DNA of 64,000 bases from Penicillus capitatus (Eukaryota; Plantae; Chlorophyta): assembly GCA_965649825.1 (NCBI GenBank), contig OZ287697.1:583635-647634 (forward strand), written 5' to 3'. Numbering within the stretch: the first letter of the stretch is position 1; every line of letters starts with the position of its first letter. The translations under genes and the position numbers were made by a program. Positions 1 through 64,000 of this stretch are shown here, piece after piece. The notes beneath the pieces were generated by a model. That model ran no database searches. It had not been told where the DNA came from and was given only the letters and a program-made list of their open reading frames with translations.

Positions 1-3000
1 GAATGGTAATGATGACGATGACGATGATGGTGGAGGTGGAGGAGATGATTGATTTCTGTTTGTTTTTAGCTATCAGTTGTGATTTATCTACTCTGGAATA
101 GAATTTTTTTCTCTGCATGATATTTCATTCGTGTTGTAGCGATTTTTTTTTCATGTTGGTTCGCTGCTTCTAATCCTTTCCTTTATGTTTCTTTCATGTT
201 GTTCCGTTTTGGTTTTAGTAGCAACTAAGCACTAGGTTACGGATGAAACGCCTAAATAATCTGTATCACTTCTGTTGTACATCTGATTTTTTCCTCTGAT
301 TGTTGCTGTTTCTGTGTGGACATTGAATATAATAATCTTACTGTTTTAATAAAAGGATCCCTCGGCTAATTTGACGTGCTGACTTGTAAAACACTTGCAT
401 CTTCGGGACGTTTTGTTCATTTGCGATGTTACAGGAACAGACGAGTACGATGATTCTGCCCGAGAACGATCTTGATGCATGTTTTTGCGCAACTGTCAGG
501 CTGCGCACAAGTAGCAATCCTCGTTGGGACAGAAATGTCGACATTTCAACTTTTAGGGCCAGACGTCAGCAACAGGTTTCTCCAGACTGTGTAAGTTACA
601 GATCTTGATAATTGAGGGCGTCGGCGGGCGTAAGCCGTGATAGTGATCGAGTTCCTTTCGCTTTCGCCGAGATCGACAGCTTCTTTGTGGAGATGTGTAA
701 CACTTGCTTTGTCTTTTAAACAAGCTGTGCCTATGTCAATGGAGGATATACATCGAATCGAAAGCACGTTCCCCCGCACACATGTCCAGAAGAAACACGT
801 TTGCGAATTCTGTTTAGTCGGAAAACAACAAATAACCATTATGTTTAACGTCTGCGACAGACGGGACACTTCGACGCGAAACCTGCAATGCGGAATGCAG
901 AGAGGAGGAATAGGATTGCAAGGTGTGGCGACTGCATCGTTCGGACGCGACTCCGATGAATGGCAGTATCGAGAGTTTTCATCGACTGGTCATTCTATCT
1001 CAAAATCTGCGATTCTTTTGGGCATTCACTTTCTTGTTTTTGCTGACGCCGCGAGTCCCAGACGGACTCTTCTGGTGCAAAGTGTTCGCAAACAGCCGTG
1101 GGTAGATCAAATGTACAAGCGACAGCGACAAGTGTACACAACGCCGACATCTGGCAACATGACAGATAGCAGGAGTGTGTTCTTTGTATGGAAGTTTCAG
1201 AATTTGCCAATGAGTCTATTGCGATTTAAAGTACAACTTTCGCCGGATTCACCAAACAAACATTACAGTTCGGTTCGATTGTTTCTTTAAGGGATTATTC
1301 TTAGCATTGGCGAGATACGAAACATCGGTTAAAAAAGGCCAAGACAGGTTAAAAGCGGGTTCTGAGTTTTCTTAGATAGAAATTTTTAGAAGCAGACATG
1401 CGTGACATCTGCCGCCAATCGGCCGCGAAGCAAGAGCGCTAACAAACGAAAAACGTTAGGCGGTTCGGGGAAAGGTGTCCTGATGCTCAGAATCGACGTT
1501 TTGTACCCGCATGGTGACTCGAATTCCTAGACAGATAAGTCATCATACTCTCAGTGCGAGAGAAAAGAGGCCCTTCACTGTCCATGAGACCGCCAATTCC
1601 GCGCCACAAACGATGCGCATTACCGACCACCAGAAAAGATTGTCGGCAAGATTGTTGTAGCGTGCGGAAACTTTGTTTTGTTTTAAAAGACAGATGTTTC
1701 TCAAAAGACAAACCGTGTTCGAATAACCCCCTTTTATATGCTTTCTTAGCATGACGTTATTCTCTCGTCATGCCTTACGTAATGATGTTTTCTTCTTTCC
1801 AGATTCTTCAGCTTCCTTGATGTGACATTGTCTTTGTCGATGTGACTGTCTTGTCGTGGAAGGGGTCATGTGCTCGGGGGGGTTATTGGTTTTCTTGTCA
1901 GACGAGGACCAAGTGCGTCTGGAGACGCCTTTTCTATGTTTATGGGTACGGGCCTACTCGTCCGATTAGGAACTCGGTCATCATGCGAATATTTAATGGG
2001 CGATCAGTATCATTCTGGACCTTGCTCCTAAAACTTGTAAAGACTTCCGCTGTTTATCGTTTTCGCTGTGCGGCCGACCGGCGTGAAGGTAGACGCCATC
2101 TTTAACGTTACGCCGGATCCTAGATTTTTGACTCCATTTGATCTGCATGTTCAAGAGTTACACAATGGTTTCTCATGACTGTTAGGTGTGAGCGGAGTAA
2201 GATGGGACAGATGGGATCGAGGGAACTAGAAGCATCCAGAACCTTCGAATTCATGATTAAATTGAACTTGATGGATTGAAACATGTGTCGGAAGGACTGG
2301 GGCTGTCACATCATGACTGCCTCGTTGGCTAAGGGTTCTGTCTCCAAAGGGACGCTTAGATGAGGTTTACGTTAACCTACGGATCCTTTCCCGTGGTCAT
2401 GATAGGCCGGCGAGTCATCTGTCATATCACCTGTGGCATACAAATACTTGAACGTGGACATTATACACCTTTGCTCTCTAACACGTGAAGCCTTCCATCG
2501 ACATGGTTTAGGAGCGCTGTTGAACCTCGAAGTTTCCGAATCTTTGTAAGTGTTTGTCCACGCGCTGATAATCAGTGTTAAAACGCGGTGACGCTAAATT
2601 ATGGGTCTGGCTAACAATAGGTAAGTACGACTCTTGGTTTTTAGTGAGAAACCATTATGTTGATTTCGGGAATTAACTTTTCGGAAAAAACCAGTTTGGA
2701 AAAATGGATGTGAGCTGACAGTGATGAGATAGATGCATCGTGGACAACCAATGAGGCTATTTTTGTGTCGCGTTGTCGACGAACGACGCGATTACGACGA
2801 AGGCATATTGGTTACAAAGACTACTTTAACGTTCACAAGTTCGGATTTTATACGCGTCAAACGTCATATCAATGCGTCTCCGAGGCAACTGTACGAAGGT
2901 GGACAAGCTGTTCACTAAAATATTGCTTGTCACGCTCTCGCGTTAATGATCTTCATTTATGTGGTTTGTCATATCGTGTCTGCCTCGTTTTCTCGAGGTG

Positions 3001-3400
3001 CTGTCTACTAAGGGGCGCTGATAAATGGTTCGCGACATCTCAGAGGTATTTTCTTCTTTCTCTGAGAGTCGGATGGCTCACCTGTCAAGTCACAATTAGC
3101 GTATAAATCGAAGAGTCCGCACATTAAACTACCTTTGCTCTGTAAGCTTGAAAGTCTTCCGCTGAATTGTTTCTTTAGCGCGGCGTTTCCACGCGACATT
3201 GCTCATGTAATAATCATCTGCTTTCCTCGATACATCGTCAGGTCACACTGTTTTCGTCCATCAAGACTCCATTTCATTTTGCGAACTATACTTATAATGG
3301 ATAGAAGCAAGTCGAAGACGGACAATGTATCCACAGTATATTTGCGTTGGATTGTTGAGGGAGGATATGTCTAGCGGGATCAAGACTCGTTCGGCTGTAG

Positions 3401-3882
3401 TCTTTTGCTCGATCAATCCTTTTGTCCTACTGCAAGGAAGCACGCTCATCGGCGGACTCCTCCAAACGGTTCTGGGCGACGCAGCATCGGCCCGGACGAT
3501 CTTTCTGCATCCATTGACCATTGCTGGGTGGTGTGGACTGACCACCACTGCGCTGAATGCGCTCCCTGTCGGTAATCTGGACGGCGGTGGAATGATGCTG
3601 TCAGCATACGGACTGCGATCTCTCAACGTTTCGTCGGTCTTCACATACGCGGGTCTGGCGTTGGGAATCATTGGAAGCTCGCTGGCCTTGCCATTTGGAC
3701 TGTACATATTGATCTGTGATCGAGAGCCCGAGGTCTACATTCAGAATCAGGTCACACCAACGGAGCGCACACGGCAATGGATCACTGCGATCTCCATTGT
3801 TCTCGCTATTCTCGTGTTGCTTCCGATGGGACTGTTTGATACGAACGACGCGGGTCTGGGTCCGGGAGGACCTATGATCTAA
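3401..3882 (+). CDS. EGY1: EGY1-like thylakoid M50 metalloprotease, C-terminal part only
   Basis: HPLTIAGWCGLTTTALNALPVGNLDGG and LALPFGLYILICDREPE match the EGY1 C-terminus. The HExxH-containing N-terminal part was not found upstream in the window. Confidence 0.75.
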
Positions 3883-3953
3883 CGGACAAAAAACCTTTCG
3901 TAACGTTTTTGCGATTCCTTGAAAAAGAACGCGACCCTATTAAAAACGTATCT

Positions 3954-5120
3954 TTACGCCATCGACATTCCACCGTCAGTGACGATAGTTTGACCCGTTA
4001 TGTAAGCCGCAGCAGGATCCATCGCCAGAAATCTCACCAAACCGGCCACCTCCTCTGGAGTTCCATACCTCCCTACACACAACATTCCTCAGCGCCAGTC
4101 AGGAGATGGAACAGAATGACTCAGAGCAATCCTGCGACATATTTCTTCCTGCTGCTCCTTGCTAAGAAGATGCGTCATGTCGGTTACAATGAACCCAGGT
4201 GCCACGGCGTTGACGGTGATGTTCCACCTTCCCCACTCTTTAGCGCAGGCTTTGGTCAGACCAATCAAGCCTGCCTTGGCCGCTGAGTAGTTGACTTGGC
4301 CAATGTTTCCCATTAGTCCAGAAATCGAAGAGATGTTAATGATCCGTCCCTTTTTCTTCTTCGACATGATCTTGGTCGCAGCCTGACCCATACAACGTCT
4401 GCGCAATCGTTCTGGTCGGACGTCGATCGATACCTGCGTGAGGTAGAAGGCGGACGACAGGTTTGTTTCGATGACATCCTGCCATTGCTCGGGTTTCATG
4501 CGCATCATCAGCGTATCTCTGGTGATGCCTGTCCACAGAGGTCTGCCAATGCCGAAGCATGAAAGTGATCGCTGCACCTGCGTTGTTCACCAAGACGTCG
4601 ATTGTCCCCCACTTCTCCACGACCAGCTTCACCATCTCATTTATCTGCTCCCTGTCGCTGACATCCGCCTTCACCGCGAGCGCAGAACCGCCAGAAGACT
4701 CAATGACAGTCGCCACTTCGTCCGCTGCTTCCGACGACGATACGTAATTGACAGCGACCTGGCCAGTTGCACATCAGATCCCGTCACCCAATCGACGACA
4801 CAGCACCTTCGCCCCGGCTCCTCCAAGTTCGAGTGCAATTGCTCTGCCAATCCCGCGAGATGCACCGCTCACCAAACAGACAGGAGGAGCCTCCACTGTC
4901 AAAAACAGGACCTCCGTCTTCGGACAGTGAGCCGGGAGACGGACCCTGGACGTCAGTTTTGGATGCTTCCGTCTGGTCTGAGGTTGTCGCTCTAATCTCA
5001 GGGATTCTTCGCTTGGTGCTGAGTGTCCTATCTCGATCGAAAGTTGAACGATCTCGCTGTTTCACTTGATTTGAGACACTGTAGGGTTGACCTAACACGC
5101 GATCACAAAATACTCGCACG
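3954..5120 (-). CDS. fabG: 3-oxoacyl-ACP reductase (plastid FabG), multi-exon
   Basis: [21 protein letters not shown]|[13 protein letters not shown] (YxxxK) and [17 protein letters not shown]...DGGMSMA*. Intron 4383-4433 is 51 nt GT-AG. The start is approximate. Confidence 0.93.
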
Positions 5121-5279
5121 GCGCATTCGTGCTAAACAACGACGCACATTTAACAGATATCGTCCGCCGCGTCGCACGGGAAAGAAGTTGTGTTCGCGCC
5201 GTAAAGACGGATGAGGAGGACATTGTAGTCGAGATCCTTGAAACGACAGTCAGGTCCTTTCGTTTCCTTCTTCGACAAA

Positions 5280-7869
5280 ATGTTCTTCTCCGCCACGCTT
5301 CTCTGCCGCAAGACCGCTATCGGGGCGCTGTGGTCACCCACACTTACGCAATTTCGTTACTGACTGTCTTTCTTGCGTAGGATCTTGGCACACGGTAAGC
5401 GAATGAGCCGTCATGCCATCTTGGCTATCCACATCGACGACGCCTGGTGAGATACCTTCATCTTGTGCCGATCGCTGACGACGTTTTCTGAGCTGCAGTC
5501 GCAGAATTCAGACGCCCGAGGTGCCGCTTTCTCTCAGACTGCAGAGCATTTTGATCGGTCGGAGACCAATACCGGCGCATCTAACCGTCTGATGACGATC
5601 GGCACTGCAGGTGGACTGGTCCTTGCGTACAAGAAGCAGCAGGGATATCTCCTCGACGAACTGCGCAGCTTCACAGTACCTTCTGCCATGCCGCATGACT
5701 TAAGAGACAGATGTCTTCTGCAAAGTAGAAGAGGATCAATAACGCATGCGTTGATGCGGACGCTGTGAATAATCAATTGGTCAAGGAAGCGACGATTTTG
5801 CAAGAAAAGTGCGATACAGTGGAGTCGAGAAGAGGTCGATGAGATGGAGATCTTTGTGCAGATTGTTAGCAGTAACGAATCTGGAATCTGTGGACCAGCG
5901 AGTGACCTTACGCATCGGCCCACTAATGCACACTGGCGCGGATCTCTGTCCAGCGTTGCCCCAGGTATGTCAAATATGACCTTACTAACTCGACATCGCC
6001 GATGAGTGATGCAGAATGTTGATGAGTGGGAAACGGTACCAATTCTTCTTGACTCTGCCATGACACCATTGCCTAGTATTCTATGTTCTGAAGTGTATTC
6101 ATAAAACTATCCGCGAGATGTTTAGATGCTGTTGGTATGGATCCTTTCCTCTTGGATATTGGACAAAAGATGTCCGCTGGTCCGGATACACAGTATGTTT
6201 TTCATCACTCTTTTCATCACTGGGAGGAGTTCTGTCTGGTAACAAGGGGACAGATGCGTGAGGATCTTGACAAGGAGTTACCTCCATTGCCAGATCTGGA
6301 ACTTCTAAATGTGGACATGATAAATAATCAAGGAACAGAGCGACCTGGAATGGAGTGGATGCAGATTGATGAGCCAGACTTGCCGTACAATGTCACACTT
6401 CCACATGCTGACGTGGCAAACGATGTCCGTACTTCTGGACAACCTCCCAGAAAAACCACACCAGTGTTCAATCGAATTCACTGTCCCCGATGATCCTTTT
6501 TGCTTAGACGAGTGATACATCTTCTGAGGAAACGGCTAGACCGTTGAAGTCAAAAAGAAAGAGAAAACAGCGATACAGACTCGACAATCCAAACAACATG
6601 GTTATCAGTGACAGAGTAAGCAGTCCAGCAAAGGACATCTTAACAAACATATTGTGCAGCGTTATCGTCAGTGGTTGGACGACATGGAGGATCTGAAGGT
6701 CCACAAACCGCGTCGCAAACAGGCCAGATTGCATGAGAACGCGTGCCTGTCTATGCCAGCCACGATGCACCAGTCGGGACTCTGGGGTCGTCGTCTGATT
6801 CAGATCATCGAGAAACGCTTTGCATTGCACAAAGAGACGAAAACGAGAAAACTTCCACGGAAGAAGCAAGATACAGTCTTGCTCAATGCAGATTCTGAGA
6901 GTTCCATCTTCAAGAACGTCCAAGGTGTTGTGAGTTTCGTCTATTTTGATGCGACGTCATTGCCTGCAGAGATGTCATCGGTGATGGATATGATCGATCC
7001 AGCAGAGGCTCAAATGCACATCCCTCCAGTCCCAGACGAAACGTATGGATTTCAAATGGGTGGAGCATCGCAGGGAGAGGCTTCGATTCCATCCCAGATC
7101 GACAAGTCCCCTCGCGACATCTCTCTGATTAAGCTGACCGAGAGAACAACAATAGGTTACGTGCTGCCCTTTCTACTCCAATGACGGCTGCGCATCTCGA
7201 AATGGGCAAGACCCCTCCTGGGTCTAGTGTCCATCCACCAAGTAATGGTCCCAAATGCAACAGGAGCTTTCAAGAAGAGACGAAATGTCTTGTCTCAGAT
7301 GTACAGGACGGCAGCGATTTGAGTTCATTGAATCTGAGTCGCAGGACGCTGCGGCAAAGCAGTGGCAATCGAGGCACGCCGGGACTCAGTATTCTTTCCT
7401 GTACTCCCTCGTTCACCGAAGCCCCTCTTTTGCCCATCCTCGAAGAAGAACATCAGATTGGAGATGAGAACACCCATGGACTTCATTTATCATCTAGAAC
7501 GCCATTACCACCTCCAGCTGTTCATCAGAGTACCTTTGCCGTTATCGAGTGCTTCCCGAGAATTACATAGACAAGTGCCCTTCACTAACGAGCTCTCTGC
7601 CGTGGCACAGATGTTTGAGACAGAGACTGGAGGAAGATCAAATAAGAGAACAGCCTACAACATTTTTCCAGATCTCTTCCCATCTTTCTCGCTTCCAAGT
7701 GGCCAAACTCTTCTACCAGCTTTGCGGTATAGTATCCACACACTGTATGATATTCTCTTTATCTGTTTTGCTTGCTTCTTTGACAGTGATCTCTGCACAC
7801 GGTTTCGTCAGAGCGGAACAGGTCGGTGCTTTTGAAGACATTACCATCCTCCGCGGGATGCACATGTGA
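5280..7869 (+). CDS. REC8: Cohesin kleisin subunit, RAD21/REC8 family (probably REC8-like)
   Basis: Spliced N-terminus MFFSATLLCRKTAIGALW|ILAHGKRMSRHAILAIHIDDA...IQTPEVPLSLRLQSILI|GGLVLAYKKQQGYLLDE fits Rad21_Rec8_N. The C-terminus VAKLFYQLC...HGFVRAEQVGAFEDITI fits the winged-helix end. REC8 versus RAD21 is less certain. Confidence 0.85.
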
Positions 7870-8525
7870 ATCATTTCATTTCGTTCAGAGCGACATCTCA
7901 AACAGAAAACACAGGGAGGGGTTCATTTCATTTGACGATGATCCTTCCATCGTCACGTTATCAGGGAGTATGTGAACATCTCACAAGTAGAAACCGTTTT
8001 TGGGTATACGGTGATTGCATTGTATTAGAGTGAGATGTCGGAGTGAGAGTTTCTTTTTTTACAAAAACGATGGCATGTCTATATCCAATTGGCTAAACTT
8101 TTGCCTCGGCAGTGGAAGGAGTCTCCGCCGGTTTTCCACTCGCGAAATATTTCCGTCCTCCGTAGATCGCCACAGTCCATCCGCCCAATACGGCAAAGAC
8201 CACCTAATGAGATTCATCCTTTGCAACCGGAAAGAGTCTCTCGCTTCCCGACCGACCTGTTCTTTCTTCCACTTCGAAGGACTTGTAGGCGCTTCCCAAA
8301 AATTGACATACTCTTCATGACCTGGTCATCACGGTCGTTCTTCTGGACAGATCAGTCGTCTCGTGGCCTACCGGTCGCAAGACCTCTTTTCTGGAATCCG
8401 GCCTGCATCCGACGAAGACCTGGCAGTAACACCGTGCGCAACATCTCGTCTCCAATTACGACTGTTGATGCACTTCATTCAAAAAAGCCCGTTCTGTTGC
8501 GTCGCATTTGTCGCTGTGGCAGACT

Positions 8526-9837
8526 ATGGGTTTCAACGGACTGATCGTCCATTCGACAAGAGGATCTTTTTTGCCTCTTCCTCGCAAGCCTCATCGTTCA
8601 CATCCTCAGCCGACCACACGTAAATCTGCCTTTCGACACGCTCAGGATGTGTTTGATGGTCGCCTGATGCAGGCCGGTGTGTGAGAGTCCACGCAGCAAA
8701 GAAAGAGAAATTTCTGTGGGAGGCATTGCGAGAGGCGATCGACGAAGAGATGGAACTCGATCCGAAAGTTCTCGTTATTGGTTGGAGCTTCCTCCCGCCT
8801 TCCATTTTACACACCTTGCGTCAATGCAGGAGAGGATGTGGGTCATTACGGTGGAAGTTACAAAGTCACATATGATCTTTACAAAAAATACGGCGAAATG
8901 CGTCTCCTCGACACCCCGATCTGTGGTGATGTCCTCACAGATCTTAATGCCCGGATGTGACGTTAGCTACTGACAGAGAACAGCTTCATGGGGATGGGTA
9001 TTGGGGCTGCTATGACAGGACTGCGTCCCATTGTGGAAGGCATGAACATGGGATTTCTCTTGCTCGCCTTCAATCAAATTTCCAACAACAGTGGCATGTT
9101 GCACTACACATCCGGCGGGCAATTTAAAGTTCCCATGGTGATTCGTGGCCCAGGAGGTGTGGGACGGCAATTGGGTGCCGAACATTCACAGAGACTCGAA
9201 TCATACTTCCAGTCCATACCTGGTGTACAGCTCGTGGCCTGCTCGACTGTCAGAAATGCAAAGGCCCTTCTCAAATCTGCCATCCGCAGCGATAATCCCA
9301 TCATCTTCTTTGAACATGTCCTCCTGTACAATCACAAGGGCGAAACAGAAGAAGGGTATCTTCAGCCATTAGAGAGAGCAGAGGTGGCGCAAGAAGGAAC
9401 AGATGTGACGATTCTGACCTACAGTCGCATGCGTTATACTGTCCTCCAGGCAGTGCAAGAACTGAAGAAGAGAGGCATCTCAGCAGAGGTCACTTCCCAA
9501 TAGCTTCCACTTCATTTTGTTCAGGCGTGCCTCTTAGGTCGTCGATCTCATCAGTCTCAAGCCGTTTGATATGGAGACGGTAGCGCGAAGTGTGAGAAAG
9601 ACCCGCAAAGCTGTCATCGTGGAGGAGTGCATGAAAACGGGAGGCATTGGTGCGTCACTCTCTGCGGTGATCTCAGAGAGCCTTTTTGACGACTTGGATC
9701 ATCAAGTGATCCGTTTGAGCTCTCAAGACGTTCCGACTTCCTACGCCCGTGAACTCGAAGCAGCCACTATCGTGCAGCCGGAAGACGTCATCCATGTCGT
9801 TGAGAAGATGATGGGGGTGACAGCGCACACCGTTTAG
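8526..9837 (+). CDS. pdhB: Plastid pyruvate dehydrogenase E1 beta subunit
   Basis: [19 protein letters not shown]|[35 protein letters not shown] and [11 protein letters not shown], with a transit-peptide-like N-terminus from ATG 8526. Confidence 0.96.
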
Positions 9838-9844
9838 TGTCTTT

Positions 9845-11742
9845 TCATTTTCGCCCTTTTGTACGATGCGTTTTGTTTTCCCTTGTTTGTTGTCGGCGTT
9901 CTTCTATCCATGTCTCTCGATCGATACCACGTTCGGCAAGCTCCTGTTCAAGCGCTTCTCTCTTGGCCTCTCGTTGCTGTCTCTTCTCTTTGACCCATTC
10001 CTGATACTTCTCCATCACATCCTGCACATCTCGGTGCATGGATTCATCATAGTTGACAAGCTTTAGTGCATCCGACCATTCCTTCCAATCCGGTAACTGC
10101 AAGAGGCGATTGACCTCAGGCAACATAACCTCTTCGAGAAAGCGCTTCTGGAGTGCTGATCCTCCATCTCTTAGCCGAAGTCGTTCGCCAGACCATTTGG
10201 AAACAACCGATTCTTGGCCTCTGTTCGCAGGAAAAGTTGCAAAATCGTTGTCAACTAGAACGAGTGGCTGCGGCAATGCCAGTGGCAGATGGATGCGGAT
10301 GCATGCCTTCAGACTGGCTTCCAGTACGGACAGTGAGATCAACTTCCTGGCAACAGCCACGCCCGCTCCAATCATATGACGTATCTGATGGAGCATAAAG
10401 GAACTGCCTTTCACTTCGCAACGGATGGCCATGGCACCTCCTGCGTCACAACATGAGAGCGTTTTTTGATGAAGGGAATAGATGTGCCTGGAATCAGAGG
10501 TGCAGGATCGGCTGCCGTAAAGCTCTGAATGCAACGGTAGTGTGGTGCCACAACTCTGTCCGAAGGATCGTCCAGTTCTTTGAACTCCAAATTCCAAAAA
10601 CGCCATCTTCCAGTTTCCTTCTCCCTCTGTAGCAATTCCTGCGTGGCATGGCCGTAGACTTACATCCAATCCAATGGGATATGACTTCGTAGTTAGGAGG
10701 AGTGGTGGATTCGCTGACCTCTTCCTCTTCGGGCTGACCCGTCTCCTCTTCCTCTTCCTCCTCTTCCACGAAACGGCGTTTCTGTCGATTTCTTTTTCCA
10801 TAGCTCCACGGATCGTGTCCATCAATGTATTGCTTCCGCTTTGTATAGTTATGAAAAGCGTGGCGTCCACAAAACATCTGAAGTGCCGTTCTGAATCGTT
10901 CAATGCACTCCTTTCCTTCCATCTCTCCCTATACTTCCTTTCAACTTCGCAACATAGATCTCACTCAATGCTCTCGAATCTCACATTTTCTGTTAGCAAG
11001 GAGAGGGGAACGTAGTAGCTGTATGTGCGTGATGTGCATGCCTTTCGTGCAAAGAACCCATCGTTTACTCTTTGAACCGAGAAGACCCGTATTTCAGGAG
11101 GTAGATGCGCTGAAATCTTCTCTGCCAATTCCAGCCCCTCCGGATCTCTGTCAAACATCTTCTCATCCACTAAACATTTCATAGCCACCACCTGTCCCAT
11201 CAGTCACTACGATCGACGATACATCAGGGATGAAAGATGTGACCGTGGCCAAGGAATGGACGCCTTTGTCTGTTCGGCTGCTCCGAGACCAGTTGATCTT
11301 GGAGAGGGAAACCGCATTCGATTCCGTCACGCAGCCACTGGCGCGGAGAGCCGCGAGCAAGACACTCTCAATCGTCTTGACGTGCTCCAATGAACTGAAC
11401 TGCAGACCTGCGCATCCTTTCTGATCGAAGGTGGTCTTGGACAGAAGTACGGAAGAGGTTACCGCTGTAGTCGGTACCGACGTAGCCGAGATGCAACCCC
11501 ACTTTACGCTTGACAAGGCCCGCTTCTTTTGCAGCTTGCTTTTCAGAAAGACGCCTGGCTCGTGTTTCTTCGTCGACGTCCATGTCACTCAATCTCCTCG
11601 AACGGGCATAAGTGAGGGACCAATGCTGTGCGGAAGGACGAGGGCGAAATGGTCGCCGAAAAGGAGTGCTTTCAGGCAGTGTCCTCGATAATAGGTGTAC
11701 GCGACGGACAAGCGGGCGCAGAGATGACGCAGATACAGACAT
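9845..11742 (-). CDS. PUS1: tRNA pseudouridine synthase, TruA/PUS1 family
   Basis: KRKVGLHLGYVGTDYSG, RSSRTDKGVHS (catalytic Asp), RTYSYYVP, HAFHNYT and SFMLHQIRHMIG. Confidence 0.92.
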
Positions 11743-11777
11743 GGAAGATGTCGAACATGCGTCAAGTCTTTTCTAGT

Positions 11778-12939
11778 TTACTCGATCAAATGCAAGACGC
11801 CTTTGCCATCGAAGATGTCATAGAAAAGGAAGTTCTGTACCGGATCTCCTTTGAGTGACACAATCTTGACGATTTCGTTTGCCATCATGCCGCCCATCAC
11901 TGAACAGACAGGCGCAAATTCACCTGCGCCTTCCAGATAGAGATGAAGTATCCGAAGATCCAGTGGCGTCTCGGAGATTTTCTCTATAGCCAATTGCCTC
12001 AACTCTTCCTCATCGGATGCGATAGGTGGCCGATGCTTCATAAGCTCAAATTCCAGGCAGACTAAAGAAAGGCACACGGCATCTCACTCTTCTGTAGCAA
12101 CAATGAGAGAGAAAAGACTTCTGAGAACGGCATAGAGTCCGTGGAGTTTTCTTGGCATGTTGTCCATCGAAACGGACAGCGCTTGTTGCAGCGTATTGAA
12201 CTGCATGGTGCGCTCTCGTTGATCTTCATCCTATCAGACGAAACGGGAATGAGATGATGAAAGAATGAGGAGGCGGTTGTGAACATCTGCGGTATAAGTG
12301 TGGTGCAGGAGATCGAGAAACATCCATCCGAACGGTCCATTAGATCGAGCACAACAGAAAGGCACCCCAGCTTCGCGGCAAAGCGTATTGACAGTGACTT
12401 GATCGGTTAGACTCCCTCCCGTGAAGCACACGACATCAAAGGGCTTAAGGGCTTCTGCACTGAGAACGTTGTTTTCGAATTGGGAAACGGTCACCAAAGG
12501 ATTCATCTCTTGCAGTTCTCTTACACAGGATGCCGTTGGACTAGTGAGACGGATAAGAATTCAAAAGAGTGAAAAAGAGTGAGAATGTCAAACTTGAGAT
12601 ATGGATGACAATTGGTGAAGAAACTGCCGTCTTCAATGGTGCTGAAGGAATAGGAACCGGAGAACAGAGAAACAGATCCCACACCAGCCAGGACGATATT
12701 CTTAGCCACCTGGTCGGTCACACAATCTCTGCTCATCGACTCTCGATGATCTCACACAAATACCTCAGCCGACAGAACATTGCTCCCCACGACGAGGACT
12801 TTTGCCCTTTGTAGTCTGACAGCGCATAGATTCAGGCGTGGCAGGAGTGTGTGTCCGTCTACCGTTTTTGTACATGGATGCCCCATACTCTGAGCTGCCT
12901 GTCGTAGATGGCGTTTTCCTGTGGCGTAAAGTCGTTCAT
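11778..12939 (-). CDS. SAE1: SUMO-activating enzyme subunit 1 (SAE1/AOS1)
   Basis: MNDFTPQENAIYDRQLRVWG, AKVLVVG, KNIVLAGVGSVSL, and C-terminal EFAPVCSVMGGMMANEIVKIVSLKGDPVQNFLFYD. Confidence 0.9.
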
Positions 12940-13081
12940 TGCCGTTGATGCCGTGATGCAATTGAGTCCGACGATTCCATCCGTATCATCTTTGACACCG
13001 CGTGCATCAATATCCATTCACCATTTCCATCACGGCCCTGCGCGTTTCCGGACACCGTCGCCGAGAAGTGTACGCTGCGTA

Positions 13082-14625
13082 ATGGTTCGTTTGCGGTGTG
13101 ATAGGTGCAATAGCGACGCAGCCGTCGTCAGTTTAGTTGGTTATAAGGAAACATATCTCTGCGAGATATGTGAAGGCAAGGCGGTGCAACCCCAGGCGAA
13201 AAACGCCGCTCCTTACAGACAACTGGCCAACCTTCTCAAACCTGACGTCCACAGTGACCCACTCGTGTGCGGAGTCTGCAAAGTGAGGCGACGCGTTGCG
13301 TCGACGTCTAACCTCCACCACGGCTCCAAACGCGCCGACTGCTGCAGATATCCCCGGCACGTGTGTTTTCTCCAAACGATGCCCAGGTATAGAATGTGTT
13401 GCCGCGTCTCGGTGCTGACGACGAACAGGTCTATTGTTGGCGGTGTAATGAACACGCAGAAAAAGAGGGAAACGTCGCGCCGCGGTTTCTCGTGTTCGGT
13501 ACGTTCTGGCGTCATGGAGGCAATGGTGTCTGATGGGACGGTGCAGGTATTCAGCTAAAGGGAGCGACGTTGCCAGAGGCAGAGGTCACGAGTGATGACC
13601 CAGAGCTCTTCTGTCGCTACTGGAATGCCGAGTCGGATTCCGATTCTATTCTTATCGAGAGTCTCCACAGGGCGATTCCGACGGTGTCTGCCAATTCGAG
13701 TCTCATCAGAAACGGCTCCGCTGAAGTGAAATCTTTTGCCACGTCGAAGTCGAACGACACAAATGAAACGCTGGGTGGGTACACAATACGGCGCAACCGC
13801 TAGCCTTCACGTGTGGCTGCTAGGAGGTGTCCTGACCCACGAGTATCCCTCTGAGTCCGATGCTGTGGACGGCACGATTCCTGATGGCGTAGTAGAGGGA
13901 GTAAGGCCTCTCTCTATTCTCCCAATGGGCCTTAGATGAACAACGGTATGTTTGTGTGTCCCTCGCAGTTTCCTTGTGGGACCATACCTGTCAGTGAGCT
14001 TCCTGGATATCATCGAAACAAAAGGCCGCGTGGGAATGGTCGGTTCAAGAAGAGGAAGAGTATTAAAAGCAGCGTGGAGCAAGTCAGCAGTCCAACACAA
14101 CGAAGATGCATGCATTGTGGAGTGCTGAAGACCCCTCAATGGAGAGCGGGTCCAAGCGGTCAAAAGACTCTATGCAATGCATGTGGTGTGAAGTGAGTGT
14201 CTTTTTCATTTCATGACCATCACGATCTGCACGGCAGCCATCCAACCGACCACTGCTCCTTGCCAATCTCTATCCCACCTGCATCGATATAACGCATGAT
14301 GAAAGAAAGATGATGAGATGGAAGGGACAGGAAGGCGTGGAAGGGAATGGAGTGGACTTGCCACACGCTCTCTTTCTTTGTCCGTCCTTCTTCTGACTGT
14401 ACTTACTTACTGTTTATAAATTTTTGTGCCATGGAGCGTTCTCCGTTTGTTGCTGTTAGATATAAAGCGGGTCGTTTGTCTGCTAGAGCTGCACGTGGGG
14501 CTGCTTCAGGGCGTGGTCGAGGTCGCGGAAGAGCAAGAAAATATCAACTTCTTCATCATCAACAACAACAACCACCTCAGCAGCAACAGCAACAGCAACA
14601 GCAATGCATGACATTGACACTCTAA
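13082..14625 (+). CDS. GATA zinc-finger transcription factor with N-terminal B-box-like Cys motifs and a polyQ tail
   Basis: [31 protein letters not shown]|YKAGRL is a canonical CX2CX18CX2C GATA finger. The N-terminus has CDRC...YLCEIC and CGVC. The internal exon structure is uncertain. Confidence 0.8.
14559..14604 (+). repeat. CAA/CAG polyglutamine tract
   Basis: The sequence caacaacaacaaccacctcagcagcaacagcaacagcaacagcaa is read directly. Confidence 0.9.
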
Positions 14626-15309
14626 TGGGACGAACGCAAGACAAGACGCTGTCCAATGATGATGATGGTGATGGACTCAGCTATCTTGACTCTCTTTGCA
14701 TGCAAAGCACCACCAACAACAACAACAACACCATTGGGAGAGATGCACGAGTGGCTTGAGATGAAGCATATATGGTTCGCAGCTTTTATTGGGGCTGAAT
14801 GGATGGATGCTGTGAAGAAGTTAGCAATGAACTGATATTTTTCAAAAGTAAAGGGAGGTTTCTTTGCTGCCACAGTAGTGAGAGAAAGTTGGAGGGATGT
14901 TGGTTGTTCCATCTTTTTGTTGCTTTTGCTTCTTTGTTTATATCAAGTTATGGATGTCTGGAGTGGGCAGGCAACAGCATCGGCACCACCTCCATCACCA
15001 TCTCCCTGTACTTTCATTTCATAGCCACGACCATCCCAATGGTTCAATTCTTCGTTGTCCTCTTTCTGGACAGCGATACAGAGATCAAAGACAGACAGCG
15101 ATACTTAATTCAACAACAGACCACTGCTCCCCTGCTGTGTGAGGATACATAGAAACGTAGCGCGCAGGGAGCGAGAAGTTTGAGCGAAGGGATGGTGCGC
15201 AAGGGCGTGATGTGACGGCAGGGAGGCGTCATCGCCGCGGGTTCAGTTGCGGACGGTAAAAGAATTGCATTTCACGAACGGGTCGCTGTTTCGATCATTC
15301 TGCGTTTCA

Positions 15310-18300
15310 ATGATGTCTTCTCGTTGCGCAACGCCTCCTCAAACGGCAGCCTCCATATCGCTGCACTGTCCCTCTCCCCTTCCGGCCTTTCGCAACCTAG
15401 GAACCGACCTCGCCGGTGTTATTTTTACCTGCACCGAGGATTCGCTCGATGACTGCCTTCGTGCCGGGGTCTTCGGTCTGCCGCGTACGCACTTTCAATA
15501 TGTGCAACACGTGCGGCCAAGTATGGTCCTATTTCTCTTCAACTTCAGCACACGCGAACTGCACGGCATCTTTCGAGCGATTACGGGAGGCAAATTAGAT
15601 AACGACCCAGTAGGGGTCAACCCAGAATGGGCAGCGAAGTTTCCAGCTCAAGTAAACCCACAGAAGCAACGAGACGCGTTTTGATGCTCTGCTGTCAAAA
15701 CAGGTTTATGTGGACACCTCCGATACGTACCCTCCTCTGCCCGAGAGTGCCTTCAGGCGTGTTATTGCTGAGAATTACGTGTCGAGCAACAGTGCTCAGT
15801 TCTCATTTGAGCTGGACATGGAACAGGTGGCGCGTCTGTCCGAAGCATTTAAGCAGTTTGCTGTGAATCGCACCACACCCGTTCCTCCTAGTGTTCCGCA
15901 GAACGTTCTGAGCAACTTCCCGGCACCATCGCCGTCCAATGCACCTCAGATGCTCGATCGGCCGTCTCAGGCATGGCTTAGTGAAAAGACACGTCGTTTA
16001 TCACCTGTGGGGAGACGTCATGGATTAGAATATCTGAGCTTTGGTCGGCCCAAGTCATCGATGGACTATCTCGGACATCAGCCGCCGCATTTTGAAACGG
16101 ATCTTGGTATTTTGGGAGGAACGGGCAGTCTGCAACCGCGACTCAGTATTGACGTCAATTCCTTGAGCAGTAGTCATTTGAATGCACTCAGTTCTCTCTT
16201 TGGCGCCAATACAACGGCCTCCACTCTGTTGGGAGGCGGCGCATCTGATCCATTGGCTGCGCAACAAGCACTTGGAGGAAATTCACGTCTCTTTCCCAAC
16301 GATGCGAGTAATTGGAAGGCAGAAGGCATGCCCTTTGCTGGATTGATGCCTCCTGCATCCGAAATGGCATCGCCTCAATTGTTCGGACAGACACAGATTG
16401 GTCTGGCACCCGACAATCCAACTGCTGCACCTCCGCGAATGTCGGTCGGGAGACTCTCACCTGGACATCTCTCTCCAGATTTGGACACCTGGAATGTCGA
16501 TACAGCCAATGCGTTTAAGATTGCAGCTCAGAGATTGACGCCAGATATCCATATCTCTCAAGCGGCAGCGAGCAACATCAGTGCCGAGGAACGCAGACGG
16601 TCCAACATTTGGCAAGTCAATTCGAAGGATATGGGATTGGTGGATGCACAGAAGTTCCTGTCTGGGATGTCGGGATTTCCTGAACTCCAGGATGCCTTGC
16701 ACGATGGCAGCGGCGGATTAAATGGACAGAGAACAGCCGAATTGGCAGCAGCTTTGCAGGAACCTTCTCGAGTTGAAGGATTGGATGCACTGTGGAGTGG
16801 ACCAGCCAATGCCTCCTGGAAACCACCACGTCCACACAGTTCAACAGACGGAGAAGTCCAGAGCCTAACACAGAACTTGCAAAACATGTGGTCAGATGCC
16901 AAAGTACAGGTGATAGCCGCCAGCCAGGCAGCCCAAGACATCTCTAACCGTGCTGCTGGCGGCACCTGTGTGTTTGTCTAGTTGACAGAGGTGGAAAGCG
17001 GTTCGGAACTGTTTCCTGTGAAGAGTGCATCCAGGGCATCACTTGGGAAAAATCTAAAGCAGCCAAAGGAGAATAATATCGACGAGTGCGATGAATCGAG
17101 CGATGCATCGCCGACGGAGTCTGCTGGATCTATGCAGGACCAAGTGAACATAGGTGTGCTTGAGGCAGAATCCAGACAGTATCAGTTCAATCGAGAAGGC
17201 CTCTATCCATTGGATGGCCTGCCCGACAAATCTGCACAGCAAACTGTACCAGGTCCAGGTGATTATTATCAGAGCAACGATATAGGACTCCCTCGAAGTA
17301 ATCGTGCCTCCCTTGGACGGCATTCGCTGGATGGTCTGTTGTGTTTGTTGCAGATGGGAAGCAGCTGCCTGTGGCGGATTCTGTGGCCGTGGAGCCCGGT
17401 CTGATGCTGCCAAATGCTCCGGCTATAGGTTTGGAGTTTGGTCTGGATGTCACTGGTCAGGAGACAGCTGCTTTTGATGAGGTCTCGAAACTGACGTTAG
17501 AAAACGAACAACTGAAAATAGAACGGAATCAGTTGCAAAAACAGCTTAACAGTGCGATGAAGAAGAAGCCTGTGGACTTTGCATCCTTTGGCATGAAATC
17601 TGGCGAAAGTCTGTTTTCGTTCATCTACACAGCCATCGTGATGTGACAGATGTCTTGTGCTGTTCAGGTGTCAACATGGACGTTTGCTTGATCGGCGGCT
17701 CAATGAACGCTTCTTCCCTCAAAGTAGTGAATTCAGATCGGTTAGACGAAATAAAGGAGATCACTCTCCCCGTGAGCCTTTGCCGTGGAGCATCGGCAGC
17801 GATCGGTCAACATCTCTTCTACATGGGCGGAGTTGCCATCGAAAATGGAAACCAACCTCTCTCCACTGCTTACCACATTGACATGAAACGAGGTCAGCAG
17901 CAGAGGGCTTCTGTGATGTATGTATGTATGTATTGCTTGCTTGCTTTCAGAGGATGATGATATTGTGAAGTCTTTGGCGCCCATGCAGACGACACGATCT
18001 TTTCTTGGGGCCGTCTCTGTTGGCATGAAAATCTTTGCGATCGGAGGCAGCAAAGATACGGGCCCGATGGAGACGGTCGAGATCTATGATCCTATTCGAG
18101 ATTGCTGGCAGATGGGCCCATCTCTCAACAGTTCCCGTCACAGCTTTGGTGCCACGGTGGTTAACAACATCATCTATGCTGTGGGGGGTCACTCTGAGAG
18201 GGGCACCATCCAATCTGTTGAGATGCTTGATTCGCGCGAGGGGCGTTGGATTCAGTTAGGAAGTCTCTCTTGGTCCAAGGCCGGTCTGGCGTGCTGCCCA

Positions 18301-18621
18301 GCAGAGTACCAACTCTTCGCTGTGGGTGGACACAACGGAAAATCGGTGCTGGCCACGGCCGAAATTCTGGATCTCAGAAAAGGCATTGTCATGGAATCGC
18401 TGACCATGACTGAACCGCGCCAATACGGAACGGCAACTTTGATTGGCGACAGCGTTTACATACTGGGAGGCGTGCAGACGATTGATGCCGACATAGCGCC
18501 TCAGTTTTCGCGTCCTGAGATCTATAACACACTGTCCAACACCACATCGATTGGCCCCCTCTCAGAACAGCTCTCTTTGGTTTTTCATTCGACCTGCTGT
18601 GTATCTTGTTCTCTCTATTGA
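15310..18621 (+). CDS. DCD-domain and Kelch-repeat protein
   Basis: LAGVIFTCTEDSLDDCLRAGVFGLP...LFLFNFSTRELHGIFRA is a DCD domain. A low-complexity linker and coiled coil follow, then Kelch repeats (IFAIGG...VEIYDP...W, IYAVGG, LFAVGG, VYILGG). Confidence 0.88.
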
Positions 18622-19055
18622 CCTGGATGTCGGGAGGGTATCGGCAGCATCTCAAGTGAGAACACTCTGCAACGACAGATGTTGATATTCATGGGACCAC
18701 CCCAGAAGAGAATATCCCCTTAGTTGCCCAGTGAACTGTGACTGTTACTATCCTTGTGTTGTGCGTTCGTTTTTTGAATGAGCTCACCCATCATTTCATT
18801 CAGTCTCTCTCACTTGCAGATCGAGAACAGGCTCGGACTGGCTGCTGTTCGATTTTTGTGGTACCTTATGAACCAAGTGTCATTAGTACCTTCCCAGATT
18901 CATGCGTTTGTTTATTTGTTGTTGTTGTTCGTTCGTTCAAGATGTGTAAGATGAGCTTGACTTCACTGAACCACGTTCTCCCTTCCTCTCGATACCTGTC
19001 ACATCAATCGAAAACGGCGGATCGCGTCGCATGGGCTTGCTTGCTTCCGCGCACC

Positions 19056-21209
19056 ATGTCCGATCCTCGCAGCATCTTCGTCCAACTTCTCTCGACCCTG
19101 CTACTCTTACTCACACCTCCCACACGTGGCGAGGTTCTCGAGGAGCTCGCGGCTTGGCATTCAATACCACAAGATGTCCTCAATGCGACACATCTAACGT
19201 CAGCACAGCTTGAGCTGCTGGGCGATATACGTTGGAGCAATGCTCTCGTCGATTCTCACAACCTGACTGTCTTCTCTGGCATACCGGAAGGCGTTGTATG
19301 CGAAAAAACATTATGGTAGACTACAGGTCACGTTAGATTTTGTGGCATCTCGGTTCCAGGTGCGACGATTTGGCATGCACGGAGGTTTGCAAAGGGGGCA
19401 GCGTTCAGTTAGAAGATTGGTTCATTCGTGCCATCAAATCTCAAGTCCTTTAACACTAGGCGACATGATGGGACATCCATTCTCCGCAGGTTGCTTTATC
19501 CAGAGATCTGCCATTATGCTTCGTCCAATGGCTGGGGACACACAACAGTGGAATCACGTTGGCAAATGGCTACGGGAATCACGATCCTTACTACACCCAA
19601 TTGCTCCGTCTTACCAAATGGGTAGCTTTACTTTCTCACACTTATAAATGTGTGACCTGAATGTTACTCGACAGAGCAGACACGCTGTCTTCAGGACACA
19701 TAACCAATGGTTCAGTCTTACAGATCAACTGAACATGGGAGTACGATTCCTGGAACTGGACGTGCATTGGGTCAAGGTGGTTTAGATGAGATGCCATAGG
19801 ACTACTACCTGCCGTTCACTGACACGCCCTCTCTAGGGAATGTTGAGAATCGCACATTGTGGTGGTCTATCGAATCGTTCCCTCAACTACCTTGCGTCTC
19901 TCGTCAATCTGGTCGCCATCCTCACGCAATCGCCCTTTCGATGGGATTCAGAGACATTGGGATGCTACCCAAGTGGAAGCTCCATAGCAGCAGAAGATCA
20001 ACGGTGCACTCCTGTACCTTGTTTGAACGTCAATGATCGGATGGCAGGCCACTGAATGAGACCATGAAAGAGGTGGCAGACTGGCTCCATCGCCCAGAGA
20101 ACCGCGACGAATTTCTCGTCATTCTGCTTGACGTACAATTGAATCTTGCCAATTGGGTAAAGCCTTTGCTCCGTTGCTCGATGGTATGCCTGGATTGTGG
20201 TATGATGCAGAAACTGCTGCCGCGACTACATCGTCAATTGACACAATTCATTCCTCCCGACTCGGTCTTCACGCCTCTTGATATGGCGAAACTGGGATTC
20301 CGTCATCTGCCGTCTGCCAATACATTGCTCCGGCATGGAAAACGTGTCATGTTTATGTCCACACAGTATTTTTCAAACATTGGAATACGTAGCTTTGTAT
20401 TCTACACTCGGTACATTGATTGCCATTATATGAATGCATAAAAGCCGATGTGTGGCTGTGGTGGTGGTATGGGGTGTTTAGAGAAGGGAAGATCTGCGAT
20501 TGGAGAGAACCACACTTGGAGGATTTGGATTTCGACAGATGTGTCATCCCTGCAGATCACACCAATCCAGAGAAAGCGACGATGATGGGACAGGTCTGCC
20601 GTGTCCAGGTCTGCGAGATCGAGTATGGACCCCTCTCTTGCAACCTGAAATTCGAGGACAATACGTAATGGAAACGAACACCTAAATCCCTTCCCATCTT
20701 CCTAACACGCTTTTAGGTTGGCACTCGATAGCGCCGTTCTGCAAAAGGCTTTTGCATGCGGTTTCAATTTGCCGTCACCGGATGGTCTGACACCAGATCG
20801 TGCCAAAGCTGCCATCTGGAGCTGGGCACCAGGTAAACCATCACCAGATCAGACAATCACGCCAGATCGACGCATCTGTGTAGGCCATCCGTATGTCCAA
20901 GACCATACGAGTGAGGGGCCAGTGTGGGAGGCAGTCATGCATTCATCGGACGGCCGTTGGCGCTCGACAGATGTCTCCCTTGCTGTCGAGCTGCCCATCG
21001 TCTGTCGTTCGAACCATTCTGCTGTGCACTTCATTTGGGATATACATCACCCCCACGCTGCCACCGATGCCCTCTGTAGAGACGGTTATGTTCCTGGAGC
21101 ACCCAGGCACGGGAAAGAAAACACACAGCTTCAGCATCTCTTACTTCAACGAGGCATTCCAGCAGCGAGATTGATTGGCGTGCAGAGCGCTGTACATTAC
21201 GAGCAATGA
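19056..21209 (+). CDS. Secreted PI-PLC X-domain-like phosphodiesterase
   Basis: Signal-like MSDPRSIFVQLLSTLLLLLTPPTRG, then HNQWFSLTDQLNMGVRFLELDVHW, LRIAHCGG and EVADWLHRPENRDEFLVILLD, typical of the PLC-like phosphodiesterase TIM barrel. Confidence 0.72.
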
Positions 21210-21573
21210 TGGGTGGTCTTTTCTGATAGAATTCTTCCGTCAACCATTTTCGTTAGATCTATCTTTATTTAGTCTTATCTATTCCATTCCGAAGACTCAC
21301 TTACCTTGTCCCTGCTGTTGGATGCTTTCAGATAACGACGTGGTTTGTACGGTGTGTATCATCATCAAGCATGTATGACGGACGAGTGTATTGAACACAA
21401 AGGCCCTTGGACTTTTAGAGAAAGACAGATAATGACCAGGACAGGAAGAACAGAAAATCGCGACGCCACCTCAGTCACGATCTTTGCTTCTTGTACGATA
21501 GCGTGACTCGGATTCCGAATCCGACCTGCATCCGACATCGACTGTCAAGATCATTCGAGGGAGATGGGAAGGT

Positions 21574-23919
21574 CTACGTTGCATAACGACGGCTTCGTCG
21601 CTCTTCGCGGTCACGTCCTCGAGAACGGTCCTTTGAGTAACCACGTCGTCGCATGTCTCTCTCGGCGCTTCGATCGCGTCTTCTCCGTTCCCGATCGCGT
21701 CGATCATCGTAGTCATCTCGGCGATGATTACGACCGAACTCTCGACTGCGATCACGATGGTGCGAGAACGAACGCGGATCGCCTTCGTAATCTCTGCTGC
21801 GCAATCGAGGATGCGATCGAGGTCGTTCTTCTTCGCGTTCGACACTGTGTCGTCTTCGATCTCGATCTCGATACGAAGGAGGTCCTTGCTCTCCAGACGA
21901 AAAGGTCTCGTGCATGAGGTGCTCAGGATAGCCAGACGATTTGACTTTTTCCACGTGATGTTCTGGGACGAGAGGCGGCGGTCGATCTTCTCGTCGGGTC
22001 CACTGCGGGTATTGTGTTGGACGATAGTCATCGTAGTATCTAGGAAGTGGTGGACGTCGCCCAGGTCGACGTGGACCTCCATAACCATGCCAATAGCGTC
22101 CACCTCTTCCTCCGTCTGGATGCGAACGACCATAGCCGCGTCCAGCCGGCCAATATTCAGGAGGCCCTCGAGGACGCCATCCTCTTCCCTGATAAAACGG
22201 ACGCCACGGATCGTGGGGAGGAGCATACGGATCGTACATCCGTCCGACATCTGGATAGGGAGGGGCACTGGCCCCCGGATACGACATCTTTTGTGCTGGC
22301 CAAGGTGCACTGGTCTGTTGAGGATCGGTTTCCATACCCATGGCCAGTTCACCCGGACGCACCATCTCCGTCTTTGACCGCTGATGGTCTTCAAAATCGT
22401 CATCATCTTTAAACATGGCTGCGGCTTCGTTCTTTGCAGCCACCTTGATCGAATCGTTTTCTTCTGTGGTCTTGCTTAGGGCACTGCCCTCTTCTGTCTT
22501 GGGAACAGTGGGTGCATAAGCAGTCGGCGTATTCTCGTGTCCACTCTTGTCTGGTGGTCTTGAATCCTGTGATTTGAGATCGCCGGGACCGAAGGAACCG
22601 ACGTAATCTTCTCCATAGTCTGCATTCACTCCTGTCGATGGCTCTATACCTCCGGCCAGTTCCAGTATCACTTCTGGATCGTATCGCACTTCTGGCCGTC
22701 GAAAATCTCTTCCTCTCTACAGAACAAACGGTTTGAGAAAAAAGGCCAAGTGCCAGACATAGAAATCAAACTCTGTTTCGCAGAGAGTAGTCGTCCGCTC
22801 CTTGAAAAACGGGAATGGGTAAGGCTTTCGTCACATCAGGGCCAGCTCCTGGCCGTGCGTGATAGGACTCAGCAGCAATTGCCGCCGCCACTTCTGGCGG
22901 CAAGTCAGGATCTTGATGATAGCCAACATTCGACGACTCATACGTCTGAATCTTCTTCTTCATCGAAAACTCCTGCCGATGACATTCAATTGCCTTACAG
23001 TATTCCTTCCAACTGGTTTCATCCAGTCCATAGTTGAAGAAGTCTGTTGTGTCTGCTCCTGGAGCCCTCCAAGGGGGATCCACCACACTGCAATGCCACC
23101 GTGCGTGACGAATGGGATACAGAATCCAAGAGGCGTACCGATCCAAGTCCAAATTGAAGATCTCGCCGTGGCCTAGTCCCAGAAACTCTTTATACTCATC
23201 CGGTGTCACCCGCGTCTGTCCAGGGAGCTTCAAAGCCTGATCCGGTGCTGCCCTGGTGGGAAATTCCGGTTCCAAATCTGGATTACATCCAGGAGGGACT
23301 GTGGTAGAGCACATGCATGTCTCATTTGGCTGTGTGGTGAACAGGACTCACTTCTCACAGCTCGGGCTCCTGTCGACGGTCCTGTCACATTTCGCCCGTG
23401 CATTGGTCCATGCGTTGACGGGGCAGACGGATGCAGTCCTCCCTGCCTTGGCATGGAGGGGGCTCCGTGATGTGACGTGGCCGTTTGACGGACCAGCATG
23501 GGTTCCCGTCGATTTGGCACAGGAGGCACCACCCAATCGGCCACCGGCACATTTCCTGGTGCTGTGTATCTTGGATCTGAGCTGCTCGGATCCAGAACAA
23601 TCGTAAACTCCTCCTGCCATTCACACCTGTCACATCGTCCCATATAAACAGCACAGCAATCGACCTTCTGAGGAGGAGAGACGCGGTGATTGGTGGCATT
23701 CACATTCGCTGCCAGACCAACAGTGGGTTCAATCTTCTCCTCGTCCACATCTAATGCCCATCAGTTGTCTCATCATCTCAAAGTGTCACGGAAATGACCT
23801 GGAAAGAGAGGTTCGTGTCCTAAGCTCTCCATCGTCTGCAGATCTGGTTTATGAAACGGCAGAGCAGGAGTCGGCGTCTCTTCGCCGAACAAGTCATTGT
23901 ATCCACTATCTGCTTCCAT
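21574..23919 (-). CDS. FIP1: Pre-mRNA 3'-end processing factor FIP1-like
   Basis: Fip1 motif IFNLDLD...PWRAPGADTTDFFNYGLDETSWKEYC, an acidic N-terminus and an RD/RE-rich C-terminus. Confidence 0.88.
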
Positions 23920-24493
23920 ATCGTTTTTTCCACGCTCATGTGTTCCGTACGACTGCAGCATCGGTCAGAGAGGTTCCGAACGGTGAACGTCATACCTGAG
24001 CCTGCATCCCTTCGGACTCTGAGCGCAGGGTTGAGCCGCCGCCTAAGAAGACACCGCTGTCTATCGTACATCCAGCTGAGAAGATAAGACGTCGACCTGC
24101 TGTGGTAAGGAAGCCCGTTGTGTTGAGGTGTGAAGGTAGACTTGGGAAGTCGCGGAAATCTTCTTCGTCCACCGCCGTGGGATTCATCGCTCGAATCCGT
24201 CTACGTCCGTGACGCGACACGGCGAACGTACCAACATGTTTGTCGGTTGCGCCGTCGATGATGCGACGGGCCCGACGCGCAGCGTGTATCAGAAAAGAGA
24301 GTGTCGGCCAAGCAGGTATCGGATCTCTTCGCATAGGAGCTGCCTGACGTCCTGCCTTCGCTGAACGTATTGCTCTCGCATCAACGAAGCACTCTATTAG
24401 CAAACGTCACATCTCTTCGGCTTCTGAGCAAAGCAGCAGCAGATCCATATCCGCCGCCTTCTCGACCAGGAATTAGACACATAAGGAACGCCG

Positions 24494-25687
24494 ATGACGA
24501 AGGTGCGCTTGGGATTGATTGGATGTGGGCGCATTGGACAAGTACGTGGGGAGACAGCTGAGATCGCATATCGATCTGTCCTGCTTAGTTTCATGCCCAG
24601 ACGATTGCAGCGTCGATGAAAGGCGTGCTTGGCTGGATCAGCGATGCCAATCCAGACGCCGCCCAGCAAGTGGCCGATATGCACGGCACACAGATTCTCC
24701 CAACCGACCAGCTTGATGCTGCTCTTCAGTCCACTCCCGGCGATGCTACTCACGTGGACGGTGTGCTCGTCTGTTCGCCGACGACCTTCCATCCGACACA
24801 AGTGGAGATGTGCCTGAAGCATCGGAAACCGGTTCTCTGTGAAAAACCTCTGACGGCTGATGTTTCGCGCCTTCGTCAGCTTTTCCATATGGCACAGGAG
24901 AAAGGCGTGTTTCTGCGCATCGGATATCAGCGTGTCTTCGATCGAGACATAGCCGAACTCATTACCCGTGTGCAGCGACACTGCAAGGAACACAATAGCG
25001 CACCGTGGTCGATCAGCATGCGATCTTATGACAGTCCCCTTGCACCACCCGAATACCTCAGGTGTGAGAAAGTGTGAGAATCGTGTCGTGGAGGATGGTG
25101 TGAATGTGTAGAGTCAGCGGTCCTGTATTTCTTGATGCGCTGTCTCATGATTTCCATGTCGCTTCATCGCTTCTATTTCCCGGAGACATCGTTGTATCTG
25201 CCCAATCCAGGGAAGTGCTTTTTGATGATGCCAGTCTTGGTGCACGGAACGCCGCTGCCATTTTCAGAACGGAACGCAACACGCTCATCACCTCAGAGTT
25301 CCATCGCGTTTCGCAATTCGTACGTTCGGATCCAGATGACAGGGACCACTCTCGATCTCTCTTCTTGATCAGGGGTATGATAATACCATTGATGTGACGT
25401 TTCCAGACAAGACCTTTCGTCTCCAAAGCCGTCCCAGATATTCCCTGACCGAAGCCGATGGCTCAGGAGTGCTGCGAAGCGCTGATTACGACACAGGATT
25501 CCTGACAAAATACGATTATGCCTATCGTGAAGAGATTGCCACTTTTCTTAAAGAAGTGGCTCAAGAGGGTCCCCTCAATCATCCACATCACATGGAAACC
25601 TGCCTCTCTACCATGCACATGGTCAAAATGGCGATCGATGGAGCGAAAACGGGGAACGAGATTCGTGCCCAACGCGATCAAGAATAA
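24494..25687 (+). CDS. Gfo/Idh/MocA family oxidoreductase (inositol 2-dehydrogenase-like)
   Basis: MTKVRLGLIGCGRIGQV, VLVCSPTTFH, KPVLCEKPL, LRIGYQRVFD and FLDALSHDF. Confidence 0.88.
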
Positions 25688-25723
25688 AAAGAATCGTCGT
25701 GTCTGAATGATCCACACTCGCTG

Positions 25724-26220
25724 TCAGTTCTTTGGCTTTCGGGGCTTTTTCTTGAAATCGTCCAGATTATCCGGTTCTTTAGAGGTGAGGGTGGGAACGA
25801 TCATAAGATCGCCCATATCTGGGTATTTTGCTCTGAATCGACTCAGAGGGCCATCGTCTTCCGTTGTCTGCGTCTGCTTTCCCTGAAAGAAAGGATGATT
25901 GCCTGACCAGATATCCACATGGTACTCCTCCTGTGTCCCACTCGTTGTCAACACATGCTCTCCTTTGCAGTACACCTGAAAAAACGCTCAGGGCGTGTCG
26001 ACGGTGTTGTTGTTGGACAACCTTGGCTTCCTTGAAGTACTCTGGATGAATGTCTTTCTTTCGCATAACGACACGCGCCGGACAGCAGCGAACCTGAAAA
26101 CGACAAACATGCCACGTCGTCGAAGGGCAAGACAGTCAATCCACATACAGGAAGTCGCTGAGACTGGGGCACGAGACACTTGCTCGACGGCAACACGGAT
26201 ACAGCCTGGGAGAGCGACAT
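25724..26220 (-). CDS. RPL31: Plastid 50S ribosomal protein L31
   Basis: Transit peptide from ATG 26220, then MRKKDIHPEYFKEAKV|YCKGEHVLTTSGTQEEYHVDIWSGNHPFFQG. Confidence 0.93.
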
Positions 26221-26360
26221 CCTCGACCAACTGATTGAAAAGACGTGCGTGGCGTTCAGACGTGTCCCATTAGACGTCATCGAAGAATGGGATGTAGCGA
26301 AAAGGGGTTTCATGTGGTTTTACGGTTAACATGATAGGTCAGATCGTTTTGTTGCTCCGG

Positions 26361-29300
26361 TTACTGTTTCATGGCAACGGCCATGGCATTGAGCGCACTG
26401 CCATGTTTGAACCAAGTGATTTGGTTCTCGTTGAAGCTGTGTAGTAAATCGAACTCATACGTCGTTCCATCTGTCTTCTTTCCTCTGAGCTTTAGTGGCT
26501 TCCCAGGGGCGAAAGATGTCAAACCCAAAATGGAAACCCTATCCATCCAGGAGACGTCACATCAGAGGTAAGGGCATGTGTGTGAACAGAACCTGTCCTC
26601 GCTGTCGATTTTGTCGTAGTCTGATGGGTTGGCGAATGTCAAGGGAAGCAGTCCTTGTTTCTTGAGGTTTGTTTCGTGAATTCTGGCGAAGGATTTGACG
26701 ATGATGGCACGACCGCCAAGGTATCGAGGCTCCAGTGCAGCGTGTTCACGACTGCTGCCCTCGCCGTAGTTTTCGTCTCCGACGACCACCCAAGGAATGT
26801 TGGCATCCTAAAGTACACAATGTCCATTGTGTGACATCCCAAAGAGTGACCATACCTTGTATGCTTCAGCAGACTGTGGGACGCCCATGGCTTCGCCTGT
26901 CACAGAGTTCTCCACTTTGTTCACTTCGCCATTGGCTGCGTTAGTGGCGCCAATCAACATGTTCTTGCTGATGTTTTCCAGATGGCCACGGTATTTTAGC
27001 CATGGACCCGCCATCGAGATGTGATCTGTCGTGCATTTGCCCTTGACCTATTGGCACAGATCCTGTCTGCAGCATGTCCCAGTATCACATAGCAACGATA
27101 TACCTTGATCAGGACGACGGCATCGGTGAGATCGTTTCCGTCCCATGCATTAAACCGCTTGAGGATCTGTAGTCGCTGACTGCTGGGATCCACCTCCACC
27201 TTTACTGAAGAGCCATCGTCTGGTGGCATCTGGAAGGTGTCTTCCCCTGGACAGACGACGATGGATAGGGATCGGCAGTGAAGGTGAGTTCGTGTCGAAC
27301 CTTGCTCGAATCCATGGGATGGCAATTCGTCTCCGCTTGGCGGATTGAGCGTAATCTCTGTCCCGTCGGCGCCGATCAATGTGTCCTTCTCTGGATTGAA
27401 CGTAAGATCTCCGGCAATGGCAAATGCTGTCACCAGTTCTGGAGATGTTACGAAAGCATGCGTTCCTGGATTGCCATCGTTCCTTCCTGTGAAATTGCGA
27501 TTGTACGACGAAACGATAGAATTCTTTTCATCTGCACATGACCACAGGCATCGTTCAGATCATCAACCATCGCCTTTGCTATCTTACTCTGTTCCACATC
27601 TGTGCGTTTCCACTGGCCAATACACGGCCCACAGGCATTGGCCAGAACTGTACCGCCGACTTTCTCAAAGATCTCCATGAGTTTGTCTCTGGCAATCGTC
27701 GCGCGAATCTGTTCTGAACCTGGAGTGATGGTAAACGGAATCTTTGTCTTGATTCCGGCTTTCAGTGCTTGCTCTGCTACACTGGCTGCCCGCATCATGT
27801 CTTCATAGGAGGAGTTGGTGCATGATCCAATAAGACCAGCTTTCAGTTCGCTTGGCCAGCCATTCGTACGAACGTTGTCAGCAAACTGTGATAATGGATG
27901 GGCAAGGTCTGGAGTGAATGGGCCATTAACATGCGGCTCCAATTCAGAGAGATCCAACTCGATGAGCTGATCGTACTCGGCACCCTCATCTGGACGAAGA
28001 TTCTCCTGAAAGCTGTCCGCCAGCGAAGCAGCAGATTCACGGCCGGTAGCGACGAGGTAGTCGTGCATTCGAGCATTGTAGGGGAACATAGAAGTCGTCG
28101 CTCCGATTTCGGCACCCATGTTACAAATCGTCCCCATCCCTGCACCACACCATTTCTCGATCTGTCACATCATGTACGATTCACCGCAAAGTACGCGCAC
28201 CTGTGCAAGAGATGTTATCCACTCCGGGTCCATGGTATTCAATGATGGCGCCTGTTCCTCCCTTTACCGTCAAGATACCGGCAACCTAATGACGTCGAAG
28301 TGATGCGAAAAGGGCCTTGGCAGAATGGATGCGTACTTTACAGATGACATCTTTTGGCGACGTCCATTTCGACATCTTCCCTTTCAGGTGTACACCGATC
28401 ACCTTGGGCGCCTTCAGTTCCCATGGCAGACCAGCCATGACGTCGACAGCATCGGCACCTCCCACGCCCACAGCACACGTCGCAAGACCGCCGGCATTAG
28501 GCGTGTGAGAATCTGTTCCGATGATCATCAAACCCGGCAGCGCATAGTTCTCCAACACAATCTACCAGCAACTCTTTGATCCCATGGATCAATGGAGAGA
28601 CGATTTGACTTGATGGATGATTCCTGATCCGGGTTTCCAGAAACCGATGTTGTACTTGGCTCCGGCCGTCGCGAGGAAATCGTAGACTTCCTGGTTCGAC
28701 ATTTTGGCCAACTTCAGATCTGCCTCTCCTCCAAAATTGCCATCCCTAATGTCACACTTGACGCTCACTCTTTTGCAGATGTTCATGCAGGAATGGCCTG
28801 TCTTCTTGTGGTGAGGTCGTTGCCTCGATGAGATGATCACAGTGGATGGTGGATGGCACCATGGCTTTCGGCAATCCCGATGACATGAACTGCAGCATCG
28901 CCATCTGTGCCGTTGCATCCTGCATGGCCACCCGATCTGCAATGCACCCATCATCAGGCTTTATACCCAGGCACGCATCGCACCTGGTCGTAGTCGCAGG
29001 TAGCTTTGTCCCCTGACCAAATCCTTCGATTCGGGGTCATCCAAATGACCATAGACAATCTACCGAACACAGAGATGTCGAAGTCAAGCGATGCCTGTCG
29101 GAGTTGACTTTCTCCGCCAATGTCAACGGTTTGTTCAGTGTCTTGCGAACGAACTAACAGAAAAATGTGTTTGTCCAATGCGAAGAAGGTGTATGCGCTT
29201 TGCTACTTTCAGACGGTCTTCGAGTTTGAGGTATCTGTCGTTCAGATGTTCGTTTTTCTCGAATCGGCTCATCGGCACCTGGCATGACATCGTTCGAAGG

Positions 29301-29488
29301 CGTTGTCCTTCAATGCAATGGTGGACCTTATCGGAAGTGGCGGCTGCCGAAAAACAAGCAGCGCGAATCCACCGTGTGGCACATCGTGAACTCAATGCTT
29401 TTCGTCGGAACTGTCGCACGTAAAGAGGTGTTCGAGCAGGACAATGTGGAAAAATGCTTGCCTGCGAAAACAGGGCTGAGGTGTGCAT
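26361..29488 (-). CDS. ACO2: Mitochondrial aconitate hydratase (ACO2 type)
   Basis: [60 protein letters not shown] and [18 protein letters not shown]. Confidence 0.96.
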
Positions 29489-30767
29489 CGGTCGATAGCG
29501 ACGTAAGAAAGAAAGGCTGGTGAATGTGGGAAACGTAATGACTTGCGGTATCATGCTGATGTCGACAATTGGCTGAACGCAGATAGCTCATCCTTGCGAT
29601 CCACACGACATCCAAGCGATGATCATCATACAGTATGCAAACATGCATTTGACAGTCATAGGGTGAGAATAGCAGGTACATCAGTAAAACGCTCTCTTCG
29701 CTCGTTTGAGAGAGCGAACGGTTTTTCAGACATGGCCAGAAAAACAGTTGGTGGTGAGTTGGTGCCGTCCTGCCAGAGATGAAGAGAGTGAGCATTTGGC
29801 ATGAGCAATGGCGTAACGGCAGTCACATCAGACGCCTCTTTCTTGTACCCAGCATCTTTCGGCAGGTAAGGTTTTTTGACATTTCGGCCGTGGAACGACG
29901 ACCGTTGTCTGAGAATGGAAGCGTAGTCGTTATGCTTTCGAAAGATATGTAACAGCGCGCCAACGCAAAACAAAGATGATAGATGCTTCTCTTGTGTCTT
30001 TCCACGATAACCGTGCAGCGCATGTGGCATAGCATAGCAAAACTCTTGAATTCAGAGGATGAAACGATAGGAAGTTTGCTTTTGCGACTGCCTCCCGTCG
30101 ACCAGATCTAATCGACTTGCGGACAAACCGGACACATCCTCTTCAATAGTCTTTCTTCAAATAGCGTTCGAGGGAAGAGGATCAAACCAGTGCTCCTGCA
30201 GAGCTGCAGGTCCATTGATCGTCGAATCGGCGAGATTTGGAGGATCTCCCAAATGCAGCGGTGTTTCTGGCGAATGTGTCGTGGCCCGTTGCATGCTATG
30301 AGTACCTTTATGAACCGTGAAGTCATCTTCTCTTTGTTCGACTTCGAGATAGCCGCGTATTGTCTTCCTTTCTAGTATCGAGCATTCAGAAAGGAGAGCA
30401 TTGCTGAGCGACGCGAATTCTGCCGAACACTTGTATTTCTGCTCAGTATTGTAGGTGTTTGATCCTAGTTCGATTTCAGCTGGTCGACATCCAGCTTCAC
30501 AGGGATAAATGCTAAAGTGACAAAAACGGTGTGGCTGATCCTATGCCCTCGGAAAGCACCAAATGTGGTCGTATTACTCTTTCCTTTTCGCGCGAGAGAG
30601 CCTTTGCAGTCCTATCGTAGGCTACTCGAACAAAACACTAATAGCGCTGTTTTTTCATTCGAAATCCATTAAGTACAATGCCCTTTTCGCTAACCCGTAT
30701 AGACGTCTATGAGAATTCACACCTCAGCACATAACTAACCATTTGCATTCTCAAAAACTCAAGGCCT

Positions 30768-33700
30768 TCACAGGGATTCTGATCGGAACTCAGAGATTTC
30801 AATCTCGGCCTGACAACTCGATCCTCCCACGTCGATGCAATTTATACTGGTTTGGCCGGAAGACGCACATTTGATCTTCAAGTATGTCACAATGATGCGA
30901 TACCATTCCCATTCTTCGCAATCCACCTGCAGTGCCGACTCCACTTCCAATCTTATCTGCTCAAATTTAAACCATACCAACGCGAAGAGAAGAACAGCAA
31001 GGAACACAACATTGCCACACAGCAGAAACACGGTAAGGATCATTTGGATCACATCGTTAATGAATCTCTCCTCGTTGAGAATGAGCCCACATAGGAAAGT
31101 AAAAAAGCTCACGGACAGAGACACGTTTTCGAGGAAATTCAATCTCTTCAGTTTATGGTCGAATGGATTGAAATGCGTTTGCAGAAATTGGGCGATGGCG
31201 ATAACCGCCAGTGCCAAGAGTCCTTGAAGGTTGCCGCCGAGTCTGTAAGCAAAAACAATGATAATGGAGAGAGCAGCTTTTCTGAGGAGTATCAAACAAT
31301 CCCAGTAGACATACTTCTCGTCAAAGACCATAAACACAAATCCCATCGTTTCTCGAGTCCACTTCCACTGCAGTCTGTTCTGCTTGCGAGCGAATGCCAG
31401 ACACACAGCCAGTGCCACTGGGAAAGCGATGGTAAAGGCCATCAATGGAACGGAGACGACCAGGATATAAGTGAGATGCATGCCGGTGTAGCACTTCACA
31501 GATGTGTCTTCCATCCAGTATCGATGCGTTGCTTCAACATCGTCTAACTTGATGCCATCGTGGACCTTGGCACAGTTGAAGGCACCGACGGCTGTCGTTA
31601 CCACGGTCAAGTAGGAGTGGTAGGCGACAACGATGTGTGCCAGAATGATTCTCCTCAGCAGTCTTCTCCAGTTCCTCTCCATCTTTGGCTCAGCCAGACA
31701 TAGCGATGCAGACATGAGAAGAGCGACGAGCTCGGGAGATAAGGCAACGATGATCTGACGCAGAACGGTGCGTGGAATGGCGTTCCCAGAAGGCAGCACA
31801 CAGTCTAACAGAAAGGAGGACCCAATGAAGACAGCACCTCCGACGGAATCTGCAGAACGCATGCGATTCAGAACACTCTTCTGCACTGGAGAGTCGACGC
31901 ACCATAAACTTTGAACAGAGTGAAGGCGGGCACGCTCCATGACACATCGAAAGAAGAGGCGGCGGCAATAGTCTGAAGAAGATTAATGGTGATCTATGGA
32001 CGAACGCCACTCATTGCTGTACAGATATGGAAAGTACTTGCCTTGAGTACACCCAGAAAATTGCGCTTTGCTTCAACGGCATCGCCGACCTTCAAACTGT
32101 TTGTCGTTCTGTTGTTTGAACGAGCAGGTTTTCTAGTGTCAATGGTCACGGTGTGATCTGAGTTCTTGCACTTTCTACGTGGGCCTAGCGTTCTTCTGTT
32201 TGTCCCATGGACACTCAGGCTTTTCATTCTGATCTCCATCCATCCCTTCTCGGCGTGCAGTGTCTCTTTGATCGGCAGGTAAGCTAAAATCAACTGAAAT
32301 GCTAAAACGGCGATCAGTCCAAGCACAGCAAGCGGCAGTGATATACAGGATTCACATTCGAAGCTTCCCAACCGGCCGCTTGTCGTGGTACAGGATCCGC
32401 ACAGTGGTCCTGTGTACTCGTTTGCACATTGACTAGCTCGGTACTCCGTGACACTGCTCTCACTAAAGTTACACGTCATTTCATCAAGACTTGGATCTTG
32501 TAGCATATTCCATCCCGTAAAATTGCAGGCTTCTTCGTAAGCACATCTGTCCATCTGATGTGAGCATGGAAAGGAGTTCCAGTAACCTTTTCGCGGAACT
32601 GTAAAGTTTGTCCGGCAGTCTGCATGTTCAGGACATGCTTCACAATCTGTCTTGTTCAAATCAAAAGAATACTGATTCAGTTTGCACGGCTTGCAAAACT
32701 CTCCTTCCTGGACAGATTCCTCATTGATGGTACAATTGCGGACATTCACTCTGAGAGTAATGTCTTGTTTACGCTTGCATCCATCCACGTGAAGGTTAAG
32801 GTCATACGATCCCGGTTTGACATAACGCTTTCCAACGGTTATGTTGCCAGTTCCCGAGGAGATATCTTCCTGCACTCGATTCTCAAGAAAATGCATGGTG
32901 GAGTCCGTCTCTGGTATAGAAGACAGCTCAGCATACACAGGCTCGTCATAAACGTCTTCTGCGGAATCGGGAAGTCTCTTCATAGACGATCGATTATATC
33001 TGGCCACAGAAAAATTGTTCCCGAAGGCATCGAACATCACGACATTCAACACTGGCAAATCCTGTCCACTCTTCCATTCCTTAAGCGTGGGGGTCGGATC
33101 GTCGAAGAAAAATGCGTGTAGACGATCAAGCTTGATGAAGAAGACACAGAACCCAGTGGATGGACTTGCCAGATTCTCTTCATAACCTCTTGAAATGGTG
33201 TTATTGAAGAACCTGCTGTTTTTGAAAGGATTGTAAGGAGGCCTCTCCATTGTCTGACAGTTGAACTTGCTTCCTGCAATCTGTTTCGCCGACTCTCCAT
33301 CTATCTGCAGGAGAGAAGGATCTTCAGTGAATATGCCAGCACCAGAAGACCAAGCCGTGTTGTTCCATATACTGCTATTCCAAATTTCGACTCTCGAGCT
33401 CAGTTTGTTGCCTGTGGGGACACTGTCAGACTTTGACGAATTTCTGTTGACGTGGACAGTGTGCTTTCCCATGTCGACGATGTCCATAAGAGAGATGGCT
33501 CCTGTGACAAGACCCTTCGACAGAGCATGAGAGATTTGAGAGATTACCGCCAATCGATGCATTGTTCCGGACAAAAGCCGAGTTCATGATTTTCCACTGT
33601 CCTTCATTGACCACACGGCAGAAGGAAAGGCCTCCACCAAAGGTCGCTTCGTTGTCATGAAACAGACAGTCTTCAATCGTCAGATTGCTCTCTGCGTAGA

Positions 33701-35943
33701 TATGAATGGCTCCGCCTGATTTAGCTGCATGGTTTCCATTGAACGTACAACGACGGATCATCGCTGTGCAGTTTTCGATGCGTTCATCGTTCTCCTCACA
33801 ATTGACATTCACGGCACCGCCTCTGACCGCCGCCGAGTTCTCGGAAAACTCCGAGTTTTGGATGGTGATGTTGGACATGGCCTCTATGGCTCCGCCGCCA
33901 TATTGGCTCTTGTTCTTGGTGAAAGTGCAATTCTGAACGATTGCTGGTGTTTTCTCGGAGAGTATCCCTCCAGCTTCTCCATCGCATGCACAATTGTTCC
34001 GGAATGTGCAGTTCGTCACATCCAGCTGATGGGCATCGCGAATACAGACAGCAGCCCCACTCTTCCCTCTGTTGCTCTCGAAACTGCTGTTATTTAAATG
34101 GACATGGACGCTCTTTCCCGTCACAAGCACCGCTCCACTACTGTGCTCTCCTGTATTATTGGCGAACTCGGAACTGTCTATAGCGAGTCGTACTGTTGGC
34201 TTCCTCGTAACACGGACATCTTTGGATCCGCAACGGGTCTCTGTGTTATGGTACTGTCCTTCCAAGAACACGGCGCTCCCACCATCGTTTTGATCATGAT
34301 TGTTCGAGAATCTGCTTCCAAGGATATGAATGTCGCCACTGGTCCGGTGAAAAGACAGAGCTGCTCCTCCGAGTCCAGTATTGTTCTTGAAAGTGCAATT
34401 GCGCATCATAAACTCCTTGACATGGCTGTTGATCAATCCGATCGCACTTCGCACATGTACATCATCAGGCATTGACCAGGACGCAGTATTATTCGCGATG
34501 TGACAGGAGTCGAAGAAAATCGCTCGACGCTGTATCTTAGAAAAATAAACTGCGGTCCCGTACATCGCCTGGTTCTCCAAAAACACACAATCCTTGAATT
34601 CTATACGCTTTGTCATTTCTAGTCCCCCTGAAGTATTTTCCAAGTTCCCATAAAAATAGACAGCCGCGCCAGATCCACGACCTCTCATGACATTTTCGGT
34701 AAAACTGCAGGAGGTGAAGGACACGTTGCGAGGATACCGCATATCTACTGTTCCTCCAAAGTCACCAGCATCATTCTCAGAGAATTCAGAAAAAGCGATC
34801 TCTGCTGAAGAGCTTTCTGTGCCGATAGCTGCACCGTAGCAATCGCAAGAATTATTTAAGAAACTTGAATTCTTGACAGTCAAGGAAGATGATTGGACTT
34901 GTACAGTTCCCACATTAAGTCCATTGTTGTTTGCAAACACGGAATCGAGAATACGCATTTCCCCGCGTCTCAGCTTCAACACAACTGTCTTGAGGTTGTC
35001 CATCGCTGTTAGGTTTTTAACAGTCGACGACGAACCTTTAGGAAAATGAAAGAAAGCACCCTTCTCAGAACTTTCCCATTCCCATCTGTTTGCGATCACT
35101 CTAACATTTGTCAGCGAATTGTTCTTCGATAAAGATGATGGACTCGTATATACGTTGTCTTCAAAATGGACGTTATGGAATTCGACCTCTGGATAGCAGG
35201 TCTTGTTACGGATAACCACCCCCACAGATCCTCCCCAATTCTCATTTCGTTTGAAGGACACATTGGATAGACGCATTTTGTGTTCTGATGATGATTTACG
35301 ACTGCAGTTACCGGTTTCGATAATGCCTGCAACGGCATTCTCGTCCGATGATAGACTGCAGTTCTTGATGATAACATTCTTCAGTATGAAACTGCCGTTC
35401 CTGCAGAATCGGCGCATTCTACTTGGTCGACAGAGGAGAGGAGACACCACTCACTTCACGAGAAAAAGACGGTCCCCTCTGGGACACCGAAATTGCGCTC
35501 TTTTGGCCGAGTGGCTGTGGTTAACATTCAGCGCCCCGTCGATCGTCACATGTCGACGAATGACGAGGCGTTTGGAAGGATGGATCTTTAGCGACGGCTT
35601 CAGAGAAATGGTGTCGCCATCCTTTGCACCATTGAGAATTTCCTGAATTTCCGTGCTATTGTCTTCCGTGACCAACAGCGTTATGCTGCCGTCTTCGCGG
35701 GGTACCCTTCCTACGTTACTGGACTCAGCGAAGGAACCTAAAACACCACGAACTCGAGTCAGGTTATTACACACTCCGGTATCGCTGTGCAGGAAACACC
35801 GAGCTGCTGTGATTCAGTATTGCGCGAATTTCTTTCGCAATTATGCGCGTACTTTGAGTTGTCTCTTGGGCGACAACCCATTTCGCCGAGGAAATAATCA
35901 AACACAGTGCCACAGCACATAGATGCATCTTTCGTCTATCCAT
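30768..35943 (-). CDS. Large surface or membrane protein: signal peptide, GGA(I/V)/FxxN parallel beta-helix repeats, Cys-rich repeats and a multi-TM C-terminus
   Basis: MHLCAVALCLIISSAKWVVAQ is a signal peptide. FxxN...GGA[IVL] motifs repeat. CKPCKLNQYSFDLNKTDCEACPEHADC, YTGPLCGSC and YWMEDTSVKCYTGMH precede several hydrophobic helices (YWDCLILLRK). Confidence 0.85.
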
Positions 35944-36725
35944 CGAGTAGTAGTACAAATAAAGTAGAGAAGTTGGAGTGGAGATGGCGGCTGACGGCAA
36001 GCGTCCGTATATGAGTGCTCAGAGCGAGTATTTAACGTTCGTCCTGGTTACCTAGCGCAGCAGCTACAAACGGACCACGTGCATAATGCCGAGAATGCAC
36101 GCGGTCTTTCGTTTAATCCCGCGGTGACATGACCAGTATAACATAGCGTCGCTTCTTGAAAGCAATCGAAATGGAAGCTTCCTTCCACAGGGAACAAGCT
36201 CGTGACACGGAAACGCTTTATATAATATCTGTATCGCTGCCTCTCCCTTGTTCATTCAAGTATCGCCTGCCCTCCGAACAACGGATGCTTTGAAGGAAGA
36301 AGTAGACAGCAGACTTCTCGCTGTGTTGACAAGAGTAAGCAAACAATAGCCAGGGAAATGAATTTCGAGCACAGCACGTTAAAGAGAACGGGTTGGTTAC
36401 ATGTGGGAAGAGAAGGTCATTCGTTCTGCGTAAGAAGCACCTGCCCCGTCGTCTATTTAAAAAGATTGCATGGAGGGGCAGGCGTCCTTGCGCTAATCAC
36501 CTTTACTCCATTTCGATAACGTATCGCACGCAGTATGAGAAGGAATGGTCGTGATATATGATGCCAGAAACACATGTGTGTCCAGGTCTTTGTCTCGCTA
36601 CTGACCTGGCGTCTTTTGTCCTTTGTGACCGTTGCGGAGTGAGGTGACGTGACGTGCGACGCGCGAGGCCACAGGCCACATCATTCACCCTTCATGTGTC
36701 GTACGCCTTTCCGCTTGTTCTTCTC

Positions 36726-40770
<4,045 letters not shown>

Positions 40771-41006
40771 GAAACAGTAACTATTGCATGACATGATCGT
40801 CTCAGAGCCTTCGCGGCCACAAATCTCGCCCTCCTTTGTTGCCATCGATTCCGTCCTTTAGCAAAAATCTTGTCTCCCTCTCCAAACGCAATAAATACAT
40901 CAGTCACATTCAAGCGTGACTTAGAGAGAGCAGTTAAATCACATAAACATGGGAGTGGACATAATGTATTGCAACGAAGCCTTCTCACACATTCAAGGCG
41001 ACAGAT

Positions 41007-43041
41007 TCAGTAACGTCCACGAAATCCTCTTGGTCTTGTATTCGCAAAATCTTGTCGTGGTCTGTTATGGTTCCATGAGGAGCGTCCATTCCTGCCTCCG
41101 TGACTTCCGTATCTCCAAGAGGGATGTGGCATGTCTCTTCTCCCTTCACGAAACATTGGAGGATCGGGACCCCTTGGTATATATTGCAATCTCGGTAGAG
41201 ACGTCACGATTTCCATCGCACATCCATCCGAAGCATCTTTGTAGGCATCGAGCAATCCACCCACCTCATCTTCGTGCACATCGAATACCACGCCTGGCGA
41301 TCTGTCTAGCAACCGAATACCCTTGAGCTCTGCATTCCCTCCCGCCTCTTGGATCTGCCTCTTGGCCCATTCGATCGTGATGGGACGTTCAGATGTACAG
41401 GACCATTGAAGTGTGACATGTTGTCCCAGATGCAGCAGGAGAGATCGCTGTTGCTGTTTTGCATAGCCAGTGATGCACGCCAAACAAGTGGCGACTAACT
41501 CAGCGGGATCTTCCCATTTCTGCAACACCTTCTTGGCAGCTTCTTTGAACATATGTCTCTTGTGCCGCTTCACACCTTCCATCACTTCCTCTGCCTTCTT
41601 CGTGGCCCCTTGGATCATGTCCTGCATTTGTGGTGGGTCTATCCGTTGAAATCGAATCCTTCCTGTGCTTTGAATTCTTCTCAGCAGAAACTCTGTGGAA
41701 CGGGAGATGACGCAGATGCAGACACCCGTTCTCTCTGCTCTGCCTGTTCTTCCAGAGCGATGTACATAGGATTCGACATCTCTGGGCGGCGTGGTCTGGA
41801 TGACCAATCCCACTTCTGGGATGTCCAATCCCCTCGCGGCAACATCGGTCGCGACCAAGACATCGATCTCTCCAGATCTGAATGCAGCAAGGGTCATCTC
41901 TCTGGTCTTCTGTTGCAAGTCTCCATGAATCGCACGGGCTTGCAGAGATGTTGCAAGTGTTTCGGCGACTTTGTCGCAGTTGGCTTTCGTATCGACAAAC
42001 ACAATCGTTCTTCTGCCATTCGCATAGCACTGAATGAGATCTGGCAAAATCGAAATCTCCATATAACGATCGACCATCACACACTTGTGCTCGACACAGT
42101 TTGTTGCTTGACTGCTCTGATGTGTCATGAGATCGATGGTACGATAGTCTGATTTACAGAACTTCTGTAGAAGGCCTCTGACCCATGGAGGCAGCGTTGC
42201 ACTGAAGAGCAGGGTTTGGATGTGACCTCTGCTGCCCACGGCATTCAGAATAAACTCAACGTCCTCGACGAAACCCATCTGCAGCATTTGATCACACTCA
42301 TCCAAAATCTGAAACCTGTCATCGACACACACAGGAAGAGGAGGACAACACGATATCTCTGTCTCTACTTTAGATTCGAGAAATCTAGGTTGCCTCTGTT
42401 GATGTGATCTTTGATGCGACCTGGTGTTCCCACCAGGAAATCGATCCCTCTACGCAAGGCACGTTCCTGCTCGTAGTATGGATGGCTTCCGTAGATGCAG
42501 CAGGTGATAACGTTGCCCGCTTTGCCAATATAAGCACATTCCGTTTCCACCTAATACCATCATCGGTCACTCTCACTCTTTTCACACATCTTACCTGTTT
42601 GGCAAGTTCTCTTGTCGGTGTGAGACAGAGAACAGAAGGTCCACGACCCGCAGGCCGGTTGGCATCGTCTTTCATCAAGTGTTCCATGATGGGCAGCACA
42701 AAGGCAAGAGTCTTGCCGCTGCCTGTCTTCGCTCGTCCCACCACGTCAAAACCGTCCAGCACCAAATCGAATGTCTGGGCTTGGATAGGGAACAGACTAC
42801 TGATGCCTTTCGCTAACAGCAACGACTTAACGCCATCGGACAGACGAAAACGATCGAGAGCGTCGGGATCATTTTCCGGTGAGGTGGGAGGAGATTCGAC
42901 GACGGCTTGGTAGATTTCGTCTCGATAGGTTTTGCGTTTTTTCGTTTCGGGCATTGGCTCAGGGGACGGCGCTTTCGAGATCTTTTTGCGCTCGTTTTTC
43001 TCTTTTGGTTTTTGCCCTTTTCGATCGACATCCTGCGTCAT
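41007..43041 (-). CDS. RH7: DEAD-box RNA helicase RH7/DDX21-like with GUCT-like C-terminus
   Basis: [63 protein letters not shown] and an RGG-like tail. Confidence 0.93.
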
Positions 43042-43104
43042 CGCGCGTTCGACGAAGCGGCGGCGATGGCGCGATGGAGAAACGGTGCGAGAACTCGGCA
43101 TCGA

Positions 43105-43299
43105 TCATTTCTCAACGTCACGATCATCCAATTTAGCACAACGATCCGCCGTCACACTCGGCATCGTCTTATTCAATTGCATTGCCCAGTCGGCCGAGTC
43201 AAAATGCTTCGTCTCTTTAGAGATCAGTCCTCGCTGTGGTTTGACGTTTCCATACTTCTTGACAAAAGCGGCTTCCTGTTCTTTCGCCTGTTGATCCAT
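43105..43299 (-). CDS. ENSA: Endosulfine/ARPP19 (Igo) PP2A inhibitor
   Basis: EQEAAFVKKYGNVKPQRGLISKETKHFDSADWAM contains the Greatwall-phosphorylated FDSADW motif. Confidence 0.9.
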   Translation of the reverse strand: MDQQAKEQEAAFVKKYGNVKPQRGLISKETKHFDSADWAMQLNKTMPSVTADRCAKLDDRDVEK

Positions 43300-43377
43300 C
43301 ACGACGATACGGTGCGCAATGATATGTCGCTTCGATTGCATCAAAATTGAGGGCGTTGTGAATTAAAAGCGTCAAAC

Positions 43378-45284
43378 TTAATGTTCGACTTCACTCAGAA
43401 TCGTATGTGCCCCTTTCTCTGCGATCATGACCGTCGGGGCACCGGTCTGACCACCCGGAATCCGAGGCATGACAGAGGCATCGATGACTCTCAGACCATC
43501 AACGCCATGAACTTTGAGATGAGTGGACGAAACGACAGAACCATCTTCCGGAATAGATCCCATCCGACAGCTGCCCACGATCGCATTGGCCGAATGCACT
43601 GTCTTTCGAATAAAACCGTCCAACTCATCGTCTGTACGAAGCTCGGATCCTGGAAAACCCTCTTCGTCCAAAAATCCATTCAGGACTGGCATCGAGGCCA
43701 ATATCCTATTGAATCTCAACCCTGTCGATCACAAACGGGCGTTATGGGCATAGCTCGATCAGTAGATTTCTGAGACCTTCTCTCAGGGTCTGCAGATCTT
43801 TGCCGTCTGGATCTGTCAAGAATCCGATGTCGACAGCTGGATCGTCAAGTGGATCGTCGCTGGCCAGACGGACCCTTCCTCTGCTCAAGGGACGACAGGC
43901 CACTACCTGAGAGGTAATTCCACCTGGCCATGTGCCTCCCTTCTCCAAAATCTTCCCAAACTTAATGAACGAGCCAACACCGTCTGGATCCAATGCATAG
44001 CCAGCGTTGAAACGCAATTGGATGTTGGGCTGATCATGACCAGGTGTTGTCATAAATGCCCCATGATCACACGACGTTGTGCAGAGCGGCCCTTTCTTCA
44101 GAAGAGCATACTGCAGCAGGACGCTGCGCCGGATCTTGCCATCCTTGCCGAAGACATTGGTCACAGCCATGTCTGCATACTGTGGTCTGAGTGTATACGC
44201 TGAGAGCACAGCTGGGTGATCTTGTAGACTTCTGCCGACGCCTGGGATGTCTTTGATCAATTCGATGCCGTGCTTCAGGATCTCATCCTTCGGTCCAATT
44301 CCGCTTAGCAGCAAGAGGTGGGGCGAATGAATGGCGCCGCCGCAGAGAATGATCTCGCCGTTTGGCGCTAACAGTGCCTCGCGTTTCAGAAGCTCTGTCC
44401 CCGTTTGGCGATATTCCACTCCGACAGCCCTCTGTCGCATCGTCCCTTTGTCAAACAGCACTCTCGTTGCCCGTGCACCCGTCTGAACCGTCAGATTCTC
44501 TCGTTTCAGTGCAGGTCTGAGGAACTGCCGATAGGCATCAGCCCGTACACCTCTCTCCTGGGTCACATCAAATTCTCCATATCCTTCCTGAGGTCGACTC
44601 CAATCATTGAAATCGGGATTGTAATCCAATCCTGCCTCACGTGCTGCTCTGCATCACACTTTATCGTATGATCACACTTCTTGCATTCTGTTCTCTTCCT
44701 TACCCAAGCATGATTCCATGCAGAGGATTGTCATAACGTGGATGCTCCACGTGCATCAATCCTCCCTTTCTGTGATAAACGGAATTGCTTTCGGGAAAAT
44801 CTTCCGCATGCTTAAACCATGGCAACACATCTTCCGCTTTCCACCCTGTCAGTCCCCAATCATTGTAATCTTTGGCCGTGCCGCGGTGGTAAAGTGTGGC
44901 ATTGGTGCTTGTACTCCCACCAATCACTTTTCCGCGTGCCAGATAGACGGAACGCTGATCGAGCTGTTTCTGTTGAGTGGAGTAGAGATTCCAATCGAAA
45001 GAGCTTTTGAAAAGACGTGTGATGCCGGCAGGAGTGTGGATCAAGCTGTCCTGTTCGCCACTGCCTGCTTCGAGCAGGAGAACCTGATGGTTATCGTCAG
45101 CCGAGAGACGGTTGGCTAAGAGACAACCCGAAGCACCCCCACCAACGATCACGTAGTCATAACCCTTGGCAGCTTCGACGCGAGTCTTGTGATGTGACGG
45201 CCGAAAACGATGCCGCGGAATGGAAGTCTGTGGCGGAGGTCCTTTGACGCGCCTTCCAGTCACTCCTGCCTGAGATCCCAGCAT
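43378..45284 (-). CDS. FAP: Fatty acid photodecarboxylase (GMC oxidoreductase, FAP clade)
   Basis: YDYVIVGGG, NATLYHRG, DFNDWS, RADAYRQFLRP, CDHGAF, QLRFNAGYALDPDGV, WPGGITSQVVACRP, HSANAIVGSCRMG and PRIPGGQTGAP are collinear with Chlorella FAP, including the FAP-specific ALDPDG segment. Confidence 0.9.
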
Positions 45285-45479
45285 TTTGGCGAATCTGCCG
45301 TTTCGCACGAGATCACGCGAGGACCGTATACAACCGTAGGCGGAAGGTACGCCACTCTGTTGGACGATCACCCCGTGCCCAAAAAACGTCATCTCTCATC
45401 CACGATCCGCGAACGGCGTGCCACGCGTCGCTTGTCAATGCAAGATAGGGGAAGAGCATTGTGCACCGGCAGTTTTGCA

Positions 45480-46591
45480 TTATTTCTTCGGCTTGGCTTT
45501 TGCGACGTCGAGTCTCTCTCCCGTCTGTTGTTCTAGAATACCCAAAAGACGCTGCTGAATGCCTTCTTCTCTGGAGATCGACGGAGGACGTGTGATCCGA
45601 CGACGGACAAAGTACTCTCCCGTCACTGTTGCGACATCTGGGCTGGTCGCCAAGTAAAACTCGTCGTCAGCTTCCGAAATGGGGATTCCAATAGGTCCCC
45701 ACCCAGCCAACAGCATCTTGGAATTCACCGTCCCCGGATCCAGACAATTCACCTCAAAAAAGCGCACACTGCACGAACATACCATTGCTTTTGACGCGTC
45801 TCACTGTCACGGAAGAGACGTTCTGCATCTGTTTGGCCAGCGGAAAAGTCATGAGCATACTACAGAGCTTGGACAGGGAATACGCATCGTGAGTACTGCA
45901 TAGGAGCGCGCTATGCCAAAAACGTATGTGATGTGACAGCCCACCTGTATCCCTTCTCTTGTTGAAGATTATCGAAATCGATCGAACTGGCAGCCGAGAT
46001 CGAACTCACATTGATGATCCTCTCTGTCACGCGATCCAGCAGAAGGCAAAGGAGAAGATAAGGGGCAACCACATTGACGGCCCATGTGCACTCGAATCCA
46101 TCCACGGTCACACTATGAGCATACTCTTATCTATGTGCTGCCGACGGACCAGTCAATGAACCTCTTGTTTGGCAGATAGACACCAGCATTGTTGATCAAC
46201 ACGTCGATGGACGCGTGTTGCGAACGCAGATCTTGGGAAAAGCGTCGGACAGCGTCCATGGAAGACAGATCATAGACATAGCTCGATATGTTATGGTTGC
46301 TGGTCTCTTCGATAATCTCTCTCTTGGCTTTTTCGACGCGTTTGGGATCCCTGTTGTCAGGATGCATCGAAAGTGCAGTGCCTTCCGACTCGACCTTCCG
46401 TGTAAAATGACATGAGCTTGCTCTGCTGCAAGTCTCTTTGCCGTGTGCAATCCGATTCCGTCCGTGCTACCAGTCACGAGAAACGTCCGACCGTTTATTG
46501 ACGATGCCATCGAACGAGGAAATGCGAGCGATCGCGCGGCTTGTGTGATTCGGTATGTCGACAACCAACGGCGCGTTATAAGTTTGATCAT
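45480..46591 (-). CDS. Short-chain dehydrogenase/reductase (retinol dehydrogenase-like)
   Basis: [48 protein letters not shown] and [13 protein letters not shown]. Confidence 0.88.
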
Positions 46592-47165
46592 TTGTGCGGA
46601 ACTGTTGGCTTAATGAGAGTCTCTGGATCCGCGAGCGGTCTTCTATGATCAACGTTCACTGTGGATCCGACCCGGCATGCGATATCATCTCACACTTTCC
46701 TCACTCTTTACCTGTCGTGTGATCTATGCCCTATCGGTGTGTCTGCCTTGGATAGAGATGAGAGAGAAGAACACCTTTACAGCACTGCCATAGCGTGACA
46801 AGTCTTATCGTCTTGCCTTGAGATTTGCACCCTCATAATCTGCCACAACGATACCAAATGTCATAAATAGTGTTGACTGTATGTGGTGAGCTGGGACAGT
46901 AGCCAACAGCTCAAAAGCAGAGGGCATTACATGATAATAACAACAGCCCCACCCACACCACTCGAATCTAGACGGCATGAACATCGACAACGACGACGAC
47001 AATAACAACCAGTTCGTTTTATTATGGTATGCATGGCGACGGATCGGACAGAAAGAGACGGCAATAAAAAGATCTGTGAATCGTCGGATGTCGTCTCTCT
47101 AAGCGTGATGACAGGAGAGAGGTGAAAAACAAAGGCCGTGTCATGCGTTTGAGGTCACTGCGATG

Positions 47166-48158
47166 TCAGATAATTTGCAGATGACGAATGCGCTGCTTAA
47201 GAGCGACGACTTCTTTCTCTTTCTCTGTGAGCATTGTCTGGAGTCGGCGAAGAACGACGTCTCTCTTGCATTCTTCGATATCGACTCGGAGGGCGCCATG
47301 GGTCGGCGGCGTCACGATACACGCCTCGGCAGGTGTCTCCGAACTGGGACCGCCGTTGATGAGTTGATCTGTTGACTTGAAGGACAGTTGAGCATCTTTG
47401 TTGACGAAGTCTGGCATGGCACTGGAGGAAAGCTCGATAGAATCGTCTCGATGGATATACGCAATGGCTTGCAGTCCTTGATTTTGCTCCGAGATGTCCA
47501 AAGACAGACATCGTCGACTGGGTCCAAAAAGTCGAAAGTGTTGGCCATTGAATGCAGTTGACCAGGTTTTCCGATTAAAGAGGCTGTGTGAAAATCCAGG
47601 GGTGCTTCGGAATGGACTAATGGGCTGTTGTTCCGTTGGAAGACCTGTCGAAGGTGTTTCCGGCAAATAACGAGCGCATCCGCGAAGGACTTCGGTCGGA
47701 ACGATCATGAACGGACAGGGAGACTTGTGAGGAAATGTCTGAAAGGACGCGTGATCTGCAACACATCATCATCTGTCGAACCACAGCAACAACCGTGATC
47801 GTGATATCCTACCTTTCTTGATCGATCGCTTCAGCTTATTCGAATCCGATCGTGCCATGATGAGCAGATCGACGCCTTTCTCTTCAATAAATTCGCACAG
47901 AATGCGCGTGTGATTCTTGATGACTTCGACTGCCAATGCAATATGTGTTCTCTTGAACTTATGCCATCCCAATTCTCGCAGATAATCACGCTCTATCTGC
48001 AATTCCTCTGCGTTCTTTTTGTTGAGGTTTTCGTTCAGACAGCGCACAAGGATCACGCGATCTCCTGGAACGATCACATTCTTTGCAACATACTGTGTCA
48101 GTGACGAATCCCACAAAGACGAATTCAGAACCACTGCAACCCGTCGGCGAAATTGCAT
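47166..48158 (-). CDS. Universal stress protein (USP) domain protein with C-terminal coiled coil
   Basis: RRVAVVL...PGDRVILVRC...EKGVDLLIMARS splices in frame to HKSPCPFMIVP, the USP C-terminal strand. This joins ORF 47769-48173 to ORF 47166-47708. Confidence 0.75.
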
Positions 48159-48452
48159 GGCAGAATTGGCCACCTGTCAAAGGAAGAAAGATGTGACGGG
48201 CAGCTCTCTATCGCTAGTCACTTGCATACCAGGGCGTCTGGTTGAAGCTTTGCTTGGATTCGAAAATGATCACCAGCTGAAAAACGCGGACTCACAATCG
48301 TGCATGCGCAAGGCGCTTTTGAGAGAATCTGATTGGCTGCACGCATCGACAACGTTTTCTTGACTCGACTCTGGTCCTTCAAACCTACAGCAGCAACCGC
48401 ATGCTCACACACGCACCGTCCTGTCGGCTATTCTCTCACTCAAAATTGCTAC

Positions 48453-49009
48453 ATGTATTCCTTCGTCTGCTATGAATTGAACAATACTGTTCACAACGTC
48501 TCCCTGTCACACAAATGAGAACTGTTGTCGTTGTGTCGTTAAGTGAGAAGACGTGACGTGAAGTTCGGTGACAGAGTGGTCGTATGTTGCGAGTTCTGTT
48601 CGGACGTCTCCGAGGACTGGCGTTCCTTTGTCCCAATGCTCTATTTCTTTGCCTTTGGTATGAACATGCACGACGTAGATTCGGTCGGCAAAAGACGGTG
48701 ACTGGCCTTCCTACAAGATAGGCACGCACATACAGACGGTAAGAAACGCCGCCGCGTATTGACAAGGACCTGCAAAAGTCTTTTCCGCGTAAAGTTCCAT
48801 GCGAAGTGATTCTCTTCGGACCACCACGCTTCGACACACAATGCGATTTTTCGCAGCTGCATTTCTCTCTGTATCACCCAGGAAACATCATCAGCGGCAT
48901 TTGATGTTTATCTCATAAGCGCTGATGTGACGTTTAGTCAGTATCCGCGAGGGACAACGTCAAGAATTTGCTCGGGATCGTTTTCGCAGAACCATTAGGG
49001 AAAGAATGA
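48453..49009 (+). CDS. Small multi-exon hypothetical protein (not in ORF track)
   Basis: Host-like intron signals (GTAAG donor near 48740, GATGTGAC...CAG at 48924-48941) join short exons into VVVCCEFCSDVSEDWRSFVPMLYFFAFGMNMHD|IGTHIQT|SFPRKVPCEVILFGPPRF...NIIS|VSARDNVKNLLGIVFAEPLGKE*. No homologue recognised. Confidence 0.35.
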
Positions 49010-49086
49010 AAGAATTGGACAACAACGTGCAAAAAGGAGTCCGCATAAATCAAGGAACCATTCCTGATGCAAGGCATCCAGGCATC

Positions 49087-49600
49087 TCATGCCAAGAACC
49101 CCAATCGCTCTCCGTTCTTCTTGGCCAATCGTATCACACCTTGTGCCTGTTTCTTATCGGCACCGACCACTTCGCAGAAACCCTTGATCACTAACGACGC
49201 CCATCCGTTGTCGCGGAGCCCGAGTGCGAAGTGAATGGACCTTGTGAGTGAAGGGCAATGGCTTTGCCTCGCAGTTGATTGAACTGCCGCTTTCCAACAA
49301 TCTCACGCGTCACCACCACGATCGGGGCAAAGGGCCCTGTCGTTGCTTTGTTCCCCATCTGTGTGACCATGCGCATAGGCGGCGATGGGGATAGACCTGC
49401 CGAACATCTCCCCTTCTGTGCGCATACGATCGTCGTCCTGGTATATCGTACGTGTGTTCGGTTGTCTGGGCAGCGAAGCCGGTCGACGGCGACAATGAGA
49501 GGAAAAGCGTCCGAGTGACGCCGTGTCCATTGCACAGACGTGGCGTCCGTCCATGGCATGACGAACACAGCTGCCGGTCGGAAAGGCACTATCACTTCTC
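49087..49600 (-). CDS. PGR5: Proton gradient regulation 5 (cyclic electron flow)
   Basis: MGNKATTGPFAPIVVVTREIVGKRQFNQLRGKAIALHSQ|VIKGFCEVVGADKKQAQSVIRLAKKNGERLGFLA* (stop 49087-49089). The start of the transit peptide is uncertain. Confidence 0.95.
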
Positions 49601-49727
49601 GAGGCATTCCCTCGTCGAAAGACCCTCTCACTGCCGTTCATTCTGAATCCGAATGCCGTGCTTCGAAGATCTCCTCCGTCCGCGACGATGATCTGTCAAG
49701 CAAGGACACGACGACAACAATCTGTTG

Positions 49728-51752
49728 TTAATGCACGAGTGTCTTGACGTAGAGCTGCGAATTGCGTCGCGGATCGATTCTGGCGGCGCGATGTGGCGGA
49801 AGGAGTGGACTAGAGTGTGCGGCGCCGGCTGCGACGAAGCCACGCTGAAGGAACCAATCCGCCGTCCGCGTCGTCAGGATGACGAGTTGACGCACGCGGT
49901 TCGTCGAGAGTTCCTGACATCCACGATCGACGAAGAGAACGCGAGAGGATGTGGGACTTACGCGTTCGATGTAGGTCAGTAGAGCGTCGCCCTTTCCTTG
50001 GCCGCGACAGTCGGGATGGATGCAGAGAGCTGAGAGCTCGGCAACGGAGAGTCCGTCATCCAGATGTTTGACCAGAGCGCAGCCCAGGATTCGGCGCTCT
50101 TTCTCGAACACTCTGAAATGCTCAACATCGCTTAACAACTCCTCGTAGCTTCGCGGGACAGTAATGCCGCTCTCGACAAGAGGTTTCAGAAGCTGCTCGA
50201 CAGAAAGGATGTCGGATGGGACGGCTTTGCGAATGCCTTCGTGAAAATCCGATGAGATCATTGAACCAATACCATCACGCGTGTACAGCTCCAGCAGCAG
50301 TCCTCCATCAACCTGGAGTCCACAATGCCAATAGGACACTCTGCCAAACTGCGTACTGTCGCGTCAATGAGGTGCGCTCGACGGACGCCGTGGTAGCATG
50401 AGAGGATGGAGATGATGAGGGAGGAGGGTAGATCTGCTTGGTCAGAGATTTCGTAATCCCACATCAGACGGTTTTTCCCTGTAGAATCGCCAGTGCCGTT
50501 GGCCTTCGTGCCTTCGCTCACGCGATCTCGTCGTAGCAAGGACGTCGTGACAGAGGGGAGTAGATCAAAGGCGCTGTCCAGCGGTAACCAGGTGGGGAGG
50601 TTCATGTTGCGGACATCTTCCAAATGCAGACAGATTACTTTGTCTGCCTTCAGCTACATGATGCACAGATTGTGTTTTGTATGTGGGTAGATGTGATGAG
50701 AGATGACCTGGACAGCTGTGTGGAATCCCACATCGAAGGTGCTGCAGTTCAGCACATCGCCTGCCGCAGAGTAACCTACATCAATACACCTGTCACGTCA
50801 GCAACAGATGCCGAGATATGTGGGCAAGAGACCCAGATTGTTTAGCAGGACGATGTTTTTGTCTTTGAGGAGATCAAGAATCGGCTGAGAAGCCACGAAA
50901 CGCACCTAGGACAGGAGACGATGCAGACTGTCGTCATTCAGCTGAATGAGATTCGCACATCGCCGGTCAATCCAAAATCGATGCCATCTACAATGCCACG
51001 GGCCTTCGCCGCCGTAAAGTTTCCGCTGACAACGCGGATCGCCATGTTCTGTGCTCGTATCCCGTGCCTTCTCATCAAAGGAACGGACGGTGCCTAGTGC
51101 AGCAAGAGGACGTCCGATCCGAAAAGGGAATCTGGTGATCGGACTCTCGAAAAGAATCCTTCCATCTTCATTCGCACCGAACTGGCGACGCGAATGGCGA
51201 CATCCAGTGCATCGACATCAGTGATTCTGTACTTTCCATGGAAGGTCGATGTTAAATGGTGTTCCTCCAGTGCACGATCGATGAGACATCGTGTGCCCAG
51301 AACCACGACTAACTGAACACCGAGGCCTGAAAACCACACCTCGGGTGTTGACTCCGTAAGCGAAACAGCAAACAGTGGAGGAGTTGCAGATCCGCCAACA
51401 ATGCATAGAAGAGAGTGTCCTGTGCAATGACCTGTTGATAAGGAGAGGTCAGCTGAGAGAAGGTACAGAAAGGGGACGGAGTGACCTCTCCAGGAATCAC
51501 CACAACAAAGAGACTCGCCGCATGTTCGACGATGTAGGGCGATGCCTGACGAAAGGACCCCACGAACGCCTGAAAGGCATTGCGTTCTTGAAGCGTCGCC
51601 GTTGCCTCGCGCTGCGCCGCCAGACGGTGACAGTGGTGTCGCTGTTGTCGAGGAGGGCGGCGCCGTCGGGTAACGGGATAGAGGGGGGATAACTGAAAGA
51701 GCGGAAGATTAAGTCGGTGGATGACACAGTGCATTGCAAAACTCATACTCAT
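49728..51752 (-). CDS. argA: N-acetylglutamate synthase (ArgA-type, kinase-like plus GNAT domains)
   Basis: FRQASPYI, LFVVVIPGE, LVVVLG, YRITD, GVRRAHLIDA, LLLELYTRDGIGSM, HPDCRGQGKG, ILTTRTADWFLQRGF and RNSQLYVK. Confidence 0.93.
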
Positions 51753-51951
51753 GGAGAGAAGTCGAAATAGTCATACAGCGTATGATGCCTAGGAAAGAAA
51801 TCCGACACCAAACTAAAAGCTCAAGGCTACGCAGCGATGATCTGAAACTATCAGAAGATGGCGGGTGTGATGGACAGACTCTACTACCTCGAAGACTCAA
51901 TCGATCAGACTATAAAAACGATTGAAAATGTCTTCTGCACGAATAAATTTT

Positions 51952-54917
51952 CTAAAACTCATCAATCCAGCTCCAAAGGTTCGTCCATGGGTGTTCCTTG
52001 TCAAAGAAATTGTTGCTTCGAGGCATTACAGATTTCCTAGGCGAATCGTAGAAATCAAAACAGGATGTGTCTGTTCCGTGCAGGAGTGTTGGAACGAACG
52101 GTGCCGTTTCTCTTTGACACTCCAGTCGATCCCAGTTCACTCTTCTGAACCATGGATGCGTCTTGATCTTGGCCAGATCATCATCTTCGTATCCTAACCG
52201 CTCTTCTGGCTTCACCTGAGACGACAGCGAGAGATAAGGTGTAAGAAAGAGTGCGTGGTCTGGCGTATACCTGAAGGAGTTTAGTAATTAAATTAGAGGC
52301 AGCTTGGGAAACGAATTCGGGAATGTAATATCTTCCAGACAGAATGCGTCGATGTGTGTCCCATCGATCGTCAGCTGGGGATTTGAACGGTGCATCTCCT
52401 GTCAGCATTTCGAAGATGAGCACGCCGAGAGCCCAGAAATCGGAAGCCTTTGACGCTCCCTGTCTTGAAATGATCTCAGGTGCCTGGTAGTCGGGCGTAC
52501 CGCAGACGGTCCAGGCGGAACCGTCAGCTAGCGTTGCAAAACCGTAGTCTGCGAGCTTCAAGTAACCATTCTTGTCAATAAGCATGTTTTCTGGCTTGAG
52601 ATCACGATAAATAATGTTCAGTGCATGCATTTGATCGTATGCCAAGATGACATTGGCAGCGTAGAACACAGCGTGACTCTCCGGTAGCCGACCCCCACTA
52701 TCAATAATCCGACTAAATAGCTCACCACCAGGGACCCAATCCTACACACACATGGCGACTCTATGGATTGTGGCTGTTCCATCTGAACGCACCATAAGAA
52801 AGTAAATGGATTGCTCGTCTTGGTAAGCTCCTTGAAGACTAACAAGAAATTTCCTGTTAGCTAATCTTGTCAGCACTTTTCGTTCCATGATGATGTGTTC
52901 GGCGTTCTTGTTATCTCTTATGGCTGCCTTCTGCATTGTTTTAAGCGCATACTGACTCCCAGTGGTTTTATGAGTGACAAGCCGGACAGATCCAAACTCA
53001 CCTTCGCCCACAACTCTATGCTGCTTCAAATCTCTGAAACAGATTTCAGGCCCTTCGTAGTTTGTTGGTTCGGCATTGATGATACGGGATGATAACTGTG
53101 GGGTGCTTCTCGATGGACAGGCTTGCAGTTCTTTTCTTATTCCAGCAGCGGCAAGCACTCTGTGTGAGATCTTGACCAACTGGACTCCGTCAGATGAGAC
53201 AACGACATCGACGTCAGATATCGTCTGGCGATTCCATCTGTACCCAAAAAACTGCCTCCCCTTATGACGCTTGATGATAGAGTGCGATGGACTATCGTGT
53301 GACCCGCAGACACTAACCTCTCCCTTCACGATCACATACAGATGCTCTATGAGTTGACCCGATTCCAAAATGGCCTCGTTTTCGGAGGCGGAAATAACTG
53401 GAGTCCTTCTAACAATTTCGGCAATATCGATGAGATCTGTATTGACAGTACCCAAAAACCCAATGATCTGTTGGAGAGCTTCTTCTATGATCAGTTTGCA
53501 GTAATCGATCCCTTCCAACTGCTGATAGATGGATGCATCAATGGCAATCCACTCAACCTCTGTCAATGCCTTGTAGTGGCTTTCTGCATCGGCAATGAAG
53601 AGATTCCCTCTGCCAAAAACGTGTTGTCTGTGGCGATGCGACTCATCCTCGACGCGGAGTCTTCCTTTTCGAATGATGTAAATCGTATTCGGATCCAGGT
53701 TCCAGATTTCATCTTTGGCGCAGTTATAGATCTGGGCTTTGTTTCCCAATTCGATGACTGTAGCATCGCTCACACTTTTGAGCAAAGGTAACTTTCGTAA
53801 GAATCTCAACATTCGGATCTTGGACACGTATTTAGATACGTCGATGAAATCGCTTCGATTGAGGGCGTAGAGGATGCAGATGCCAGAGGCAATGACAGAT
53901 GCTGTATGCGGAGAGTTGAACAGCAGCGTCGAATCTCCAAAGATCCAACCCGTCTGCTTCATCACTGTCTGCTTCGTTGCATGTGAACTCCCGGAGGTTT
54001 CTATCTGAACCTCGCCCCGTGCAACGTAGTACAGACAATCCGTCTCGCTTGGCATGTCTCCTTGACGAATGATTATTTCTTCGTCATAGTATACTTCACG
54101 CTTCATGCGAGCGAACAACTGAGTGACCACATGTCATTCATGGCATGAGGTATCTGGCTTGATCGTGGTGAGCCTACCTGTAGCAAGATGGTGTCGTCCA
54201 GTCCTTGGAAGACAATTGATTTTCTGAAGGCCTCCACGACGCGATCAGCAACATCGTGGGTGGCCGGATCTGTGTGGACAGGCGGTTGATTGCTTTCGGT
54301 ATGGCATTCCTCTGAATTCTCAGATGTCGAAGTCATCTCCTCAAGTTCGAGATCGTCCTGCAGCGGCAAGGGACGGTCAAGGCTAACAGAGAGAGCACGA
54401 TCGAGTTGTTACTTCGTTTGGAATGCCACCACGTCTTGTTCTCTGAGCTTTGGTGGGACTCCCCGTTTCTTCGTATGCCGACAGCGATACGCGGCCGCGA
54501 TCCGTTTCTTCCCCGCCATTCGGAACGGCGACCGAAGTAGAAAACGAGGTCTGTAGACAGACAGGTTTCGTGGCAGCGTGACGATAGAGGCGTCGTTCAC
54601 TTCGCTCGTCTCCGACGGCATTCTCTCGTCGTCGTTCGAGCAGCAAGACCGTTGCGCCGTGGTGTCGATGGCGCCGACGTGAATGGTCGATGACCCATGG
54701 GACGTCTTTGTCAGGCGACAACTGCCACTGCGAAAACAAAAGCCAGGCATAACTGAGCAAAACCCTGAACGAAGCAAATGGCTCACTTAACGTCACCTCC
54801 AATTGCGTTCTTTCCAGCCTTGGCGCGTTTCAGGTACCGAACTATGTGGTTGGCGGCGTTGTCACTGTTGACGTCGACACAAGCGGCCATCGCCGCTTTG
54901 CTGTTGCAGCATCCCAT
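51952..54917 (-). CDS. cGMP-dependent (PKG-like) protein kinase with cNMP-binding domains
   Basis: N-terminal MGCCNSK acylation motif, cNMP repeats (IIRQGD...LYYVARGEV, FGDSTLL), kinase motifs VGEGEFGSV, YALK, IYRDLKPEN, LADYGF and VCGTPDYQAPE, and an AGC tail. Confidence 0.88.
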
Positions 54918-55172
54918 GATACTAAATCACGCACGCGACGCTTCTTCTTTTCCTGAGACGTGAAGAATCTTGTTGTTAGCGAAGATGCGTTGTCGTTGGC
55001 GTTTCCGCTTCGGTGATGTCCGAAACGGATGATGCAGAATGGAACGTCGGTCACCGGTGACAACGACGTCGCAGGAAAAGAAGTCGGAAAGGTACGCGGT
55101 CGCTTCGTTCGATGCGAAGTCGTGAGACAGAGATGACTGGATCTGACGCACACGATAGTCGATCGGTACATA

Positions 55173-56090
55173 TTAAGTGACGCTTCTCGAGCGTCGTATA
55201 TCGGTCGAGCTAAGCTTCGTACCGCCGCCGTCTCCAACGAGACCGACGACGACCACCATCAAAGGTGCGAAGCCGCGGCGGCGTCGCGAGACGTTGATGT
55301 TCTCGGCACCCGGTTGTGTCTCCTTTGAAACGACAATGACTTGCCAATGCTCCTCAGTTTCGGCGGCGACAGGTGCATTGGGATCGCTAAGTACACGAAT
55401 GGACACTTCTAGACTTGGACGTACAGCTTGCACGAATAGCTTGACCGACTCGATCCGCTGCTCCAGCGACTGAATTTGACTATTATACTGCTTGTTTAGC
55501 AGATATTGATGATCTAGGAGCATCCAAACCACGATGTAGAATGAGATGATCTCCACGGAGAAAGTGTGACCTGTGACACCGATCAGGAGTCTCTTTTGCG
55601 ATACAAAGGCAGCGGCTGCAAGCAACAAACGATGTCCAGCATGCAGGTGATCAAATGTCCCACCCACCACACCACCGTCGTACACATGTCCCAAACTTTG
55701 GATCTCATATGTGGTATGGATGGGTGTATAGAGTGGGGTCGCTGCGCCTAGTACATTGAGTGGTTCTGCAAAGACAGGTCCCAAGTCCTGTCGCTGTCTT
55801 TCACTGTTGAGTCGGCTCAAGAAAAGACGGTCTTCATCAGACAGCGGAAAGGGAGCCGTGTACACAGTGGCCAATCCTTTCAGTTTGGCCAACTGAACTG
55901 CACACATCACAGAGGCGATGCCGAAGAGGGACAATCGGAAACATGAAGGGTTACGTGTTGTCCATCCACAGGATTCGAACAAGGGCACGAGGTTCATGGT
56001 GGGTCGCTTGGATGCGACGACGCTGTACCACTGCCTCAGTGTTTCGCACGTCGCCTGAGTATCTTCGACAGAGTCTTCGCCTTTGGCCAT
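55173..56090 (-). CDS. PPAT: Phosphopantetheine adenylyltransferase-like (cytidylyltransferase family)
   Basis: VVGGTFDHLHAGHRLLL, LLIGVT, IVVSKET, GAENINVSRRRRGFAPL and KLSSTDIR. Confidence 0.85.
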   Translation of the reverse strand: MAKGEDSVEDTQATCETLRQWYSVVASKRPTMNLVPLFESCGWTTRNPSCFRLSLFGIASVMCAVQLAKLKGLATVYTAPFPLSDEDRLFLSRLNSERQRQDLGPVFAEPLNVLGAATPLYTPIHTTYEIQSLGHVYDGGVVGGTFDHLHAGHRLLLAAAAFVSQKRLLIGVTGHTFSVEIISFYIVVWMLLDHQYLLNKQYNSQIQSLEQRIESVKLFVQAVRPSLEVSIRVLSDPNAPVAAETEEHWQVIVVSKETQPGAENINVSRRRRGFAPLMVVVVGLVGDGGGTKLSSTDIRRSRSVT

Positions 56091-57139
56091 GTAAGGGTTA
56101 TCGAAGAAACTGCCAGCAGCTATGGAAGGTACGTTGAGGGAGAACGTAGAGCGTTCTCTGGCATGATTCGCACGCGGCTCTCAGGCAATCTTTGTCGTCT
56201 GTTGCTGTTTGGCCGTAAAGCCGAAGCAATGCCATTGACGCGAAGCCTCAGTGACCGAGGCTGCTGCGGCGATTCACCTGCAGATTTACATAATAGACAG
56301 TATCAAATCGCGACATACACTTGCTTCGCGGTCGGCAAATGGGCGCGCATTCGAATGCTCGGCCTGTACCACACATTAAGAGGAGCATCCAGGTTCATTA
56401 AGCACGTAAGAGTTGACGGGTCGCTCGGAAGGAATCGACAAAAACGCGATGGAAAGAAAAGGAATGCACTTGGACGCAATCGCGTCACATTGTTTTCGGT
56501 CACTCGGCCGCCGTCATTTCAACTTTTTTCTCAGAATCCAGTGACAACATGAAGCAGAAGATGTTGGAAGAGTCAGTGAAAGTGTGAAAATGGTGTGCGC
56601 GATGCAGACGAAGATGACAATGATGGTCTGAAAGGGGCCTCTCAAAAAGGAAAACGGCGTCAAACCACGCTTTGAAGAAAACCGGCGTCATTCGCCGTTT
56701 GTTTTTAATGGACTTGCCGATGCAATATGTGTCGAAGGTGCCGAAGTGGTTGTCTATGTGATCATCTCTTGCGGCATCGAGACCATGTTCGGACAGTCAC
56801 ACTCGAAAGCGCCTTTATTCTATGGGGTCTGACCGTCATCGATGCATTTCGTGTTTGTTGTTTCGCCTCCGAAGAGTGCGCGCTCAAGTAGCAGGATCGG
56901 AAGGAGTTATTCAGCCTTGGTGGTCCGTCATGTAGAATTGTACGGCAAAATTCTCCACGTCAGCGTCCATTCAAGCCGTTTTTTTTTCGTTTTTGTTATG
57001 CGTCGATCGCGACGCCGTCATGATGGTTTAGAATTCTTGCACGCTGGCGAACGTCCAATATCCATTTACTCGTTTGTTTGTTCGTTTGTGAAGGGATTGC
57101 GGCCGAAGATGAAGGAGATGACAGAAATCTAAAGTATCT

Positions 57140-57470
57140 TTTTTGTGTCAAATCTTCGGTTTGCGATCTTGACAGCGGTTTTCATTCTTCGCCGCTCCAA
57201 TTGTACAGGTCGTGCAATGTATTCGCTTGGTTGTCGGCGATCTTTTATACATGGTATACACTCCTCGCGTTCGTCATGGCTCCAAAAACTGGGGAGCCCG
57301 TACGAACGGTCGTCAGTCGTGTAACGAAGTCAATAGCCGCGTTGGACCCACTAAGTGGGCAGAGAACGCCGAAATCACAAAAACAGAAATGCAAGAACAG
57401 TAGAGAGGTGGACAGCCAAAAAACTCGAACTCGCTCTGCCAATCGAAATCACTTCCGTCTGCCCCAGGAC
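57140..57470 (-). ncRNA. Candidate Fanzor omegaRNA scaffold overlapping the ORF 3' end
   Basis: Four consecutive stem-loops (57347-57359, 57268-57308, 57189-57240, 57146-57174) lie directly 3' of the RuvC-III/KPFIRP end, where TnpB/Fanzor omegaRNAs are known to lie. The boundaries are inferred. Confidence 0.55.
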
Positions 57471-60400
57471 GAATGAATGGCTTTTTCCGTCTTAGCCCAT
57501 AAAACTTCCTGATCGTCAAATTGAGCATGTTCATCGCCGCATTCTCATCCCTGTCTACAGCCAGCTTCTTCCGTTCAGATTCGCTTGTGGCAGGATGACA
57601 TCCCGGACAAAAGAGAAGACGAGTACTTGCCCGCGTATTACCGTTCTTCTTTGGACATCTGATTTTCACTTTCTTTAGCTCTTTGTTGCCACAATTTGTC
57701 GAGCAACACATCTTGGACGTGTGGTATTCGTCAATGAGAGTGAGCATCACGGGTCCAACACGATTCGTCTCTATAGCATGGGCTCTGCGTTGCACGGCTG
57801 CGTTGATGGCTTTTGCGAAGGCTGTGACGGGAGCTGCTTTGGAACCACGTGAGGCTGCGGCAAAATCGCCGTTTCCAAACCCCAAAACCATCGGCCGCAT
57901 GTCAGTCCGTGATCGGAGGTCAAGAATATTGTTTGCCAGTCGAGCTAAGGCTCCGGCACGTAGCCGATCGCTCCTCATCCTCATACGTGCCTTGAATGTA
58001 TTCGTTATGTACGCATTGACGAGAACGGCGCCGTGCTGTGCCTCGGTTTTCATGACCAATTGAACGTCCAGAGATTTTGCTGCCTCGATCTTCGCGTTCT
58101 CCGCCTTCACAAGACCCGGAGCCATCGACTTGTTGAATAGCATTCCTCTGCGACGCCTCCAACGATAGCCTTGGTCATAGTACCATCGGCGACGTGTATA
58201 CGTTCCAGTTATGGCCTCATCTGGTTTGAGTATCGTGTTCGGATGAGCTTTCAGCTCCAGTTCTTCCTCCTTTGATGCCTCTGTTATGGCAGTTAATGAT
58301 TTTGGCAAAGATCGCTTGGTCCCACGGCTGTTGCAATGTATTGATGCCATAATCTCTCTTCTAACTCCACGTGCAATGGTCGTTTGGCCTCTTTTGCGGC
58401 CTTTCCTACCATTTCTTCTTGTTGTTTCTTCTGGCCCTTCTAGTGAAACAGTCGATGCCGAGCGTTCTGTCCCATATTGCATCTCTTCCAAGTCGCCGCC
58501 CGTTCTGCCATGTTCGTTCCGGGTTTTGGCTTGAGAATGATGCCCACTTCTGCAATCGCCTGAACCACTTGGCGGTAATCGGTATTCATGCCCCAGAGTA
58601 ATGAGCGCACTCTTCGTCGTTGGTATCTGTCGCGTATAATCATCCCCGGGGGGCTAGTCATCATGACAGCGTCGGGAGGTCCGCGAGAAGGGATATCTTC
58701 CGGAAGCGGCGCTACTAGGTCAACACTAGCGTCTTCGGAGCTTCGCTGCGAGTCGTATATTCCCGCGTTATCGATGATCCGCTCTGCGCCTCGCTGTTGT
58801 AAATCGGAGGTCTCCGCCTGACGAAATCTGTTAAGGCGGTCTTCGAAGGAGGGATAGAGAGGCGCGTAGAGGATGGTGGCGCGTTGAACGTTGTGTTCTG
58901 CGTCGTGGTCCGCCAGGATGCAAGGTAAACAGAAAGTCTTAAAACACGTGTAAAAGACAAGAGTCCGTGCATAACCCCCCATTTATACCGCCCTGATGTT
59001 GCGACTCCACGAAGAAGTGAATCATCGCGCCACCCGAGCCAGAGAAGAGCGTCCCAAGACACAGTCGACAAGACATGCAGCGCCCCTGCGCACAGCTGAC
59101 CCTCACAGAACAAGACAACGTCACATCGCTTGGCGACAGTATCTTTGAAAATGCATTTCGTCTGTGTCTTCCTTCGACTGGTGGTTTTTTCCTTACGTTC
59201 TTGTTGAACGACCTTCTAACCTTTGAATTCGCTACTCGCCCAGTTGTCGTGGCATATCTTTCGTTCGTAGCAATTCGTATGCTTGCGGCATCTTCGGCCA
59301 GCATTTGAAATGCACGAGATGCTGACTCAGGCTGGTTGCTCGGACATTCTCTTTGTGCAGTCTCAGTTGGTCCGGCTTGCATTCGTGGTTCTTCCTCTAT
59401 CTCTGTCTCCCTGGCCCAAGTGACAATTTTTGCTCTTCCTGGATCTAATCCGACGAATATTGGCCGATCTTCGCATTCCTGACGAATGCGTGCAAAATCA
59501 GCCGCCGTGCAATAATACTCTGATTCCAGGTAGGCCGGTATTTTCTCTGACTTCTGTTCTTCAATCTTCGGTTTTTTGCTTGGGCGCTTTCTTTCTATTC
59601 TGGATTTCCTCGGCAATGGGAGCGTTGTTTGAGTCAAGTCTATGTCAGGGAAAACGCGGCTGGGAAGCACATTGTCTGCGTAGCTAACATTGAGGCAGAC
59701 CCGGACGCCATCCGTTGTGGCGGACTTCACACTTCCGGCTTCTAGGTGCTTTCTTTTGCCACGAATCCGCCATTTGCGGCGCCTTGATCTGATCTTTCGT
59801 GCCTTTTGTCGTCTACGCCGCATACGTTGACGTTTTCTTCGCAGCTTGCCCATGATCTTTCGCCCGAGAAAGAGCCCTTTCGTGAAAGAAAGCGTCGTTT
59901 GCTCGCGTAACTTGGAGAATGTCCTTTTCTCCATGTAATCTTGCCAGAGTGGTTTTCTTCGTTGCTTCGGACTTCTCGGGTGTTTACTCCCGCCTTCGCA
60001 AAGATTCTGTCGCTTTTCTTCTTGTCTGTCGATGAAATTCTTCACTGAAAACCCAACGGACTTGAGGTATTGCTCCGGATCGTTTTTGTAAAGCTGGCTT
60101 TTATGGAGATGTTCTTCGGAGTCTCTCAGCTCCCCTTTGCAGACGAAGAGATTTCTCAGCACTCTGGCGTCCAGCGTACAGTGTTTTCTGGCGAGTTTAG
60201 ACATTGGCATGACCTCCCGCCGCAAGACTCCGATTCTTGCAAAGAAGATATGGAGGCTGAACGATTCAGGCGTAACTTTCTCGGCCATTCGAGGCAGTGG
60301 CTTCGACAAGTCGCTGTGGAGTGTCCTTCGGATTAACTCAATCTGTTTCGCCGTGTCATCTTTCAGGCCGATATCGTTTTCCGGGGGCCACCTTCCAACG

Positions 60401-61421
60401 AGTAGCTTCACCGTCTCCTCTCCTTTGCGAGGCTCGAGTGAACGAACGTAGCTCTTCGCACATCGGATCGTGGAACTCCTGATGAACAGATCGATATTCA
60501 CCAGCATTTGTTTCGCTCCATATTGCAGAACTCTCCACCAGCCGTCCCGGAGCATCAACTTTGCGAACTCGGGTGATGGCTTCAGATGTCTTAGCGAGGC
60601 CTCGTGCTCTGCAAAAACAGCGTCAACGTCATCCGCAAGTCTTTCTTCGTTCTCTTTCTGCAAGTCCTTTTCATCCCTATCCTCTTGAGTTGATCTGCTT
60701 TTCCCCTTCGTCGTTCCCTTCAAGATGCTTCCTCTATAACCCGCACCATACATCTCTGGCATCAATACTCGCTGCAGAAAATTTATGATGTCTTGATCTG
60801 TCTCTTGTCGCGCTCTGGCATTGTTAATTCTTCGAACGACAAGGCGATGGCAATGCTCCAGAAACGTTGTCGGTCTTCTATCTCCCTTCGCTCTTGCATC
60901 CTCTGGATCCGGTGGCTGCCAACGCGGAGAGATTTTCAGTCGCTCTTTTGGTCATTGATAGGGCAGTGTGAAATGTCGATGCACATATGCATTAAGAATA
61001 AACCATGCTCGATATCGAATCTTCGAGTATTCGCACACCAGTCGGTGAATCTTTTCCCGTCTCGATTGTCCTTGAATAAGAGTGAAAAGGTAGCAAGATA
61101 AAGTCCTGAACCGGGTGGGGCACAGTGCCTCAAGGTCCTCAGGAGCTGCTAACTTGTGCACTTTGCAAAGCACAGAGGCTTCTCTCTATGTGTAGTTTTG
61201 GTAAACTCCAATTCCGTTTCGGCGACCCTATTCGCCATGCCTTCGCGAAGGATCTCAAGGAGCTGTTCGCGCTTCGACAATTTTCTCTGCACGCAGTCGT
61301 TTGTCTTCTGTTTTCGCGACGAACGCTGACTTACGTTTCTGGCGCCATTTTGTTGGACGCCTCCCTCTCCGCCCCTTTGTTGTGCGTTGGCAGGAAAGAC
61401 ATCATCCGTTGCTAAGTTCAT
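57313..61421 (-). CDS. Fanzor1: Fanzor1 (TnpB-like RuvC nuclease), split into segments: either spliced or partly pseudogenised
   Basis: RuvC-I IFVGLDPGRAKIVTW (Asp 59443-45), GTYTRRRWYYDQG, VLGFGNGDF...APV, RuvC-II IDEYHTSKMCC (Glu 57727-29), Zn-finger CCxxxC/CPGC, RuvC-III VDRDENAAMNML (Asp 57547-49) and a terminal RP. N-terminal FRTLSCYL...VCEYSKIRYRAWFILNAYV resembles Fanzor1 N-termini. Confidence 0.9.
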
Positions 61422-61703
61422 TGAACGCACTGCCGTTTTATCGAAACCGTAGAAAAATTCCGCGTGCTCGACACGAACAACCTAAAGCGATTCTGTCAAC
61501 GCTGTCGTTTAACGTGGCTTTAAAAGATTGATGGTGATATGGCCCTGATGTGACGGGCATTCGGCAGAAAGAGGTGACGGTTTTCATTGGTGTATGCTCT
61601 TTCACCTTGTTCGGAATCACGTCTTGCGTGATTGCGGAACAAAGATGATTTGAGACACAACGAACGTAACGGGTCACGTTGCGGTCGGGTAGGAGAAGAT
61701 TTT

Positions 61704-61941
61704 TGGGGATGGGTATTGGGGTTGCTATGACAGGACTGCGTCCCATTTGTGGAAGGCGTGAACATGGGATTTCTCTTGCTCGCCTTCAATCAAATTTCCA
61801 ACAACAGTGGCATGTTGCACTACACATCCGGCGGGCAATTTAAAGTTCCCATGGTGGTTCGTGGCCCAGGAGGTGTGGGACGGCAATTGGGTGCTGAACA
61901 TTCACAGAGACTCGAATCATACTTCCAGTCCATACCTGGTG
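61704..61941 (+). pseudogene. pdhB: Duplicated pdhB exon fragment (copy of 8989-9225)
   Basis: Direct alignment of 238 vs 237 bp shows 4 transitions and 1 inserted T (cccatttgtgg vs cccattgtgg) that frameshifts the copy. Confidence 0.97.
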
Positions 61942-62207
61942 CTCTTGCAGTGCGTCCTGTATCCATGGACAGCCGTAAAGGTTCTTCATATCCAACATGC
62001 GTTTTATTCTGGACACCATTTCCGTCGGATCTTCGACCTGCGTGTGATGTGTGGTTTGAAAGATCGGGAAGGAATGATGCAGGTACCGAGATATCCACTG
62101 CTTGCTTCTCTTTGGCAACGACATAGACTGTTTCCATCATCTGCATACCGATGCCTTTCTGCTGATAGCCAGGTAGGACGAAGATCTGACCGATGCGATC
62201 GCGATGC
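61942..62207 (-). pseudogene. HAT1: HAT1 (type B histone acetyltransferase) gene fragment with retained intron
   Basis: [37 protein letters not shown]|[20 protein letters not shown] matches HAT1 motif A and DITVEDP. The 49 nt GT-AG intron is at 62038-62086. Neither end of the gene is present. Confidence 0.85.
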
Positions 62208-62692
62208 CTGTCGGGGAGTTGTTTCTTTTGAACCGCGTGTGTCACATGACATTCAAAGCGCCGACAAAACCCGGTAACCTTTGGATCATAAGATGAATGT
62301 CTTTTCTGGTGTGTTCGTGCATTTTTTTGTTTTTGGCCTTTCGTGGCATTTCAAACGAACTTACGCCAAATGAATACAGCCGCCGTAGTGCAGGCTTCGT
62401 TAATCGACGATTGGGCCAATTGTTGTTATCGCACTGTAAAACAAAAGATATCGACCACTCGTTCAAAAGCACTTCAGAAAGTGCTAGCTGTCATTCGACT
62501 GGCCCTTTAAGTGGACACGTGCGCAAGGAGGCTGGCTGGTTGTTAACTGTTTTTATTTGCGCGTTCATTTTGATCTTTATTCTCCCGGTTGCGTGTTGTC
62601 CATTTTGGCCGTTACGAACCGTACGATTCTTTCATTCTGCTCCACTCACTGAATGTGATATCTCCGTTTGTCTTGACTCTTCAGATCTCAAG

Positions 62693-63615
62693 ATGCGAAA
62701 GGAGATGCTGAACATGCGGGGCGTAAAACACCGACTCTCGCTTCGGCCGCGGGTACGGCGAACAAGTGTCACACGTGCAGTGAGTGAATTGGCGACGGAA
62801 GGAACGACAGTCCGCGCAGCGAAGCACTGGAACGTCTTAAAAGACCCGTGTCATATCTATGCCACTGGAAACAAGAGCGTCCGCGTTCAGGTAATCCCTG
62901 TGCTTGTCAACTCAGTATCTTCAGTTGTCATCAGAACCATGGAGGCCAAGTATCGCTTGAGAACTATATGACACTCCCAGTACAGCAGTACTACGTCCTG
63001 GATCCCCATCTGATCACTTCACTGGGAGATGATACGTTTGAATTTAATGTCCCGAAGTTGCAGGTGTGAGGTATTTCCGTCGCCCGACACTTTTTCTGAC
63101 AATGTGTGCCTGGAAAGCTGTTCAATGAGTGGATCCAACCGAATGTCGTGGCGAAAGTCAACGTAACGCCTCACAACGTTCACATTATCACAGAAGAATG
63201 CTCGATGGATGTATCGAAGATGCTCGAAACGCTGAAGCTGGAAAACCAGTGGTATATGGTATTTGAGTCGACCCTGACATGGGACAACAATTGTTCAACT
63301 GCTAATCAGCAGCCTCGTGGATTTCAGCGCATTGTAACCGGGTCGAATGAAACTTCTGCTGACAAGACTTACGGGATGATGCACGGCAAATCGAGAGTGG
63401 ATGTCTGGTGTGAGCTGGCACCTGGATTTACGTTCATGCCTAGAGATATACTGGAGAATGCCTGCAATCTGGCAATGAATACCTTGATGCAAAGCCTGTT
63501 GCCAATCTTTATGACACAACTATCAGAGGACTACAAGAAATGGGCAACAAACAAAGATTACAGAGAAGAACGCAAGACGTGGAATATCGAGCGTTTTAAA
63601 CAGAAGGTCCTATGA
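62693..63615 (+). CDS. DUF1997 family plastid protein
   Basis: LENYMTLPVQQYYVLDP, LFNEWIQPNVVAKV and VDVWCELAPGFTFMPRDILENACNLAM...LLPIFMTQLSEDYKKWA. Confidence 0.8.
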
Positions 63616-63730
63616 TCCAGTACGGCATGAATCTAGCAGCCGCCGTCTGTATGTTTCTACGGAACAGTGCATTTGTGGTGAAGATTTTTTCTGTGGTGAG
63701 GATTTTTCTGAAAAGAGACGGACGGTGGGA

Positions 63731-64000
63731 TCACCACACTTCAACTCTGCGAGCATCGCAATTGCGCTGAACGGCAAACCGACTCGAGCAGCCACGAAAG
63801 AAATCGAGATTGGGGGAATGGAGTTTGCGTTTCGCATGTCCTGCGTGGCAGATGCGATAAAGCCCTTCTGGCGTGTCCTCTTCAATCATCCAGGTCACCA
63901 TCGACTTCGAGCATGGCATGACTCTCAAACCAAGGAATGGCTTCCACAAGAAACGCGTGTTCAAGTCGTCATCTGTGGCGACGAGGATCCATTCCGATGC
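63731..64000 (-). CDS. Hypothetical protein, 3' part (runs off the window)
   Basis: An open frame ASEWILVATDDDLNTRFLWKPFLGLRVMP...VEVW* extends to the window edge. No family recognised. Confidence 0.4.
   Translation of the reverse strand, partial: ASEWILVATDDDLNTRFLWKPFLGLRVMPCSKSMVTWMIEEDTPEGLYRICHAGHAKRKLHSPNLDFFRGCSSRFAVQRNCDARRVEVW

Follow-up and report, generated by a model that had tools for sequence, protein, structure and literature searches.

The locus, on the minus strand of the window (the whole 64-kb stretch of DNA that was analysed), holds a genuine Fanzor1 gene, that is, a gene for a eukaryotic TnpB-like RuvC nuclease of the OMEGA family, with all of its catalytic residues kept. 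The gene is present in pieces. From the ATG at 61421 to the stop codon at 57313 there are, in order, a 93-aa ORF, a conserved piece of 77 codons, an in-frame TGA, and ORFs of 608, 180, and 392 aa (ORFs A, B, and C). The features are as follows, all on the minus strand except the first:

61704–61941, plus strand: 238-bp partial exon copy of pyruvate dehydrogenase E1-beta, 98% identical, with one 1-bp insertion
61149–61430: upstream 93-aa ORF (ORF translation), which holds the ATG at 61421–61419
60967–61170: conserved N-terminal piece of the Fanzor1 family, HMM positions 70–137 (hmmsearch E 4.7e-13)
60952–60954: TGA in frame, separating the N-terminal piece from the main ORF (frame translation)
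59383–60951: conserved N-terminal two-thirds, with REC-like helices, a WED domain with TDG, and RuvC-I ending GLDPGRAKIVTWARETEIEEEPR (HMM)
59443–59445: RuvC-I catalytic Asp in a DPG motif (alignment and frame translation)
59139–59382: family-unique in-frame stretch, first part, 81 codons, without counterpart in relatives
59139–59143: upstream copy of the target-site duplication, GATAC, the last 5 nt of the first part
58628–59138: 511-bp dispersed repeat element, 5'-TGTCGCC...GCGACA-3', with four further copies in the assembly
58623–58627: downstream copy of the target-site duplication, GATAC
58213–58622: family-unique in-frame stretch, second part, 137 codons, with basic runs such as RRNGRKGRKRGQ
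57460–58212: conserved C-terminal third, HMM positions 520–759 (E 1e-48)
57727–57729: alternative catalytic Glu, six residues ahead of the zinc finger's first Cys (alignment)
57598–57708: C4 zinc finger, with CCSTNC as a CX4C first knuckle and CPGC as the second (alignment)
57547–57549: RuvC-III catalytic Asp in an RD motif (alignment)
57313–57315: stop codon TGA (frame translation)

The identity of the gene was established with an alignment and HMM built from 64 full-length relatives, and residue numbers (D440, E622, D682) are those of that alignment with the locus. The family profile matched three colinear blocks of the locus in the same frame, with E-values of 5e-13, 6e-48, and 1e-48, the second of these pairing HMM positions 180–520 with 60651–59383. 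D440, E622, and T625 are invariant across the locus and the 64 relatives, and C629, C634, C662, C665, R681, and D682 fall in columns that are at least 90% conserved. Overall, the catalytic D, E, and D are found in 65, 65, and 64 of the 65 sequences, respectively, and the zinc-finger cysteines are retained as well. These conserved columns and E-values indicate that the motif match is not a chance one. The motifs had been picked out in the initial annotation, and each lies on the minus strand exactly where it was placed: the Asp of GLDPG at 59445–59443, the Glu of IDEYHTSK at 57729–57727, CCSTNC at 57708–57691 with CPGC at 57609–57598, and the second Asp of DRDENAAMN at 57549–57547. The ATG at 61421–61419 and the TGA at 57315–57313 also exist as given there.

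The arrangement of these residues follows that described for Fanzors. A DPG at the RuvC-I catalytic Asp is a Fanzor hallmark (Yoon et al. 2023, PMC10711439), and at this locus GLDPG spans 59451–59437 with an Asp column that is invariant (65/65). The C-terminal third runs through a helical linker, the RuvC-II strand with its invariant terminal Gly, the alternative Glu, the C4 zinc finger (TNB), and RuvC-III. In Fanzors, the first zinc-finger Cys follows six residues after the alternative Glu, which itself is ~45–50 residues past an inert Gly or Pro at the canonical Glu position (PMC10711439, PMC10530073). Here, the strand ends in an invariant Gly, G573, and the invariant E622 follows 49 residues on, leading into YHTSKM and C629. 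The Asp of the Fanzor RuvC-III RD motif is expected 5–50 residues past the zinc finger (Bao & Jurka 2013, PMC3627910), and R681-D682 is located 17 residues past C665. The Fanzor1-type TDG motif of the WED domain is also in place, with T350, D351, and G352 each at least 90% conserved.

Searches of wider collections were in keeping with this assignment. The family profile matched the Fanzor1 proteins of Parasitella (1.3e-10) and Spizellomyces (3.9e-9) and, less strongly, a mimivirus Fanzor2 (2.7e-6), and a HMMER search with ORF C returned 117 matches. Pfam Cas12f1-like_TNB and NCBIfam guided_TnpB matched the C-terminal third weakly and below threshold (Pfam TNB E 0.013 for the locus protein), and the relatives P0002, P0008, and P0009 pass the cut-off for TNB. 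None of the single ORFs matched a PDB entry by sequence, and a word-indexed protein search with ORF C recovered only itself. The closest relatives, at no more than 39% identity, are Caulerpa proteins and uncultured sequences, and no other protein above that identity was present in the collections searched. The locus is a further Fanzor1 of known type, belonging to a divergent subfamily of ~570–860 aa whose members come from Caulerpa lentillifera and from intron-less, gene-dense metagenomic contigs.

Structure prediction gave a similar picture. The AF2 model of the conserved core had a pLDDT of 76.7 and a pTM of 0.74, and when it was compared with the PDB by Foldseek, ranks 1–7 were all Fanzor1 (E down to 2e-11, TM 0.58–0.60), with Fanzor2 appearing at rank 11 (E 6e-4). 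In the model, D440 ends the strand 435–441, E622 is just past the strand 615–620, and D682 begins the helix 681–697, all three in blocks with a pLDDT of ~94–97. On predicted fold and profile ranking, Fanzor1 is a nearer match to the protein than Fanzor2 or TnpB. The initial annotation had called a Fanzor1-type gene and had named a best match to a non-RuvC family as the outcome that would speak against it; since the best profile and structural matches are Fanzor1 RuvC nucleases, the result favours that call.

The predicted fold matches that of the solved Fanzor1s of Spizellomyces punctatus (SpuFz1, 8GKH/9CEU), Parasitella parasitica (PpFz1, 9CF0), and Guillardia theta (GtFz1, 9CER), with full-length Foldseek E-values of 2e-11 to 2e-7, and the profile match to these proteins begins at the TDG motif of the WED domain and extends to the C-terminus. 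Shared features are the DPG, the alternative Glu in DE[FY]xTS, the C4 zinc finger, an R/N-D RuvC-III, and a conserved RP..SR tail. The locus protein differs from them in its sequence (12–13% identity), in a first zinc knuckle that is CX4C rather than CXXC, in the 218 extra codons, predicted to be disordered, that lengthen the hairpin after RuvC-I, and in having its frame interrupted by a repeat. TnpB (ISDra2 8EXA, ISFba1 8IAZ) and Cas12f share the RuvC and zinc-ribbon (TNB) core but gave weaker structural and profile matches. Whereas TnpB has D-hydrophobic-G and a canonical Glu ~50 residues before the zinc finger, the locus protein has DPG, uses the alternative Glu with a Gly in place of the canonical one, and has the large REC and WED additions of Fanzor1.

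The 5' end of the gene is not continuous. The 93-aa upstream ORF may be exon 1 of the Fanzor1 gene, but it had no significant match to the family HMM and does not share the frame of the conserved pieces, and no short GT-AG intron could link it to the following piece with all conserved residues kept. The conserved N-terminal piece at 60967–61170 contains no Met, a TAG lies ahead of it at 61188–61186, and a frame break is located near 61186, between the upstream ATG ORF and this piece; in the block that follows (59383–60951), the first ATG is at 60762. The ATG at 61421 is thus in another frame than the conserved N-terminal piece, with no plausible short intron to join them. The TGA at 60952–60954 is either a nonsense lesion or part of a short intron, and a candidate 69-nt GT-AG intron (60984–60916, GTGCAT...TTGGCAG) spans it with the frame kept. 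An alternative genetic code was considered and rejected because the stops inside host genes fall in short GT-AG introns. A splice-site matrix derived de novo from ORF-merging candidates converged on noise, and five homology-verified introns were used in its place. Codon-usage scoring, trained on ~2800–3000 codons, separated coding from non-coding sequence weakly and was used as supporting evidence only.

A further interruption, in the main ORF, is caused by the 511-bp element. ORF A terminates at 58939, within the repeat, and ORF B (58982–58440) is largely derived from it: the element contributes ~66 codons at the end of ORF A and ~118 at the start of ORF B, whose other ~62 codons come from reading out of frame through the downstream duplication and on into the second part of the 218-codon stretch. 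The only relatives of ORF B were on further contigs of this assembly, with protein identities (65–84%) no higher than those of the DNA (77–82%). When 516 nt were excised (the element and one copy of the duplication), a single open frame of 1040 codons resulted, which joins the 608-aa and 392-aa ORFs. An earlier candidate, in which the 1170-nt non-homologous gap was one long intron or a generic insertion, was superseded by the 511-bp repeat with its own duplication. A 10-nt direct repeat, GAGGAAGAAC, flanks the 1170-nt gap, with a chance expectation of ~2%.

The four other copies of the element are on other contigs of the same assembly and are 76–82% identical to the one at the locus (74–97% for all pairs among the five). 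The five copies begin and end sharply at the same points, and every one is flanked by a 5-bp duplication of its own, perfect for GATAC, AGCAT, AGGAT, and CGTTT and matching at 4/5 positions for AGATC/GGATC. The ends of the element are TGTCGC...GCGACA. Ends of the TG...CA type with 5-bp duplications are the classic signature of an LTR, and the element has the features of a solo LTR: TG...CA ends, short inverted termini, a duplication within 4–6 bp, and dispersed copies. From its ends, size, and duplications, the element would be classed as solo-LTR-like or MITE-like. No pairs flanking gag-pol were seen in the 12-kb loci L005–L008, and L007 contains a partial tandem piece. That the element is instead a non-autonomous DNA transposon (MITE), or an intron-making, introner-like element, we regard as unlikely. 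The short terminal inverted repeats (TGTCGC/GCGACA), the ~0.5-kb size, and the dispersed copies with duplications would suit such an element, as would its 3' end: read on into the adjoining base, this gives ACAG in two copies and ACAAG in another two of the five, which is similar to host acceptors. However, the inverted repeat is only 6–7 nt and the ends and duplications are those of an LTR. In addition, the donor-like GT at element position 2 is followed by a pyrimidine at +3, in contrast to the five verified host donors, and its use would put the frame out by 5 nt.

The element also accounts for much of the apparent size of the gene. Fanzors are described by the spacing D-X(125,275)-[TS][TS] (Bao & Jurka 2013, PMC3627910), which runs from the RuvC-I Asp to a TS that precedes the zinc finger. 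Read straight through, the distance at this locus is ~575; it is ~403 without the element, still outside that range, and 185 when the 218 codons are also removed, which is inside the range and at the family median. Similarly, the 572 codons from the RuvC-I Asp to the Glu are composed of 172 from the element and duplication, 218 that are unique to this gene, and 182 of family type, the spacing in the relatives having a median of 182 and a range of 167–222. The motif spacing looked very long because the 511-bp element landed inside the gene and split its frame. The initial annotation had proposed a single giant Fanzor1 of ~1370 aa, from the ATG at 61421 to the stop at 57313, expanded between RuvC-I and RuvC-II. 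The motifs are indeed in the right order, and a 218-codon in-frame insertion unique to this gene survives removal of the element, so that part of the proposed expanded architecture stands. The other part does not, as 172 of the extra codons are target duplication and repeat DNA that is present at four unrelated loci. The span is also not one frame, given the change near 61186, the TGA at 60952, and the end of ORF A at 58939 in the repeat, and the remaining 218 residues are predicted to be disordered rather than a new domain. We consider an intact giant protein to be highly improbable.

The 218-codon stretch has zero in-frame stops, versus six and seven in the other two frames, and its composition is rich in R, T, E, A, S, and G. 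It is absent from all 64 relatives, no homology to it was found, and no internal duplication was found at the locus. Its pLDDT was mostly <50, versus ~90 for the flanking RuvC, and on this prediction the stretch is probably disordered and not a new domain. It forms a lineage-specific loop that arises from the beta-hairpin after RuvC-I. The proteins of the family are 568–860 aa long, and the conserved part of the locus corresponds to ~760–840 aa. With the loop included, the protein before the insertion had 977–1117 aa or more, which exceeds the lengths of all 64 relatives and the ~800 aa given for large Fanzor1s.

The element at the locus differs at 25 of the 348 positions (7%) where the other four copies agree, and the 1040 codons that flank it contain zero stops in both halves. 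Because a dead gene should show several stops if that divergence post-dates the insertion, this stop-free frame implies either that the insertion was recent or that the gene is still under selection with the element spliced out. In the latter case, the element and part of its flanking stretch would be removed as an intron of ~0.9–1.1 kb and the TGA would lie in the 69-nt intron, giving a functional product of ~800–900 aa. The absence of stops despite the 7% private divergence of the element is in its favour, as are the intact catalytic and zinc-binding residues, the 69-nt GTGCAT...GCAG intron over the TGA, and the many frame-preserving GT-AG pairs that are available (e.g., GTAAGG at 59196 or GTGCAT at 59315 with an AG at 58279–58216); Fanzor genes are also known to gain introns (PMC10530073). 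However, the five homology-verified host introns are 44–66 nt, making an intron of ~1 kb an outlier, and exact excision of the element via GT-AG is impossible in every register of the target duplication. The conserved N-terminal piece, with neither a Met nor a plausible join to the upstream ATG ORF, also argues against a working gene. We regard a functional, spliced gene as unlikely.

The locus lies between host genes. The DEAD/GUCT helicase gene at 41007–42332 has its best named match in Caulerpa lentillifera (53%), followed by other green algae and plants, and we take the locus to be nuclear DNA of a green alga of the Ulvophyceae, related to Caulerpa. Homology of the neighbouring genes bears out the earlier placement of this green-algal gene among housekeeping genes. 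The captured fragment of pyruvate dehydrogenase E1-beta is just upstream of the Fanzor locus, and the true copy of that gene is at ~8680–9840. There was no second Fanzor locus in the 64-kb window, and a protein collection clustered at 90% contained nothing beyond the locus protein itself. Terminal inverted repeats were absent from 56500–62000, and with neither recognisable ends nor a second copy the gene did not have the appearance of a transposon-carried, multi-copy one. An omega RNA was sought by Rfam matching, a tRNA scan, and folding of the 3' flank, none of which gave any sign of one (z-score −0.7 for 57480–57100). The Fanzor1s of other green algae (Chlamydomonas reinhardtii CRe-1/2/3 and CrFNuc, Volvox, Chlorella) are likewise nuclear genes of Chlorophyta. 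They are intron-bearing and their copies are often truncated or degenerate, but they are multi-copy on Helitron2 elements with recognisable ends, whereas the present locus is single-copy and lacks such ends (PMC3627910, PMC10530073).

Overall, our preferred reading, to which we assign a probability of about 70%, is that the locus is an ordinary-sized, single-copy Fanzor1 that was recently inactivated and is stranded between host genes, its frame having been split by the element. The element, with its TG...CA ends and 5-bp duplication, would have inserted into the coding frame inside the 218-codon loop, and the insertion would have cut the 1040-codon frame into the 608-aa and 392-aa ORFs, leaving a 180-aa ORF that is largely element sequence. 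The frame is possibly also interrupted at 60952 and near 61186, as the TGA and the frame break there may be additional lesions. Judging from the residues retained, the ancestor would have worked as an omega-RNA-guided, TAM-dependent double-strand DNA endonuclease, presumably with nuclease activity like that of the characterised Fanzors. There is a parallel in the Fz loci of S. punctatus, with Ty3/Gypsy elements that have landed within or beside the Fz gene (Saito et al. 2023, PMC10432273). Both are cases of a Fanzor disrupted by a retroelement-type insertion, but the one described here is only a 511-bp solo-LTR-like remnant, its putative retroelement nature being deduced from its ends and 5-bp duplications.

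It is quite unlikely, in our estimation, that the gene is instead a domesticated, single-copy host Fanzor1 that has lost its transposon, in which the basic, disordered 218-residue insertion is functional and the element acts as, or within, a new intron. If true, transposon-driven intron gain would have taken place within the gene of an RNA-guided nuclease, and the insertion might serve, for example, to aid import into the nucleus or to bind a partner. Only transcripts showing continued expression and splicing of the interrupted gene would give the locus greater importance. On the reading that we prefer, that of a recently inactivated gene, the locus illustrates the in-place decay of a Fanzor gene through repeat insertion, and a lesson for sequence scans is that wide spacing of RuvC motifs can stem from a nested repeat and not from a new protein architecture. 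The gene adds to the family a divergent Fanzor1 lineage from siphonous, ulvophycean green algae, and this lineage has relatives on compact contigs that may be viral.

The Fanzor1 locus lies on the minus strand, and the initial annotation read it as one gene of ~4.1 kb running from an ATG at 61421 to a stop at 57313. All motif and codon coordinates in that reading, including those of CCSTNC, CPGC, the ATG and the TGA, were exact when checked on the sequence. The region contains three ORFs, with ORFs A and C in one frame and ORF B in another.

Features of the Fanzor1 locus, in window positions
61421-19, minus strand, ATG taken as the start in the initial annotation
61170-60967, minus strand, family profile match (HMM 70-137, E 5e-13)
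58939-60765, minus strand, ORF A, 608 aa
60651-59383, minus strand, family profile match (HMM 180-520, E 6e-48)
59445-43, minus strand, Asp of GLDPG, codon position checked
58440-58982, minus strand, ORF B, 180 aa
57313-58491, minus strand, ORF C, 392 aa
58212-57460, minus strand, family profile match (HMM 520-759, E 1e-48)
57729-27, minus strand, Glu of IDEYHTSK, codon position checked
57549-47, minus strand, Asp of DRDENAAMN, codon position checked
57315-13, minus strand, stop TGA

The locus is a real Fanzor1, as first proposed. Direct scans of the ORFs gave very little: ORF C was weakly matched to Cas12f1-like_TNB in Pfam (E 0.013) and to guided_TnpB in NCBIfam (E 0.0012), a PDB sequence search with the ORFs gave no match, and a word-indexed protein search returned the self-match only. 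Exhaustive HMMER searching yielded 117 matches for ORF C (27 at E<=1e-10), mostly to proteins of 600-850 aa that align with ORF C residues ~90-345 over their C-terminal ~250 residues. A family profile derived from 65 full-length ORF C matches detected the locus as three blocks that share a single frame. In the alignment of the locus protein with 64 full-length relatives (A1, whose residue numbering is used here), D440, G573, P588, E622 and T625 are invariant, and T350-D351-G352, C629, C634, C662, C665, R681 and D682 are at least 90% conserved; the three residues of the catalytic triad (D440, E622, D682) are retained, as had been claimed. The best matches of the A1 profile were Fanzor1 proteins of Parasitella (1.3e-10) and Spizellomyces (3.9e-9), then a mimivirus Fanzor2 (2.7e-6) and, after the Fanzors, TranC, TnpB and Cas12m. 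The conserved core, modelled with AlphaFold2 (pLDDT 76.7, pTM 0.74; RuvC part ~90), retrieved Fanzor1 structures (SpuFz, PpFz, GtFz) at ranks 1-7 of a Foldseek search of the PDB (E 2e-11 to 2e-7; TM up to 0.60, normalised on the target), with Cas12 variants, Fanzor2 and TnpB ranked below. The locus protein also has the complete set of published Fanzor signatures, namely DPG, the RuvC-II rearrangement (an inert Gly at the canonical Glu site and an alternative Glu six residues ahead of the zinc finger) and the WED-domain TDG motif, a mark of Fanzor1.

Total length among the 64 relatives is 568-860 aa (median 765), and their spacing from the RuvC-I Asp to the Glu is 167-222 residues (median 182); the raw spacing at the locus is 572 codons. 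The family profile passes over exactly 59382-58213 (1170 nt), and ORF B lies within that gap. The four relatives of ORF B (65-84% identity) are all on other contigs of the ENA metagenome assembly ERZ25074695, and common to them is a 511-bp DNA unit, in the window at 59138-58628 (5'-TGTCGCC...GCGACA-3'). The four other copies have 76-82% DNA identity to the window copy (74-97% pairwise for all five), and the copies have sharp, common ends and unrelated flanks. Because protein identity to these “homologues” is no higher than DNA identity, ORF B is, by sequence comparison, not a real gene. Around every copy is a 5-bp direct repeat of its own sequence, GATAC/GATAC at the Fanzor copy and AGCAT, AGGAT, CGTTT and AGATC/GGATC at the others. 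Termini of the TG...CA type next to duplications of 5 bp characterise a solo LTR; the alternative for this unit would be a MITE-like DNA element. In silico removal of the element and one duplication (516 nt) joins ORFs A and C into a fused frame of 1040 codons, open from 60951 to the stop at 57313.

Within this fused frame, 218 codons that are absent from every relative persist (59382-59139 plus 58622-58213), located in the beta-hairpin after the RuvC-I strand. This stretch has 0 in-frame stops, versus 6 and 7 in the other two frames, and its codon-usage score is best in the Fanzor frame. No homology was detected to the Fanzor family, the rest of the protein or Pfam, and its composition is high in R, T, E, A, S and G and low in aromatic residues. 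A second AlphaFold2 run that included the stretch gave pLDDT <50 at model residues 460-479 and 502-654, with flanking RuvC at ~90; this is weak evidence of disorder, because the alignment carries no information for the stretch. The pre-insertion protein, at 977 aa from ATG 60762 and longer with the N-terminal piece, was above the size of ~800 aa cited for large Fanzor1s. The “very long, greatly expanded” gene first described holds only for the 218 unmatched in-frame codons, the other extra sequence being element DNA that breaks the frame, and the excess protein length is probably a disordered loop, not a new domain. A 10-nt direct repeat, GAGGAAGAAC, occurs at 59397-59388 and 58269-58260 (minus strand); both copies read EEE in frame and together they flank the whole family-unique stretch. 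Such a repeat is expected by chance in about 2% of comparable zone pairs window-wide, and the pair might be a trace of how the 218-codon insertion arose.

The window is part of a 1.46-Mb contig of ERZ25074695. The neighbours of the Fanzor locus (neutral ceramidase, DUF1997, a PPAT-like gene, cNMP-dependent kinase and DEAD/GUCT helicase) are intron-bearing host genes, in agreement with the housekeeping setting noted initially. The best named relatives of the helicase are from Caulerpa lentillifera (53%), Neomeris, Chlorella, Picochlorum and land plants, in favour of an ulvophycean green alga as the host. Homology-verified host introns in the window and at locus L001 are very short (44-66 nt), with donors GTAAGA, GTAGAG, GTACGA, GTGCGA and GTGATG and acceptors ending in YAG. 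Beside the Fanzor locus, ~280 nt upstream of ATG 61421, is a 238-bp copy of a pyruvate dehydrogenase E1-beta exon fragment (61704-61941, plus strand; 98% identical, one 1-bp insertion), the matching part of the exon being at 8989-9225 (plus strand) in the real gene at about 8680-9840. The fragment resembles a captured piece of a gene or templated filler DNA. It is a hint that a mobile element or a repair event brought in or reshaped the 6.4 kb that separate the host genes here. Elsewhere, three long ORFs (390, 526 and 674 aa) adjoin at 30768-35450 on the minus strand; the 674-aa ORF has a match to a Chlamydia polymorphic-membrane-protein repeat (Pfam E 2.5e-8), which makes this a large repeat-protein gene of a kind unusual in an alga.

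The Fanzor frame is now broken: ORF A continues into element sequence and ends at the stop at 58939. An in-frame TGA (60952-54) also stands between the main ORF and the conserved N-terminal piece; a candidate 69-nt GT-AG intron (60984-60916), in keeping with the size of the verified host introns, would take it out. The N-terminal piece lacks a Met and has a TAG ahead of it (61188-86, minus strand), the sole upstream ATG ORF (ATG 61421; 61149-61430, minus strand) is in a different frame, and no short intron was found that would link the two while sparing conserved residues. The break at the 5' end points to a lesion that shifted the frame or to exons that escaped recognition. Despite the divergence of the element in the Fanzor gene (25 differences at 348 sites where the other copies agree), the 1040 fused codons contain 0 stops, which leaves two explanations, a recent insertion or removal of the element by splicing. 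A live gene of the latter kind would accord with this open frame, which argues against long-term decay, and frame-compatible GT-AG pairs of 0.9-1.1 kb exist around the element; an intron of that size would, however, be an outlier in the host genome, and we consider splicing unlikely. For this reason recent inactivation of the Fanzor1 gene is favoured, with a probability of roughly 70%, and the interrupted frame contradicts the intact giant nuclease of the initial annotation.

Three Caulerpa proteins occur among the Fanzor relatives. The 1435-aa Caulerpa lentillifera protein P0054 (g5462.t2) combines four CAP (cysteine-rich secretory protein) domains with a Fanzor1 body; its gene model is probably two merged genes, but it is evidence that several members of this Fanzor1 subfamily exist in Caulerpa. 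Other relatives are on gene-dense contigs without apparent introns, with a D5-like primase or DNA methylase. Two such contigs, L002 (P0011, 6671-8959) and L003 (P0010, 608-2974), both of GC 57%, may be from large DNA viruses, given these features and gene neighbours that include a D5_N primase-helicase, a DNA methylase and a large S8 peptidase. ERZ25074695 contains related algal genomes at two depths, 39-41x and 11-16x (contigs L005-L008), with L006 and L007 representing one locus (97% identity) and L005 and L008 another (85%). L005-L008 yielded no orthologue of the C-terminal Fanzor ORF, and the Fanzor1 gene may therefore be specific to one lineage.

No terminal inverted repeats were found around the locus, a copy count found no second Fanzor1 in the window, and the 3' flank gave no Rfam match and no unusually stable fold for an omega RNA. 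For this locus, homology and a predicted fold are demonstrated, as are the anatomy of the insertion and the retention of the catalytic and zinc-binding residues. By analogy with characterised Fanzors, the ancestral protein would have associated with an omega RNA specified close to the 3' end of its gene, and its single RuvC site would have cleaved double-stranded DNA flanked by a TAM (PMC10432273, PMC10530073). Enzymes with the rearranged Glu are reported to lack collateral activity, and the ancestral protein probably lacked it as well. The locus adds one more Fanzor1 to an already known kind.

Follow-up and report, generated by a model that had tools for sequence, protein, structure and literature searches.

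The 6.6-kb intergenic gap between a PPAT-like gene on the left (minus strand, ATG at 56090) and a DUF1997 gene on the right (plus strand, ATG at about 62694) in Penicillus capitatus holds a Fanzor gene, the DNA upstream of it, a piece of pdhB and a piece of HAT1. The question of how fragments of two host genes came to lie against a nuclease gene was addressed in the window, the whole 64,000-nucleotide stretch of contig OZ287697.1 that was analysed. According to the original prediction, the fragments belong to a gene-capturing element; this was partly supported, in that the host-gene copies are real, but a mobile Helitron- or Pack-like unit was not recovered. On balance, the host pieces appear to be filler that was templated during the repair of a break, at the 5' margin of inserted Fanzor DNA.

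Limits of the block and the empty site

The gene order of this locus is kept in a sister species, yet the entire block (the Fanzor gene with the pdhB and HAT1 pieces) is missing there; the site is empty, in conserved synteny, in each of the two sister-species haplotypes. Positions 21-8478 of the sister sequence (L006) align with 48749-57200 of the window, and positions 8535-8831 with 62210-62514; fine alignment to the sister site places the ends of the block at about 57238 and 62206. The lineage-specific block is 4.97 kb long (about 57238-62205, each boundary being ambiguous by a few bp) and includes about 4.5 kb of foreign DNA with the Fanzor gene (about 57238-61696). Because the sister species lacks only this span, 57140-57237 and 62216-62500 are host flank, and the element proposed at 57140-62500, though a real mosaic, had been drawn too wide. 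The presence of the fragments without the Fanzor gene at the empty site, which the original prediction had named as counting against it, was not seen, since the pieces and the gene are missing there together.

Eleven bp of the sister site (TAAAACCCTAC) have no counterpart in the window, a target loss of about 11 bp. In the Fanzor-sense orientation the empty site reads GGGTTTTA|CCAAC, with TTTT at the insertion point; in the window, however, the 11 bp of target are gone and the 5' junction would be filler. Comparison with the empty site revealed no target site duplication (TSD) at the block, and the 57.2-kb end shares no terminal inverted repeats (TIRs) with sequence at either 61.7 or 62.2 kb. 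The left junction of the block resembles the 3' flank of pdhB.

Identity and decay of the Fanzor gene

The Fanzor gene (57313-61421, minus strand; ATG at 61421, stop at 57313-57315) is intron-less, encodes a conceptual protein of 1,197 amino acids recognised by its consensus frame, motifs and profile, and is disrupted in the window. The catalytic Asp of RuvC-I (FVGLDPGR, 59457-59434), Glu of RuvC-II (LIDEYHTSK, 57738-57712) and Asp of RuvC-III (DRDENAAMN, 57555-57529) all lie in conserved motifs, and E255, D315 and their adjacent residues are unchanged across 28 relatives. A C4 zinc finger at 57708-57598 reads HTSKMCCSTNCG...CPGC...DRD and conforms to the Fanzor1 motif of Bao and Jurka (2013, PMC3627910), [TS][TS]-x-x-C4 zinc finger and then RD. 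The family profile matches Fanzor1 structures (PDB 9cf0, E=2.4e-7; 9b0l, 2.2e-5; 8gkh, 1.2e-3), and the RuvC-I region aligns with the family profile at a probability of 94.7% (hhalign); the single sequence had no match in the PDB, a profile of relatives being needed. Pfam Cas12f1-like_TNB, matched by 17 of the 28 relatives, is under the cut-off for the window protein (E=0.013). This protein is prolonged at its N terminus by a long extension, contains about 200 amino acids of inserted low-complexity sequence, and gave an unusable AF2 single-sequence model (pLDDT 36.6). Judged by motifs and profiles, the protein is a member of the Fanzor1 family. The nearest named relatives of both Fanzor and the DUF1997 protein are from Caulerpa.

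The majority consensus of three haplotypes (the window and contigs L001 and L003 of the same assembly), completed with the tail of the window sequence, gives one continuous open frame, which is broken in the window by lesions private to its haplotype. One is a 516-bp insert with stop codons (58629-59144), bounded by the 6-bp repeat AGATAC; it is missing in L001 and L003, its ends are not GT-AG, and the frame is unbroken without it. The others, seen in the three-way haplotype alignment, fall in the N-terminal part of the ORF (60952-61197, minus strand) and comprise a 1-nt deletion at 61197 and two nonsense codons (TGG>TAG at 61186-61188 and CGA>TGA at 60952-60954). As read from pN/pS (0.17-0.21 pairwise, 0.28-0.62 per branch), the gene was under purifying selection during part of its history, and, as read from the three haplotypes seen, decay is now under way in two or more of them. 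Since the nuclease gene is broken, the idea that captured DNA might program host-targeting guides is moot for the window copy.

The foreign DNA ends on its 5' side with 275 bp upstream of the Fanzor ATG (61422-61696, minus strand), a region common to L001 and L003, of which the latter has a 44-bp deletion beside the junction. Its 3' end, read from the sequence past the stop codon (57238-57312, minus strand), includes a 13-bp interrupted hairpin; this is the place where the end of an omegaRNA would be expected. The omegaRNA candidate found no support: a search of Rfam for omegaRNA matched nothing, folding z-scores of -0.23 and -1.64 are no better than those of shuffles, and the 3' end exists in a single copy. 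The host pieces do lie, as first described, on the 5' side of Fanzor, away from the guide end. The Helitron terminal signature (either 5'-TC...CTRR-3' with a 3' hairpin, or 5'-T with asymmetric terminal inverted repeats (ATIRs) and two hairpins) is not present: neither end carries CTRR, whichever orientation is read, the two ends are no more alike than expected by chance, and the hairpins besides the 13-bp one are short, of 5-6 bp. The 5' terminus of the Fanzor DNA may have been lost, so that it could still derive from a truncated Helitron2.

Host-gene pieces and their junctions

The pdhB piece (61704-61941, plus strand, antisense to Fanzor; 238-245 bp) is 97.9% identical over 238 bp to 8989-9225 (plus strand), which in-window comparison places within exon 3 of an intact pdhB gene (about 8690-9838), and it matches Pfam Transket_pyr (E=7.5e-10) and NCBIfam PDH E1-beta (1.5e-16). 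The HAT1 piece (61932-62215, 284 bp, minus strand) aligns ungapped with its parent at 6073-6356 of L004 (97.5%, 7/284 differences); within it a complete 49-nt intron separates a partial exon from the following exon, after which come 4 nt of another intron, so the template was DNA and not RNA. Both are thus true and recent copies of host genes, as predicted, with similar divergence from their parents (2.1% for pdhB, 2.5% for HAT1). The parents are on the same 1.46-Mb contig as the copies, pdhB 52.7 kb to one side and HAT1 79.4 kb to the other, and each copy is oriented like its parent; the persistence of both parents and their position in cis are features of templated insertion. For a genome of 25 Mb or more, the chance of both parents lying within 80 kb is about 4e-5 by our arithmetic.

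The Fanzor upstream DNA passes into the pdhB copy at 61697-61703, and the Fanzor, pdhB and HAT1 components abut with no native sequence between them. At the pdhB/HAT1 junction (61932-61941) there is an exact 10-bp microhomology, ATACCTGGTG, found in both parents. At the junction of HAT1 with the native flank (62206-62215) the HAT1 parent has GCCTGTCGGG and the sister empty site GCCGTCGGG, a microhomology of 6 bp exact, or 9/10 with one indel. Microhomology at these two presumed template-switch junctions is beyond chance. Because the HAT1 copy overlaps the flank as read in the sister empty site, there is no element terminus outside the cargo. The mosaic as originally described, with Fanzor, upstream DNA, pdhB and HAT1 adjoining in the gap, is confirmed except for its candidate omegaRNA and its outer limits, and its ORF is disrupted in the window haplotype.

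Copy number and haplotypes

The predicted family of copies with defined termini was sought at the protein level, where a single locus and no shared ends emerged. No Fanzor copy at another locus was found in protein-level searches of 15 billion proteins; P0001 was the sole match in a word-based search of 5.8 billion clusters, and in an exhaustive HMMER search nothing but the window's own protein exceeded 39% identity. The ORFs of the region are singletons or are paired with L003 alone, and the protein-level searches of all collections give no indication of a copy family with shared ends and an autonomous RepHel partner. The sole close relatives are a pair of low-coverage contigs from this assembly, of which one is the window locus and the other has no independent flank; coverage is 41x for the window contig, 5x for L003 and 2x for L001.

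L003 has the same pdhB/HAT1 and HAT1/flank junctions as the window. In L001 the Fanzor 5' end is joined to at least 329 bp of pdhB that is identical to the parent (0/329 changes) and extends beyond the 61941 breakpoint, and the Fanzor part is 3.4% diverged. In the two minor haplotypes of the assembly, differences are about 10-fold more frequent across Fanzor and pdhB than in the flanking DNA. Between the window and L003 the pdhB copy has 5/238 differences against 0/274 in the adjacent HAT1 copy (Fisher p=0.02), which argues against a single simple history; two events or later recombination fit better.

Origin of the block

Templated insertion, or gap filling, is ascribed to polymerase-theta end joining, synthesis-dependent strand annealing (SDSA) or microhomology-mediated break-induced replication (MMBIR). 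Break repair is the preferred explanation here because the parents are in cis, the junctions have microhomologies, TSD and TIRs are lacking, 11 bp of target were lost and there is a single locus. In the pathway and order of template switches that we infer, whether in one event or two, foreign DNA with an intron-less Fanzor1 gene would have entered the PPAT-DUF1997 gap after the split from the sister species. The 3' (guide-side) end of the Fanzor DNA would have been joined nearly directly to the chromosome. At the 5' end, the join would stem from error-prone, template-switching repair of a break that occurred during integration or at this edge later on. The free end would first have copied about 240 bp of pdhB exon 3, 52.7 kb off, then switched, via the 10-bp microhomology, to a template in HAT1, which lies 79 kb off in the other direction and of which 284 bp including an intron would have been copied, and last returned to the other chromosomal end via the 6-10-bp microhomology, with about 11 bp of target lost. 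Copying in situ by template switches would make the host pieces junction filler and not cargo within transposon ends.

The non-autonomous Helitron- or Pack-like cargo carrier first proposed is not supported, since no other locus was found in the collections searched, the block has no TIR, TSD or CTRR, the HAT1 copy runs into the flank and the parents are in cis. A Pack-MULE or Pack-TIR was rejected because the fragments are not enclosed by TIRs, there is no TSD and the HAT1 copy abuts the flank directly. One-ended (IS91-type) transposition of a Helitron2-like element with transduction, from a donor copy beside pdhB, with copying that began at the 3' end and overran the 5' terminus into the pdhB flank, HAT1 being added by a second round or as filler and the composite being mobile now or formerly, is unlikely, although several features of the locus recall it. 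The Chlamydomonas elements CRe-1/2/3 have a ragged 5' end, an intact 3' end, a TTTT target and, in some insertions, extra upstream sequence (PMC3627910); the host here is green-alga-like, its closest named relatives for DUF1997 and for Fanzor coming from Caulerpa, and subterminal hairpins are present. The TTTT in the sister empty site, by analogy with the Chlamydomonas Fanzor1-Helitron2 (PMC3627910), would count against break repair, as would the apparent likeness of the left junction to the pdhB 3' flank, which break repair does not predict and by which sequence related to the pdhB locus touches both ends of the foreign DNA. The L001 junction, where the 5' end is contiguous with parent-identical pdhB, could also be read as a second genomic context; our simple model, however, gives this 2x contig a probability of about 0.25 under recombination with the parent, against about 0.001-0.005 under an old donor flank, and strongly favours the former. 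Moreover, the collections searched yielded neither a copy elsewhere nor termini in common; CTRR, TSD and ATIRs above chance are lacking; RepHel joining does not produce microhomologies such as those between pdhB and HAT1 and at the flank; and two cis parents would need two successive local hops.

A coincidence of unrelated events at a single fragile site is quite improbable; in that case HAT1 alone, or both host pieces, would have been patched in at an intergenic break independently of Fanzor, which would have inserted alongside earlier or later. The HAT1 piece does share the low allelic divergence of the flank, and the pdhB piece the high divergence of the Fanzor block, and the 10-bp microhomology could equally have joined an end capped with pdhB to HAT1 sequence already in place; but the sister species is without all three components at an otherwise conserved site, the components abut directly, and the two host pieces have diverged from their parents to nearly the same degree. 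Misjoining of reads through short repeats would be conceivable in a metagenome assembly with low-coverage variant contigs of the locus, but can be given almost no credence when the window contig has 41x coverage, the independent 5x contig has the same two junctions, and differences from the parents at 5 and 7 positions mark the copies as distinct loci.

Comparison with known systems

Pack-MULE and Helitron capture in plants likewise yields mosaics of host fragments, one here with an intron, linked to a transposon-associated gene; the window block differs in having no TIRs, 9-10-bp TSD, 5'-TC...CTRR-3' ends or multiplication, and its parents are not dispersed. With the Fz1 proteins of Parasitella parasitica (9cf0) and Spizellomyces punctatus (8gkh), the family profile aligns the TDGVG/RuvC-I segment and the IDEFRT-CxxC...CxxC-RDxxAxxN segment; the window protein differs from these structures in its lack of a single-sequence PDB match, its N-terminal extension and its insert of about 200 amino acids, and in being disrupted.

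CRe-1/2/3 of Chlamydomonas reinhardtii are Fanzor1 elements classed as non-autonomous Helitron2 (Bao and Jurka 2013, PMC3627910), and resemble the window locus in being Fanzor1 in a green-alga-type host with a defined 3' end, a ragged 5' end and, apparently, a T-rich (TTTT) target, some insertions having extra non-Fanzor sequence at the 5' end. The CRe families occupy 35-150 loci, and their members have Helitron ends in common, TSDs that vary and 5-10 exons (PMC3627910), whereas the window Fanzor is at one locus, lacks a TSD and recognisable Helitron ends, and has an intron-less ORF of about 1,200 amino acids that is at most 39% identical to any relative.

Single copy, cis bias and microhomology are the basis of the transposition-independent gap-filling model for Pack-TIRs (Tan et al. 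2021, PMC8277862). In templated insertions and single-copy Pack-TIRs, as in the window block, the parents persist, the templates lie in cis tens of kb away, several templates follow one another with microhomology where the copying switches, little of the target is lost, there is no TSD, and the product is a single copy by or in a transposable element. Pack-TIR filler is enclosed by both TIRs of a resident TIR transposon; the presumed filler of the window instead bridges the chromosome and the outer 5' margin of DNA carrying a Fanzor gene.

Locus and Fanzor gene

The window is eukaryotic in character, with short GT-AG introns and a G+C content of about 49%. In the ENA metagenome assembly ERZ25074695 it is part of the 1.46-Mb contig ctg340516_41x_l. 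The best named relative of its DUF1997 protein is from the green alga Caulerpa lentillifera (57% identity), as are the best named relatives of the Fanzor protein, and on this sequence evidence the host is probably a green alga. On the minus strand between a PPAT-like gene (CTP_transf_like; minus strand, ATG at 56090) to the left and the DUF1997 gene (plus strand, ATG at about 62694) to the right lies a long TnpB-like frame, split into three pieces.

Within the TnpB/Cas12 lineage, the Fanzor nucleases form the eukaryotic branch. The frame carries the motifs FVGLDPGR, LIDEYHTSK, CCSTNCG...CPGC and DRDENAAMN. The single sequence gave only sub-threshold matches to Pfam Cas12f1-like_TNB (E = 0.013) and NCBIfam guided_TnpB (E = 0.0012), and no match in a PDB search. 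An exhaustive HMMER search yielded 114 relatives with 25-39% identity and aligned C-termini, most of them 570-860 aa long. In an alignment of the window protein with 27 relatives, the catalytic Glu and Asp, four Cys and their flanking residues are invariant, and 17 of the 28 members match Cas12f1-like_TNB. The profile of this alignment matched Fanzor1 of Parasitella (9cf0, E = 2.4e-7), mimivirus L79 (9b0l, E = 2.2e-5) and Fanzor1 of Spizellomyces (8gkh, E = 1.2e-3) in the PDB, and the RuvC-I part aligned to the family profile at 94.7% probability. An AlphaFold2 model made without an alignment had a pLDDT of 36.6. These similarities place the protein in the Fanzor1 family, as a divergent member; no viral relative was found in a scan of IMG/VR.

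The assembly holds two minor-haplotype contigs with the same gene: L003 (5x, 5.8 kb), which is the same locus with its DUF1997/ceramidase flank, and L001 (2x, 3.2 kb), which carries a variant of the gene. The majority consensus of the three haplotypes, joined to the 3' part of the window copy, is one ORF of 1,197 codons from an ATG at 61421 to a stop at 57313. This conceptual ORF is intron-less and host genes nearby have many short introns, a hint that the gene may have arrived recently from an intron-poor source.

Private lesions of the window haplotype (the 41x contig) are a 1-nt deletion at 61197, the changes TGG>TAG at 61186-8 and CGA>TGA at 60952-4, and a 516-bp insert (58629-59144) that contains stop codons and has AGATAC at both bounds. 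The insert is found only in the 41x haplotype and has a weak 5-bp inverted end (GTCGC/GCGAC); its source was not found, and ORFs of the insert and of the region upstream of the Fanzor gene had no Pfam match. Introns linking the three minus-strand frames were rejected because the 516-bp segment is not bounded by GT-AG, is missing from both other haplotypes, and leaves an unbroken reading frame once removed. L003 has different lesions, namely two nonsense codons and one frameshift. The pN/pS of the gene is 0.17-0.21 pairwise and 0.28-0.62 per branch. Thus, the gene was formerly under selection and is now decaying.

Empty site and candidate omegaRNA

Two contigs of a sister species (ERZ26696514) keep the gene order PKG, PPAT, DUF1997, ceramidase at 80-87% identity and lack the segment from about 57238 to 62205, with 11 unmatched bp in its place. 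These contigs (L006, 180x; L007, 93x) share about 97-99% identity over the locus, both with the empty site, and are probably two haplotypes. The joint absence shows that the Fanzor gene and the copies of pdhB and HAT1 sequence upstream of it form one lineage-specific block. No TIR or TSD above chance was found at the block, nor was any Helitron terminus demonstrable there. Apart from L001 and L003, searches of the collections at protein level yielded no Fanzor relative of more than 39% identity; ORFs of the region were singletons or paired only with L003, and no related loci came from exact-pattern scans of JGI metagenomes or from a scan of IMG/VR.

The original prediction included a candidate omegaRNA, of which the part at 57140-57237 turned out to lie in host flank that is also conserved in the sister species. 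The rest of the Fanzor 3' region has one good hairpin and folds no better than shuffled sequences, and an Rfam search for an omegaRNA gave no match. In Fanzor systems the guide is taken from the 3' flank (PMC10432273); by analogy, the putative guide at this locus would correspond to CGCCGACAACC..., read from the minus strand.

Host-gene copies at the 5' edge

The pdhB copy (61704-61941) is 97.9% identical to 8989-9225, which lies within exon 3 of an intact pdhB gene (8690-9838, plus strand) in the same window, on the same strand as the copy and 52.7 kb away. The HAT1 copy (61932-62215) is 97.5% identical, ungapped, to HAT1 of the same contig, whose Hat1_N and GNAT ORFs lie 79.4 kb past the opposite side in the orientation of the copy. 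It comprises a partial exon, a whole 49-nt intron and the exon after it, plus 4 nt from the intron beyond; the template was therefore genomic DNA, which rules out a retrocopy for this piece, while the pdhB piece, from within a single exon, is uninformative. A GNAT gene within the window (49728-50339) was rejected as the parent of the HAT1 piece since it has no DNA similarity to it.

At the switch between the two copies, the match to the pdhB parent runs to 61941 and that to the HAT1 parent starts at 61932, so that the common ATACCTGGTG is an exact microhomology of 10 bp. The match to the HAT1 parent ends at 62215 and homology to the sister flank begins at 62206 (GCCTGTCGGG versus GCCGTCGGG). 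The HAT1 copy abuts the chromosome directly, with no sequence between cargo and flank.

A divergent allelic island

Between the window and L003, the segment 58302-61941 is about 3.5% different, whereas 61942-64650 is 0.33% different, with 0/274 differences in the HAT1 copy (p = 2e-20); on L003 these correspond to a divergent segment (1-3051) and a near-identical one (3052-5763). The high value covers the N-terminal two-thirds of the Fanzor ORF, the region upstream of it and the pdhB piece; the low one applies to the HAT1 copy and the host flank next to them. L001 is as far from the window haplotype as from L003, and both minor contigs terminate exactly at 58302. No minor-haplotype partners were found for ten neighbouring host genes. 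Sequencing error was rejected because the flank of the same 5x contig is only 0.33% different, and hypermutation (RIP-like, CpG deamination or strand-coordinated clusters) because the substitutions follow an ordinary spectrum in which CpG transitions are few, and because pN/pS is less than 1. The divergent segment forms an island of old alleles with sharp boundaries, set within near-identical chromosomes. Its roughly 10-fold excess of divergence among co-occurring haplotypes, if real and general, would offer new insight into the population biology of such elements.

L001 has the same Fanzor/pdhB junction. Its positions 1-337 match window positions 9318-8982, and its pdhB part is that of the parent gene (0/329 differences) and continues beyond 61941. 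The best reading is ectopic recombination of the pdhB copy with its parent, or a chimeric contig; the recombination would probably have produced a 52.7-kb duplication or circle, with L001 spanning its junction.

At the other end, the sequence spanning the left junction (57218-57254) shares 86% similarity with 9874-9912, shortly past the end of pdhB; the alignment scored 38, and none of 40 shuffles exceeded 33. The final 10 bases of flank are identical to that site (7/10 in the sister species). The sister's native flank likewise resembles 9874-9912. The site lies 36-74 bp past the pdhB stop codon, where an ORF converging on pdhB (9845-10903, minus strand) encodes the C-terminal tail of a tRNA pseudouridine synthase; the stop of this ORF is just 7 bp beyond that of pdhB, so the two 3' ends overlap or nearly overlap. 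A search with nhmmer for further occurrences of the left-junction motif found none in the DNA examined.

Repair versus transposition

The presence of a Fanzor gene with host-gene fragments at this locus, as originally predicted, is real and richer than described. The proposal that they form a mobile gene-capturing element, Helitron- or Pack-like, is not supported by a single copy with neither TIR nor TSD and no enclosing termini. Five features occur together here, namely single copy, cis location of the parents, microhomology at the switch points, loss of target bases and absence of enclosing termini, and all five are likewise those of filler DNA produced by end joining or template switching. 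The two host pieces therefore read as repair patches, which would have sealed the 5' edge of the Fanzor insertion, and not as Pack- or Helitron-like cargo. Single copy, cis bias and microhomology have been tied to transposition-independent gap filling by Tan et al. (PMC8277862).

The allelic island, L001 and the left-junction similarity leave room for a more interesting history, in which the Fanzor gene and pdhB copy are, or were, a cassette spreading or exchanged among loci or genomes by break-induced copying primed by RNA-guided cuts and closed by microhomology. Primed by a cut at a site like the right-end flank, one-ended copying driven by homology would extend through the element and its donor flank, leaving microhomology patches to close the far end. 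Such a history would join the left junction that resembles the pdhB 3' flank, including its last 10 identical 'flank' bp, with the pdhB copy at the opposite end, the existence of the L001 junction, and the 10-fold higher allelic divergence of the block, which bears signs of selection on the protein, in near-identical chromosomes. We nevertheless consider it improbable, and regard the event, read as an insertion patched by repair, as a fresh example of already known processes.

To our knowledge, the entry of Fanzor genes into genomes and their persistence there are poorly documented. This locus shows one arrival at base resolution: the empty site of a sister species is clean, the guide-side end is defined, and two templated copies of genes from the neighbourhood seal the 5' end. 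It is a caution against taking host fragments beside a Fanzor gene for transposon cargo or for a route to host-targeting guides, and an algal case is added to the evidence that mosaics of transposable-element and host DNA can come from repair instead of transposition.

In the Fanzor1-Helitron2 families of Chlamydomonas, insertions occur after TTTT, are ragged on their 5' side and in some cases bring additional 5' sequence (PMC3627910). The sister site has TTTT at the insertion point, in the Fanzor-sense orientation, and with this precedent a truncated, one-ended arrival of Helitron2 type, its 5' end sealed by the host, would be compatible with the repair model. On the transposon side, the Chlamydomonas families are the nearest precedent for the locus.

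Follow-up and report, generated by a model that had tools for sequence, protein, structure and literature searches.

The window, as the whole 64-kb stretch of DNA analysed is called here, comes from a eukaryotic contig and carries on its minus strand a gene for an RNA-guided nuclease of the Fanzor1 (TnpB-like) type. Between 57140 and 57470, where this gene has its 3' end, the reading we favour is an omegaRNA, or the relic of one, that would be centred on a hairpin directly past the stop codon and would end at about 57240-57260; we put its probability at roughly one half. Position alone makes an omegaRNA plausible here, and we infer both its nature and its end point. The locus would be a new Fanzor1 locus that is otherwise ordinary and works by the mechanism already described for others.

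The gene is read in two frames (Table 1) that together hold a split RuvC-like nuclease with a complete D-E-D triad and intact catalytic residues. The N-terminal frame, which contains the RuvC-I motif, matches the family profile over residues 43-460 with a hhalign probability of 99.7% (E = 1e-25); its final ~200 nt enter an extra segment of 516 nt and terminate there at an in-frame stop. The C-terminal frame contributes RuvC-II, the zinc finger and RuvC-III. When the extra segment is left out, the protein measures ~980 codons. An exhaustive HMMER search found 117 homologues, mostly 600-850 aa long, and residues E255, D313, R314, D315, C262 and C298 are invariant in an alignment of 30 family members. 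Taken alone, the window protein scores weakly, with E = 0.013 for the Pfam TNB family PF07282 (below the cut-off) and E = 0.0012 for NCBIfam guided_TnpB. PF07282 is detected in 24 of the 30 family members (best E = 2.4e-7), and the 30-member profile matches the mimivirus TnpB-like protein L79 (E = 1e-4) and SpuFz1 (E = 0.009) in the PDB. The AlphaFold model of the C-terminal half has a pTM of 0.63 and a pLDDT of 80-95 over residues 90-350. A Foldseek search of the PDB with this model returned SpuFz1 (1.5e-8), PpFz1 (1.2e-5) and GtFz1 (1.3e-4), with Cas12f behind; the first six matches are all Fanzor1 chains, namely SpuFz1 in four states followed by PpFz1 and GtFz1. The family profile, the presence of PF07282 in relatives, the Foldseek matches and the D-E-D triad thus bear out the name Fanzor, which an earlier note on this DNA had given to the gene.

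The contig is 1.46 Mb long, and neighbouring genes are broken into consecutive ORFs that each match one Pfam family (a ceramidase in four pieces, a protein kinase in two), which implies introns and therefore a eukaryotic host. In a library representing ~15 billion proteins, nothing exceeded 39% identity to the window protein except one partial copy from the same sample, contig L002. Protein collections searched with both frames and the family alignment, JGI metagenome contigs and viral contigs yielded no close relative beyond L002; the JGI scan gave a single distant match and the viral scan none. Self-BLAST of the window found one copy only of the 3' region.

Table 1. Features of the Fanzor1 locus and its surroundings, in positions of the window.
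Feature	Position	Strand	Description
Duplicated fragment	61704-61941	+	238 bp, 97.9% identical to 8989-9225 (self-BLAST); ~1 kb upstream of the Fanzor start
Fanzor1 N-terminal frame	58939-60765	-	608 codons as listed; holds RuvC-I GLDPGR
RuvC-I catalytic D	59445-59443	-	in GLDPGR
Linker	59421-58204	-	RuvC-I to TRRRWYY motif, ~210 aa without the 516-nt segment
Extra segment missing from L002	58628-59138	-	516-nt length difference; BLAST of L002 against the window and reading of the junctions
Fanzor1 C-terminal frame	57313-58491	-	same phase as 58939-60765
RuvC-II E255	57729-57727	-	in IDEYH
Zinc finger	57708-57595	-	CxxC..CxxC (CCSTNCG...FCPGCH), between RuvC-II and RuvC-III
RuvC-III DRD	57555-57547	-	in DRDEN; D313 at 57555-57553
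KKPFIRP	57486-57466	-	end of the homologue match
C-terminal tail	57465-57316	-	50 codons, not conserved
S1	57347-57359	-	CCCAC-tta-GTGGG, 5 bp (6 bp with the closing G-U); inside non-conserved codons
Stop codon	57315-57313	-	end of the C-terminal frame
S2	57268-57308	-	CGTTCGT/GGCTCC-ccagttttt-GGAGCC/ACGAACG; interrupted 13-bp hairpin, starts 5 nt past the stop
S3	57189-57240	-	6-bp arms TCGCCG/CGGCGA, 40 nt apart
S4	57146-57174	-	6-bp arms TGTCAA/TTGACA and one G-U pair
Candidate guide of the earlier note, CAAAAAAGATACTTTAGATT	57126-57145	-	no mark of a guide

L002 is a 3.2-kb contig at 2x coverage that is 96.6% identical to the window over 61941-59139 and 58627-58302, where it stops, 830 nt short of the 3' interval. 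Over 428 N-terminal codons the two copies differ by 20 synonymous and 14 non-synonymous changes, giving a pN/pS of 0.20. This value indicates a protein under purifying selection, and a partner RNA is therefore expected. Constraint is relaxed in the linker that follows RuvC-I, with pN/pS values of 0.45-0.93 against L002. The linker is lineage-specific, has a counterpart of ~11 residues in relatives, and is predicted to be disordered. A coding linker was preferred to its interpretation as a 1.1-kb intron, since ~214 codons are open in frame in both copies. At about position 2560 of L002 (window ~59475), a 1-nt insertion of G shifts the frame directly upstream of RuvC-I; it may be a sequencing error, given the 2x coverage, or an inactivating mutation.

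The extra segment splits the Fanzor frame with in-frame stops and is flanked by the direct repeat (A)GATAC. Terminal inverted repeats at its tips amount to only 6 nt (TGTCGC/GCGACA). Canonical splice sites are absent exactly at its borders and in-frame GT..AG pairs lie nearby, and the segment may be spliced out. It could represent an insertion, such as a small mobile element or an introner-like sequence, or L002 could have lost it through a microhomology deletion. The left junction of the segment (59139-59146, minus strand) and the candidate guide of Table 1 (57134-57141, minus strand) have the 8-mer AAAGATAC in common, which is probably a coincidence. Upstream of the gene, the duplicated fragment derives from a pyruvate dehydrogenase E1-beta-like exon, at 8989-9225 in the ORF 8988-9503. 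The same fragment is present in L002, where it extends for a further 93 nt and matches the gene copy at 99.4% identity; either the gene fragment moved together with the Fanzor, or the low-coverage contig L002 is a chimera.

The 3' interval comprises the last 50 codons, the stop codon and ~170 nt of 3' flank. Among the 117 homologues, the match to the window protein ends at about query residues 336-348, at KKPFIRP, and most of the homologous proteins terminate within ~10-30 residues of that position. The AlphaFold pLDDT falls below 50 over residues 359-392, and the tail codons are probably disordered according to the model. The statement of the earlier note that some 50 codons after KPFIRP are non-conserved is in agreement with both results. 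The same note placed the stems on these codons, which holds for S1 only, because S2 begins past the stop codon, with S3 and S4 farther along in the 3' flank. All four stems that it described on the minus strand were found at their positions (Table 1). S2 is built from 7 bp, a 3x3 internal loop and 6 bp around a U-rich loop of 9 nt, with arms of 16 nt that are 81% complementary; in the minimum free energy (MFE) structure it extends to 57257-57323, terminating in ...GAGTGTA.

The folding statistics single out S2 among the stems. Perfect 6-bp inverted repeats with loops of 3-45 nt occur across the window at 3.65 per 331 nt; the interval has five, two of which are S2, and at least five are present in 30% of all 331-nt windows. 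The fold of the 331-nt interval has an energy of -93.9 kcal/mol versus -93.2 +/- 5.6 kcal/mol for dinucleotide shuffles (z = -0.12). The interval as a whole thus folds no better than shuffled controls, a result that the earlier note had named as speaking against its proposal. The segment from the DRD codon to 57257 behaves alike (z = -0.04). In a sliding 50-nt scan of the whole window, the best segment around S2 reaches -21 kcal/mol and ranks at 0.26%, as one of 23 comparable minus-strand sites in the 64-kb window and singled out after the fact. The segments that hold S1, S3 and S4 rank from 5% to 90%, the best of them (~5%) lying around S1, and the energy of S4 is at chance level (z = -1.9). 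S1, S3 and S4 are therefore short inverted repeats at chance level for this DNA. The extended S2 has a z of -3.0, and the stretch from the stop to +75 nt a z of -2.2. The 167 nt past the stop (57146-57312) reach z = -2.6 to -2.8 on the minus strand (2 of 200 shuffles) and -1.5 on the plus strand. All of these sub-windows were picked after the stems had been seen. The MFE structure of this post-stop segment retains S2 and S4 and replaces S3. These comparisons suggest S2 as the sole stem beyond chance and as the best candidate for the core of an omegaRNA scaffold. S2 is entirely Watson-Crick paired and its energies are nearly equal on the two strands (-20.3 and -19.3 kcal/mol), so that nothing marks it as acting as RNA over DNA. 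A search of 56000-62500 against Rfam at permissive thresholds gave no relevant match.

Contigs of six distant relatives were recovered (L003, L004, L007, L008, L009 and L010), with proteins that are 30-39% identical to the window protein (E = 1e-11 to 1e-18). On those contigs that include the upstream flank, a DDE_3 (Tc1/mariner-type) transposase precedes the Fanzor in the same orientation. Five relatives share the terminal repeat GTGTT[TCA]CATT[TC]T, and after a further 12-13 nt GTG|TA, in the form ...GTGTTTCATTTT-N13-GTG|TA. The repeats are located at 10-41 and 3391-3422 in L004, at ~96-125 and 3343-3374 in L007, at 2944-2974 in L008, at 3030-3061 in L009 and at 3763-3775 in L010; this repeat, its GTG and the adjoining TA are kept across metagenomic DDE_3 and Fanzor1 elements whose Fanzors are only 31-39% identical to that of the window. 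The right end lies 72-104 nt past the stop in all six relatives, and 198-254 nt past the first base of the RuvC-III DRD codon in five of them. A hairpin closes 2-8 nt from the element end in L004, L007 and L008. Directly past the stop, L008 and L010 have CACGGAGGG[TC]ACCCCCCT in common.

The 3' regions of these relatives differ widely in their folding. Between the DRD codon and the right end, z values of -4.5, -2.5, -2.3, -1.1 and -0.7 were obtained, and from the stop to the right end they extend from -7.4 to +0.2. Because the presumed omegaRNA regions of relatives span such a range, an omegaRNA is neither excluded by a poor z nor proved by a good one. Four relatives gave no consensus RNA structure (RNAalifold -4.9 kcal/mol), their terminal hairpins pairing differently, which gave no basis for a covariance model. 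In L004, four tandem hairpins form between the DRD codon and the right end (3207-3420; z = -4.2 to -4.5). The terminal repeat lies inside the last hairpin, which closes 2 nt short of where this L004 sequence stops, in the TA. We consider this 3' end a good candidate for the omegaRNA of the L004 element.

Fanzor omegaRNAs stem from the 3' end that adjoins the transposon right end (PMC10432273, PMC10530073), which the RNAs abut (PMC10530073), and the earlier note expected one in the same place. In the omegaRNA of SpuFz1, a scaffold of 75 nt, encoded after the stop and before the 3' inverted repeat, is joined to a guide of 14-15 nt (PMC10432273); solved Fanzor1 omegaRNAs measure 75-150 nt, and that of GtFz1 has four stem-loops (PMC11423790). 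The nuclease of the window would need such an RNA. All characterised loci transcribe it from their 3' end as far as the right end of the transposon, so that the omegaRNA belonging to this gene, or a relic of it, most likely lies here. The spacing in the relatives, applied to the window, predicts a right end at 57357-57301 when counted from the DRD codon (57555) and at ~57240-57210 when counted from the stop. Given right ends 72-104 nt past the stop and the 75-nt scaffold of SpuFz1, any scaffold would more likely be short and around S2, and an end at 57145 is disfavoured. It would measure ~60-110 nt, with the post-stop hairpin as its core (57268-57308, extendable to 57257-57323), and the guide would start at about 57240-57260. 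The guide predicted in this way has no second match with up to three mismatches in the window, 64 kb being an uninformative sample.

Element ends were looked for in the window in several ways. An ungapped search of the 3' flank against the upstream region gave no inverted repeat. The profile of the six relative ends (TIR profile) has a best nhmmer E of 2.6 and no match in 57100-57480. With tblastn and the transposases of five relatives, nothing in the window fell below E = 0.1, and no DDE_3 remnant was present. Compared with the 3' regions of five relatives, the 3' region of the window is no more similar in nucleotide sequence than shuffles are (p = 0.16-0.97). The right end thus appears unrecognisable in the window, and any boundary would be a guess. 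S2 followed by GAGTG|TA was considered as a homologue of the relatives' right end and rejected, as the profile of six ends has no significant match in the window. The GTG|TA at 57259-57257 is a 5-nt resemblance only, with a positional analogy to the relatives' end and terminal hairpins, and the reverse complement of the candidate end at S2 has no upstream partner. At 62564-62649 on the plus strand, 1.8 kb upstream of the Fanzor start, three weak matches to the TIR profile (E = 5-56) fall within ~90 nt of T-rich sequence, none of them significant alone. Non-autonomous and degraded Fanzor loci exist in published work, and the lack of transposon ends and transposase does not exclude a Fanzor1 here.

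The absence of recognisable ends and of a transposase, together with the 516-nt segment and its in-frame stops, suggests that the window copy may be inactive or a pseudogene. On this basis it is possible, but on the unlikely side, that there is no omegaRNA at all, the stems being chance features of a 3' UTR or of intergenic DNA in an immobilised, decaying copy that has lost its ends, and any RNA gene, to erosion. The z values of the whole interval and of the segment from the DRD codon to 57257 are in line with such decay, as are the number of stems, which is that expected by chance, the 23 minus-strand hairpins equal to S2, the lack of a TIR, transposase or second copy in the window, the split gene, and the frameshift before RuvC-I in L002. 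Against it, the pN/pS of 0.20 and the intact catalytic residues speak for recent constraint on the protein, and the post-stop segment beats its shuffles, more so on the sense strand. The z test also has low power, as illustrated by the presumed omegaRNA regions of the relatives (+0.2 to -7.4).

A different boundary is hinted at by the best gapped inverted repeat, which pairs 57399-57370 (minus strand) with 62312-62343 (plus strand), 26 of 32 positions matched. Its orientation fits that of right and left ends, its sequence bears a loose likeness to the GTGTT[TCA]CATTTT motif of the relatives, and its arm at 57399-57370 lies within the non-conserved tail of the ORF. The right end might accordingly be placed inside the tail, at about 57340-57370, with a scaffold that overlaps the codons at ~57370-57500 and S1-S4 left in the flank as guide or beyond; we regard this placement as doubtful. 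It would be consistent with the spacing from the DRD codon in five relatives, and a non-conserved, disordered tail is what is expected if the stop had been lost and non-coding DNA was being translated. However, the repeat is T-rich and reaches p = 0.05 only, against mononucleotide shuffles, and it has no flanking TA duplication. The TIR profile of the relatives matches neither site, and their degenerate motif matches only that at 62312, with 1.35 matches expected by chance. Moreover, shuffled sequences fold better than the segment between the DRD codon and 57341 does (z = +1.5).

Quite improbable, in our estimate, is a domesticated and immobile Fanzor1 that would use a fixed guide just past the post-stop hairpin in a host function. 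It is suggested by the combination of missing transposase and terminal repeats with two copies of 96.6% identity beside a captured pyruvate dehydrogenase fragment and a pN/pS of 0.2.

Least probable of all is the model of the earlier note, a single scaffold of ~330 nt formed by S1-S4 that ends near 57145 and is followed by the guide CAAAAAAGATACTTTAGATT: the stems exist, S2 and S4 are kept in the MFE structure of a post-stop segment with z = -2.6 to -2.8, and four tandem 3' hairpins or stem-loops have counterparts in L004 and in the GtFz1 omegaRNA, but the model fails on the fold of the full interval, on S1, S3 and S4 at chance level with S3 outside the MFE structure, on the 75-150 nt of solved Fanzor1 omegaRNAs, and on a distance of 410 nt between the DRD codon and 57145, where no mark of an element end is found, versus 198-254 nt to the right end in relatives (in L004, all four hairpins fit within 215 nt of the DRD codon and end at the TIR). 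The note had reported no target for CAAAAAAGATACTTTAGATT in the window, and indeed no other match with up to three mismatches occurs in these uninformative 64 kb.

If S2 is the scaffold of an omegaRNA, as in the reading we prefer, the locus would add a further Fanzor1 whose guide RNA is short, from a lineage that has no close relative in the collections searched. Its value would be modest, for the catalogue of Fanzor diversity and for genome-editing prospecting. The evolutionary interest lies in a Fanzor that has neither transposon ends nor transposase yet is under purifying selection, and that could be domesticated; were that so, the locus would parallel the TldR regulators derived from bacterial TnpB.

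The closest solved structure to the C-terminal half is SpuFz1 from Spizellomyces punctatus (PDB 8gkh, 9ceu-9cez; PMC10432273). Both are eukaryotic TnpB-like nucleases with a D-E-D RuvC and a zinc finger, and the SpuFz1 RNA is encoded directly past the stop. The two proteins share only 17% identity, and that of the window is far longer, with its ~980 codons and the lineage-specific linker of ~210 aa after RuvC-I. For SpuFz1, well-conserved inverted repeats of 30 nt and dozens of copies defined the 75-nt scaffold and the 14-15-nt guide, whereas the window locus has no such repeats and no second copy that reaches its 3' region. The Mariner/Tc1-associated Fanzor1c group (PMC10530073) and the relatives L004/L005, L007, L008, L009 and L010 belong to the same protein family as the window protein. 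L004/L005 and L007-L010 possess terminal repeats and, on contigs that reach far enough upstream, a DDE_3 transposase; the window has neither, and the 3' regions are dissimilar. ISDra2 TnpB (IS200/IS605) shares the underlying logic, in that its guide RNA is encoded where the nuclease gene finishes, overlapping the 3' end of the ORF, extends to the right end and takes its guide from the flank. It is a bacterial protein from another transposon class whose RNA has been defined experimentally, and the window locus is analogous to it in position only.
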